Below are positions 1 through 64,000 of a stretch of 64,000 bases of DNA, one piece after another. The notes below the pieces were generated by a model, which was not told where the DNA came from, did not search any database, and worked only from the letters and a program-made list of their open reading frames with translations. Source of the stretch: Nemertoderma westbladi (taxonomy: Eukaryota; Animalia; Xenacoelomorpha); assembly GCA_032718475.1 (NCBI GenBank), contig JAUCBJ010000816.1, positions 1 to 64,000 on the forward strand. The letters are read 5' to 3'. Positions within the stretch are counted from its first letter, which is position 1. Every line of letters starts with the position of its first letter. The translations under genes and the position numbers were made by a program.

Positions 1-3000
1 GTGTGTCCAAATTACCGGTCAGTTATATAAGAACTCTGCCCAACTGAATTAACAACGTGTGTCCAACTTACCGGTCAGTTATATAAGAACTCTGCCCAAC
101 TGAATTAATAACTTGTGTCCAACTTACCTGTCAGTTATATAAGAACTCTGTCCAACTGAATTAACAACGTGTGTCCAAATTACCGCTTAGTTATATAAGA
201 ACTCTGCCCAACTGAATTAACAACGTGTGTCTAACTTACCTGTCAGTTATATAAGAACTCTGCCCAACTGAATTAACAAGGTGTGTCTAACTTACCTGTC
301 AGTTATATAAGAACTCTGCCCAACTTAATTAACAACGTGTGTCCAACTTACCGGTCAGTTAAATAAGAACTCTGCCCAACTTATTTAACAACGTGTGTCC
401 AACTTACCTGTCAGTTATATAAGAACCTTGTCCAACTGTATTAACAACGTGTGTTCAAATTACCGGTCAGTTATATAAGAACTCTGCCCAACTGAATTAA
501 CAACGTGTGTTCAACTTACGGGTCAGTTATATAAGAACTCTGCCCAACTGAATTAACAACGTGTGTCTAACTTACCTGTCAGTTATATAAGAACTCTGCC
601 CAACTGAATTAATAACTTGTGTCCAACTTACCGGTCAGTTATATAAGAACTCTGTCCAACTGAATTAACAACTTGTGTTCAACTTACCTGTCAGTTATAT
701 AAGAACTCTGTCCAACTGAATTAACAACGTGTGTCCAACTTACCGGTCAGTTATATAAGAACTCTGTCCAACTGAATTAACAACGTGTGTCCAACTTTCC
801 GGTCAGTTAAATAAGAACTCCGTCCAACTGAATTAACAGCGTATGTCCAACTTACCTGTCAGTTATATAAGAACTCTGTCCAACTGAATTAACAACTTGT
901 GTCCAACTTACCTGTCAGTTATATAAGAACTCTGCCCAACTGAATTAACAACTTGTGTCCAACTTACCGTTCAGTTATATAACCAACTGAATTAACAACG
1001 TGTGTCCAACTTACCTGTCATTTATATAAGAACTCTGTCCAACTGAATTAAAAACGTGTGTCCAACTTAACCGTCAGTTATAAAAGAATTCTGCCCAACT
1101 GAATTAACAAGGTGTGTCCAACTTACCTGTCAGTTATATAAGAACTCTGCCCAACTGAATTAACAACGTGTTTCCAACTTACGTGTCAGTTATATAAGAA
1201 CTCTGCCCAACTGAATTAACAACGTGTGTCCAAATTACCGGTCAGTTATATAAGAACTCTGCCCAACTGAATTAACAACGTGTGTCCAACTTACCGGTCA
1301 GTTATATAAGAACTCTGCCCAACTGAATTAATAACTTGTGTCCAACTTACCTGTCAGTTATATAAGAACTCTGTCCAACTGAATTAACAACGTGTGTCCA
1401 AATTACCGCTTAGTTATATAAGAACTCTGCCCAACTGAATTAACAACGTGTGTCTAACTTACCTGTCAGTTATATAAGAACTCTGCCCAACTGAATTAAC
1501 AAGGTGTGTCTAACTTACCTGTCAGTTATATAAGAACTCTGCCCAACTGAATTAACAACGTGTGTCTAACTTACCTGTCAGTTATATAAGAACTCTGCCC
1601 AACTGAATTAATAACTTGTGTCCAACTTACCTGTCAGTTATATAAGAACTCTGTCCAACTGAATTAACAACGTGTGTCCAAATTACCGGTCAGTTATATA
1701 AGAACTCTGCCCAACTGAATTAACAACGTGTGTCTAACTTACCTGTCAGTTATATAAGAACTCTGCCCAACTGAATTAACAACTTGTGTCCAACTTACCG
1801 GTCAGTTATATAAGAACTCTGCCCAACTGAATTAATAACTTGTGTCCAACTTACCGGTCAGTTATATAAGAACTCTGCCCAACTGAATTAACAACGTGTG
1901 TCCAACTTACGGGTCAGTTATATAAGAACTCTGCCCAACTGAATTAACAACGTGTGTCTAACTTACCTGTCAGTTATATAAGAACTCTGCCCAACTGAAT
2001 TAATAACTTGTGTCCAACTTACCGGTCAGTTATATAAGAACTCTGTCCAACTGAATTAACAACTTGTGTTCAACTTACCTGTCAGTTATATAAGAACTCT
2101 GCCCAACTGAATTAACAACGTGTGTCCAACTTACGGGTCAGTTATATAAGAACTCTGCCCAACTGAATTAACAACGTGTGTCTAACTTACCTGTCAGTTA
2201 TATAAGAACTCTGCCCAACTGAATTAATAACTTGTGTCAAACTTACCGGTCAGTTATATAAGAACTCTGTCCAACTGAATTAACAACTTGTGTTCAACTT
2301 ACCTGTCAGTTATATAAGAACTCTGTCCAACTGAATTAACAACGTGTGTCCAACTTACCGGTCAGTTATATAAGAACTCTGTCCAACTGAATTAACAGCG
2401 TATGTCCAACTTACCTGTCAGTTATATAAGAACTCTGTCCAACTGAATTAACAACTTGTGTCCAACCCAACTTACCTGTCAGTTATATAAGAACTCTGCC
2501 CAACTGAATTAACAACTTGTGTCCAACTTACCGGTCAGTTATATAACCAACTGAATTAACAACGTGTGTCCAACTTACCTGTCATTTATATAAGAACTCT
2601 GTCCAACTTAATTAACAACGTGTGTCCAACTTAACTGTCAGTTATAAAAGAATTCTGCCCAACTGAATTAACAAGGTGTGTCCAACTTACCTGTCAGTTA
2701 TATAAGAACTCTGCCCAACTGAATTAACAACGTGTGTCCAACTTACCTGTCAGTTATATAAGAACTCTGCCCAACTGAATTAACAACGTGTGTCCAACTT
2801 ACCGGTCAGTTATATAAGAACTCTGTCCAACTTAATTAACAACGTGTGTCCAACTTACCGGTCAGTTATATAAGAACTCTGCCCAACTTATTTAACAACG
2901 TGTGTCCAACTTACCTGTCAGTTATATAAGAACCTTGTCCAACTGTATTAACAACGTGTGTTCAAATTACCGGTCAGTTATATAAGAACTCTGCCCAACT

Positions 3001-6000
3001 GAATTAACAACGTGTGTCCAACTTACGGGTCAGTTATATAAGAACTCTGCCCAACTGAATTAACAACGTGTGTCTAACTTACCTGTCAGTTATATAAGAA
3101 CTCTGCCCAACTGAATTAATAACTTGTGTCCAACTTACCGGTCAGTTATATAAGAACTCTGTCCAACTGAATTAACAACTTGTGTTCAACTTACCTGTCA
3201 GTTATATAAGAACTCTGTCCAACTGAATTAACAACGTGTGTCCAACTTACCGGTCAGTTATATAAGAACTCTGTCCAACTGAATTAACAACGTGTGTCCA
3301 ACTTTCCGGTCAGTTAAATAAGAACTCCGTCCAACTGAATTAACAGCGTATGTCCAACTTACCGGTCAGTTATATAAGAACTCTGTCCAACTGAATTAAC
3401 AACGTGTGTCCAACTTACCGTTCAGTTATATAAGAACTCTGCCCAACTGAATTAACAACGTGTGTCTAACTTACCTGTCAGTTATATAAGAACTCTGCCC
3501 AACTGAATTAATAACTTGTGTCCAACTTACCGGTCAGTTATATAAGAACTCTGTCCAACTGAATTAACAACTTGTGTTCAACTTACCGGTCAGTTATATA
3601 AGAACTCTGTCCAACTGAATTAACAACGTGTGTCCAACTTTCCGGTCAGTTAAATAAGAACTCCGTCCAACTGAATTAACAGCGTATGTCCAACTTACCT
3701 GTCAGTTATATAAGAACTCTGTCCAACTGAATTAACAACTTGTGTCCAACTTACCTGTCAGTTATATAAGAACTCTGCCCAACTGAATTAACAACTTGTG
3801 TCCAACTTACCGTTCAGTTATATAAGAACTCTGCCCAACTGAATTAACAACGTGTGTCTAACTTACCTGTCAGTTATATAAGAACTCTGCCCAACTGAAT
3901 TAATAACTTGTGTCCAACTTACCGGTCAGTTATATAAGAACTCTGCCCAACTGAATTAACAACGTGTGTCTAACTTACCTGTCAGTTATATAAGAACTCT
4001 GCCCAACTGAATTAATAACTTGTGTCCAACTTACCGGTCAGTTATATAAGAACTCTGTCCAACTGAATTAACAACTTGTGTTCAACTTACCGGTCAGTTA
4101 TATAAGAACTCTGTCCAACTGAATTAACAACGTGTGTCCAACTTTCCGGTCAGTTAAATAAGAACTCCGTCCAACTGAATTAACAGCGTATGTCCAACTT
4201 ACCTGTCAGTTATATAAGAACTCTGTCCAACTGAATTAACAACTTGTGTCCAACTTACCTGTCAGTTATATAAGAACTCTGCCCAACTGAATTAACAACT
4301 TGTGTCCAACTTACCGTTCAGTTATATAACCAACTGAATTAACAACGTGTGTCCAACTTACCTGTCATTTATATAAGAACTCTGTCCAACTGAATTAAAA
4401 ACGTGTGTCCAACTTAACTGTCAGTTATTAAAGAATTCTGCCCAACTGAATTAACAAGGTGTGTCCAACTTACCTGTCAGTTATATAAGAACTCTGCCCA
4501 ACTGAATTAACAACGTGTGTCCAACTTACGGGTCAGTTATATAAGAACTCTGCCCAACTGAATTAACAACGTGTGTCCAAATTACCGGTCAGTTATATAA
4601 GAACTCTGCCCAACTGAATTAACAACGTGTGTCCAACTTACCGGTCAGTTATATAAGAACTCTGCCCAACTGAATTAATAACTTGTGTCCAACTTACCTG
4701 TCAGTTATATAAGAACTCTGTCCAACTGAATTAACAACGTGTGTCCAAATTACCGCTTAGTTATATAAGAACTCTGCCCAACTGAATTAACAACGTGTGT
4801 CTAACTTACCTGTCAGTTATATAAGAACTCTGCCCAACTGAATTAACAAGGTGTGTCTAACTTACCTGTCAGTTATATAAGAACTCTGCCCAACTGAATT
4901 AACAACGTGTGTCTAACTTACCTGTCAGTTATATAAGAACTCTGCCCAACTGAATTAATAACTTGTGTCCAACTTACCTGTCAGTTATATAAGAACTCTG
5001 TCCAACTGAATTAACAACGTGTGTCCAAATTACCGGTCAGTTATATAAGAACTCTGCCCAACTGAATTAACAACGTGTGTCCAACTTACGGGTCAGTTAT
5101 ATAAGAACTCTGCCCAACTGAATTAACAACGTGTGTCCAAATTACCGGTCAGTTATATAAGAACTCTGCCCAACTGAATTAACAACGTGTGTCCAACTTA
5201 CGGGTCAGTTATATAAGAACTCTGCCCAACTGAATTAACAACGTGTGTCCAAATTACCGGTCAGTTATATAAGAACTCTGCCCAACTGAATTAACAACGT
5301 GTGTCCAACTTACCGGTCAGTTATATAAGAACTCTGCCCAACTGAATTAATAACTTGTGTCCAACTTACCTGTCAGTTATATAAGAACTCTGTCCAACTG
5401 AATTAACAACGTGTGTCCAAATTACCGCTTAGTTATATAAGAACTCTGCCCAACTGAATTAACAACGTGTGTCTAACTTACCTGTCAGTTATATAAGAAC
5501 TCTGCCCAACTGAATTAACAACGTGTGTCTAACTTACCTGTCAGTTATATAAGAACTCTGCCCAACTGAATTAATAACTTGTGTCCAACTTACCTGTCAG
5601 TTATATAAGAACTCTGTCCAACTGAATTAACAACGTGTGTCCAAATTACCGGTCAGTTATATAAGAACTCTGCCCAACTGAATTAACAACGTGTGTCCAA
5701 CTTACGGGTCAGTTATATAAGAACTCTGCCCAACTGAATTAACAACGTGTGTCCAACTTACCGGTCAGTTATATAAGAACTCTGCCCAACTGAATTAACA
5801 ACGTGTGTCCAACTTACGGGTCAGTTATATAAGAACTCTGCCCAACTGAATTAACAACGTGTGTCCAAATTACCGGTCAGTTATATAAGAACTCTGCCCA
5901 ACTGAATTAACAACGTGTGTCCAACTTACCGGTCAGTTATATAAGAACTCTGCCCAACTGAATTAATAACTTGTGTCCAACTTACCTGTCAGTTATATAA

Positions 6001-9000
6001 GAACTCTGTCCAACTGAATTAACAACGTGTGTCCAAATTACCGCTTAGTTATATAAGAACTCTGCCCAACTGAATTAACAACGTGTGTCTAACTTACCTG
6101 TCAGTTATATAAGAACTCTGCCCAACTGAATTAACAAGGTGTGTCTAACTTACCTGTCAGTTATATAAGAACTCTGCCCAACTGAATTAACAACGTGTGT
6201 CTAACTTACCTGTCAGTTATATAAGAACTCTGCCCAACTGAATTAATAACTTGTGTCCAACTTACCTGTCAGTTATATAAGAACTCTGTCCAACTGAATT
6301 AACAACGTGTGTCCAAATTACCGGTCAGTTATATAAGAACTCTGCCCAACTGAATTAACAACGTGTGTCCAACTTACGGGTCAGTTATATAAGAACTCTG
6401 CCCAACTGAATTAACAACGTGTGTCCAAATTACCGGTCAGTTATATAAGAACTCTGCCCAACTGAATTAACAACGTGTGTCCAACTTACCGGTCAGTTAT
6501 ATAAGAACTCTGCCCAACTGAATTAATAACTTGTGTCCAACTTACCTGTCAGTTATATAAGAACTCTGTCCAACTGAATTAACAACGTGTGTCCAAATTA
6601 CCGCTTAGTTATATAAGAACTCTGCCCAACTGAATTAACAACGTGTGTCTAACTTACCTGTCAGTTATATAAGAACTCTGCCCAACTGAATTAACAAGGT
6701 GTGTCTAACTTACCTGTCAGTTATATAAGAACTCTGCCCAACTGAATTAATAACTTGTGTCCAACTTACCGGTCAGTTATATAAGAACTCTGCCCAACTG
6801 AATTAATAACTTGTGTCCAACTTACCGGTCAGTTATATAAGAACTCTGCCCAACTGAATTAACAACGTGTGTCCAACTTACGGGTCAGTTATAAGAACTC
6901 TGTCCAACTGAATTAACAACGTGTGTCTAACTTACCTGTCAGTTATATAAGAACTCTGCCCAACTGAATTAATAACTTGTGTCCAACTTACCGGTCAGTT
7001 ATATAAGAACTCTGTCCAACTGAATTAACAACTTGTGTTCAATTTACCTGTCAGTTATATAAGAACTCTGCCCAACTGAATTAACAACGTGTGTCCAACT
7101 TACGGGTCAGTTATATAAGAACTCTGCCCAACTGAATTAACAACGTGTGTCTAACTTACCTGTCAGTTATATAAGAACTCTGCCCAACTGAATTAATAAC
7201 TTGTGTCAAACTTACCGGTCAGTTATATAAGAACTCTGCCCAACTGAATTAACAACGTGTGTCTAACTTACCTGTCAGTTATATAAGAACTCTGCCAAAC
7301 TGAATTAACAACGTGTGTCTAACTTACCTGTCAGTTATATAAGAACTCTGTCCAACTGAATTAACAAGGTGTGTCCAACTTACCTGTCAGTTATATAAGA
7401 ACTCTGCCCAACTGAATTAACAACGTGTGTCCAACTTACCTGTCAGTTATATAAGAACTCTGTCCAACTGAATTAACAACGTGTGTCCAACCTACCTGTC
7501 AGTTATATAAGAACTCTGTCCAACTGAATTAACAACGTGTGTCCAACTTACGGGTCAGTTATATAAGAACTCTGCCCAACTGAATTAACAACGTGTGTCT
7601 AACTTACCTGTCAGTTATATAAGAACTCTGCCCAACTGAATTAACAAGGTGTGTCCAACTTACCTGTCAGTTATATAAGAACTCTTCCCAACTGAATTAA
7701 CAACGTGTGTCCAACTTACCTGTCAGTTATATAAGAACTCTGTCCAACTGAATTAACAACGTGTGTCCAACTTACCTGTCAGTTATATAAGAACTCTGTC
7801 CAACTGAATTAACAACGTGTGTCCAACTTACCTGTTAGTTATATAAGAACTCTGTCCAACTGAATTAACAACGTGTGTCCAACTTACCTGTCAGTTATAT
7901 AAGAACTCTGTCCAACTGAATTAACAACGTGTGTCCAACTTACGGGTCAGTTATATAAGAACTCTGTCCAACTGAATTAACAACGTGTGTCCAACTTACC
8001 TGTCAGTTATATAAGAACTCTGTCCAACTGAATTAACAACGTGTGTCCAAATTACCGCTTAGTTATATAAGAACTCTACCCAACTGAATTAACAACGTGT
8101 GTCTAACTTACCTGTCAGTTATATAAGAACTCTGCCCAACTGAATTAACAAGGTGTGTCTAACTTACCTGTCAGTTATATAAGAACTCTGCCCAACTGAA
8201 TTAACAACGTGTGTCTAACTTACCTGTCAGTTATATAAGAACTCTGCCCAACTGAATTAATAACTTGTGTCCAACTTACCTGTCAGTTATATAAGAACTC
8301 TGTCCAACTGAATTAACAACGTGTGTCCAAATTACCGGTCAGTTATATAAGAACTCTGCCCAACTGAATTAACAACGTGTGTCTAACTTACCTGTCAGTT
8401 ATATAAGAACTCTGCCCAACTGAATTAATAACTTGTGTCCAACTTACCGGTCAGTTATATAAGAACTCTGCCCAACTGAATTAATAACTTGTGTCCAACT
8501 TACCGGTCAGTTATATAAGAACTCTGCCCAACTGAATTAACAACGTGTGTCCAACTTACGGGTCAGTTATAAGAACTCTGCCCAACTGAATTAACAACGT
8601 GTGTCTAACTTACCTGTCAGTTATATAAGAACTCTGCCCAACTGAATTAATAACTTGTGTCCAACTTACCGGTCAGTTATATAAGAACTCTGTCCAACTG
8701 AATTAACAACTTGTGTTCAACTTACCTGTCAGTTATATAAGAACTCTGCCCAACTGAATTAACAACGTGTGTCCAACTTACGGGTCAGTTATATAAGAAC
8801 TCTGCCCAACTGAATTAACAACGTGTGTCTAACTTACCTGTCAGTTATATAAGAACTCTGCCCAACTGAATTAATAACTTGTGTCAAACTTACCGGTCAG
8901 TTATATAAGAACTCTGTCCAACTGAATTAACAACTTGTGTTCAACTTACCTGTCAGTTATATAAGAACTCTGCCAAACTGAATTAACAACGTGTGTCTAA

Positions 9001-11239
9001 CTTACCTGTCAGTTATATAAGAACTCTGTCCAACTGAATTAACAAGGTGTGTCCAACTTACCTGTCAGTTATATAAGAACTCTGCCCAACTGAATTAACA
9101 ACGTGTGTCCAACTTACCTGTCAGTCATATAAGAACTCTGTCCAACTGAATTAACAACGTGTGTCCAACTTACCTGTCAGTTATATAAGAACTCTGTCCA
9201 ACTGAATTAACAACGTGTGTCTAACTTACCTGTCAGTTATATAAGAACTCTGCCCAACTGAATTAATAACTTGTGTCCAACTTACCGGTCAGTTATATAA
9301 GAACTCTGTCCAACTGAATTAACAACTTGTGTTCAACTTACCTGTCAGTTATATAAGAACTCTGCCCAACTGAATTAACAACGTGTGTCCAACTTACGGG
9401 TCAGTTATATAAGAACTCTGCCCAACTGAATTAACAACGTGTGTCTAACTTACCTGTCAGTTATATAAGAACTCTGCCCAACTGAATTAATAACTTGTGT
9501 CAAACTTACCGGTCAGTTATATAAGAACTCTGTCCAACTGAATTAACAACTTGTGTTCAACTTACCTGTCAGTTATATAAGAACTCTGCCAAACTGAATT
9601 AACAACGTGTGTCCAACTTACCTGTCAGTTATATAAGAACTCTGTCCAACTGAATTAACAACGTGTGTCCAACTTACCTGTTAGTTATATAAGAACTCTG
9701 TCCAACTGAATTAACAACGTGTGTCCAACTTACCTGTCAGTTATATAAGAACTCTGTCCAACTGAATTAACAACGTGTGTCCAACTTACCTGTCAGTTAT
9801 ATAAGAACTCTGCCCAACTGAATTAACAACGTGTGTCCAACTTACCTGTCAGTTATATAAGAACTCTGTCCAACTGAATTAACAACGTGTGTCCAATTTA
9901 CCTGTCAGTTATATAAGAACTCTGCCCAACTGAATTAACAACGTGTGTCCAACTTACCTGTCAGTTATATAAGAACTCTGTCCAACTGAATTAACAACGT
10001 GTGTCCAACTTACCTGTCAGTTATATAAGAACTCTGTCCAACTGAATTAACAACGTGTGTTCAACTTACCTGTCAGTTATATAAGAACTCTTCCCAACTG
10101 AATTAACAACGTGTGTCCAACTTACCTGTCAGTTATATAAGAACTCTGTCCAACTGAATTAACAACGTGTGTCCAACTTACCTGTCAGTTATATAAGAAC
10201 TATGTCCAACTGAATTAACAACGTGTGTCCAACTTACCTGTCAGTTATATAAGAACTCTGTCCAACTGAATTAACAACCTGTGTCCAACTTACCTGTCAG
10301 TTATATAAGAACTCTGTCCAACTGAATTAACAACATGTGTCCAACTTACCTGTCAGTTATATAAGAACTCTGCCCAACTGAATTAACAACGTGTGTCCAA
10401 CTTACCTGTCAGTTATATAAGAACTCTGTCCAACTGAATTAACAACGTGTGTCCAACTTACATGTCAGTTATATAAGAACTCTGTCCAACTGAATTAACA
10501 ACGTGTGTCCAACTTACCTGTCAGTTATATAAGAACTCTGTCCAACTGAATTAACAACGTGTGTCCAACTTACCTGTCAGTTATATAAGAACTATGTCCA
10601 ACTGAATTAACAACGTGTGTCCAACTTACCTGTCAGTTATATAAGAACTCTGTCCAACTGAATTAACAACGTGTGTCCAACTTACCTGTCAGTTATATAA
10701 GAACTCTGTCCAACTGAATTAACAACGTGTGTCCAACTTACCTGTCAGTTATATAAGAACTCTGTCCAACTGAATTAACAACGTGTGTCCAACTTACCTG
10801 TCAGTTATATAAGAACTCTGTCCAACTGAATTAACAACGTGTGTCCAACTTACCTGTTAGTTATATAAGAACTCTGCCCAACTGAATTAACAACGTGTGT
10901 CCAACTTACCTGTCAGTTATATAAGAACTCTGTCCAACTGAATTAACAACGTGTGTCCAACTTACCTGTCAGTTATATAAGAACTCTGCCCAACTGAATT
11001 AACAACGTGTGTCCAACTTGCCTGTCAGTTATATAAGAACTCTGTCCAACTGAATTAACAACGTGTGTCCAACTTACCTGTCAGTTATATACGAACTCTG
11101 CCCAACTGAATTAACAACGTGTGTCCAACTTACCTGTCAGTTATATAAGAACTCTGTCCAACTGAATTAACAACGTGTGTCCAACTTACCTGTCAGTTAT
11201 ATAAGAACTCTGTGCAACTGAATTAACAACGTGTGTCCA
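1..11239. repeat. 56-bp tandem satellite (~200 units, continues off the left edge) in CFAP70 intron 5
   Basis: Unit GTGTGTCCAACTTACCTGTCAGTTATATAAGAACTCTG(T/C)CCAACTGAATTAACAAC recurs every 56 nt (positions 1, 57, ...). The last 50 nt (11190-11239) overlap the coding exon. Confidence 0.98.
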
Positions 11240-11326
11240 CCGCTTCTGTCGTTGTTGAACGTCTTTATCATTGGCGGATTTTAGAGATCCGTTGGCAAAA
11301 ATAGCGATCCTATATTGATCCTTTTG
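11190..11326 (-). CDS. CFAP70: CFAP70 coding exon 5 (QKDQYRIAIFANGSLKSANDKDVQQRQKRWTHVVNSVAQSSYITD)
   Basis: Acceptor ttttgtAG, donor CAG|GTAAGT; 137 nt; in phase with the previous exon. IFANGSLK...RQKRW resembles the vertebrate CFAP70 LFKNGTLK...RPKKW segment as recalled. The gene continues outside the window. Confidence 0.85.
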
Positions 11327-11423
11327 CTACAAAATAAAGAAAATTAAACGGAATTTTTCATAAACACTTTTAACGCCCAGATAAGAATTTTGGTAAAAAG
11401 TTTTAAAATAATATGCAACTCAC

Positions 11424-11598
11424 TTGGTCACTTGACAGTAAAGGCATAGATAGGTTGTAGTTGAAGGCGTGGTTAATATTCCATGAATCAGGACAATTGT
11501 AAAGGGATTCAACATTTATTGTCATAACGTTTGTGGATGGAATGAGTGGCTCATTGATGAGAGGTTGGTTCACCGAAATTATAATATCGATAACCGGT
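11424..11598 (-). CDS. CFAP70: CFAP70 coding exon 4 (RPVIDIIISVNQPLINEPLIPSTNVMTINVESLYNCPDSWNINHAFNYNLSMPLLSSDQ)
   Basis: Acceptor tattacAG, donor CAA|GTGAGT; 175 nt (1+58x3). Completes the AG|A Arg codon from exon 3. Resembles the recalled CFAP70 NLLKVTLEAAYSVPES region. Confidence 0.85.
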
Positions 11599-11679
11599 CT
11601 GTAATAATAAACCGATAATTAATTAGTTAGTTAGGTCGACCAATAAAATTGTAATAATTTGACCAGTATAAAACGATAT

Positions 11680-14600
11680 CCTCGTGGTTAAATATAAAGT
11701 GTTTCTATTGGCTAACCTCGTGGTTTCACTATAAAGTGTTTCTATTGGCTAACCTCGTGGTTTCAGTATAAAGTGTTTCTATTGGATAACGTCGTGGTTC
11801 AAATATAAAGTGTTTCTATTGGCTAACCTCGTGGTTTCAGTATAAAGTGTTTCTATTGGCTAACCTCGTGGTTTTATAAGAATGTAAGTGTCTCTATTGG
11901 CTAACTTCGTGGTTCAATTATACAATGTTTCTATTGGCTAACCTCGTGGTTTTATAAGAATGTTTCTATTGGCTAACCTCGTGATTCCATTATAAAGTGT
12001 TTATATTGGCTAACCTCGTGGTTTCAGTATAAAGTGTTTCTATTGGCTAACCTCGTGGTTTTATAAGAATGTTTCTATTGGCTAACCTCGTGATTCCATT
12101 ATAAAGTGTTTCTATTGGCTAACCTCGTGGTTTTATAAGAATGTGTATATTGGCTAACCTCGTGATTCAATTATAGATTGTTTCTATTGGCTAACCTCGT
12201 GGTTCAATTATAAAGTGTTTCTATTGGCTAACCTAGTGGTTTTATAAGAATGTTTCTATTGGCTAACCTCGTGGTTCAATTATAAACTGTTTCTATTGGC
12301 TAACCTCGTGATTCCATTATAAAGTGCTTCTACTGGCTAACCTCGTGGTTTCAGTATAAAGTGTTTCTATTGGCTAACCTCGTGGTTTTATAAGAATGTT
12401 TCTATTGGCTAACCTCGTGATTCCATTATAAAGTGATTCTATTGGCTAACCTCGAGGTTTTATAAGAATGTAAGTGTCTTTATTGGCTAACCTCGTGGTT
12501 CAATTGTAAACTGTTTCTATTGGCTAACCTCGTGGTTTTATAAGAATGTTTCTATTGGCTAACCTCGTTGTTCAATTATAAACTGTTTCTATTGGCTAAC
12601 CTCGTGGTTTTATATGAATGTTTCTATTGGCTAACCTCGTGATTCCATTATAAAGTGTTTCTATTGGCTAACCTCGTGGTTTCAGTATAAAGTGTTTCTA
12701 TTGGCTAACCTCGAGGTTTTATAAGAATGTAAGTGTCTTTATTGGCTAACCTCGTGGTTCAATTATAAACTGTTTCTATTGGCTAACCTCGTGGTTTTAT
12801 AAGAATGTTTCTATTGGCTAACCTCGTGGTTCAATTATAAACTGTTTCTATTGGCTAACCTCGTGGTTTTATAAGAATGTAAGTGTCTCTATTGGCTAAA
12901 CTCGTGGTTTCAGTATAAAGTGTTTCTATTGGCTAACCTCGTGGTTTCAGTATAAAGTGTTTCTATTGGCTAACCTCGTGGTTTCAGTATAAAGTGTTTC
13001 TATTCGCTAACCTCGTGGTTTCAGTATAAAGTGTTTCTATTGGCTAACCTCGTGGTTTTATAAAAATGTCTCTATTGGCTAATCTCGTGGTTCGATTAAA
13101 ACTGTTTCTATTGGCTAACCTCGTGGTTCAATTATAAAGTGTTTCTGTTGGCTAACCTCGTGGTTATATAAGAATGTTTCGATTGGCCACCCTCGTGGTA
13201 TCAGTATAAAGTGTTTCTATTGGCTAACCTCGTGGTTTCAGTATAAAGTGTTTCTATTGGCTAACCTCGTGGTTTCAGTATAAAGTGTTTCTATTGGCTA
13301 ACCTCGTGGGTTTATAAGAATGTTTCTATTGGCTAACCTCGTGGTTTTATAAGAATGTGTTTCTATTGGCTAACCTCGTGGTTCCATTATAAAGTGTTTC
13401 TATTGGCTAACCTCGTGGTTTTATAAGAATGTTTCTATTGGCTAACCTCGTGGTTCAATTATAAACTGTTTCTATTGGCTAACCTTGTGGTTCAATTATA
13501 AATAGTTTCTATTGGCTAACCTCGTGGTTCCATTATAAAGTGTTTCTATTGGCTAACCTCGTGGTTCCATTATAAAGTGTTTCTATTGGCTAACCTCGTG
13601 GTACAATTATAAAGAGTTTCTATTGGCTAACCTCGTGGTTTTATAAGAATGTGTTTCTATTGGCTAACCTCGTGGTTCCATTATAAAGTGTTTCTATTGG
13701 CTAACTTCGTGGTTCAATTATAAAGTGTTTCTAATGGCGAACCTCGTAGTTTCAGGAGAAAGTGTTTCTATTGGCTAACCTCGTGGTTCCATTATAAAGT
13801 GTTTCTATTGGCTAACCTCGTGGTTTCAGTATAAAGTGTTTCTATTGGCTAACCTCGTGGTTTCAGTATAAAGTGTTTCTATTTGCTAACCTCGCGGTTT
13901 CAGTATAAAGTGTTTCTATTGTCTAACCTCGTGATTCCATTATAAAGTGTTTCTATTGGCTAACCTCGTGGTTTCAGTATAAAGTGTTTCTATTCGCTAA
14001 CCTCGTGGTTTTATAAGAATGTTTCTATTGGCTAACCTCGTGGTTTTATAAGAATGTTTCTATTGGCTAACCTCGTGGTTCAATTATAAAGTGTTTCTAT
14101 TGGCTAACCTCGTGGTTCCATTATAAAGTGTTTCTATTGGCTAACCTCGTGGTTTCAGTATAAAGTGTTTCTATTGGCTAACCTCGTGGTTTCAGTATAA
14201 AGTGTTTCTATTTGCTAACCTCGCGGTTTCAGTATAAAGTGTTTCTATTGTCTAACCTCGTGATTCCATTATAAAGTGTTTCTATTGGCTAACCTCGTGG
14301 TTTCAGTATAAAGTGTTTCTATTCGCTAACCTCGTGGTTTTATAAGAATGTTTCTATTGGCTAACCTCGTGGTTTTATAAGAATGTTTCTATTGGCTAAC
14401 CTCGTGGTTCAATTATAAACTGTTTCTATTGGCTAACCTTGTGGTTCAATTATAAATAGTTTCTATTGGCTAACCTCATGGTTCCATTATAAAGTGTTTC
14501 TATTGGCTAACCTCGTGGTTCCATTATAAAGTGTTTCTATTGGCTAACCTCGTGGTTCAATTATAAACTGTTTCTATTGGCTAACCTTGTGGTTCAATTA

Positions 14601-17600
14601 TAAATAGTTTCTATTGGCTAACCTCGTGGTTCCATTATAAAGTGTTTCTATTGGCTAACCTCGTGGTTCCATTATAAAGTGTTTCTATTGGCTAACCTCG
14701 TGGTTCAATTATAAACTGTTTCTATTGGCTAACCTTGTGGTTCAATTATAAATAGTTTCTATTGGCTAACCTCGTGGTTCCATTATAAAGTGTTTTTATT
14801 GGCTAACCTCGTGGTTCCATTATAAAGAGTTTCTATTGGCTAACCTCGTGGTTTTATAAGAATGTGTTTCTATTGGCTAACCTCGTGGTTCCATTATAAA
14901 GTGTTTCTATTGGCTAACTTCGTGGTTCAATTATAAAGTGTTTCTAATGGCGAACCTCGTAGTTTCAGGAGAAAGTGTTTCTATTGGCTAACCTCGTGGT
15001 TTTATAAGAATGTGTTTCTATTGGCTAACCTCGTGGTTCCATTATAAAGTGTTTCTATTGGCTAACCTCGTGGTTTCAGTATAAAGTGTTTCTATTGGCT
15101 AACCTCGTGGTTTCAGTATAAAGTGTTTCTATTGGCTAACCTCGTGGTTCCATTATAAAGTGTTTCTATTGGCTAACCTCGTGGTTTCAGTATAAAGTGT
15201 TTCTATTGGCTAACCTCGTGGTTTCAGTATAAAGTGTTTCTATTTGCTAACCTCGCGGTTTCAGTATAAAGTGTTTCTATTGTCTAACCTCGTGATTCCA
15301 TTATAAAGTGTTTCTATTGGCTAACCTCGTGGTTTCAGTATAAAGTGTTTCTATTCGCTAACCTCGTGGTTTTATAAGAATGTTTCTATTGGCTAACCTC
15401 GTGGTTTTATAAGAATGTTTCTATTGGCTAACCTCGTGGTTCAATTATAAACTGTTTCTATTGGCTAACCTTGTGGTTCAATTATAAATAGTTTCTATTG
15501 GCTAACCTCGTGGTTCCATTATAAAGTGTTTCTATTGGCTAACCTCGTGGTTCAATTATAAACTGTTTCTATTGGCTAACCTTGTGGTTCAATTATAAAT
15601 AGTTTCTATTGGCTAACCTCGTGGTTCCATTATAAAGTGTTTCTATTGGCTAACCTCGTGGTTCCATTATAAAGAGTTTCTATTGGCTAACCTCGTGGTT
15701 TTATAAGAATGTGTTTCTATTGGCTAACCTCGTGGTTCCATTATAAAGTGTTTCTATTGGCTAACTTCGTGGTTCAATTATAAAGTGTTTCTAATGGCGA
15801 ACCTCGTAGTTTCAGGAGAAAGTGTTTCTATTGGCTAACCTCGTGGTTCCATTATAAAGTGTTTCTATTGGCTAACCTCGTGGTTTCAGTATAAAGTGTT
15901 TCTATTGGCTAACCTCGTGGTTTCAGTATAAAGTGTTTCTATTTGCTAACCTCGCGGTTTCAGTATAAAGTGTTTCTATTGTCTAACCTCGTGATTCCAT
16001 TATAAAGTGTTTCTATTGGCTAACCTCGTGGTTTCAGTATAAAGTGTTTCTATTCGCTAACCTCGTGGTTTTATAAGAATGTTTCTATTGGCTAACCTCG
16101 TGGTTTTATAAGAATGTTTCTATTGTCTAACCTCGTGATTCCATTATAAAGTGTTTCTATTGGCTAACCTCGTGGTTTCAGTATAAAGTGTTTCTATTCG
16201 CTAACCTCGTGGTTTATAAGAATGTTTCTATTGGCTAACCTCGTGGTTTTATAAGAATGTTTCTATTGGCTAACCTCGTGGTTCAATTATAAAGTGTCCC
16301 TATTGGCTAACCTCGTGGTTCAATTATAAAGTGTTTCTATTGGCTAACCTCGTGGACCAATTATAAAGTGTTTCTATTGGTTAACCTCGTGGTTTTATAA
16401 GAATGTTTCTATTGCTAACCTCGTGGTTTTATAAGAATGTTTATATTGGCTAACCTCTTGGTTCAATTATAAAGTGTTTCTATTGGCTAACCTCGTGGTT
16501 CAATTATAAAATGTTTCTATTGGCTAACCTCGTGGTTCAATTATAAAGTGTCTTTATTGGCTAACCTCGTGGTTCAATTATACAGAGTTTCTTGGCTAAC
16601 CTCGTGGTTTTATAAAAATGTGTTTCTATTGGCTAACCTCGTGGTTGTTCCATTATAAAGTGTTTCTATTGGCTAACCTCGTGGTTTCAGTATAAAGTGT
16701 TTCTATTGGCTAACCTCGTGGTTCAATTATAAAGTGTTTCTATTAGCTAACCTCGTGGTTCAATTATAAACTGTTTCTATTGGCTAACCTCGTGGTTCAA
16801 TTATAAACTGTTTCTATTGGCTAACCTCGTGGTTCAATTATAAAGTGTTTCTATTGGCTAACCTCGTGGTTCAATTATAAAGTGTTTCTATTGGCTAACC
16901 TCGTGGTTTCAGGAGAAAGTGTTTCTATTGGCTAACCTCGTGGTACCATTATAAAGTGTTTATATTGGCTAACCTCGTGGTTTTATAAGAATGTTTTTAT
17001 TGGCTAACCTCGTGGTTCAATTATAATGTGTTTCTGTTGGCTAACCTCGTGGTTCAATTATAAAGTATTTCTATTGACTAACCTCGTGGTTCAATTATAA
17101 AGTGTTTCTATTGGCTAACCTCGTGGTTTTATAAGAATGTAAGTGTCTCTATTGGCTAACCTCGTGGTTCAATTATAAAGTATTTCTATTGACTAACCTC
17201 GTGGTTCAATTATAAAGTGTTTCTATTGGCTAACCTCGTGGTTTTATAAGAATGTAAGTGTCTCTATTGGCTAACCTCGTGGTTCAATTATAAAGTATTT
17301 CTATTGACTAACCTCGTGGTTCAATTATAAAGTGTTTCTATTGGCTAACCTCGTGGTTTTATAAGAATGTTTCTATTGGCTAACCTCGTGGTTTCAGGAG
17401 AAAGTGTTTCTATTGGCTAACCTCGTGGTACCATTATAAAGTGTTTATATTGGCTAACCTCGTGGTTTTATAAGAATGTTTTTATTGGCTAACCTCGTGG
17501 TTCAATTATAATGTGTTTCTGTTGGCTAACCTCGTGGTTCAATTATAAAGTATTTCTATTGACTAACCTCGTGGTTCAATTATAAAGTGTTTATATTGGC

Positions 17601-20600
17601 TAACCTCGTGGTTTTATAAGAATGTTTTTATTGGCTAACCTCGTGGTTCAATTATAATGTGTTTCTGTTGGCTAACCTCGTGGTTCAATTATAAAGTGTT
17701 TCTATTGGCTAACCTCGTGGTTTTATAAGAATGTTTCTATTGGCTAACCTCGTGGTTTCAGGAGAAAGTGTTTCTATTGGCTAACCTCGTGGTACCATTA
17801 TAAAGTGTTTATATTGGCTAACCTCGTGGTTTTATAAGAATGTTTTTATTGGCTAACCTCGTGGTTCAATTATAATGTGTTTCTGTTGGCTAACCTCGTG
17901 GTTCAATTATAAAGTATTTCTATTGACTAACCTCGTGGTTCAATTATAAAGTGTTTATATTGGCTAACCTCGTGGTTTTATAAGAATGTTTTTATTGGCT
18001 AACCTCGTGGTTCAATTATAATGTGTTTCTGTTGGCTAACCTCGTGGTTCAATTATAAAGTATTTCTATTGACTAACCTCGTGGTTCAATTATAAAGTGT
18101 TTCTACTGGCTAACCTCGTGGTTCAATTATAAAGTGTTTCTATTGGCTAACGCCGTGGTTCAATTATAAAGTGTTTCTATTGGCTAACCTCGTGGTTCAA
18201 TTATAAAGTGTTTCTATTGGCTAACCTCGTGGTTTTATAAGAATGTTTCTATTGGCTAACCTCGTGGTTTTATAAGAATGTTTCTATTGGCTAACCTCGT
18301 GGTTCAATTATAAAGTGTTTCTATTGGCTAACCTCGTGGTTTTATAAGAATGTTTCTATTGGCTAACCTCGTGGTTTTATAAGAATGTTTCTATTGGCTA
18401 ACCTCGTGGTTCAATCATAAAGTGTTTCTATTGGTTAACCTCGTGGTTTTATAAGAATGTTTCTATTGCTAACCTCGTGGTTTTATAAGAATGTTTTTAT
18501 TGGCTAACCTCGTGGTTCAATTATAAAGTGTTTCTATTGGCTAACCTCGTGGTTTCAGTATAAAGTGTTTCTATTGGCTAACCTCGTGGTTCAATTATAA
18601 AGTGTTTCTATTGGCTAACCTCGTGGTTTTATAAGAATGTTTCTATTGGCTAACCTCGTGGTTTTATAAGAATGTTTCTATTGGCTAACCTCGTGGTTCA
18701 ATTATAAAGTGTTTCTATTGGCTAACCTCGTGGTTTTATAAGAATGTTTCTATTGGCTAACCTCGTGGTTTTATAAGAATGTTTCTATTGGCTAACCTCG
18801 TGGTTCAATCATAAAGTGTTTCTATTGGTTAACCTCGTGGTTTTATAAGAATGTTTCTATTGCTAACCTCGTGGTTTTATAAGAATGTTTTTATTGGCTA
18901 ACCTCGTGGTTCAATTATAAAGTGTTTCTATTGGCTAACCTCGTGGTTTCAGTATAAAGAGTTTCTATTGGCTAACCTCGTGGTTTTATAAGAATGTAAG
19001 TGTCTCTATTGGCTAACCTCGTGGTTCAATTATAAAGTGTTTCTATTGGCTAACCTCGTGGTTCAATTATAAAGTGTTTCTATTGGCTAACCTCGTGGTT
19101 TTATAAGAATGTTTTTATTGGCTAACCTCGTGGTTCAATTATAAAGTGTTTCTATTTGCTAACCTCGTGGTTCAATTATAAAGTGTTTCTATTGGCTAAC
19201 CTCGTGGTTTTTTAAGAATGTAAGTGTCTCTATTGGCTAACCTCGTCGTTCAATTATAAAGTGTTTCTATTGGCTAACCTCGTGGTTTCAGTATAAAGTG
19301 TTTCTATTGGCTAACCTCGTGGTTCAATTATAAAGTGTTTCTATTGGCTAACCTCGTGGTTTTATAAGAAAGTAAGTGTTTCTATTGGCTAACCTCGTGG
19401 TTCAATTATAAAGTGTTTATATTGGCTAACCTCGTGGTTTCAGTATAAAGTGTTTCTATTGGCTAACCTCGTGGTTTTATAAGTAAGAATGTTTTTATTG
19501 GCTAACCTCGTGGTTCAATTATAAAGTGTTTCTACTTGCTAACCTCGTGGTTTTATAAGAATGTTTCTATTGGCTAACCTCGTGGTTCAATTATAAACTG
19601 TTTCTATTGGCTAACCTCGTGGTTTCAGTATAAAGTGTTTATATTGGCTAACCTCGTGGTTTCAGTAGAAAGTGTTTCTATTGGCTAACCTCGTGGTTTC
19701 AGTATAAAGTGTTTCTATTGGCTAAACTCGTGGTTTCAGTATAAAGTGTTTCTATGGGCTAACCTCGTGGTTTTATAAAAATGTCTCTATTGGCTAATCT
19801 CGTGGTTCGATTATAAACTGTTTCTATTGGCTAACCTCGTGGTTCAATTATAAAGTGTTTCTGTTGGCTAACCTCGTGGTTTTATAAGAATGTTTCGATT
19901 GGCCAACCTCGTGGTATCAGTATAAAGTGTTTCTATTGGCTAACCTCGTGGTTTCAGTATAAAGTGTTTCTATTGGCTAACCTCGTGGTTTCAGTATAAA
20001 GTGTTTCTATTGGCTAACCTCGTGGGTTTATAAGAACGTTTCTATTGGCTACCCTCGTGGTTTTATAAGAATGTGTTTCTATTGGCTAACCTCGTGGTTC
20101 CATTATAAAGTGTTTCTATTGGCTAACTTCGTGGTTCAATTATAAAGTGTTTATATTGGCTAACCTTGTGGTTCAATTATAAAGAGTTTCTATTGGCTAA
20201 CCTCGTGGTTTTATAAGAATGTGTTTCTATTGGCTAACCTCGTGGTTCCATTATAAAGTGTTTCTATTGGCTAACCTCGTGGTACAATTATAAAGAGTTT
20301 CTATTGGCTAACCTCGTGGTTCCATTTTAAAGTGTTTCTATTGGCTAACCTCGTGGTTCAATTATAAAGTGTTTCTATTGGCTAACCTCGTGGTTCAATT
20401 ATAAAGTGTTTCTATTGGCTAACCTCGTGGTTCAATTATAAAGTGTTTCTACTGGCTAACCTCGTGGTTCAATTATAAAGTGTTTCTATTGGCTAACCTT
20501 GTGGTTCAATTATAAAGTGTTTCTACTGGCTAACCTCGTGGTTCAATTATAAAGTGTTTCTACTGGCTAACCTCGTGGTTCAATTATAAAGTGTTTCTAT

Positions 20601-23600
20601 TGGCTAACCCCGTGGTTCAATTATAAAGTGTTTCTATTGGCTAACCTCGTGGTTCAATTATAAAGTGTTTCTATTGGCTAACCTCGTGGTTTTATAAGAA
20701 TGTTTCTATTGGCTAACCTCGTGGTTTTATAAGAATGTTTCTATTGGCTAACCTCGTGGTTCAATTATAAAGTGTTTCTATTGGCTAACCTCGTGGTTTT
20801 ATAAGAATGTTTCTATTGGCTAACCTCGTGGTTTTATAAGAATGTTTCTATTGGCTAACCCCGTGGTTCAATTATAAAGTGTTTCTATTGGCTAACCTCG
20901 TGGTTCAATTATAAAGTGTTTCTACTTGCTAACCTCGTGGTTTTATAAGAATGTTTCTATTGGCTAACCTCGTGGTTTTATAAGAATGTGTTTCTATTGG
21001 CTAACCTCATGGTTCCATTATAAAGTGTTTCTATTGGCTAACCTCGTGGTTCAATTATAAAGTGTTTCTATTGGCTAACCTCGTGGTTCAATTATAAAGT
21101 GTTTCTACTGGCTAACCTCGTGGTTCAATTATAAAGTGTTTCTATTGGCTAACCTCGTGGTTCAATTATAAAGTGTTTCTACTGGCTAACCTCGTGGTTC
21201 AATTATAAAGTGTTTCTACTGGCTAACCTCGTGGTTCAATTATAAAGTGTTTCTATTGGCTAACCCCGTGGTTCAATTATAAAGTGTTTCTATTGGCTAA
21301 CCTCGTGGTTCAATTATAAAGTGTTTCTATTGGCTAACCTCGTGGTTTTATAAGAATGTTTCTATTGGCTAACCTCGTGGTTTTATAAGAATGTTTCTAT
21401 TGGCTAACCCCGTGGTTCAATTATAAAGTGTTTCTATTGGCTAACCTCGTGGTTCAATTATAAAGTGTTTCTATTGGCTAACCTCGTGGTTTTATAAGAA
21501 TGTTTCTATTGGCTAACCTCGTGGTTCAATTATAAAGTGTTTCTATTGGCTAACCTCGTGGTTTTATAAGAATGTTTCTATTGGCTAACCTCGTGGTTTT
21601 ATAAGAATGTTTCTATTGGCTAACCTCGTGGTTCAATTATAAAGTGTTTCTATTGGTTAACCTCGTGGTTTTATAAGAATGTTTCTATTGCTAACCTCGT
21701 GGTTTTATAAGAATGTTTTTATTGGCTAACCTCGTGGTTCAATTATAAAGTGTTTCTATTGGCTAACCTCGTGGTTTCAGTATAAAGTGTTTCTATTGGC
21801 TAACCTCGTGGTTTTATAAGAATGTAAGTGTCTCTATTGGCTACCTCGTGGTTCAATTATAAAGTGTTTCTATTGGCTAACCTCGTGGTTCAATTATAAA
21901 GTGCTTCTATTGGCTAACCTCGTGGTTTTATAAGAATGTTTTTATTGGCTAACCTCGTGGTTCAATTATAAAGTGTTTCTATTGGCTAACCTTGTGGTTC
22001 AATTATAAAGTGTTTCTATTGGCTAACCTCGTGGTTCCATTATAAAGTGTTTCTATTGGCTAACCTCGTGGTTTCAGTATAAAGTGTTTCTACTTGCTAA
22101 CCTCGTGGTTCAATTATAAAGTGTTTCTATTGGCTAACCTCGTGGTTTCACTATAAAGTGTTTCTATTGGCTAACCTCGTGGTTTCAGTATAAAGTGTTT
22201 CTATTGGCTAACCTCGTGGTTCAATTATAAAGTGTTTCTATTGGCTAACCTCGTGGTTTTATAAGAAAGTAAGTGTTTCTATTGGCTAACCTCGTGGTTC
22301 AATTATAAAGTGTTTCTATTGGCTAACCTCGTGGTTTCAGTATAAAGTGTTTCTATTGGCTAACCTCGTAGTTTTATAAGTAAGAATGTTTTTATTGGCT
22401 AACCTCGTGGTTCAATTATAAAGTGTTTCTACTTGCTAACCGCGTGGTTTTATAAGAATGTTTCTATTGGCTAACCTCGGGGTTCAATTATAAAGTGTTT
22501 CTATTGGCTAACCTCGTGGTTCAATTATAAAGTGTTTCTATTGGCTAACCTCGTGGTTCAATTATAAAGTGTTTCTACTGGCTAACTTCGTGGTTCGATT
22601 ATAAAGTGTTTCTATTGGCTAACCTCGTAGTTCAATTATAAAGTGTTTCTATTGGCTAACGTCGTGGTTGTATAAGAATGTTTCTATTGGCTAACTTCGT
22701 GGTTCAATTATAAAGTGTTTCTATTGGCTAACCTCGTGGTTCAATTATAAAGTGTTTCTACTGGCTAACCTCGTGGTTCAATTATAAAGTGTTTCTATTG
22801 GCTAACCTCGTGGTTTTATAAGAAAGTAAGTGTTTCTATTGGCTAACCTCGTGGTTCAATTATAAAGTGTTTCTATTGGCTAACCTCGTGGTTTCAGTAT
22901 AAAGTGTTTCTATTGGCTAACCTCGTGGTTCAATTATAAAGTGTTTCTATTGGCTAACCTCGTGGTTTTATAAGAAAGTAAGTGTTTCTATTGGCTAACC
23001 TCGTGGTTCAATTATTAAGTGTTTCTATTGGCTAACCTCGTGGTTCAATTATAAAGTGTTTCTATTGGCTAACCTCGTGGTTTCAGTATAAAGTGTTTCT
23101 ATTGGCTAACCTCGTGGTTTTATAAGAATGTTTCTATTGGCTAACCTCGTGGTTCAATTATAAAGTGTTTCTACTTGCTAACCTCGTGGTTCAATTATAA
23201 AGTGTTTCTATTGGCTAACCTCGTGGTTCAATTATAAAGAGTTTCCATTGGCTAACCTCGTGGTTTCAGTATAAAGTGTTTCTATTGGCTAACCTCGCGG
23301 TTTCAGTATAAAGTGTTTCTATTGTCTAACCTCGTGGTTTTATAAGAATGTTTCTATTGGCTAACCTCGTGGTTCAATTATAAAGTGTTTCTATTGGCTA
23401 ACCTCGTGGTCCAATTATAAAGTGTTTCTATTGGCTAACCTCGTGGTTCAATTATAAAGTGTTTCTATTGGCTAACCTCGTGGATCCATTATACAGTGTT
23501 TCTAATGGCTAACCTCGTGGTTCAATTATAAAGTGTCCCTATTGGCTAACCTCGTGGTTCAATTATAAAGTGTTTCTATTGGCTAACCTCGTGGATCCAT

Positions 23601-23725
23601 TATACAGTGTTTCTAATGGCTAACCTCGTGGTTCAATTATAAAGTGTCCCTATTGGCTTACCTCGTGATTTTATAAGAATGTTTATATTGGCTAACCTCG
23701 TGGTTTCAGGAGAAAGTGTTTCTAT
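11680..23725. repeat. 35-41-bp (mostly 37-bp) tandem satellite (~330 units) filling CFAP70 intron 3
   Basis: Constant core TGTTTCTATTGGCTAACCTCGTGGTT with a few recurring variable segments (CAATTATAAAG, TCAGTATAAAG, CCATTATAAAG, TTATAAGAA, TCAGGAGAAAG). The last 29 nt overlap exon 3. Confidence 0.98.
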
Positions 23726-23877
23726 GGGAGACCCTGGAGTTGGGTGGATCAGCTGGCTGAATTCCAATCGAGTCTCTCCCCTCAGTAAATTAACCAATGG
23801 GAAGGACGATTGACCCAATACCAAGGTCTTTTCCTCTTTTTGTTTTTTCTCTTTCGGCAAAATTTCCGTAATAGTCA
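23697..23877 (-). CDS. CFAP70: CFAP70 coding exon 3 (VTITEILPKEKKQKEEKTLVLGQSSFPLVNLLRGETRLEFSQLIHPTPGSPIETLSPETT)
   Basis: The motif TE(I/V)LPKEKKQKEEKTL(V/I)LGQ...HPxxGSP(I/L)ET is characteristic of CFAP70/TTC18 as recalled. Acceptor ttacttcAG, donor GAG|GTTAGC; 181 nt; phases fit both neighbours. Confidence 0.92.
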
Positions 23878-24088
23878 CTGAAGTAAATAAATTAACGTAA
23901 AAAATATCCTAAAAATTCACTATAACTAAAATCGAATTAATTTGGATATAGTCCGAAAGAGGAAGGCGCTACACTTGAAGGAATCCGCCATCCATCAAAT
24001 AAAACATTAAACTGTTCAATTAATTATTGTTTAAAAAACCGTCAATATCCGAGTACCGGTATACCAGTTTATACAGCCCTATACTTAC

Positions 24089-24284
24089 CCAGTACAGGTC
24101 TGTAAGCGATTTCGTCCAGTGTATAAGGCCCCGATCCCTCGAACAGACATTCCATCTGGCTGTTGAACCCGTATTCAGCGGTTAGACTTGGCGCAGACGA
24201 TTCGCATTTTGGCGATTCACCTAAAACTTGGAATCCAAATTCAACTTTCACGGAAGATGTAACAGATTCGCCTTTCACTCCGCG
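24089..24284 (-). CDS. CFAP70: CFAP70 coding exon 2 (RGVKGESVTSSVKVEFGFQVLGESPKC...TLDEIAYRPVL)
   Basis: Acceptor tttttacctgcAG, donor G|GTAAGT; 196 nt (65x3+1). Resembles the recalled CFAP70 KGFKGD...AEFNQVVLGDSAK...DDLAHKPV segment. Confidence 0.9.
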
Positions 24285-24402
24285 CTGCAGGTAAAAATTA
24301 TTCAATTAATTTTAATAATGAATAACTTCAATCTTAAAATTTAATATTAATATTAGGCTGGTTTCGCAACCCGTCACGCTTTGGGGATGATATTAAACTC
24401 AC

Positions 24403-24477
24403 CAGATTCCGTGCCCTCGCCACTGTTATCTGTATGGGCTGAGAAGGGCGGCCCTTCAGGAAATCCTCATCAGCCAT
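24403..24477 (-). CDS. CFAP70: CFAP70 first coding exon (MADEDFLKGRPSQPIQITVARARNL)
   Basis: aaaATGG start, 75 nt, donor CTG|GTGAGT, phase 0 into exon 2. The QITV motif matches the CFAP70 N-terminus as recalled. Confidence 0.85.
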
Positions 24478-24941
24478 TTTAGGTTTGTCTGCCGGAATTC
24501 GCTTAATAAACCAGATAGAAACGAAGACAAACAGTTATATTTAATAATAAATAATTTCGGTATAAAATATATTAGGCCTAAATAAATATTGTAAGCAAAT
24601 TGCAAATAGAGATGGTAAACCCGGTTAAAAAAATCTAACTGCTGTAAGCCTATTAGTCCGTAATTTCAACACTATTCGCTATTATTGTGGCGTGACTGAT
24701 TCACGCGACGTGTAAATCAAGGACGAGGCTCAAAAGGTCGTCCATCTTTCGTTAGTAGAATACCGGTAAATAAATGCATCCTATATCTCTGTACCGGAAC
24801 ATATTGTATGTGTATTATACGCTAAATCTAAATGTACAGGATATTATACAAATACAATTAATGCCTAACAGTGGCTACCGGTAAGAGTATCTGATGTGTG
24901 CTAACAGCTGATGTAGGAATCATAAAGTTACAGCGTATATA

Positions 24942-24954
24942 GTAACTAGGCAAC
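24942..24954. promoter_or_regulatory. Candidate RFX X-box upstream of CFAP70
   Basis: GTAACTAGGCAAC (reverse complement GTTGCCTAGTTAC), ~465 bp upstream of the ATG of a ciliary gene. A second X-box-like GTTGCCTAGCAGC lies at 25493-25505. Confidence 0.55.
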
Positions 24955-27083
24955 GATCCCAATAAAGCATGGGGCGCCATCTACCAACAATAATAATTAG
25001 TGTTTAAGAATACATCATTAATGGTAGGATAGAATTGAATAATGATTAAGACTAAAAGTAAGAAGACGCAACAAGTTCGTAACATCGTAGGAATTATACA
25101 TTTTGTACAATGTTAGCGTTAGGAATAACTCATCATGCTATACAACATTTTCATTCAGTTCCCCCAATACATAACTCGCAGTATGATGCGAGTTATTGCT
25201 TAGAGCTAATTTCTCATTAAATATTATTGTAAAATTTTATATTTAATGTTAAATAAAGTATAAATATTTTAACTATGCTCTCGAATCCTTATCAACCTCG
25301 CTACGCTCCGCTTGCTAAATAAAATATCTCGAGTTAAATTTTAATTATTATTCATTTTCCATTAATTAATACAGCATATTAACGTTGAGGCGAGATATTA
25401 ATTCGAATTTTTATCAGAGAATCATTCAATTTCTGTGCGTATAACATTTATGCCTAACTCGTGTTGTATACCACCGTGAACCTTGTTTATATGTTGCCTA
25501 GCAGCAGTTGTGGTAGTGCTTAACTCTCATTGGTAACTACCGGTGCAGGTATTCTTGCGTCCTATTGGCTGTTCTATTTTGCAGTATTACTTGTTTATAT
25601 AGTCGATATTCATCCCATTACTCTCAGGCGTAACCTAACATATATTAGCCTGTTGCGAGTCATTGTAACTACCGGACTCATAATATTTCACCTTGCTGTG
25701 TGCATAGTAACTTGCTGCATACATTGTAGCTTGCTGCATGCATTTTAACATCTTGCTGAATTACATTGTTAACTTGTTGCATATATTATTGCTTTACTAT
25801 TGTTGATGAATATACAAGACCAGAGATCAAACCAACTCGATTTCCACACGGTTAGTGCTGACTGCGCCCTGTCTGTAATAAATTCGGTTCATTTTAGTGC
25901 GAGTGTGTGCGTCCATAGTACTGCAATATTATTCCCCAACTGGCAACTAACATCTATTGACACTATGTATGCAGTGTAATATATGTAATATGCAGTGTAT
26001 GCCTGTAATATATGTAAGTCACACGTACATTTACTCGCCAACAACACAATATAACGGAACGGTTTACACGTAACTGTCATTTTATTCCCTTGAAGCAGTT
26101 TATAAGTACCGAAGCTTTATACTTACAGTAACTGGTTGTACATTCAGTTCAGATATATATATTAGATAATATATATATATACACATACTTTCGTGAGTGT
26201 TCCTGTTGTGCGGCAGGTACCCCAAGGCACTTGATAACACTCATAAGAGTTACAGACAGACTCGTAACGGCATCTGTAGGTCAGCCTCCCGTTAAAGCCT
26301 TGACACAAGGAAATTTCATAAATTCCATTAATGTTAGTGCAGATTTTTCACATAATTAAATTGTGATTGCTCTATTGATTTTAGGTGTAATTTATTTTAT
26401 TTCTTTTAGTTTGAAAACCACAATAGTTTACCATATAACGAATGAATTTTTTTGGAATAAGGGTTTTTGAGGTCGATAAATCCGATGGGCGAGGTTACAT
26501 CCACCCGTTTAGTAGAGAAGTTGTGTAAATTATATTATACCTTATATTGTACCAGCAAAATTGGTATTAAAAATTGATAAATTATTAGATAAATTTCCGT
26601 TGCTCTGGAAACTAAATTGGTAACTACTGTATATAGAAGTGCATACTTCTGTCAATCGATACTCATTAGAGTAAAGTTTGTCTGTACAAAATTTGGAGAA
26701 AATCCCACCAATAGACCCCTTGTTGATTCTCAAATGCTTGACCAAAAATTGGTTTGGACGAATTGCGAATTTGTTATGGCTTGACCCCCTTTTTCAGCTA
26801 GATTGACTCGCCTATAGTAGGAAAACGCAAATATAATAAGAATGTAACAGTTTACAAAGTTAATATGAAATTGTATTTAATGGGTCAATGATTATCATAA
26901 ACTTTGATATTTAAAAATAAATATATTCTTTAAGTGGCAACGATATGGGCGTTTAAATAGTGAAATTATTTTATATTTATCTTAGAAATAGGCCGCCTAC
27001 ACACAATTCTACTGTAGTTAACATGTAAGTTGCTTAATTTTATGAGACACCAGACAATGGTGAGGGGTGCGGTGCTGCCTCAA

Positions 27084-27827
27084 TTATAATTTTCTCTCAT
27101 CAGGCATTTTGTAGATCGCCGGTAGCTCTGTGTCAGGTCGACGAAAAGGATTACAATCGAGTGACTCATCCGACTCTCTTGTCTGTGAGCGACGCCGAGG
27201 AACTGGGCGACGAGGATTGGCAAAGTTGTATCCCAGTGTGGCCGGTACATACCGGTGACCACTAGGTCTACTGTCCGACTCATGCAATGTGGCCGGTACA
27301 TACCGGTGACCACTAGGTCTACTGTCTGACTCATGCAATGTGGGCGGTACATACCGGTGGCGGTGACCACTGTTACTGTCTGACTCATGTAATGTGGCCG
27401 GTACATACCGGTGACCACTAGGCCTACTATCTGACTCATGCAATGTGGCCGGTACATACCGGTGACCACTAGGTCTACTGTCTGACTCATGCAATGTGGG
27501 CGGTATATACCGGTGGCGGTGACCACTGTTACTGTCTGACTCATGTAATGTGGCCGGTACATACCGGTGACCACTAGGTCTACTGTCTGACTCATCCAAT
27601 GTGGGTGGTACATGCCGGTGGCGGTGACCACTGCTACTGTCTGACTCATCCAATGTGTCTGTCTCTGAGCGCCGCCGTGTACTATTAGCAAAGTCGTGTC
27701 CGACTTCGGGTGGTTTGTACATCCATTGTGTCGATGTTTTATCCGCGACTCCAGATGACGAGAAACGATCGCGTTCACTTGGCCTTCTTCCTTGGTCGTC
27801 GATCATTCTGTCCGAATATCCCGGCAC
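27084..27827 (-). CDS. Putative coding exon/ORF with 17/19-aa repeats (HESDSRPSGHRYVPATL), unknown protein
   Basis: 247-codon open frame. The 51- and 57-bp repeat units (~27235-27655) both preserve frame. The flanks are diverged copies of one another (PPEVGHDFAN..RRRSET vs PATLGYNFAN..RRRSQT). No ATG at the start, so probably an exon. Confidence 0.45.
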   Translation of the reverse strand: MPGYSDRMIDDQGRRPSERDRFSSSGVADKTSTQWMYKPPEVGHDFANSTRRRSETDTLDESDSSSGHRHRHVPPTLDESDSRPSGHRYVPATLHESDSNSGHRHRYIPPTLHESDSRPSGHRYVPATLHESDSRPSGHRYVPATLHESDSNSGHRHRYVPPTLHESDSRPSGHRYVPATLHESDSRPSGHRYVPATLGYNFANPRRPVPRRRSQTRESDESLDCNPFRRPDTELPAIYKMPDERKL

Positions 27828-28331
27828 TATTGCAGTTCAGTTCAGTTCAAACATTCCTCAAAAACAAAGGTTATTTTTATGGAAAAGAGTGTTTTTTTTG
27901 AGCTACTGTACTTATCCTACACAATCTCCCTGAATATAGAGTCTTACTGTATATTCAGTGATATGCTGTCCGCACCCCCACCACCCCCGCCAAAAAAAAA
28001 AATAATTATCGAAATCGTAACGAGATTGCATGCGATTTGAAATAGAGATAGTCACTCTTTACTGGGTGTCTCAGAATTTTAATTTTCCAGAATTTTTTTG
28101 CGCACCAACCCTATTATCTATTCAGTTTATTTAAGCGCATTTATAAATCTAGAAACGTTTTAATTAATTCTGTTCGCTCCAACTCGTTTAAATGTTTCTT
28201 ATATTTGAAAATTTTCGTTTCTAGTGCCTTAGGCGTAGTAGGCCACAGTTGGCCACAAATAGGCCTACTCGGTGCCTATGTCCCATTATTTTTTGGATGA
28301 ATTAAAATATATTATTACTATTTATTATGTT

Positions 28332-29598
28332 CTAGATCATAAAACTAAAAAAGCCTTCAGCTGAATAAACTAGGCCTAAATTTGTGGAAGAAATATGTTT
28401 AAGAAATGGGTGAGCTGAACTATGCCGGAGTCGTCCACAAGGAGGTTGCTTGGGTTTCTCGTAAGGACTCCTCCATGAGACCATATCACAGATAACTTTT
28501 CCGAATCGATGTTCCAATCGTCTTAGTAAAGATTCCGCACCGGGACTTCCGTTTTCTTTTCCGTACATTGTCAGCACAACTCGGATGTGATCTTGCATTA
28601 ATATATATACATATCTTCTATTGACCCTTACGCACTCTTTTCCGTTGAAACAGCCAACAACTAAATTACACATTATATGCTGAATGTATGTATCATTGAC
28701 GTCACGTCCAACAGGAAGCATATTGTTATTTATTATGTTTTCGAGAAACCTAGCTCTAATTTCTTTTATATGGTTCTGGTATTTTTGCAGTCCATGCCGC
28801 TCCATACAGGCCTCTTCTTCCAATACAATAACATCAAGTTGTGACCCCCCATATAGGTTTCTCATCCGCATACAGTGAGTTTCAACCCATTGAACTGAAG
28901 CTTTCAGCAGGTTGGGAACACCACTGGGATTTAGGTACAATGCTTTCTGATCCAACAAATCTTCTTCATTTATGACTTTTGCATCCACGACGTTTTCTAT
29001 CTGAGCGGTCGTTGTATGAGCCATATCGAAGAATTTCAAGTTAAGTAATTTAATCTGATATAAGATATGGCCCATTTCGCTCGCCTGCGCACTGTTCTTA
29101 AACCAAAATATAACATTTAAGTTACGTTGCTTCTTTTTTGATTCTTCAACAAAGACTATCCACTTATTAGTTCCCCTTCTTTGATAACTTTTTCCCTTAA
29201 AACTAAGTTTTTTATCCACTTTAGTTAGCAACACTTCCATATCGAAGTCTTTTGTGAAATTGATTGTAAAGTTTGCGTATAGTAAATCCTTGTTACTATT
29301 TATGCGTTTATCGTAATCACCTTCAGAAACCCAAACTAGAACATTTTCAATCGTAGCTGCTATTGGGTCTTTATTTATCATATGTATTTTGGTTTCACGT
29401 TGTTTTCTTGCAAGTTCTTCCCAGAGCCCAATGTTGTATGGCCTTCTTGCGATTTCAGTTGTTTCACAATCAGTCAAGATATGCCAATATGGCCGCTTTT
29501 TATGATGCAAATATTTTTCTATGTAGTCATCCAGGGATTGTATGTCCTTACTAATAGAATATTGAGTCTTTTCAGTGATACGGCCCCCACAATATTTT
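28332..29598 (-). CDS. Large exon of an unrecognised protein (exon 2 of a predicted ~467-aa product)
   Basis: The 392-aa ORF stays open upstream to an acceptor tttgcAG at 29599-29601. Length 1267 nt (1+422x3) is phase-compatible with exon 30238-30374. No family recognised. Confidence 0.6.
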
Positions 29599-29714
29599 CT
29601 GCAAACCTTAATGTGAAATTTGTTATGTTATGAATTTAGTGTGAGATTTTAAGAACGACTGCAGTGCAACCACGTAGGAGGGGGCGGGGGGGGGGGGGGG
29701 GACTTCTTTGGCTA

Positions 29715-29970
29715 GAGTTCCGTTTGTATTAACATTTTCAGTAAATGTTTTTGATGCTTTGTATTACAAATACTAATAATGATGTATATGAGTGAGTGCT
29801 TGATCTTGGCAGGCCTTGCTAGTGAAATTATTATTTTTCGACATTAAAGAAATACGATGTTTTTTTTTTCTACAGAAGAACATTACTAAAAAAAATTTAT
29901 GTTCTAGAACAATAAATATTTGTTCTAGAACATTATTTTTTAAAGAATAGCTAACATGTTCTAGAATACA
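29715..29970. mobile_element. Partial copy of the TCTAGAA-rich TIR element family
   Basis: Starts ttggctaGAGTTCCGTTTGTATTAACATTTTC like the copy at 31401 and has GTTCTAGAAC repeats. No second TIR seen. Confidence 0.5.
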
Positions 29971-30237
29971 TAAAAAAAACAGGAAAAACTACCTATCAGG
30001 CACTTTTTAACAAATTGTTAAAGCAAACGGAATCGTTGCCATTTTTTTAAACGCTTGTGGGAACTAAAGAATGAAAGTGTTAAAATCACCCAATTTATAA
30101 GTCGGGAGGTCAAACTATTACTTTGAACTTTTACGTTTCATATACCTACAATCTCATTAAGATTTGTAGAGAAATTTTTTTTTTTCGGTAAGGGGGGGTG
30201 GGGGGGGGGGGGGGGGTAGTATCATTGAATTACGAAC

Positions 30238-30374
30238 CGAGATTCCATATCCTCCTCCTCCATATTCATATAATCGCTTTCAATTAGTGCTGGATACATC
30301 GCTTCATACTCCACTTCCTCCTGGTTATCTTCCTGAAGATGATCCCTTGAGGTAGAAATGGTATTCATTGCCAT
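30238..30374 (-). CDS. Predicted first exon (MAMNTISTSRDHLQEDNQEEVEYEAMYPALIESDYMNMEEEDMES) of the unknown gene
   Basis: aaaATGG start, 137 nt, donor CG|GTTCGT. CG+A gives Arg and joins in frame to 29598. Confidence 0.5.
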
Positions 30375-31400
30375 TTTAACATTTATTTGCTCCAATACTT
30401 GCGGAAGTTTAGTATAATTAATTATCGAATGGAATATATGTACGCACTGAACATTATAAGGTTACATCATATCGCATAAGTAATTTATATGAATTAATCA
30501 ATATTGATATAAACGTACATTGTCATTCTGACTATCAATACGGTTTATCCATGGAATGCTAAATATACATATTTAAACATATTTATTATATCATTGTTTT
30601 AAAATAGCACTTTATCGTTACGGCACTTTGTTGTTTAACACCAAATAACAAAACGAGGTCGTGAAAGCTTTAATGTGCTAATTGGCTCTACAATAGCTCA
30701 TGTGACCAACTTTGATGAATCAATAAATTAGTTCCTTCCACAGCATTTTTGTGGAATTTTTTTCTTGAAAATTGTTGGCTGAATTTTGTTTGGTAGATAG
30801 TGTTTTTATAAGGTAGGCCTAGCTACAGGTAGTGTTTTTAAAATACCTAAAATATCTAAAAAAAAAGTATTAATATTTTAGCTATTATAGTGTTGTAAAA
30901 GCACCATAAAAAAATATATTGCAATTTTAATTAAATCCTCATGTATTTTTAACAACACTAGCTCCCTTATAAAAATACTAGCTACCTAAAAAGATTTACG
31001 AGCTATCAATCAATCGATTGCCAGTCAACCATCAATTTAGTAAACCAATTTTTTTTATGGATATAAAAAAAATTGAAAAAAGTCATGCGAAGACTATAGT
31101 AGTGCCTGCTAATTATATGAACAATGGTACGGTGGCTGATTGCGGCCAATTATTCCATTTTTTTTATGTTTTTCGCCCGGGTGAAAAACATTTATCACAC
31201 GGGAGAAAAACATTTTTAAAAATGTTTAACTAATGACTTTCGTTGATTGTTTTGGTTAGAATAACATGCCACTGTAACCTGATCCTTTCCCTTATTTGAT
31301 TATTAACATTAGTCGAGATATTAATTCGCCAAGAGTGAATCTGGATGAAAATGAGCTTTAATTTTAATAATAATAATAATAATTGTACTTCTATTGGCTA

Positions 31401-32151
31401 GAGTTCCGTATGTGCCAACATTGTCAGTTTGCTCTAAAATATGTTTAGTTTACTAGCTCCTATTTATTAATGTTAGTGTGAAGTATTCTACGATATTTCG
31501 AATTATTTTTTTGTTAAATAATGTTCTAGAACATATAATTTTTTGTTCTAGAACATTTTTAAATATTGTATTTTTTTGTTTTTTTAACACTTTTTCTCTT
31601 TTGTATAATTAACACTTATCTATAGTAATTGTACTCAAGTAATAATTTACAATTATAGCTAGCAATTTATATCTATAGCTATACCCTATAGTCTATAGCC
31701 TATAGTCTATAGTTATATCTATAGCTAGCCCTAGCTAACATTTAAAAAAATGTTCTCGAATGCTGGCGTTATGGTTAGTTGTTAATAATTATTTTTAAAA
31801 GAACAAATATTCTAGAATATTTTTTTCTCGAAAATTGATAATAAAAATGTTCTAGAACATTTGGTACATGTTCTAGAACATTTAATAAATGGTCTAGATC
31901 TCTTGTTAATAGAAAAAAACCAATAGCATAAACAATTTTAAAATTGAACAATTTTTTTAAATAATTTTCTTTTTAAGAGTAAGAAATTTATTTTCTCGAA
32001 AATTCATAATTAAAATGTTCTAGAACATTTTTTTAAAGTTCTAGAATACTCAATATACGTTCTAGAACATTTATCAAGAGAAAAACCTGACGAAAAAGCA
32101 TGAAAATTTGTTGAAAAAAAAACAACGAAAATGTTTGCACATACGGAACTG
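31401..32151. mobile_element. Non-autonomous DNA transposon (MITE), GTTCTAGAAC-rich
   Basis: TIRs GAGTTCCGTATGTGCCAACATT ... AATGTTTGCACATACGGAACTG. An inverted copy lies at 37451-38668. Confidence 0.8.
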
Positions 32152-32159
32152 TTCCCCTT

Positions 32160-32315
32160 ATATTTATAGCAGGCGCCTTTAGGGGTCTTACGACCTTATC
32201 AAAGCGCCTGCTTTTATTATCATTACCCCAGCAAAGCCAGGTTCCAATTATACCGCTGGGTTGGCGTAGGCCCTAATGTCTAAAGTGTCTTGCCTAGGGA
32301 CACAACAGTGCGCTT
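32160..32315 (-). mobile_element. SINE fragment (central conserved domain plus L2-like 3' tail)
   Basis: Minus strand reads TGTTGTGTCCCTAGGCAAGACACTT ... GCGCTTTGA...AAAGGCGCCTGCTATAAATA, resembling metazoan SINE core and tail motifs. Confidence 0.5.
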
Positions 32316-32332
32316 TCGATATTATTTGGCTA

Positions 32333-32988
32333 GAGTTCCGCATAGCACTACATTTTTTAAACATACAGTATATCATTGTTAACTATGGTATAACGTTGAA
32401 GAGTTCTAGAATAATAGAAAAGTACTATATACTATTCTAGAACACAAATAAAATAAAAAATATAATGTTCTAGAACGTATAGCTAGTTTTTTTTAATTTT
32501 AAAATAGCTAGTAAATTTTACAAATTTATTTTTAAATAAATTTCTCCATTTAAATTCATTGGGTATTGCTTCTTGTTGGCCTTTAATATCTCTTGGAATC
32601 CGTTTAATTTTCCTTTTCTAATTAATCTGTTGCCTCCACATCTATTCCGTTTTTTCCCCGTATACTTTCTCTTCATAGTTAATGCACTCCTCACACGAAG
32701 CTCTGGTGTCGTGTATTTTTCTTATTTTTTCTCCGTACCTCTCTTATACTGTAATTGCCTTAATTTTACATTTGGGCATTTCGCACCACAACAATTTTAT
32801 GAATTTTTTTTAATTACTAGCAATTTTAAATTTGAAAAGTAACTAGCTATATGTTCTAGAACATTATATTTTTTATTATATTTATGTTCTAGAATAGTGC
32901 ATATTATTTATATTTTATTCTAGAACTCTGCAATGTTTCCATGGTAACAATGATTTATGTTTTAAAAATGTAGTGCTATACGCAACTG
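32333..32988. mobile_element. MITE with long inverted arms, related to the 31401 family
   Basis: GAGTTCCGCATAGCACTACATTTTT ... AAAAATGTAGTGCTATACGCAACTG; the arms are complementary over roughly 200 bp. Confidence 0.75.
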
Positions 32989-33259
32989 TTACCTATTACT
33001 TATAAGGAACTAACTACATGTGTTCAGAGTTCTGACACACGTTTTTCACCCTGGTCATAAATGTTTTTCACCCGAATGATAAATGTTTTCACCAGGGTGA
33101 TAAATATTTTTCACCCGGGTGATAAATCCGGGTCATTGATCAAGAAAACTTACCACCTCCATGCAGCATAAAGGAGGTGCCACCTGTGGCTGCATAGACC
33201 CTCTTACTAAGGGCAAATCTGGTCCTGTAACTAGGATTACCGGTAGTGTTCTAGACGGT

Positions 33260-35241
33260 CACGGCCCTAAACCGATTAGGTTCTCTGTTCGCAGAACACC
33301 GAAAACTATTCCGGCCACGGAACTAGTCCAGCAGAATGCCTTTATAGAATCCTGGGATTTGGGGGACGAGAGGATCTCAGCAACTAAGCGAAAACGAACA
33401 ATAGGATGTTCCTAGACCCCCCCCCCCAAATTTATCCAGAAGACTTTTCGCCATACATAATGTGTTAAAAAAGTCTACGGTTCTCCGGCTAGGGCCAATT
33501 TGAGTCAAAAAGTCCGCTTCCCTAGCAACCACGTTGCTATGGAGATAAGTCCAGAACCGCTAATGCTACGGACTTGGGACCGGCGCCAATCGATAGGCAG
33601 CATATGGGTTTACATTCAAATGAAAAAGTTGAGAGTGATCCGATCATGATCTTGACCATGATCAGCAAAGATCAGTTTTGATCAGCAATCGGACACTCAA
33701 GGCTTGCTCCAATCGAAAAACTTAACATTACAAAAAGATTCAGCGACCCAACATTAGTCATGATTCCCGTTAAAAGATTTAAAAAAAAGTGAATTCTTCC
33801 CGGTCAAAACGCAAGATCATGATCGCGCAAAGATCGGACTTTGTAAAATCGTAACTAAGCATTTTGGATATAAACAATTACTGTAGGAAACGTTCAGAAC
33901 ACCGCCCTGAGTCGATTAAAAAAAAAATTGGCCCGATCGGACAACCGGTTCTCGAGATCTGATACCTGATCATTAAAGATGATATTTTTCGGTTTTTTCA
34001 AATTTTCTCGAAAACTTTGTTTGAGACCCCCGATTTTTTTTTTACAAATCGACTTCTATGATGAAGGGGCAACTTTTGAGCATTTCGAAATTTTCAAAAA
34101 GCGATTTGATCAGGCCGCGATCAGAAAAGATCGTGTTTTCGGTTTTATTTTGAAGACCAAGTCCTGGGAGTTCACCGTATGGAAAAACTTAACATCGCAA
34201 AAAGATTCCTCGCCCTCGAATTATGGGGGGTAGCCAAAATTTGGGCATAAAAAAGTTCAAGTCTAGTGGGTCAAAACTCAAGATCATGATCGCGAAAAGA
34301 TCAGTATATTTAAAATCGATTCTAAGCATTTTTCTAATAAACATTCATTGTAAGAAATGTGCAATGGTCTATTCTGAGTTGATTAAAAAAAAAATTTGCT
34401 CGATCGGGCAAACAGTTCTCGAGATCAGCTTCCTGATCATAAAAGATCGTGTTTTTCAGTTTTTCCCGATTTTCTCTAAAACTTTGTTTGAGACCCCCGA
34501 TTTTTTTTTTACTAATCGACTTCTATTAAGAAGGGGCAACTTTTGAGCATTTCAAAATTTTCAAAAAGCGATTTGATCAGGCCATGATCAGGAAAGATCA
34601 TGTTTTCGGTTTTATTTCGAAGACCAAGTCCTGTGAGTTCACCTTTTGAAAAAACTTAACATTACAAAAAGATTCCTCACCCTCGAATTAGGGGGGGTAG
34701 CCAAAATTTGACCATAAAAAAGTTCAATTCTAGGGGGTCAAAAGATCATGATCGCGAAATGATCAGTTTTTTCGAAATTACTTCTGAGCATTTTGGGGCA
34801 AAACTTTCAAACTAAAAAACATTCACTGGAGTGTTCTAAGTAGATTAAAAAAAATTTCGACTCAATAGGCCTACCGGTACCGGAGATATGGTCGTCCAAA
34901 GTCTGCTTCCGGTAATTCGAAAATATTTCGAAAACCCTTGATCGAATTTTTTCCTTGAAAATATGTGAATGTACAGTTAGTGGACCCGCATCTAACGATA
35001 TATCACAATCCATATTTCGGATGATAGGTACCGGTGAAATCAGACTTTACCAAAAAATTTCAAATTTTAGCTACTCATGTCTGACTATCTCGAAAACTAT
35101 AATAGGTATGGAAATACTTTCACTGCAAGAAATGTTCGCCTATCCAATGCGCTTCTAACTCTGTGCTCGGATTTTGCATAGTGTCAAAACCTACAACTTA
35201 ACCCCCCCAGCGGAGGGAACGGAGTGACCGGAGCGCCAGTA
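33260..35241. mobile_element. Non-coding composite repeat with internal ~467-bp tandem units, possibly a non-autonomous Helitron/Helentron-type element
   Basis: AAAAACTTAACAT(T/C)(A/G)CAAAAAGATTC recurs at ~33716, 34183 and 34649. GATC-rich; ends in GC-rich GCGGAGGGAACGGAGTGACCGGAGCGCCAGT. Class assignment and boundaries are inference. Confidence 0.45.
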
Positions 35242-35899
35242 CTATCTTTCATTATTATATAGTAATAAGGGTGGTGGGTGGGGTAGGTGGTGAATACTAT
35301 TTATAGGGTGGAGGGAGGGTCTAGTATATTACTTTAGGATATATGATTTCTTTGCAATATAGTTTAGCTGCCTCAGTCTTATTTGTAATATGTTATACAT
35401 TATACCAAATTATATCAAGTTTTAACATACTACATTGTCTACCTGTAGGAGAAATATACAATGTAGGGCTCATAATATATTTATAAATAGATTTAGTATA
35501 TTTACATTGTATAACAGAGTTAATTGATACTATTACGGTATTATACTAAAGACGCCGCTTTGATATATCTGATCAAATGGCAATTTCTTGTATATTATCT
35601 ATTTCACTATCTTGGGTATATCATTCAATTTCTAAAACTATAATAATAAACATTTACTTCACTTCTTGTTTACTCGCATGGATATATTGATATAAAACAC
35701 TTCAGTATAATATCTTATAGGGCCAAACGCAGATTAATCGGAATAATATGTTTAATTATTGTTACAATTGGCACATTGAAGTAAGTAGTACATGAGTTTG
35801 ATAAAATAATTATGAATCTGTATCTTATTCTACTTTGTCTATATGATTACGTTATATAATAATGTTACTTTATCACTTTGGTTTAAACCGATCTCCTTT

Positions 35900-35963
35900 A
35901 CTATTACTTACTACTTATACTACTACTACTACTACTATTATTACTACTGCTACTGACTACTAC
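35900..35963. repeat. Imperfect (TAC)n microsatellite
   Basis: CTATTACTTACTACTTATACTACTACTACTACTACT... Confidence 0.8.
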
Positions 35964-37450
35964 AGAGTTATATATTATAAGAGGATGGGGTTCGTGATTA
36001 TTAGTTATTATACAAGTGCCCCTCGGCTATAGAGAGTCCACCCTCGGTTGCTTACTGGATTATACCATCTCCCACAATACTATGGCATTGGTAGCTATTA
36101 AATTTTTATTTTGTGGTACCTAGTAATTTTTTTTGTTAGCTATAAAAATGAAAAAAAAATTATTTTATATAAATTATTCTTTGAAAATGTATATATCAAT
36201 AAATTAACTAAAGTTACATAAATTAAATCAAACACAAGTTGGTCAAATAATAATTTATTTATTATTGTAATGCTGGTTTATTAGATAGAGTAAGTCCTTG
36301 ATTGGCGTTTCTTTATGAAGATTTCTCCATCTGAACTCTGCAAGATGGTTAGCAGCGTTAGATAGTTATAGATAGTTAGTTAGCGAGGTAGCGAGCAGTT
36401 CCTTCTACGCATAACCGATTGTTTTACGTGTGCCCAGATGCACAAAAAAACGCAAAAAGCGTCATAATGAACGACATTTTCACAAAAAAAAGTTGGTCAA
36501 ATTTTATCAATTATGACTTTTTCACTAGCTAATATAAAGTACTAGCTAACACAAAATCAAAATTACTAGCTACCATCTTACTATCAGAGGGTCAAATATT
36601 TGTTCTAGAACAAGAAACCTCATGATATAAACCGATAATCACTGATATAATTAATAATTTTTTTTTGAATTTGGGCATATTTACTATACTAATGCCCATT
36701 TTAAATACATACTGTACTATCATTATAGCTAGTAAAAAATTAACTAGCTCCATAAAAACACTAGCTACCATATTGTTAAAAAAAGTAAAATCGTTTTATT
36801 TTCAAAAAAATACTAGCTAGTAAAAAAACACGGCATTTGTGTACTATGGTATGTATCAGCTAGTATTGAAAATTTTCAAATGACATTTATATTATATTTT
36901 CTGGTCTCATCTTTTGATTTTTGTTAATAGCTATTATGTTTATTGTCTACTTAATAATTTATTAGCTAGTGTACTAATTTACTACAGTAATTAGCTACAG
37001 TAGGGTAGGCACTATTCAATAAATTATTAGCTAGTCACATTGCGTTTATTCATTAGTTTGGTAGATATTTATTTAGTTGGTTTGATTTTCTATTTGGTTT
37101 CTTTGATGACCTTTACAGTTCCATGTCAAAGAAGATACTTTAATTTTAATCTTAGTAAGATTATTTAATAATAGTCCAGAGCCGGCTGATGAGTCCAGAA
37201 AATGTTATATTAAAATTTTCAATTTTTGCTTATACATACCATTGTAAAGCCCGGAACTATTACAGTTAAAAGATTATCGCGCTTGCTGTTACTTTCATTG
37301 CATTTTCCAAAATCAATTCCACTTAAAATTATTTTATTATTACAGGAGGCCTATAATGTACATTTAGGCATTTTGTATAGCCTGGATTCAAAACTTTTGA
37401 TGTTTTGTATATGTTTTTCGTATAATATTCTCTTGTATTTTTTTCGGGAA

Positions 37451-38668
37451 CAGTTCCGTATGTGCCAACATTTTCGTTGTTTTTTTTCAACAAATTGTCA
37501 TGCTCTTTTGTCAGGTTTTTCTCTTGATAAATGTTCTAGAACGTATATTGAGTGTTCTAGAACTTAAAAAAAAATGTTCCAGAACATTTTAATTATGAAT
37601 TTTGAGAAAATAAATTACTTACTCTTAAAAAGAAAATTATTAATAAAGTTGTTCGATTTTAAAATTGTTTATGCTATTTTGCCTGCTTTTTTTTTCTATT
37701 GGCAAGAGATATAGAACATTTATTAAATGTTCTAGAACATGTACCAAATGTTCTAGAACATTTTTATTATCAATTTTTAGAGAAAAAAAAAATATTCTAG
37801 AATATTTGTTCTTTAAAAAAAAATTATTAAAATGATTGTTTAATTTAAAAAAATTGGAATACAGAACAACTAACCATAACGATAGCATTCCAGAACATTT
37901 TTTAAAATGTTAGCTAGGGCTAGCTATAGATATAACTATAGACTATAGGCTATATACTATAGGCTATAGCTATAGATATAAATTACTAGCTATAATTGTA
38001 AATTATTACTTGAGAGGTACATAAAATTACTAGATATATAGGTTAATTGAAAATTATTAATAAAGTTATTCGATTTTAAAATTGTTTATGCTATTTTGCC
38101 TGCTTTTTTTCTATTGGCAAGAGATATAGAACATTTATTAAATGTTCTAGAACATGTACCAAATGTTCTAGAACATTTTTATTATCAATTTTTAGAGAAA
38201 AAAAAATATTCTAGAATATTTGTTCTTTAAAAAAAAATTATTAAAATGATTGTTTAATTTAAAAAAATTGGAATACAGAACAACTAACCATAACGATAAC
38301 ATTCCAGAACATTTTTTAAAATGTTAGCTAGGGCTAGCTATAGATATAACTATAGACTATAGGCTATATACTATAGGCTATAGCTATAGATATAAATTAC
38401 TAGCTATAATTGTAAATTATTACTTGAGAGGTACATAAAATTACTAGATATATAGGTTAATTATACAAAAAAGTGTTAAAAAAACAAAAAAAATAAAATT
38501 TTTTAAAAATGTTCTAGAACAAAAAATTATATGTTCTAGAACATTATTTAACAAAAAAATAATTCGAAATATCCTAGAATACTTCACACTAACATTAATT
38601 AAAAAGTAGTATCTAGTAAACTAAACACATTTTAGAGCAAACAGAAAATGTTGGCACATACGGAACTG
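37451..38668. mobile_element. MITE (inverted copy of 31401-32151) with an internal ~417-bp tandem duplication
   Basis: TIRs CAGTTCCGTATGTGCCAACATTTTC ... GAAAATGTTGGCACATACGGAACTG. 37632-38048 is nearly identical to 38049-38462. Confidence 0.85.
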
Positions 38669-39569
38669 TAGTCTTTTTTTCTATTTAAAATCATTAAAAC
38701 ATTCTAAATCATTAGAATGTCTATCAAAAACGTGGGGATTATTTCTACTCATATTTAAGGCCACGTTCACACTACCGAGTCAAAGTCAAAGACAAAGGGA
38801 AATAAGTATAGCTAGCAATAATAAATAATAATACATTATATAATATAGTACGTACATAAGGGCATTCTAGAAAAAATTAAATTTCATGTGATCGTCCTCT
38901 TCAGTCCGTACCACGCGCTGCACATAGTCCCACACCAACTGCAGGCATTTATTTATCCATTGCATTGTGGGCTGTCTGGGGGTAAGTTTTCGCAACCTCA
39001 GAGCGGGATATTAAATGTAAGTCTCCCTTCGCCATAAGATTTTATGTTTGAAAAATTTGAATAGAATTTAAAATCTAATAAATTTTCGATTCTGCGCGGA
39101 AGTATAGAAAAATCACTCCATCCATATCTTTCTCGCTTCATACAGTATATTAATATTGCACCTATTCCGTAAACTACAATACTACAGCTGTTTGTCACTG
39201 CTCATAATTAATTATTAGGAAATCACGCAATATTTGATGGTGTGATTGATGTGATTATTGGCTCTTACAGTTAACATAGGTTACAATATTATGCAGGTCT
39301 TTATTATTTGGGTCTTGGGTCTTTGTTTTGTAGTCACCCTATGCGGGGGCCTATTCGTTGTACCTCACGTCACCAGTCTAACACAGTTCTGAGTCGACCT
39401 GCCGCAGACGTATCATCGGCCAACCAACACTGTCTCCCTCCAGCTCCGACTGATCCACCACCCTTGGGAGAGTCCTGTGGGTTATTACCCCCTGCCCTCT
39501 CTAATGAAAAGGAACAACTTCATGAAATTAGTGGAAAGACATAATTATTTTTTAAATAGATTTTTAGGT

Positions 39570-39825
39570 TCCACCTTGGTGTAGTGGTTGCATTGAATTC
39601 ACATCTCCCGTAGGTCGTGGGTTCGATCCTCACATGGGTCAGGGCAGTTTTCGTTTCGACACGAATGCTTTAAAGGGACCAGTCAGGGCGCATCTCTGCC
39701 TTGCATCCTTAAGTGGTAGCTAAATGAGTACTCGAGTTTCCACTGGGGAGGACCACGCTGGAAATAAGTTGTCAGACTTTGTGCGTAATCCCTGGCCATG
39801 TGGCCAAAGAAAATTTACTTTTATA
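39570..39825 (+). mobile_element. tRNA-derived SINE
   Basis: Pol III A box TGGTGTAGTGG (39577) and B box GGTTCGATCC (39620), then a non-tRNA body (…TAAATGAGTAC…GGACCACGCTGGAAATAAG) and an AT-rich tail. No tRNA acceptor stem. Confidence 0.7.
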
Positions 39826-40114
39826 GATTAGGCGTATTGTTAGAAACAATAAGAATAGAAGAAACAAGAATAATATTTGTTTATTTCGTCGATAGACTTT
39901 GTGCCAAATACTTCTACTAAACGACTTGGTTTTGGAAATTTGAGGGATCTATTTATTACATTTGATATATCACTTTCTACTTGTTTACAATTTTTGGTGT
40001 ATTGTTTGTGAGATGGCTTGAAAATAAAATAATTATTATTGTTGTTGTTGCTGTTGAGACAGGGAGGGGGGGGGGGGGGGGGGGGGGTGGTGGGGGCTCA
40101 AGCCAATTCCATCT

Positions 40115-40431
40115 GGGTATTACAAAACAAAGAATCAAGACCTGTACAAAACAAAGTGGTAAGTCGCGTTAGGTCCCAAAGAGCGTTAGGTCCCAAGGAG
40201 CGTTAGGTCCCAAGGAGTGTTAGGTCCCAAAGAGCGTTTGGTCCCAAAGAGCGTTAGGTCCCAAGGAGCGTTAGGTCCTAAAGAGCGTTAGGTCCCATTG
40301 CCATCTAAAGGAGTAGGTTAGTAAAGGAGCAGGTTACAGAGGCGTGATGGGGGGAACCAAAATAATAAACGAATGTTAACACATGTGTTTGTAAAGTTCT
40401 TGAGTCTTTGGTCTTTGTTTTGTACTCACCC
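40115..40431. mobile_element. Mutator-like MITE with 9-bp TSD, carrying a 17-bp tandem repeat
   Basis: TSD ATTCCATCT at 40106-40114 and 40432-40440. TIRs GGGTATTACAAAACAAAGA / TCTTTGTTTTGTACTCACCC. GCGTTAGGTCCCAA(A/G)GA x~8 at 40166-40297. Confidence 0.75.
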
Positions 40432-41309
40432 ATTCCATCTCGGCGAATTAATATCTCGCCTCAAAGTTAAATGATCAATTAAGGGTACTTATAATGACAC
40501 CGTATTCAAACTAACACAGTAACTTAATCTGTAAAGTGCTGCTTGTAGCTTTGCTGTACTGTTTGTATGTACAGTATCCCAATACCAGTGGAAAGGAGGA
40601 GTTACATTCCCACCATAGTTAGCAATGAAGCTAAAAATAGCTCAATAGGTGACAGACAACACTTCACCTTGTGAGATTGGTAGCCACCTCTCTCTGTAAT
40701 GTGGGGTCATGTTCCCACGGAAGTATCTTGCAGTTTTTCACTCAATAACTAATAAAGTCCGTTGGTACAGTAGCAAAGCATTAACAAATCAGGGGCGAGC
40801 TGCTGTTGATATTAATGGAGACATTACAAATCTACACTATGTAAATTGCTACAATATGATAATGCTAGCTAGTTCAATAACTTAGTGTACAAGTAAAATG
40901 AAGTGAGAACGTGAGCTTGAAACACCGGATGAATAAGATGACGATGATTAATGTTTGCGCCTCTATTAATATTTTAGTTACTGATTTGAGGCCCTCAATA
41001 TCTGCGCGCATCAATGTTTTTTCTCTCACTAAATATGTTTGTGTAGGGGACGCACTGCATTGCGGCGCACACCACACCCCCCCCACCCCTTAATGTAAGA
41101 TAATTTAACCATCTGAATGTACATATAAAATGCGGTTGTAAACGCTACGCCGACAATCTACAACCAACGCAGACAACTATTGTTAAAGCTAATTAAAGTT
41201 AATTAACAATTGAGAGAAAGGAACAGGTTACAGTGGAAGGTTATACTAACTTCAACTTTTATTAACTCCAAAAAGACCAAAAGCAGTTAAACAAACAGTT
41301 AACTTTGAA

Positions 41310-42000
41310 AGTCCTCAGCAAGTCTCTGATCGGATGAGCATAAGCTCAAAAGATGGTATGCTTGAGCATGTGGATGACTTCTGTTACCTGGGATCATGGA
41401 TCCGGAAGTCAGGTGAGGACCTTCGAATACGTAAGGGAAAGGCATGGGCAGCCTAGAATAAGCTTTCCAGGATTTAGAAGTCACCGAGAATTAATCGGAC
41501 ACTTAAAGTCCGATTATTTAGAGCAGCAGTAGTTCCAGTACTCCTTTATGGGAGTCCATGCTGGGCTCTAACTGCTGAGGACACCAAATCTCTGGATGGC
41601 ACATTCACAAGAATGCTACGCCGGGTTCATTGTGTCAAGTACAATGCACACATCTCCAACCAGACACTATATAACATTGGAGGTGTCTCATTGGTTCCCC
41701 CAAGCTTGACACTAGAACGAAATCGCCTCTGCTTTGCAGGACATTGCTTTTGCCGTGACGACCAGCCAGTGCATAATCTTGTACTTTGGCAGCCTCATGG
41801 AGTGAATAAGCATGGTGGACAGCCCATGATTTTTCTGAGACGCATCTTAAAGGACACTGGCCTTGAAGATGCGGATGATCTAGCAAATGTCATGGGTGAT
41901 AGGGAGTTGTGGCGGCGCAATTTTGTCGACAAGCCGGCACAGCATTCTTAAAAATGCAGCTGCAATGCAGCATGCCGATCCTAGTAGTAGTAGTAGTAGC
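41310..42000 (+). mobile_element. 5'-truncated RTE-clade non-LTR retrotransposon (degraded)
   Basis: One frame reads VDDFCYLGSW...GKAWAA*NKL...KVRLFRAAVVPVLLYGS..W...LDGTFTRMLR...FAGHC...LVLWQP...DTGL...MGDRELWR. In-frame TAG stops at 41454 and 41475; (TAG)6 tail at ~41982-41999. Confidence 0.85.
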
Positions 42001-44079
42001 ATCATAGTGGAAGCCAGAACAGCTCTGGAACAATTAAAATTGTTTTGTGCACATCCTGTGCCCGGGCCGGCGCAGGCACATCCGGGCCGGCGCGTTTCGT
42101 CGGCTGTTATCTCTGGAGAGGAAGTTGGGAAAAGATCCCGAGTTGGAAAAGATGTACCGAGAAACTATTAACTCTTACTTCGAGAACGGGTATGCGTGTT
42201 AGACACGGTAAATATATAACTGAGGTACTAGAACTATTTAATGTAGTTAGTTAGGAACATTATAATATTGAAATGTTTCAATTTTGTTGAATTTTTTTCA
42301 ATTTTGGACGTATCACTGTGCCGTGTAGTTAGTCAAATAATTTTTTAAAAGTGTAATATTACTAGAAATTATATTTTGTACATGTAATTTGTAATAACTA
42401 CAGTATCTATAGCAATTTGTAAATTGTGAGTTTGTGAAATTTTGATTTCGTCAATAAACATAAAGGAAATATACTTTCAATGCGAGCAAAAAATACTGGC
42501 AAATTCATATTAGAGACCAAATTATTCATTCAAACAAAGCTTACAATAGTTTTAGTGCCAAATCGAAAGCTTGAAGTTTCCAATCTGTTGTGAAAGCTTT
42601 TATTCAAAAGCTTTTCTTTTTAAACGATTTAGTATTTGTTAAATCTGATTGTAAAAATTCAAGTCTTGTTATCAATACATTATCATTAACATTTCCGATG
42701 ATATGGATATGATAAAGAAATTAATCAGTTTGCATCGAAACTCTATGAATTGACACTAAACTAATGCTTATTACCAACAACTACAACATCATAATCCAAG
42801 CTATCTCTAATGATGATACCATTCAAGGTTGAGACGAATCAGATGAGGACACAGATGATTGTGATGCCAATCTGTAGGACCAAACAGTCTCCCTCACTCT
42901 CATAGATCGGATCATAGACCGGATCAGATCTATAATCGGCATGCTGGAAGCAGCTGCATTAAGAGTCCTATTCCGTCAACTTCAAGGCAAGTGTCTTGAG
43001 GCGTCTCAAGAAAGCCATGGTCTTCAATTAGTCAGCTGTATACTGCGCTGTACAGTAATATATATAATATTCTGGAATATTTCGTTTATTTAATGAGTAG
43101 CTACGCAATAGTAAAATGACATCAAACTATTAATAGATAAAGAGAACATACAATATTAATATTTATATTAAGTAATATATTTCTGAACGAAACTAATAAT
43201 TATCTTACATATTATTTAGAATCGTTGCAAGGGCAGATTTCCATTGCTACGAACCATTCTAAGGATGAAGAAAAACTGCGGTGCGACTGGTGCATTATTG
43301 ACAACATTTATTTATTAAACAATTTCTTTTAGAACAGTAATTATAATAATAATAAGCATGATATTAACGATAAAACTACATAGGGGGCCTATTGTACAAT
43401 AAATAAAATACTTTATTGACCTTTTTGCGCCTCCATCTGTCTTATTTACCAACCTCGCTGCGCTCGGTAGTTTAATAACAGATCTCTGGACAAACGGTAC
43501 AGTAAATAAAGCATATATTTACCGTACAATAGATACAGTAGTTACTAATTAACGTGTAATGTGTTAGAATATTAACGTTCACATATTGATGCTAAGGCTC
43601 AGCTCACAGACTTCGTGGCTTGCCCCTTATTATTGAACTACTGTACTTGGGCTACTTCGGTTGGTCACAGTAAGTACTGTATGGGATAATAACAACAATA
43701 ATCCTTAAAAACCTCCTGAAAATTGTTGAAGAACGTGGACAGAGCTGGTACAGTACAATAATGTGCAAATCTATCTGATTGGTAATTTCATTACCTGTTC
43801 TTTTTCAACCCAGTCCACCTTTTTCAAATTTAAAAAGGGTAGATAACAAAGCTGAAAAAGGTGGACATGCTGTGTGACGCAACTCGCCTGTGATTGGTCT
43901 GTCCATTGTCCATGTTTTCTGTGTCCAGTCCACCCTTTTCAAACACCCCCATTTATAGGGCAGTGATTTTTTATGTCCTTTTTCCTTTTATTTGACTTTT
44001 TTGTCCGCCTTTTTTTACGAATTGTGGATAATGACTTTTGTTGTTCCCTTAAATGACTTTTTATGTATGTATTTCTTCC

Positions 44080-44960
44080 AACTGTCAGACAACTGATTTA
44101 TAGACTGTCAGACAGTTGATTTCAACATGCCTGTGCCAAAACATAGTACGTACTAAAAGGTAGAACGATCTATAATGGGCTATAACGATCTATAACGGGC
44201 TATAACTTTCTATAAACAAGCTATAACCACCTATAACGAGCTATAATATGAAAATTTATATTAAAAAAACGCCCCTTGGGTGTGTTTAACTTTTGGATTA
44301 ACACGGTGGTCTGAAAAATACCGCAGGTTAAAAATTAGGGTAGGCCTATCTGCCTATGCCTAATTGATACTGGTAAGTTTTTTTTATTGGCCTATATTGC
44401 TCACTATATTCCTGTATTCTATATCGACCAGAAGCTGACAGCGGATAGCAGGATGGAGGATAGACAGAGAGATAGGAGACCTCTCCACTGCTGCACTGTC
44501 TGATAGTCAGAAAATGCAGTAGGTCTAGCTGTCTAGTGGCTTGCTGACTAATGCAGTAATGACTGATTCCGTGATACCACAAAGATGAAAAGCATTATGG
44601 ACTAAAAAACCAAATTGCGTAATTAAATTACTGACTAGGAAAATAAATCCATTCTAAAATATGTTTTTTTATTGTAAATTTTCAGATTATAGCTCGTTAT
44701 AGGTGGTTATAGCTTGTTATAGGAAGTTATAGCCCGTTATAGATCGTTATAACCCGTTATAGATCGTTCTACCTTTTAGTACGTACCCCAAAACATTCAA
44801 AATTTGTTGATTTCTGGACTGTCGGACAGTTGATTTCACTATGCCTGTGCCAAAACAATACAAATTTGTTGATTTCTTGACTGTCAGACAGTTTAATTTA
44901 CAATAATTGTGGCAAAACATTCAAAATTTCATGATTTGTAGACTATAAGATAGATTTTCC
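44080..44960. repeat. Degenerate ~61-bp tandem repeat interrupted by a MITE
   Basis: GACTGTCAGACAGTTGATTTCAC...TGTGCCAAAACA units on both sides of 44145-44787. Confidence 0.6.
44145..44787. mobile_element. Mutator-like MITE with ~110-bp TIRs and 9-bp TSD
   Basis: TSD CCAAAACAT at 44136-44144 and 44788-44796. TIR GTACGTACTAAAAGGTAGAACGATCTATAA... is built of CTATAA subrepeats. Confidence 0.85.
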
Positions 44961-45049
44961 ATACGCGCCAGTGATAGAAGACTCTAAATTGAATAGTTTG
45001 TGGTTGTTGTCGATAATCAATTACCATATGACGTAGCAAAACACTCTTT

Positions 45050-45680
45050 TTATAGCCAAAAACTATTACCAATTGGTGGAAATGAGCAGGTTACAGTACG
45101 AAGCAGGCTTTTATAACCAAAACAATAAACGTTCACTTTACCAATTGAGGGAAAGGAGCAGGTTACAGAGGCGGGTTTTTCTAACCAAAACAATAAATTA
45201 TCACTTAACTAATTGAGGGAGAGGAGCAGGTTACAGAGGCGGGATTTTCTAACCAAAACAATGAACAGTCACTTTACCAAATGAAGGAAAGGAGCAGGTT
45301 ACTGAGGCGGGCTTTCTAACTAAAACAATAAACGGTCACTTTACCAAATCAGGGAAAGGAGCAGGTTACAGAGGCGAGATTTTCTAACCAAAACAATAAA
45401 CGATCACTTAACTAATTCAGAGAAAGGAGCAGGTTACAAAGACGAGATTTTCTATCCAAAACAATAACTTATATAATATAATAATATAACAATAACTAAA
45501 CAATCACTTAACTAATTGAGGGAAAGAGGGAAAGAAGCAGGTTCCAGAGGCAGGCTTTTCTAACCAAAAACAATAAACGATCTCTTTAGCAATTGGGGAA
45601 AGGAGGAGGTTACAGAAACGGAATTTTCTAACCAAAAGAATAAACGATACCACTTTACCAATTGCGGAAAAGGAGCATTT
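45050..45680. repeat. ~68-bp minisatellite (~9 degenerate units)
   Basis: AAAGGAGCAGGTTACAGAGGCGGG..TTTCTAACCAAAACAATAAAC..TCACTT recurs at ~45152, 45220, 45288, 45355 and 45423. Confidence 0.85.
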
Positions 45681-46351
45681 TACGGCGGCATTACTTTACA
45701 TTCTGTACAGTTGTATATATCCTTATTGGGACAACCTCTTTGCGTTTTAGCTAAAACCGGCCCAATACTTTCGATATCAGTGTGTTTTCGCTATCAAATG
45801 GGTAATAAGTAGATTTTTCGAACACATTGTATGTGGACTGATCTGTTAACATTTATAAAAAAAAAATAGTATAATGCTACAGTATATAATTCATTCTAAG
45901 GCATAGGCTTTATACAACCTACATACAGTACAATAAGCAATACTGCAAAATACTGCTCTAATACTGTAGTACTGGTACTGATAGCCTAAGAGAACAGCAG
46001 TAGAGAAACCGGTAGCATGGAACCTAACCGTAAATTTTTGGCGGACATAAAAAGTAAAAAAAGGATATTATGAGTGATTTAAACGGACAAGAAAAATTAT
46101 TGTCATTTTATAGGTTGGAAGGGCATATCGGTGTGAATCCGCTAACAAGGCCCTTTTCGAACTTGCCGCTTCAATTTACACTAAAGATACAAACAAACTA
46201 CTACTGTAAATAGTTATATTCTACTTTATTTATAATACTATAAGTACAGTAGATTTCCCTTTATGTTTTACTACTTTCCTATAACCACCGGCGACCGGCG
46301 TAATTAGAATCACAGGCAGTTTCTTTCTGGGCAGCCAAAGCAGCAGATGGT

Positions 46352-46540
46352 CTATTGAATTTTAACTTCACAGAGCGTCAGTGGTTTGCTGTCTGCCTGG
46401 AACACGACGACATAGCGACCTTGTTTCCCTTCACAACCGATACTTTGTACAGCAGAAGAATCAGCAGCTCCACATAGGTTCCCCATGTTGCTAGCCAAAC
46501 TTCTGAGGTAGACCTCATCCACACTGTCTACAACAAACAC
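46352..46540 (-). CDS. Terminal exon of an F-type lectin (fucolectin/FTP-like) domain protein
   Basis: Acceptor ctcattcAG at 46541. The peptide ends LCG...C...GRYVVV...LTLCEVKI*, the typical F-type lectin C-terminus. Upstream exons were not identified. Confidence 0.7.
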   Translation of the reverse strand: MFVVDSVDEVYLRSLASNMGNLCGAADSSAVQSIGCEGKQGRYVVVFQADSKPLTLCEVKIQ

Positions 46541-46766
46541 CTGAATGAGGTAGTAATAAATTGTGTCAATAGTGGAGTGGTGGTAACAAAGTTTAAAACA
46601 CCTCTGCAGTTACACAGAATTTATTATTAGAATAACTTACCACTAAAGTAGTACTCTGATCATAATTATCAAGTCAGATTTTATAACTAGGCTATTTTAT
46701 TCTATTAAATAAAAATACCATATTCTAGATTGATAGATAGGTTTAAACAATAGAATTAAATATGAT

Positions 46767-46949
46767 TCAACGAATAGAATGTTCTTCAAGTATATCGAAG
46801 AGGCCTCTATTGTTAGTGGAATCTACAGTTCCTAGGATCGAGGCCGAGTTGCCGATTAGGATGGCTATCAGGAGTCTTGGCAGCAGGAATCGATGAGACC
46901 GGGGTTCCTGTGTTGCTTGTCGAATCTTCCTGCCGACCTCTTTCAGGAA
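46767..46949 (-). mobile_element. 3' fragment of a CRE-like (restriction-like endonuclease) non-LTR retrotransposon
   Basis: Translates FLKEVGRKIRQATQEPRSHRFLLPRLLIAILIGNSASILGT, resembling the CRE C-terminal FLFQRLSIAIQRGNAASVLGT motif. Confidence 0.65.
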
Positions 46950-47521
46950 TGAGGTTTTATAACTGTTTCTGATATTTCAGACTGTAGAGAATACAGAATC
47001 AGTGAGTAGTTTACGTTTCAACTGTGGTATCTGACTCGCAAATTAATTTTTTCTCTAAATGATATATTAGTTAAGAATTTCATAAAATTGTTTAACCTTT
47101 TAATGGGTAAACTTTTAAACTGCAACACTGTAAAAGCTTTTGCGGATATAACAAGTCATTTTTGTCCGCAATTTACTGTGTAAGTGTTTTAGCGGACATA
47201 ACAAGCCATTTCCCCCGCAATGCGCAGTTGTTTGCGCTTTTGAAGACCTTTGACAGTTTAACCTGCCAAAATTAGAATGTCTTTTAGATGATATATATTC
47301 TTTAGCTTTATGACGAGTATTTGATACCCTACATTAGCCGAAGCCAGTCTATGCGCAATCATTCACCCGTTGGATATACCCGGGAGACTGAGTTCGGAGC
47401 TTAATGATTGATAGTGTAAGCCTACCGTATTATTCGACTGATCGTAATATATAATCTCTGACCAATATTATTCACTTTCGGGAAATATTAACAGTTCCTT
47501 TTGGACGTGGCGCTCTAAATA

Positions 47522-48382
47522 TGTAAACAGAGTTATGACTTAAACTAGACACAACGAAAAGGCTATAGATTAACGTATATGGCACATTCTTTAGGAGATG
47601 CTTTGTTATCAGTTACAATCATACACAATGCTGCACAATACTGCACACTAATCTGCCGACCTTCACTAAATTTGGTCACGTATAAAGAGAGCAACAGACA
47701 ATTTATGTTGGGCATATGAAATAGCATTAGATTCACTTCAAACCACTTAACATACATAGGTCGCAATCGTTTATCTGTAACCGGTCTCTCTAACCTTTAG
47801 TATATCAAGAAGGTGGGGTGTCTGACTATTGATCAGTATTCCGATATAATATTTCATCAACAAATATAACGAATAACCAACAGCAAAAGCAGTAATGTAA
47901 GATATGAATTGCATAGATATGTATGATAAGATTGTATGTAGGTAGGTCGATTTGATAACAGATATACGTTCTATAATTAAGCCTACTAATGTAAAGCTAA
48001 AGAATGCTGATATACGTAGGTGCCAAAGGCCGATGTTCTTAGGCTCTAGCAAAAAACATAAACACTGAACTACTGAGTTTCTGTATACACCTCCAACACA
48101 GAGACAAAAAACGCTCTGATTGGTCAACCGAACAACGAGAGAACAAAGAAACAAAGAAACGTCGACGTGGCAATATCAGCTGTTAGCCGTCGTCATGGTA
48201 GCGACACTGTTTTCAAGAGTATCTAGCTTATTGCGTCACGAGATTGCGGATTATGTTCTCTAAAGTACAAATACAATACAAATACATAAGAAATGACTTT
48301 TATGTCCTCTAAAACACCAGTACAGCAAGGACACGGCCTTTTTAAGGGAAAATAACCGGTTAATGACGCAAAAGCTTTTACA
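47522..48382 (-). repeat. Candidate 3' LTR of the BEL/Pao element
   Basis: On the minus strand a purine-rich GGGAGCGG is followed directly by TGTAAA (48382), and the segment ends TTTACA (47522), a 6-bp terminal inverted repeat. The second LTR is not in the window. Confidence 0.45.
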
Positions 48383-48460
48383 CCGCTCCCAGAAAATGGG
48401 ATTTAAGTCTATAAAATATAACAAATCACAGTTTCTAAAATATAAAAATACTCTAAACAG

Positions 48461-51400
48461 TTAGTCTTTCTTACGCGGACGGCGTTTACGCAGTTTTTTG
48501 AGGCTAGTAAGAGTCCTTTTCTCTTTGGGGCGAGCCACTTTACTAGGAGGGCTGTAACTCCTGGGTGAAGGGTGCAATACAATTGCATCAGAAGGTTTCG
48601 GATTGCGATCGGTATATCCGCCGGTCGAGGTACCTGGTTGATCGATATCAACTTCCGTGGAGCGAGGTCTAACAGCCTTTAGGGCGCGCCTCAGGACAGC
48701 AGCTCCTACGGGTCCTTGACGGGTTGTCTGGGCAATGGCGGTAGGCGGACCGTGGGTGGTAAGAAACTTCCTTGGTTTAATAGTTCTTTCCAGCTCGCGT
48801 TCTCGGGCTCGATATTCGTAGGGCCGTCGAGATACTTCCTGTAACTCAGGGTGCGAGTTGATAAATAAATCGCCATACTCAGGGTCTTGACGGATATAAT
48901 TGATCAAATGGTATGAAGTAATATCGTTAGGATTGACGTTCCTAAGGTATCTTCTAACAAATTTAGTGGAAATACACTCACCAACACGCTTCATTAGCTC
49001 GTAACTCGGTACGCGTGTTTTTTGTTCCACAGATGCTAATAAATAAGGATGGAACGCGTAAACTCCCTCGTAAGAGCGTCCAGGGTAGTATCGATGACGG
49101 GACTCACAATGTAAATCCGCGTTCGCTTCCCAAGCTCGAATGTAGCGCAGGGTAATCATTTCATCTACGCTCTCTAAATCGTGATTAAAGGGGCAATTAT
49201 AACTGGCATGTCCTTTAAGTTGACAGTGGTGGCATTGAGTCATAAATTGGGGGCAGACTGCAAAAATATGAGAGTTATTAATTCTGCAATACTCACAATA
49301 TATCTCCATCATTGGTTGTTCGTGGAAGTAGGAACAGGGTACGTCTGAGTCCATAGGAGTGAAATGGTCTCTCGATGCGCATAATCGACAACGTTTTCGA
49401 GAAACATAGTTAGCGTGTCGATAATCGTATGCGGTGAGACATTGTGGACCTTGATACCACTCTAAGACGTAGTCGTTATCGCTGCTCCGGGGCGCTGTAG
49501 GTTGAATCGCTTCAGCTTCTAAGCATATTGGTTCGTCTTCCAATTGCATAGCTGAGGTAGGTGCGGCTGTCTCCGCAAGCGGACCCACTGTCTGAACTTC
49601 GACGACAGAATAACCCGTGGGTATTCGGGGTCTTTGTATAACAGATGAGTGCAAGTTCTGTATACAAACGTCCTGAAAAAGGGCAAATCCCGCGCTGTTT
49701 AGCTTCTCCGCCGCTGAGTCTCTCAGGCTGAGTTTGGTCAGAGCGCGGTCCTTGAACTGACTATCAACGTTACGGAACGGAGTCAGAAAGCGCCTGAAAC
49801 ATTCAAAGCGGATGAATTTATTGTGTTCATCTAGCTTGGCGAGTTTGGTTCCAAGTATTAAGGGATGGGCGCGTATGGTACGACTGCACACATCGGCTAG
49901 CCAACCGGCAAGTGCTGCGTTTTCAAAGATCGTGTATATAGCTAAGGAGGGACGAAGCGGAACACTCATAAAGCTATACACGGCGCCAGGTGCGGTCAAT
50001 GGTCCATCAAAGTATAAACGAGAATAATGATCTCCGTATACTTGTTGGTAATTTATAGGATTTCCAACCTTGAAATTCCATCCGTATTCTTGAAAGGCAA
50101 GATGTCCGATGGAGGTTCGTTGTACTTTGGTAATTCCGCTGGGTGTATTGGCATACATAGTGCGGAAGAAACCTCGGCCTTCTGCCCAAGGAGCAATCAG
50201 CTGAGTATCAACGAAGGGGTATGGAATGTTCTCCATATTCCGAAAGTCGTTCTGTAGGTCTCCATAAACAGCTGAGCCGATTTTAAGGATTCCTTCGTTA
50301 AACAGCATCTCGAGCACGGGTTGGGGTAACATCGATCCATCGATACCCATGGCCGGCTTGCGCTCGGTGTCGGTGACGTAACGCTGCGCGAGTTCAAATT
50401 GTCCATGTCGGAGTTTCTTTTGTATCTCAGTAAGAGTTTCAAAAGAATAATCAATAACGTCGGAACACGCTCGAGTAAATACGTGGGTAGAACCAGCGAG
50501 TCCTCGTATGTGTATCATCCGCGTAGTTCCAAGTTCTCCAACCGGAACGCTACCTTCGTTATCGTAAGTGACAACTCCATACATCTCGATAACGTTAAGA
50601 GTTTCGTTCCACTCTTTAGTGGCGTTTTCGAGTGTCATTCCCACAGGATGCCACAAGGTAGCACATTCGCTAGCATTAGGCAGGTCTTTATACTTTAAAT
50701 ATTGTGTGGTATGTGTTTCCTCATCTCCATATCGTTGTATTCTTTCCTCCTCGAATAACACATCAAGATTCCAGTGCACTAAACGAGTTTTGATGAATCC
50801 ATCAAGATTATATGGAGGTATTGTTTCTTTCTCTATTCTGGAAACATTATATGGTTTTCGAAACGAGTTTACTTTAACTAACTGATCCAGATGTTTCTGC
50901 AGTTGTTCGAGTTCGACAAGATCGAGAGGATTTATTAACGGTAGAAACTTCAGACTATGTGTAGGATCTTCCGGTTTTACCATGTAATATTGTTTGAGAT
51001 TGACGTAATAAGGGTGATCTTTGATACCATAAAACGAGTCCGGTAAAGGTCTAGCGCGTATGTTTACATCGTGTACCATACGACGGACAAGATCTGCTCT
51101 ATTGTCCGGAGGTTCAACGAGTATACCATCGACACGAGCGGGTTCGATGGGCGGACGCTGCAACAGAGGAGCGTCGGCGATAAGATCGCGAGATCTTAGG
51201 TTGATATCAACCGGTTGGGGTTGTGCCGTCGCAAAAAGTTTGTCTCCGAAATGGGGAACCATCGAGGGATGAAGAATGGTTTTAGAGTAGAGATCCGTCA
51301 TAAGGATTTGCGCTTCGGGTTGAGCTAAAGCCGCTTCTTCTCTCTCATCCAGTTCTATATGTCTCTCCTCGAGCTGATTCTCCTCCGCTTGTTGTTGTAG

Positions 51401-52714
51401 ACGCTCATCTAGAAACTCTTGCAAAGAGTAGGTTCGTCCACGTTCGATGTCCTCCTCGAGATTTTGTATTTCTCTATCGAACTGGGGTAAAGCTAATTCC
51501 TTCACCGCTCGGACTTGTTGCTGCAATTTACGCTTCTCCAAACAATCGTACGTTCCCTTTCCGATTTTCTGCCGAATAGCGTCTAATGCATTTCGTACAA
51601 CGCTCTCTTCGACTTCCGTAACGGGTTGGATAGAGGTGAAGCCGGGACGGTTGTATGGGTTAAACGTTGATATTAGATGACCACGTCCCAATCCAGCTAG
51701 GTAGGGTTGGCGAATGTCTCGTGAGCCTACTACCGGAGTGCCACCGATCAACTGTTCGGGTAACACTAGATCTTTGAACAGTGAGTACAGTTCGGGAGGA
51801 TCCGTGATACTATTAGGGTCAAGAGTTTGAGGTCTAACTGAGGAATGCGGAGGTCTGACCGAGTATTCCGGAACTCTGATCATCGGTTTGTTCAAGGATC
51901 GCTTGAGTCGAGCGACCGCAGGGGACACATCGAACAGGTTTCGCTCGAAACTCCCGTAAGTATATCGTGTAAAACTGTGTTTAGCGCAACGTCTCCGCGG
52001 ATGTTTATGTCTTTCCGTTTGCTGATTGGGTCTAGGGCATTCGTCGCAGTAATACCAAAGACGCATGTCCTGCAGAGGAAACGCGGGTGATCGTTCTCCA
52101 GTTTTACAATATTCCTCCATCTGTTCGAAGCTATCTGGGACAACAGGTAGCGGTCGATCAGCGGTAAGATACATCATAGTAAAATAGAGTCGTTTGAGTT
52201 CTATCATAGGATCATGATGTATACCTTGAGGATATCGAGTTTCGAGATTTTGTTGACTGGCAATATTGAGGTATGTTTCTCTCAAGAATTCCAGATAATC
52301 GTTGAAGTCGTTGCGTTTATCCGGTTCTTCAACGTCTTCTCTTTCGAGTCGGTTTCGAATAGAGTTCTCGTGTTCTATTCTTGGCTTATCGTTCCGATTC
52401 CGTTGGGTATGATATTTAAATAAAACCATTTCCCTTTCGGTATCCACATCGTCCGTATCGTGTAAATCGATAGGGTGGCCGGTAGTTAAGAAGTCCATAT
52501 ACGTACCATTACGATGCGTATAGCGAGCGGTGAACTTTCTATAGTCCAATTCACGCGTAAGTTGCTCCGGGGACATTGGCGGTTCGATATAACGACCATC
52601 ATCCTCCGTAGTAGTTGGACCAGCGTCGCCGCGTATCAAGCTATCGACAAACGCTTGTAAAGGTAGAGTATATCGCTCCCTGATGCCAAGATCATCTTCT
52701 ATCAACTCAGTCAT
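48461..52714 (-). CDS. Intronless 1417-aa protein with DEDDy (RNase D/WRN-like) exonuclease-like domain and Cys/His zinc knuckles
   Basis: ExoI-like VVTYDNEG, ExoII-like LFNEGILKIGSAVYGD, FVDTQ, SIGHLA, ExoIII-like PLRPSLAIYTIFE (~49900-50600). CRLCASRDH, CEYC..H....C and CHHCQLKGHASYNC (~49190-49390). Basic C-terminal tail. Confidence 0.75.
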   Translation of the reverse strand: MTELIEDDLGIRERYTLPLQAFVDSLIRGDAGPTTTEDDGRYIEPPMSPEQLTRELDYRKFTARYTHRNGTYMDFLTTGHPIDLHDTDDVDTEREMVLFKYHTQRNRNDKPRIEHENSIRNRLEREDVEEPDKRNDFNDYLEFLRETYLNIASQQNLETRYPQGIHHDPMIELKRLYFTMMYLTADRPLPVVPDSFEQMEEYCKTGERSPAFPLQDMRLWYYCDECPRPNQQTERHKHPRRRCAKHSFTRYTYGSFERNLFDVSPAVARLKRSLNKPMIRVPEYSVRPPHSSVRPQTLDPNSITDPPELYSLFKDLVLPEQLIGGTPVVGSRDIRQPYLAGLGRGHLISTFNPYNRPGFTSIQPVTEVEESVVRNALDAIRQKIGKGTYDCLEKRKLQQQVRAVKELALPQFDREIQNLEEDIERGRTYSLQEFLDERLQQQAEENQLEERHIELDEREEAALAQPEAQILMTDLYSKTILHPSMVPHFGDKLFATAQPQPVDINLRSRDLIADAPLLQRPPIEPARVDGILVEPPDNRADLVRRMVHDVNIRARPLPDSFYGIKDHPYYVNLKQYYMVKPEDPTHSLKFLPLINPLDLVELEQLQKHLDQLVKVNSFRKPYNVSRIEKETIPPYNLDGFIKTRLVHWNLDVLFEEERIQRYGDEETHTTQYLKYKDLPNASECATLWHPVGMTLENATKEWNETLNVIEMYGVVTYDNEGSVPVGELGTTRMIHIRGLAGSTHVFTRACSDVIDYSFETLTEIQKKLRHGQFELAQRYVTDTERKPAMGIDGSMLPQPVLEMLFNEGILKIGSAVYGDLQNDFRNMENIPYPFVDTQLIAPWAEGRGFFRTMYANTPSGITKVQRTSIGHLAFQEYGWNFKVGNPINYQQVYGDHYSRLYFDGPLTAPGAVYSFMSVPLRPSLAIYTIFENAALAGWLADVCSRTIRAHPLILGTKLAKLDEHNKFIRFECFRRFLTPFRNVDSQFKDRALTKLSLRDSAAEKLNSAGFALFQDVCIQNLHSSVIQRPRIPTGYSVVEVQTVGPLAETAAPTSAMQLEDEPICLEAEAIQPTAPRSSDNDYVLEWYQGPQCLTAYDYRHANYVSRKRCRLCASRDHFTPMDSDVPCSYFHEQPMMEIYCEYCRINNSHIFAVCPQFMTQCHHCQLKGHASYNCPFNHDLESVDEMITLRYIRAWEANADLHCESRHRYYPGRSYEGVYAFHPYLLASVEQKTRVPSYELMKRVGECISTKFVRRYLRNVNPNDITSYHLINYIRQDPEYGDLFINSHPELQEVSRRPYEYRARERELERTIKPRKFLTTHGPPTAIAQTTRQGPVGAAVLRRALKAVRPRSTEVDIDQPGTSTGGYTDRNPKPSDAIVLHPSPRSYSPPSKVARPKEKRTLTSLKKLRKRRPRKKD

Positions 52715-54354
52715 ATCTGCTATAAGTTTATCAATATTATAATGAGTTTATATATATTAGGCTAGCGGGCGTCGCTGCCTACCCCTCTTTTGCCCCCGGA
52801 CAGTGTAAGATCCTCAGCGCCGATGTACCGTCGTCGCTGTGCTTTCGCCAACGATGTAGCTACACAACGACAACGATAACCGGCACAAATCACTTAACTG
52901 TCCGTCCCAAAGGCTTAGATGTACTGCAGGTTCTTCTTGGAGAGTTAGGGTTACTTTCACAATTGCGACTCGCTACTGTAAACACACCTTAGTAGTAACA
53001 TTCACCTACAAACGCACAAATTCAACACAACTGCAACAAACTGCACACATTCAGGCCATTTGTCCGTTAGTCAGTACCTTCCAGAATGTCAATGTATTTA
53101 TTATGTATCCTTGGATACTAGCAGTGCGCTATTTATTCCCTATGCTATTCAATGGGGCATGCTTTCTATTGTTCTTTTAACTCACTTCTAATTCTAGCGT
53201 GGTAGTTGCCATGGTGACATTATGGAAAGCTAGCGGTAGAATTAGGGTAATTCTCATGCATACAGATCTGGGATGCTATTTAATAGTAATTCTTTAATTG
53301 TCAATATCCTCTCTATATATGATTTTATGAATTTTATCGGCTATTGACTATGCATTGGAGATTCTCGCACACAAATACACTTAATAGAGTGAATCTCCGC
53401 TCCCATGATCTATTAATTAATGGAATTTTGGGAATGTTATAAATTGTACAAAATGACAATTTATTAAATTCATTTAAAGTATGAATTTAAATTTATTCCC
53501 GTGAATTTTATTATTTGATGTTAAATAGACACAATTTTATTCCAGAACGTGTCTGGGGACTGGGATCCTTGATTCTAGGAATTTTGTCCTTTTAAGAGTA
53601 TCGGTAAGTGCTACGATATCTTAATCGACTAGAATTTTAAAGGATCTGATATTTGACAGATTTTTGTAAATATTAATAATTAATATTTAGGATGGGCACC
53701 AGTTTATTCCAGAACTTGTCTGGGGACGTTAACCACTGATTCTAGAAATTTGTCTTTCAAGTATATCGGTGGGTGCCGCGATATCTTAATCGACTAGAAT
53801 TACAGATGGTCAAAGGGTTTAACAGATTTATTTTGCGTTATACGCTACTGTTAAAGGGACATCACGCTACTATATGTATTATTTAATATACGGTATGAGA
53901 GCAATATCGCACGAAGCAATGTCAGTGTGAAGAGGCAAGTCGTTTCCAAGGTCTACCCAGAGCTTGGTTTAGCCGAGACACGAGGATCTGAACTTTGCAT
54001 TCCTAATACTCTGCCTACCAATAATACTTGAATATAGTAGTGGCTTCATTGTACTTTAATAAGTACGAAGATTTCATCTTACTGTAGTCACGTATTGATA
54101 ATGTAATACGGGCAGTAAGGAAAGAGAAAAAGAATTATTTCTCGCCGTCGCACTAAATATATAATATACGTAATTAAATAATAAACGCGAATATATATTG
54201 CACTAATCTACTAAATAATCTCTAAAATACCATACTACTAAATAAAATTAAATAAAACGATTAAAATAAAATTACATAATAATACATACATAAATATAAA
54301 AATAAAACAAATACAAATATAAAGTAATATGGTCACACACCCACTCCAGCCATT

Positions 54355-55299
54355 TTAAGTTGGGGAGTCCCTAGATGTTTGTTGGATTAGGGAGGTGGTC
54401 GTGGGAAGAGTATCTTGTCTCCCATAGTTTCCGGAGAGTTCTCTGTCTCTTTCCAGTAAACATAAACGTCCCACCGGGCGATTGAGCTGCTGCGTCTCGA
54501 AGACAATTCCCGGTTTCTTGAAGTTACGTCGCATGACGACGAGTTCTACCGATCGCACCAAACCGTGATCCGAGATATGCGTCTCGATTATACGACCTGT
54601 CTGCCACCGCTTACGTGGAAGATCCACATCCACAATAAGCACCATGTCTCCGGCGCTGACGTTTTCTTGCTGCGCAAACCACTTAGTTCGAAGTTGTAGC
54701 GTGGGCAGATAATGTTTTTCGAAATGGTCAGCGAAACGACGGGATAACAACTGCATGAGTTGCCAAGTTTGTCGGCAGTATTCGTCTCCATCTGTGATTT
54801 CCGATTGTGGGAGCATGGCTACAGGTTTCTTCAGTAGGAAGTGCGCGGGTGTTAGCGCTTCCAGGGAATCGGGACTCGATGAGACTGGCATAAGCGGTCT
54901 CTCATTGAGATAGGCGGCGATTTCTTCCATTAACGTCCGCAAAAGTTCGTCGGTGAGATAAGCGCGGCAAGGCACTATAAAATGAAATGCTGTCTTCACG
55001 CTTCTTATTAATCTCTCCCAACTTCCTCCCCACCAAGGGGCGTCGGCGGCGTTGAAGGTCCAACTAGACGCTGTTACTCGTAGTTGGTCGTCCACCTGTC
55101 TTTGGTTCCAATCTTTGACGTAAGCTTTGATTTCATTGTTGGCACCAATGAAGTTTGTTCCCTTATCAGATCTCATCGTGTTACTAGTGCCAAAGCGAGC
55201 GATCTGTCGTCGTAAGCTTAATAGAAAGCTGTTGGTAGATAAATCGTTCACCATATCGAGATGGATGGCTCTACAAGTCATACAAACAAAGATTACAGA
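54355..55299 (-). pseudogene. BEL/Pao integrase core and C-terminus, separated from pol by a stop and a deletion
   Basis: VIFVCMTCRAIHLD...SDKGTNF...PWWGGSWERLIRSVK...LNERPL...LTPAHFL. Same frame as the upstream pol, after the TAA at 55300-55302. Confidence 0.92.
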
Positions 55300-58200
55300 T
55301 TAAAGATTAGTAAAGGGTGGTTCATAAAAGCTTACTCGTTCCCTAGGTAATTCTGCCTCTCTCTGTGTTAAAGGCCTACTGAATGCTTTCCTACAGGGTA
55401 TACAGTTCCTAAGAACTTGGTTCAGAGCTCTACGGGGTTTATAAAAATAATAGCGAGTTCGAATTTCGCTAAGAACTCGTTCTCTACCAGCATGATAAAG
55501 TTTGCTGTGAACATCTACAATCATCTTGACTTGTATTTCAAGATTTCTAATGAGTATGGGGAACTTAGTATCAAAGGATAATGGGGCGTTCGTTAATCTT
55601 CCTCCAACACGTATCAACCCATCTATCATTGTGCTAGAGAAACGATCCCTTAGGCGCATCTGTGGATTTCTCAACAACAGGAAATACTTATCGGAATCTT
55701 CATAGCATTGTAAGAGTCTTAGCAACTGTTTGTTGGTTTCTTCATGCTCCTGATAACTGATCTTCTCCTTCAGAAACTTGTCGGGTACCTTATATTTAGG
55801 GAGATCTTTAATAACATGGACCTGCACTGATATGATTGGAGCGGTATCACCCTTTGTTTTCATCCCAGAGTAGTGATGGTGAAAACATCTCTTTAAATAT
55901 GTAACGGCCTTACAGAGCCGATTCCAAGAACTGTAGTGATGTATCGCTCTCTGCAGGAGAGGTGAGAGTCCTTGCGAGATGTCAGGTATGCCAGATTTCC
56001 AATCCTTATCACGGATTTCCACAACGAGTTTATTTGTGGCTGTGGGTTTCTGATCCAAAGCTTCGTCTCCGGAAGTATGTAGTACAGACAGATCTACTGT
56101 GGGTTTGAATAACTTCGATTTACTCGCCTGAGTTTTAGGTTTGACTTTCTCCGCTCCCTTGGCCTGTCTAATTTCTGCTGTAGTAAGATGAGGAGGCCAT
56201 TCTTCTTCTTCTTTGTAAAGGAAGTCGGGTCCAACTAACCAGTCTGGAGTATCTACCAGTTCTTGTGGAGTTGCTCCCCTGGAAGCGATGTCCGCTGGAT
56301 TAATCGTTCCGGGGCAATGTCTCCATTGATCCATCGTCGTGCGACTGAGTATAATAGCTACTCTGTTGGTAACGAAGACGCTGAACTGACAGACTTCATT
56401 GGTTATATACTCCAACACGAGTAAAGCGTCGGTCCAATAGACAGTTTTCTCCAGAGGATAGTCGATCTGTTCTGTTACATTCCGGCCGATGGCTGTAGCG
56501 TATAGAGCCGCTTTTAACTCCGCTCGAGGAACTTTCAACTTGTTGTTTATTAATGCCTTAGAGGTAACCAAGGCGACTTTAATTCCGTCCGGAGTTTCCA
56601 CCCTTAGGTAGGCTACTATACCTATTCCCATATCGATGGCTTCTCCAAACACATGGAGTTGATATGAATACGTAGGGAGAACATGACCAAAGTATGAACG
56701 GGAAATTATGAAGTTTTCGATGGCTGGTAGAGAATCTTCCCATTTCATCCACTTCTTTAATAATTCTCCCTTAAGTGGATCGTCCCATGAGTGGTTTTCA
56801 AGCCACATTTGTTGTACTAAACTCCGAGCAATTAATATAACTGGGCTAATAAATCCCAATGGGTCGAAATAAGTGCTCAGGATACTTAAACATATCCGTT
56901 TAGTCCGAACTGGATTATCTCGCTGTTTTAGTTGGAAAAACAGGATATCTCTTTCTGTGTCCCATTTCAAACCAAGGGTCTTAGTTTCTGGGAGATCATC
57001 CTTTATTAGATCTAGGTCTTTTGTTCCTCGATCTTCTACCGGTATCGACTCCAGAAACTCACGGGAGTTGCTGGTGAATTTAGTTAATCGAAATCCACCT
57101 TTCTTTAAGCATTCTACCGTTCCCTTTGCGACCTCAATGGCTTCTTCGACTGATGGAAAGGACTTCAGATTATCGTCCATGTAGATGTCTCGTTTAATAT
57201 TGTCGATCACTTCTTTAGAGAAGGTGTCTCGGTTGTCATCCGCAGTGGTGCGTACCACGGAACAGGCGTTTGAAGGGCTCGAGATTATCCCAAAGGCTTG
57301 GATGGTCATCCAGTACTCCACCGGTTTCTTATTGAGGTCTCCTTCAGGCCACCACAAAAATCGTAGACTATCTCGATCCCTATCCAGCGCTTTGACTTGT
57401 AAGAACATGCCTTCTATATCTGAGGCGAAAGCAATGGAGTATTGTCTTAACCTTAATAATATTCCCAACAAGGATTGGAGTAAGTTGGGTCCGGGCAACA
57501 ATTCAGAATTAAGGGATTGGCCCATATAGAGGGCGGAGCCGTCGAACACCACTCGTACTTCATGGGGTTTACCGGGTTTGGGAACGTAATGGTGAGTTAA
57601 ATAATACGTTCTCTCAGTTATAGGAGTTTCTTCCGGTACTAGCTCCGCATATCCCTTGCTAATAAACTTCTTCAACTGTGTTTTATACATTTCTTTAGCT
57701 GAAGAATTTGCCGTAAGGCGTCGATGTAGTTGAGCAATTCTTTTCTCTGCCAAAGGTCTGTTGTTAATGAACTTTGGTTCTCGCTTTCGGAAAGGAAGTC
57801 CGATCTCATACCTACCTTGATCTTTAAGAAAACGAGTAGTTGTCGCTTGGATCTGCTTGGCTCTTTCTTCCTCCACCGATAGGGCCTTATCGTAGGAGTT
57901 GGGCTCTACGACCTCTTGAGTAAAGAATCTCACGGCGTGTTCATCCCGAGTCTTGGCATTATAACGTTCAATGACGTCATTAAGCTCGTCGTTATAGTCG
58001 TCTCGCTCAGATGGGTGAAGGAGTTGACATAAGTTCACTTGATTTTGCCAAGTCTCGCTTTCCTTAAGGAGATCGATGGCATTCTCCTCATCAAAAAGTT
58101 GATGTATATCGTCGTTGTCTGAGGAGTATGGAGTTCCCTCAGTTGGATCGTCGAACTCACTGTTCTCAACTTCCCATTCTCGCGCTTGGTATACCTGCTC

Positions 58201-61053
58201 TTTAGGTAATCTTTCCATTAGAGTTCTACGGGAAGGGCCAGTAAAGTACCAACCTACTCTAGTTCTTCCCGCATAAACTTGTAGAGGTTGCGGTTGAGCA
58301 GGTCGTTTCTCTAATGTCTCGAGCGCTTCATGCGCATTTTGACCGATGAGTATTTGCACTCCAGGATAATCTGTCTGGAATCGAGGTATCTTAAGATGTT
58401 GGATGCTCTCATCCTCGTCCCAATTATAAAGGTCTGCTTGAGTAGTAGCGAAGTTCTTTATAGCCACCATTTTCACTGACCTTATGCTATGTTCTCCTAG
58501 TTCGTCCTGGGGGGTGGACAACGCACCTACATAATAATCTGCTGTTACTGTGGATTTCCAAACTTGCATAATTCCTGACATGTTTAGCTTAGTTCGGAAC
58601 TTGGGTTGTCCATCGAATATGTCTTCGGCTAGCTCTTTGTCGATGAATGTTCCTGTACTACCGGAATCAAGGAGGGCGTTCACTACATAACTCCTTTTTG
58701 GTCCGTGGACCCTTACCTGTACCACAGGAAATTCTCTAATCCCTACATTGGAAGTTGGCGCTTTCCAAGATGGTTGTCGATCAGAAGTAGTTAGAGCGAG
58801 GTCAATGTCTGTTTCTTTTTCATAAATGAGTGCTCGATACACTGTGGTATTTATCATGTAACAGGATTCGTTTTCGTCGGAGAACTCGTCCGTATAGAAT
58901 CCTTCCATCTCAGATTGATCAGTGTCGTTCACATCACTGAATTGGACATGTAATTCGGAATCACTTACCTGACTCGGACTATTTCGCTCGAATTCAGTGT
59001 GCAACAAGATATGATGTTTCGCACTGCACTTGGTACATCTTGTGTCAGAGTAACAGGTTCGCCGTTGGTGTCCATGTCTGAGGCAATTATAACACAACCG
59101 CTTGTTCCACATGACTTCACGTCTCTCAGTTAATGATTTCTTTAGAAATTCATCACACATATTTAAGCGATGGGTCCCATCACATAGCGCACATTTCGGT
59201 TTGATGTTACTTACCTTACTCTGAGTAACATTGTGTACACTTGTTTTTTCTTCGGGCTTTCTCACCTGAATTCTCTTGGGAGACGTAGGAGGAGTTTTTC
59301 TTACCTGTTCTCTCCTGTCATTTGTTCGAGACTTGAATTTACTTACCTGATCTTTAGGCATTTTATTTACGTAATAAGATCTATCAGTGTCTTTCCCGCT
59401 ATCTTCTCCTTGAGAAGTCTGGCTTTCGCCATCATCTGTATAACACACTGGTGTTACCTTTCTCCGAGCGACGGGTTTTTCACTTACCTTGTTTTCCGGT
59501 GTCTTCTCTCTGGACAATTTCAGGAGCTGTAATTTCACTTCTCCATCTAGGAATGACATGAGATCAGCCATGGTAGGGTCTCGTCGTTGTTGTTCCATCA
59601 TATATAGCACTTTCTTATCCCAGCGTGTACCTACTCCACCCTTCGGTAAAGTAGAAGCCACTGCTCTAATAACCATAGCATTCTGATACTCATGAGACTT
59701 ACCTAGCCAATCTAATTGTCTGCAGATCTCCTGAATCTCATCGGAAAACTCTATAATTCCGCTGCTAATAAACTTTCGGGGCGCTACCAACTTTGCATAC
59801 AAATACCCAGCTATATTATTCCTATTACCATACCTGATGTTTAGTGTATCCCAAACTTGTCTTAATCCGTCTGGATGTCCAATAAACTTTAACGCCATTA
59901 ACTTGGGAGATCCTTCCAAGCACTCGATGAGGAATCTAAGTTTCTCTCCATTAGATAGCACAGAGTTCTGTATGTTATCTTTGTAATATTCATTAAAAGG
60001 TAACCATTTCATCTCATCTCCATTGAACTTGACGATCTCTCCCACCTTTACTGCTTGCCGGGCTTCGGTTCTAGCCATTTGACGCGTAAAACTTTCTTGG
60101 GCCATCGTGTTATTTAATATCGAGTTATCGGTATATAAATTTCTCGGATTATGATCCGGTCTATAGGGAATATCATTATCAACAGGTCTATAATTACCCT
60201 TAATAGGGTTCACTATAGGAGTTTCTACTTCGCTAGCAGTATAGATGCGTGTAGGCTCCACACCTTGCGCATGAGATACTTCAGACCTAACAGGTTGACA
60301 CATGGTTACAGGGGGTGGTGGTATACCCTTTTGTGCATTTACTAATTTATCGCGTTCTAGCGCGATACTTTGCTGCACTTCTTGCAACTCTAGCCTACTT
60401 TCCCTTACTGTGCCCTTGAATTGCTGAACGGTCTCCTGCATCTGTCCGAGCAGGAGATCCATCCCCCGTCGTCTCTCATCCACCCATTCAACCGCCGAAG
60501 CGGGATTCGCCAACATTGTAGCGGGCGGACGAGGGACAACGGGCGACAAATCATGGATATTTCGCTCGGAGTCCAGGGCATGAACTGTCTCACGGACTGT
60601 TCTGCTGGGCACAGGTAGCTTAGTGCTGTGCAAAGGGAATTGAGAGGTAGGTTCAGGGAGTACAGGTGTCTCTACGACCGAAAGGGTGGCTTCGGGAACA
60701 GACCTAACTATTTCGGGCTCATCTACTATAGTAGGGAGTCTCTCTATTGTAATTATTTGGTCTGTGGGTTCTGTACTACCTAAGTTGGTGTTATTTAGTT
60801 GCCTTCTAACAGCTGGAGGCAAATCAGGCAATTTTTGACGGTGGGATGTTCTTTTACGTCTGCTTAGGCGAGATCGATTTCCTCCGCCTTCAGTGTCGGT
60901 GGTATCGCCTTCCTCAGATGATGTATAACCCTGTCTTTTGGGAGTAGATCGATTCATCATCTGCATATTACTAGCTGTTAACTGTTTATTAAAGTTGTCT
61001 TGTCTCTCTTGAAGATTTTCCAACTCTAGTTGGGCAGTCTCTTCAGACGCCTT
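55300..61053 (-). CDS. BEL/Pao gag-pol polyprotein (gag core, zinc knuckles, protease, RT, RNase H, integrase HHCC)
   Basis: KFNGDEMKWLPF gag core; CALC..H..C, CYNCLRHGH..C, CTKCSAKHHILLH; ALLDSGS; RVVFDGS, DIEGMFLQV, YMDD; RAELKAA, YWTDA, NPADIASRG; H..LYHAG..CIPC. Confidence 0.95.
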   Translation of the reverse strand, partial: KASEETAQLELENLQERQDNFNKQLTASNMQMMNRSTPKRQGYTSSEEGDTTDTEGGGNRSRLSRRKRTSHRQKLPDLPPAVRRQLNNTNLGSTEPTDQIITIERLPTIVDEPEIVRSVPEATLSVVETPVLPEPTSQFPLHSTKLPVPSRTVRETVHALDSERNIHDLSPVVPRPPATMLANPASAVEWVDERRRGMDLLLGQMQETVQQFKGTVRESRLELQEVQQSIALERDKLVNAQKGIPPPPVTMCQPVRSEVSHAQGVEPTRIYTASEVETPIVNPIKGNYRPVDNDIPYRPDHNPRNLYTDNSILNNTMAQESFTRQMARTEARQAVKVGEIVKFNGDEMKWLPFNEYYKDNIQNSVLSNGEKLRFLIECLEGSPKLMALKFIGHPDGLRQVWDTLNIRYGNRNNIAGYLYAKLVAPRKFISSGIIEFSDEIQEICRQLDWLGKSHEYQNAMVIRAVASTLPKGGVGTRWDKKVLYMMEQQRRDPTMADLMSFLDGEVKLQLLKLSREKTPENKVSEKPVARRKVTPVCYTDDGESQTSQGEDSGKDTDRSYYVNKMPKDQVSKFKSRTNDRREQVRKTPPTSPKRIQVRKPEEKTSVHNVTQSKVSNIKPKCALCDGTHRLNMCDEFLKKSLTERREVMWNKRLCYNCLRHGHQRRTCYSDTRCTKCSAKHHILLHTEFERNSPSQVSDSELHVQFSDVNDTDQSEMEGFYTDEFSDENESCYMINTTVYRALIYEKETDIDLALTTSDRQPSWKAPTSNVGIREFPVVQVRVHGPKRSYVVNALLDSGSTGTFIDKELAEDIFDGQPKFRTKLNMSGIMQVWKSTVTADYYVGALSTPQDELGEHSIRSVKMVAIKNFATTQADLYNWDEDESIQHLKIPRFQTDYPGVQILIGQNAHEALETLEKRPAQPQPLQVYAGRTRVGWYFTGPSRRTLMERLPKEQVYQAREWEVENSEFDDPTEGTPYSSDNDDIHQLFDEENAIDLLKESETWQNQVNLCQLLHPSERDDYNDELNDVIERYNAKTRDEHAVRFFTQEVVEPNSYDKALSVEEERAKQIQATTTRFLKDQGRYEIGLPFRKREPKFINNRPLAEKRIAQLHRRLTANSSAKEMYKTQLKKFISKGYAELVPEETPITERTYYLTHHYVPKPGKPHEVRVVFDGSALYMGQSLNSELLPGPNLLQSLLGILLRLRQYSIAFASDIEGMFLQVKALDRDRDSLRFLWWPEGDLNKKPVEYWMTIQAFGIISSPSNACSVVRTTADDNRDTFSKEVIDNIKRDIYMDDNLKSFPSVEEAIEVAKGTVECLKKGGFRLTKFTSNSREFLESIPVEDRGTKDLDLIKDDLPETKTLGLKWDTERDILFFQLKQRDNPVRTKRICLSILSTYFDPLGFISPVILIARSLVQQMWLENHSWDDPLKGELLKKWMKWEDSLPAIENFIISRSYFGHVLPTYSYQLHVFGEAIDMGIGIVAYLRVETPDGIKVALVTSKALINNKLKVPRAELKAALYATAIGRNVTEQIDYPLEKTVYWTDALLVLEYITNEVCQFSVFVTNRVAIILSRTTMDQWRHCPGTINPADIASRGATPQELVDTPDWLVGPDFLYKEEEEWPPHLTTAEIRQAKGAEKVKPKTQASKSKLFKPTVDLSVLHTSGDEALDQKPTATNKLVVEIRDKDWKSGIPDISQGLSPLLQRAIHHYSSWNRLCKAVTYLKRCFHHHYSGMKTKGDTAPIISVQVHVIKDLPKYKVPDKFLKEKISYQEHEETNKQLLRLLQCYEDSDKYFLLLRNPQMRLRDRFSSTMIDGLIRVGGRLTNAPLSFDTKFPILIRNLEIQVKMIVDVHSKLYHAGRERVLSEIRTRYYFYKPRRALNQVLRNCIPCRKAFSRPLTQREAELPRERVSFYEPPFTNL

Positions 61054-62475
61054 TCATTCTGCTTCTGCCACTGCAGCTGCCAAAGCCGCCTTTCTTTCTG
61101 CTTCTGCCACTGCAGCTGCCAAGGCCGCTTTTCTTTCTACCTCTGCCACTGCCGCCTTTCTTTCTGCTTCTGCCACTGCTGCTGCCGCTGCTTTTCTTTC
61201 TGCTTCTGCCACTGCAGCTGCCAAGGCTGCTTTTCTTTCTGCCTCTGCCACTGCCGCTTTTCTTTCTGCTTCTGCCACTGCTGCTGCCGCTGCTGCTATC
61301 TTTCTGTCTTCTATACGTTTTTTCTTTACTTGTTCTTCTTGAACCTTAGTGATGTGGATGCTTTCATCAAATTTAGCTTGGTTCGCAGCTCTCATATCCA
61401 CATCGATGGCGTCCAACACACGCTGGGCTCCTTCACTATTAGGGCTAAGTCCGTCCAACCTTCTCCTCAACTCTTCATCACCTACGAAACGCTGATAGTC
61501 TGACAGATAGATGTCAATGGCATCCCTCTTATGCGGTTTCTCTGCCGTCGCTTCACTTTCCACTTGGGAAAAAGTAGCGTCTGTTGATTCTCCATGGGTT
61601 GAGCGCTCCTCCAGCTGAGCTTTCCACTGAGCTGTTCCTTGAACCTGGCGACTCACCCGTTGAAACCAAGTCTTTACGGCAACTTGCAACGACGTGTCTT
61701 GTCTTCTTTTAGAAGCCTCCTCAAAGGCCGATAAGATTAGCCTAATTCGCAGAATTCTTTCTCTAACTTGATAAAGCAGTTGTCCCTGCTCTTGAGGTCC
61801 TTGAGGTTGTTGAAACAGTTGTTTTTCTACTCGCTCCATAGAGCTGAAGAATCCTTGTGCGTATCCGGCTGCGGACCTCTTCCATACAGCTGGATCGATG
61901 GTTTCCTTGGCTACTCCCATCCGGTGTATGTCTTCCCAGGCAGCTTCTGATAAATCAAACGGGAGTCCGGGTCCGGGGAAGTTCCATTGCGACTCGACCA
62001 TAGACTTCAGTTCTTCCCTTGTGTATCCCTCATAACTATCTTTAGTTGATTGCTTACTTCTCGCCCAATCGATCTGGTGTTCTTCCACCGCGATCAATAA
62101 CCTAGTGAGTACGGCTGCAGGAAGGATGAGAAGGGGATCCGAATAAACCGCATCCGTCATCTTTGCTCCGCGCTCGGGTGTCAGTTCTACAGTATCTTCA
62201 CTACTGGAGCTGTCGGGCCGCTGAGAAATAAGTTCTTGGCTCGCGGGTTGTTGCTGTTCCGCTGCTTCTTGGTCCCGCTTGACCTGAGCTCGAGTGCCTA
62301 TGATAGACCTACGATGTTGGACCAGCCTAGGTTCTGTTATTACTACTGGAGGGATGACCTTCCTCACAGTGGGAGGTGAACTGAACTTAGGACTAGACGG
62401 TTCTACACCTCTATCTGAGTCGCAGATAGTTACATCTAATAAACTGTCTGACAGGTTCTGCTTAGTATCAGACAT
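61054..62475 (-). CDS. N-terminal part of the same gag, ending in Ala-rich repeats and a premature stop
   Basis: Same frame as the downstream ORF (62475-61023=1452). TGA replaces the AGA (Arg) of the AEAERKA repeat. Confidence 0.85.
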   Translation of the reverse strand: MSDTKQNLSDSLLDVTICDSDRGVEPSSPKFSSPPTVRKVIPPVVITEPRLVQHRRSIIGTRAQVKRDQEAAEQQQPASQELISQRPDSSSSEDTVELTPERGAKMTDAVYSDPLLILPAAVLTRLLIAVEEHQIDWARSKQSTKDSYEGYTREELKSMVESQWNFPGPGLPFDLSEAAWEDIHRMGVAKETIDPAVWKRSAAGYAQGFFSSMERVEKQLFQQPQGPQEQGQLLYQVRERILRIRLILSAFEEASKRRQDTSLQVAVKTWFQRVSRQVQGTAQWKAQLEERSTHGESTDATFSQVESEATAEKPHKRDAIDIYLSDYQRFVGDEELRRRLDGLSPNSEGAQRVLDAIDVDMRAANQAKFDESIHITKVQEEQVKKKRIEDRKIAAAAAAVAEAERKAAVAEAERKAALAAAVAEAERKAAAAAVAEAERKAAVAEVERKAALAAAVAEAERKAALAAAVAEAE

Positions 62476-62559
62476 GTTTGTTTACACAGTTGAATGTCTA
62501 CTGCTATTACAGTCTAAGTAAGTCTAGTAATTCAGTATTAACTGCTAGCCTAGTAATTA

Positions 62560-62880
62560 ATTACCGATACTGCTACTCAGTGTAGCGTGATATATAATAT
62601 ATTAGTATACCGGTATGCTTATAGTATATATAAGTATTATTACAGACTAGTTTATCACAGAATACCGGTAGGTAATTTTAGCACAAATATATATAAATAT
62701 ATAATAGGCCTATCGTGGATACCGGTATGCAGTTTACACTTATAGTATATATAATACAAGTATAATTATTAACTAGAATTAATTACAGAATACCGGTATG
62801 ATTTCAGCTTAAGTTTATAAAAATAAATATAATAAGCCTATTGGAAATACCGGTATGTCAATTATTTTAGAATAATTGAA
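62560..62880. repeat. Degenerate TACCGGTA-containing repeats in the retroelement 5' UTR
   Basis: ATACCGGTA recurs at ~62607, 62662, 62719, 62790 and 62847 with similar flanks. Confidence 0.55.
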
Positions 62881-64000
62881 TTTCTGAATTTTAAGGGTTA
62901 CTTGGTTACTTTAACTTACTTTATTACCGTTATTTAAGCAGTAGTCCAACTGATATTGAGACCTAATTGTGGTATGGCAGGCCTACTATTTATAAATCGT
63001 TTGAGTTGATTTATAATATATATATACCCGTTTAATGGGTTTTGTCAATGTTTGAAATAAATGTTATTATTTCTGGGGGAGTCACTACACAAAGTTGTGT
63101 GCTCTCAGTGGAGTGCTACTTGTTAGACACTAAAACAAATAATTCTAATTTACCTAAGTTACTTAATACTACAAATTACGTACAATTCGGGTTGAGATTA
63201 CAATCTCTAAATAAACACAAAAATTTAATTACAAATACACAAATACAAATTTTTAGGGTAATTTTACAAGAAGTCTACTAACCAGCCTAACAAAGGGTTA
63301 GAATATCTGGTTATTACAACGGACAGGTTACTACGGTATTTGAAAATAATAAGTAGTAGTAAATATACTGCGTTGTCCAGATAGGAAAATACCACCGCCT
63401 GACGACCTATAACCGTATCGCTATAGGTACTACGTTATGTATCACGGAGTGTCCCTACCTAGAAGTTAATTACCGCGGTCTACCAGAACCAACGTGCCTA
63501 TTAACCACTTTACAACACAAATACACTACCTACACACTAATTGCTTTCGGAAAGCACTGTACACTAAACCCTAAATTAGGTACAAGTACTTGTACAACAA
63601 TAATTAGTAGTTAAAAATACTTGAACAGCTAAAAGAACCACGGCATCTGCTGGAGTGACCGGTGCACAAAATCACCAGTCTTTACCTACGCCGAGCAGCC
63701 CGTATAGTACCGGGGTTAGTTTAACTATAACGGTATGTATAACAAACACAATTACTGTAGGAATAAACTTGGGGAATATGAATGTTGCGAATAATCGCAT
63801 AAACTCTGAATAATAAATATTACGCTACGCGTACAAACCATTCAAACAAAGTGCAGACCAAATACTGACAGACTACTATCAAGCCTAAACAAACTACGGT
63901 ATATGTAGACTCCGAAATGGTTAAGTAGTATGCGTTCTAACCCAGTAGTACGACTTATTCTTTAGATGGGGGTTTACCTTACAGCAATGGCTGCCCCTAC

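Follow-up and report, generated by a model that had tools for sequence, protein, structure and literature searches.

In the 64,000-nt stretch of Nemertoderma westbladi DNA analysed here (the window), exons 1 to 5 of a gene lie on the minus strand. The coding part of exon 1 (24403–24477, with a 5' UTR reaching at least 24560) and exon 2 (24089–24284) were placed by a spliced contig and by homology. Exon 3 (23697–23877) leaves through the donor GAG|GTTAGC in the spliced contig, where it is joined to the start of exon 4 (11424–11598). Exon 5 (11190–11326) probably ends at the donor CAG|GTAAGT, as judged from homology and a conserved intron position. Introns 1 to 5 measure 118, 211, 12,098, 97 and more than 11,189 bp, the last being cut by the window edge; the lengths of 97, 118 and 211 bp are those that a first-pass annotation of the sequence had given. 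Together the exons form a stop-free open frame of 254 codons. That annotation had also named the gene CFAP70, and homology bears this out: exon 3 matches CFAP70 in the structure PDB 9ijj_k (E = 1.6e-14), and the five exons are colinear with residues ~1–250 of 7 full-length homologues (scores 372–591, shuffled maximum 53) when 8 of the 70 passing proteins were tried. These 70 came from 134 candidates in a homologue search, and those with names are CFAP70/TTC18 or hypothetical proteins. Exon 4 alone matched 0 PDB chains; it nevertheless aligns with the full-length homologues. By homology, then, the gene is CFAP70, a cilia/axonemal gene.

We found that each of the introns after exons 3 and 5 carries hundreds of tandem copies of the end of the preceding exon together with its splice signal. 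The 37-bp array (minus strand, 11680–23725; TRF, 327.8 copies, 87% matches) has a unit in which the final 29 nt of exon 3 are followed by GTTAGCCA, which are 8 intronic bases. It contains 328 units including the coding copy, so there are 327 further copies in intron 3; the 328 units fall into 103 distinct variants with unit lengths of 34–41; GT is kept in 316 of the 328 units and the 9-mer of the real donor in 270. The 56-bp array (minus strand, 1–11239; TRF, 201.2 copies, 93% matches), known from this window only and cut by its edge, has a unit that joins the final 50 nt of exon 5 to GTAAGT, which are 6 intronic bases. Its 201 units, again including the coding copy, comprise 60 distinct variants, with at least 200 further copies in intron 5; GT is kept in 193/201 and the real donor 9-mer in 110/201. 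The architecture described in the first-pass annotation, in which each array begins with a unit of coding sequence followed by 8 or 6 intronic bases, was exactly reproduced. So was the absence of relationship between the two units, whose local alignment score of 14 was reached by 65% of 2000 shuffles. Dispersed copies at unrelated loci would, according to the first-pass annotation, have spoken against its reading; within the window no 16-mer of either unit occurs outside its own array. The exonic parts of the units align with conserved residues of CFAP70, which indicates that duplication ran from exon to repeat. Other arrays in the window are shorter than 1 kb. A 51-bp repeat at 27237–27657 was considered as a third donor array and set aside, as it lies inside open frames of 240–250 codons; the one such frame scanned had no Pfam match. 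Arrays of 68-bp and 17-bp units were tied to no exon.

In the 56-bp array, the copies nearest exon 5 are the most exon-like, with a mean distance of 1.7 for the first 25 as compared to 3.8 for the other 175 (Spearman 0.35; since successive units of an array depend on one another, the p-value of this gradient is inflated). The 37-bp array has no gradient with distance to the exon (Spearman –0.09, p = 0.12), and an exon-type core recurs in six internal units, at 17777, 17413, 16928, 15831, 14984 and 13771. The longest exact internal duplicates in the two arrays are 460 and 726 bp and occur at many lags; we found no fixed higher-order period, with lags of 3–4 and 23 standing out weakly. The last 37-bp unit has lost its GT and is 9 edits from the exon copy. 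It opens the 82-nt tail of intron 3 (minus strand, 11599–11680), which continues as AT-rich sequence with CTAAC motifs, which we take to be branch-point-like, and ends in a TTACAG acceptor. The first-pass length of 12,098 bp for intron 3 holds; its ~80 bp of unique sequence correspond to these 82 nt, the first ~18 of which may themselves be the remains of a partial unit. The 118 nt between an intact spare donor and the exon 4 acceptor would make an intron of ordinary size for CFAP70. A 24-base piece of the 37-bp unit had 0 exact matches in metagenome contigs, in which the organism is possibly absent.

Splicing at intron 3 was read from one 2624-nt contig of run X4, which skips introns 1 and 2 and leaves exon 3 at 23697 straight into the start of exon 4. 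The run is listed as 'DNA?' yet the contig covers no intron, and it was judged to be spliced from this contig alone. Runs X6 and X7, of other organisms in the same study, gave 0 contigs at 85% likeness and are uninformative. In this contig the first donor is the one used at intron 3, as expected from the exon 3 boundary proposed in the first-pass annotation, which had named RNA as the check; assembled contigs drop rare forms, and the silence of the spare intron 3 donors is that of one contig. The donor that is used is weak, matching 6 of 9 consensus positions, and 89% of 314 spare donors are predicted to be more open, suggesting that the donor is chosen by position and not by strength or folding. 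We discarded RNA folding as a mask of the spare donors, since the predicted openness of the real donor relative to its copies goes in opposite directions in the two introns (0.32 vs 0.41 in intron 3, 0.64 vs 0.49 in intron 5). Reading on past the donor meets a stop after 61 nt in intron 3 and after 1 nt in intron 5. Variation in the donor 9-mers is not different from that elsewhere in the unit (Mann-Whitney p = 0.18 and 0.07, in opposite directions), so the spare donors give no sign of selection, a signal that concerted evolution can blur.

In independent DNA, run X2, which comes from another study and has a 3-nt gap and a single-base difference, the junction of exon 3 with the array is present over 46 nt with no differences, at single-copy depth (28.9 vs 31.2). 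Repeat contigs of the same run reach a summed depth of 626–1278, which is 20–40 times the single-copy depth, over the first few units only; these contigs are short and their depth is no copy number. A comparison of orthologous introns, proposed in the first-pass annotation, was made for two other animals (L001 and L002). Each of them carries one intron that shares codon and phase with intron 5 and another within 1 nt of the position of intron 3, 309–2297 bp long where both ends are visible, and TRF found no array over those donors in either. Because both animals have the introns without the arrays, introns 3 and 5 are, on this comparison, ancient and older than the arrays. Vertebrate isoforms bear on the same positions: one salmonid isoform has a gap whose end coincides with the codon of intron 3, an armadillo isoform deletion (residues 202–263) spans the intron 5 position and is a weak hint that mammals are without that intron, and the vertebrate isoform gaps have no boundary at the intron 5 position, which is weak either way.

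The Drosophila Y-linked genes with giant introns are axonemal and carry simple satellites in those introns, and to our knowledge their intron repeats do not derive from exon ends. They are male-fertility genes, and CFAP70 shares with them the repeat-inflated introns to which the first-pass annotation had pointed. The likeness is loose: their introns run to hundreds of kb to Mb (PMC6508613, PMC11207136, in their accessible text) as compared to ~12 kb, and with intron 3 at 12,098 bp and intron 5 at 11,189 bp or more we set aside gigantism of the Drosophila type. Whether the form had been described before was a question of the first-pass annotation, and the accessible text of several papers answers that it had. 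Lancelet 'mirage' minisatellites occur in Adh3, troponin C, the globins BflGb6 and BflGb9 and PGBD5 (PMC3087553, PMC3902484, both citing Canestro et al. 2002). In PGBD5 the first unit of a 60-bp and of a 108-bp repeat each abuts a 5' splice site, and mirages lie at both 5' and 3' boundaries. Like the CFAP70 arrays, they are tandem copies of exon-intron boundaries, with several unrelated arrays in one gene, a normal mRNA (in CFAP70, at intron 3 in one contig), concerted evolution and aberrant edge units; the portions of these papers we draw on give 2–7 units in the globins and PGBD5, as compared to 328 and at least 201 in CFAP70.

In human donor-spanning VNTRs (PMC1557585, accessible portion), too, the first unit spans the exon-intron boundary and identical donors then follow in the intron. 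These are F7 intron 7 (37 bp, 5–9 units), 6-16 (25 spare donors), CBS intron 13 (15–20), LMNB2 (100 bp, 10–15) and PDGF intron 4 (81 bp, 16–18), with roughly ten to sixty times fewer units than CFAP70. F7, LMNB2 and PDGF splice from their most upstream donor, while in 6-16 and CBS two spare donors are used as well; in CFAP70 none was seen in use in the one contig across intron 3. The F7 unit is mostly intronic (4 exonic + 33 intronic bases), whereas the CFAP70 units are mostly exonic (29 + 8 and 50 + 6). Internal tandem repeats at the exon-intron boundaries of human duplicated genes likewise lengthen introns by minisatellite expansion and, according to the accessible part of that paper, can create new introns or alternative forms (PMC2812944), in contrast to the ancient introns of CFAP70. 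The CFAP70 arrays are boundary-spanning minisatellites of the mirage and F7 type: unit 1 spans an authentic boundary (by spliced contig at exon 3, by homology and intron position at exon 5), the donor is reiterated in the intron, the mRNA is regular (intron 3, one contig), and there is concerted evolution with aberrant edges. What stands out is size only, hundreds of units as compared to 2–26 in the published cases compared. In the literature searched, with few subscription papers within reach, we found neither a published boundary array of hundreds of units nor a genome-wide test of donors versus acceptors for boundary arrays.

We consider it likely that the arrays arose by neutral tandem duplications that spared the first donor and the mRNA and then expanded through ordinary satellite turnover. 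Two segments, of 37 and 56 bp, would each have been duplicated once, independently, via slippage or unequal exchange. The most upstream donor would have stayed in use with the protein unchanged, as seen at intron 3 and presumed at intron 5, and transcripts using a later donor would meet a stop and likely be removed by nonsense-mediated decay. The variant structure suggests that unequal crossing-over or conversion then amplified and partly homogenised the units; duplicated blocks of widely varying size and the decay of the last unit would have resulted, probably together with some exchange between array and coding copy. Such seeds were likely tolerated because a duplication that spans the donor leaves the first, real donor intact, and the arrays are likely harmless. 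By arithmetic on our own assumptions, donor-spanning seeds would make up 37–96% of harmless placements in introns of 88–118 nt and 14–30% if the ancestral introns were 211–385 nt, and the introns of L001 and L002 are longer. Since donor-spanning seeds would be a large share of the harmless ones beside introns of 97–211 nt, two landings on donors need no special mechanism. The first-pass annotation had offered this geometry as the one that leaves the mRNA intact; the use of the first donor at intron 3, the age of the introns and the stops on reading in agree with it, but it is not the only geometry that survives, as lancelet mirages lie at 3' boundaries as well. Tolerance accounts for the seed, not for growth to ~12 kb at two of five donors. 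The intact spare donor near the exon 4 acceptor also weighs against this reading.

A process coupled to splicing or transcription is an unlikely source. Breakpoints at the edge of the U1-bound donor (e.g. at a co-transcriptional pause or R-loop) would preferentially seed and expand exon-plus-donor units in this lineage. Two independent arrays in one gene both end 6–8 nt past the donor, for which even placement gives ~3/31 × 3/50 = 0.6% (post hoc, n = 2), and this might hint at a splice-site-linked breakpoint. The exon-like copies near exon 5 and the exon-type units deep in the 37-bp array fit such a process, and the accessible text of PMC3087553 calls the mechanism that generates mirages unclear. 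However, the F7 unit shows that a short intronic part is not general, acceptors are struck too in lancelets, the 37-bp array has no gradient, and the significance of the 56-bp gradient is inflated. We regard as equally doubtful the broader idea that in this lineage breakpoints at +6 to +8 act as a general engine of intron inflation, by which the ends of exons repeatedly become satellites several kilobases long that go on exchanging sequence with their coding copy. If it were true, the arrays would be natural test beds in which one donor beats ~300 nearly identical rivals, including one at 118 nt from the acceptor.

It is less probable still that the arrays are kept for a function, whether as decoy donors, as long introns tuning the timing or amount of CFAP70, or as a ladder of recursive (zero-length exon) splice sites. 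CFAP70 is axonemal, like the Drosophila giant-intron genes, and the internal junctions read AG|GT in 300/327 cases in the 37-bp array and 112/200 in the 56-bp array, each of which would regenerate the same donor; all 112 of the latter are YAG|GT. Against a ladder, YAG|GT occurs at just 1/327 junctions of the 37-bp array, few sites of the 56-bp unit vary more than the –2 A (40%), and the 40 nt upstream of two unit junctions inspected hold 3 competing AGs as compared to 0–1 at 4 real acceptors. Donors are without excess conservation, the arrays are missing in two other animals, and the folding mask is inconsistent. We think it very improbable that the arrays are real but much shorter, their length having been inflated in assembly: X2 yields short repeat contigs only and the 56-bp array is seen in the window only, but the 103 and 60 variants stand in irregular order, exact internal duplicates do not exceed 726 bp, and the raised X2 depth comes from just the first few units. 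Least probable of all is that the introns originated when an exonic AG|GT site was tandemly duplicated (Rogers-type intron gain), or that a pre-existing satellite was exonised. Both junctions are AG|GT, and the armadillo deletion lends a weak hint, but intron gain of this kind goes with absence from outgroups and wholly duplicated exon sequence, and L001 and L002, which have introns at both positions, largely refute it; the salmonid gap stops at the codon of intron 3, whose 3' end is non-repeat sequence of its own, and the exonic parts match the homologous protein.

Taken together, these arrays extend the first-donor rule from fewer than 30 to ~300 competing copies, in a gene whose introns are otherwise 100–200 nt, and two introns have been inflated roughly 60–150-fold by their own exon ends. 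In practice, such arrays can also mislead gene prediction and the assembly of short reads. If breakpoints proved to be piled at the donor edge genome-wide, the birth of satellites would be tied to splicing, which would bear on an origin of mirages that the accessible text of PMC3087553 states to be unclear.

On the minus strand we found a gene of five exons whose GT-AG introns measure, in order, 118, 211, 12,098, 97 and more than 11,189 bp and whose open frame spans 254 codons. Exon 3 (23877–23697) matches the cilia gene CFAP70 in PDB, and in a comparison with a protein collection 70 of 134 candidates passed, the named ones being CFAP70/TTC18 or hypothetical. When eight of these 70 proteins were aligned, the joined frame was colinear with residues ~1–250 of seven full-length homologues (scores 372–591, shuffles at most 53); the eighth is a fragment of 141 residues, and most of its alignment falls on exon 3. 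Two tandem arrays lie in introns 3 and 5: a 37-bp unit in 327.8 copies at 11680–23725, and a 56-bp unit in 201.2 copies at 1–11239. Unit 1 of the 37-bp array joins the final 29 nt of exon 3 to 8 bases of the intron, and unit 1 of the 56-bp array joins the final 50 nt of exon 5 to GTAAGT. The first-pass annotation had called the two units unrelated, and this is borne out: they are no more alike than shuffles. All the coordinates that it gave were recovered. No 16-mer of either unit occurs elsewhere in the window.

The rest of the window contains BEL/Pao-type retrotransposon frames at 54355–62481 (minus; Peptidase_A17, DUF1759, Integrase_H2C2 and DUF5641), with a short alanine-rich coding repeat among them at 61048–61312. 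Adjoining the retrotransposon is a 1428-codon open frame (48461–52747, minus) that has Cys/His-rich motifs towards its end; a 431-codon open frame lies at 28332–29627 (minus); neither has a Pfam match. A 51/54-bp repeat of ~7–8 units at 27080–27836 (minus) lies within open frames of 240–250 codons, and the single frame scanned there gave no Pfam match. Short tandem arrays are present at 33802–34767 (unit 467 bp), 37632–38462 (414 bp), 45066–45677 (68 bp) and 40166–40297 (17 bp).

To compare the window with independent sequence, we used contigs of four of eight sequencing runs over 23640–24560; no run is recorded as RNA. In X4, a run from another study, a single 2624-nt contig contains exons only: introns 1 and 2 are left out at GT-AG, and position 23697 is joined directly to the first bases of exon 4 (11598–11424). 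Splicing therefore uses the 37-bp array's first donor. In our reading the contig is a transcript assembly; it is unlikely to be a retrocopy, since the X4 run covers no intron. No X4 contig was found for the first intronic units, and rare forms are lost from contigs. The contig extends 2072 nt beyond exon 3, of which exons 4 and 5 account for only 312, and this long continuation would fit splicing past the 56-bp array. X2, a DNA run from a further study, has the junction between exon 3 and the 37-bp array without change and at the depth of single-copy sequence, and the many variants of the 37-bp unit have a summed depth of 626–1278 versus 31, which shows many copies and gives no copy number. 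X6 and X7, runs from other organisms, had no matching contig over the same interval. The arrays are real, and they are RNA-consistent at the one junction checked (exon 3–exon 4).

Both arrays are heterogeneous, with 103 distinct sequences among 328 37-bp units (mean pairwise distance 12%) and 60 among 201 56-bp units (7%). Counting the coding copies, GT is retained in 316/328 and 193/201 units, and among equal-length units (241 and 194) variation in the donor 9-mer did not differ from that at the other unit positions (p 0.18 and 0.07, in opposite directions). The final 37-bp unit, 82 nt from the acceptor, lacks GT; the penultimate unit, 118 nt from it, is intact. The 56-bp array shows a gradient, its first 25 units lying 1.7 edits from the exon copy versus 3.8 for the other 175, and in the 37-bp array likeness to the exon has no gradient with position. 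Six 37-bp units with an exon-type core (minus; 17777, 17413, 16928, 15831, 14984 and 13771) sit 6–10 kb inside the array, and three of the six match the coding copy exactly, which suggests exchange with the exon (possibly exon-to-array conversion) or survival of the founding unit. Conversion in the other direction, of the exon by the 37-bp array, would be damaging in many cases: an in-frame stop lies within the exon-derived part of 133 of the 241 equal-length copies. Reading on into the intron meets a stop codon after 61 nt in intron 3 and after 1 nt in intron 5.

Both units have exonic parts that align with conserved residues of CFAP70, and therefore the repeats derive from the exons. A scan of 15 of the 64 parts of a metagenome collection (594 candidate stretches) yielded CFAP70 loci of two other animals, L001 and L002, whose introns were placed using homology and GT-AG. 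In each of the two, one intron shares the codon and phase of intron 5, and another lies in phase 0 at the codon of intron 3. The intron 3 homologue is 2297 bp in L001 (4794–7092) and 390 bp in L002 (2503–2894), and the intron 5 homologue is 309 bp in L002; TRF detected no array across the homologous donors of either locus. A gap in a salmonid CFAP70 isoform ends at the intron 3 codon. Among vertebrate isoforms no boundary was found at the intron 5 position, which one armadillo isoform deletion covers. The arrays therefore enlarged introns that already existed and did not give rise to them. Intron 3 (23697/11598) is in phase 2 here, as read from the X4 junction, and in phase 0 in the two loci, an apparent 1-nt intron slide that would be older than the 37-bp array because the units carry the present junction. 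L001 also has a wholly intronic 22-bp repeat (11492–11572, 3.7 copies) that stops shortly before the exon 5 homologue's acceptor.

We think it likely that each array was seeded by a chance tandem duplication across a donor, was tolerated, and was then enlarged through ordinary satellite turnover. Tolerance would follow from two things: the upstream donor continues to be preferred, and any products of stray splicing would contain stops. The used intron 3 donor fits the consensus at 6/9 positions, and 89% of the 314 spare donors inside the array are predicted to be more open than it; position therefore determines donor choice at intron 3. In a placement estimate on our own assumptions (at least 6 intronic bases required, the last 30–40 nt of the intron off limits), donor-spanning duplications make up 37–96% of harmless placements in 88–118-nt introns and 14–30% in 211–385-nt introns. 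Two points count against this reading: tolerance leaves the growth to 12 kb at two of the five donors unexplained, and both units end 6–8 nt into the intron (~0.6% if placement were even; a post hoc figure with n=2). They lend some weight to a splice-linked breakpoint process, which we nevertheless regard as unlikely.

A decoy or recursive-splicing role, for which AG|GT junctions would regenerate a donor, is less probable again: YAG|GT occurs at 112/200 junctions of the 56-bp array but at just 1/327 of the 37-bp array, and three competing AGs are present at each of two junctions inspected. It is very improbable that assembly inflated the arrays, since their longest exact internal duplicates (460 bp in the 37-bp array, 726 bp in the 56-bp array) lie at many different lags, as expected of unequal exchange and not of one assembly slip. 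Least credible of all is that the repeats gave birth to the introns or are an exonised satellite, given that L001 and L002 share both intron positions.

Boundary repeats of this kind are known from other animals. The human F7 gene has a 37-bp VNTR whose first unit lies across the exon 7 boundary, and further donor-type VNTRs occur in 6-16, CBS, LMNB2 and PDGF; splicing takes the donor furthest upstream, and in 6-16 and CBS it also takes two spare ones (PMC1557585). Boundary repeats occur in human duplicated genes as well (PMC2812944). Lancelet 'mirages', minisatellites spanning exon-intron boundaries, occur at both kinds of boundary, 5' and 3'; splicing is normal, the repeats show concerted evolution and aberrant edges, and their origin is stated to be unclear (PMC3087553). 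Lancelet PGBD5 has two unrelated repeats, each abutting a 5' splice site (PMC3902484), as in CFAP70, and therefore two donor arrays in one gene are already in print. In the literature searched, whose coverage was partial, neither a boundary array with units in the hundreds nor a genome-wide comparison of donors with acceptors came up. The CFAP70 arrays are thus a known type of boundary repeat, very large in size.
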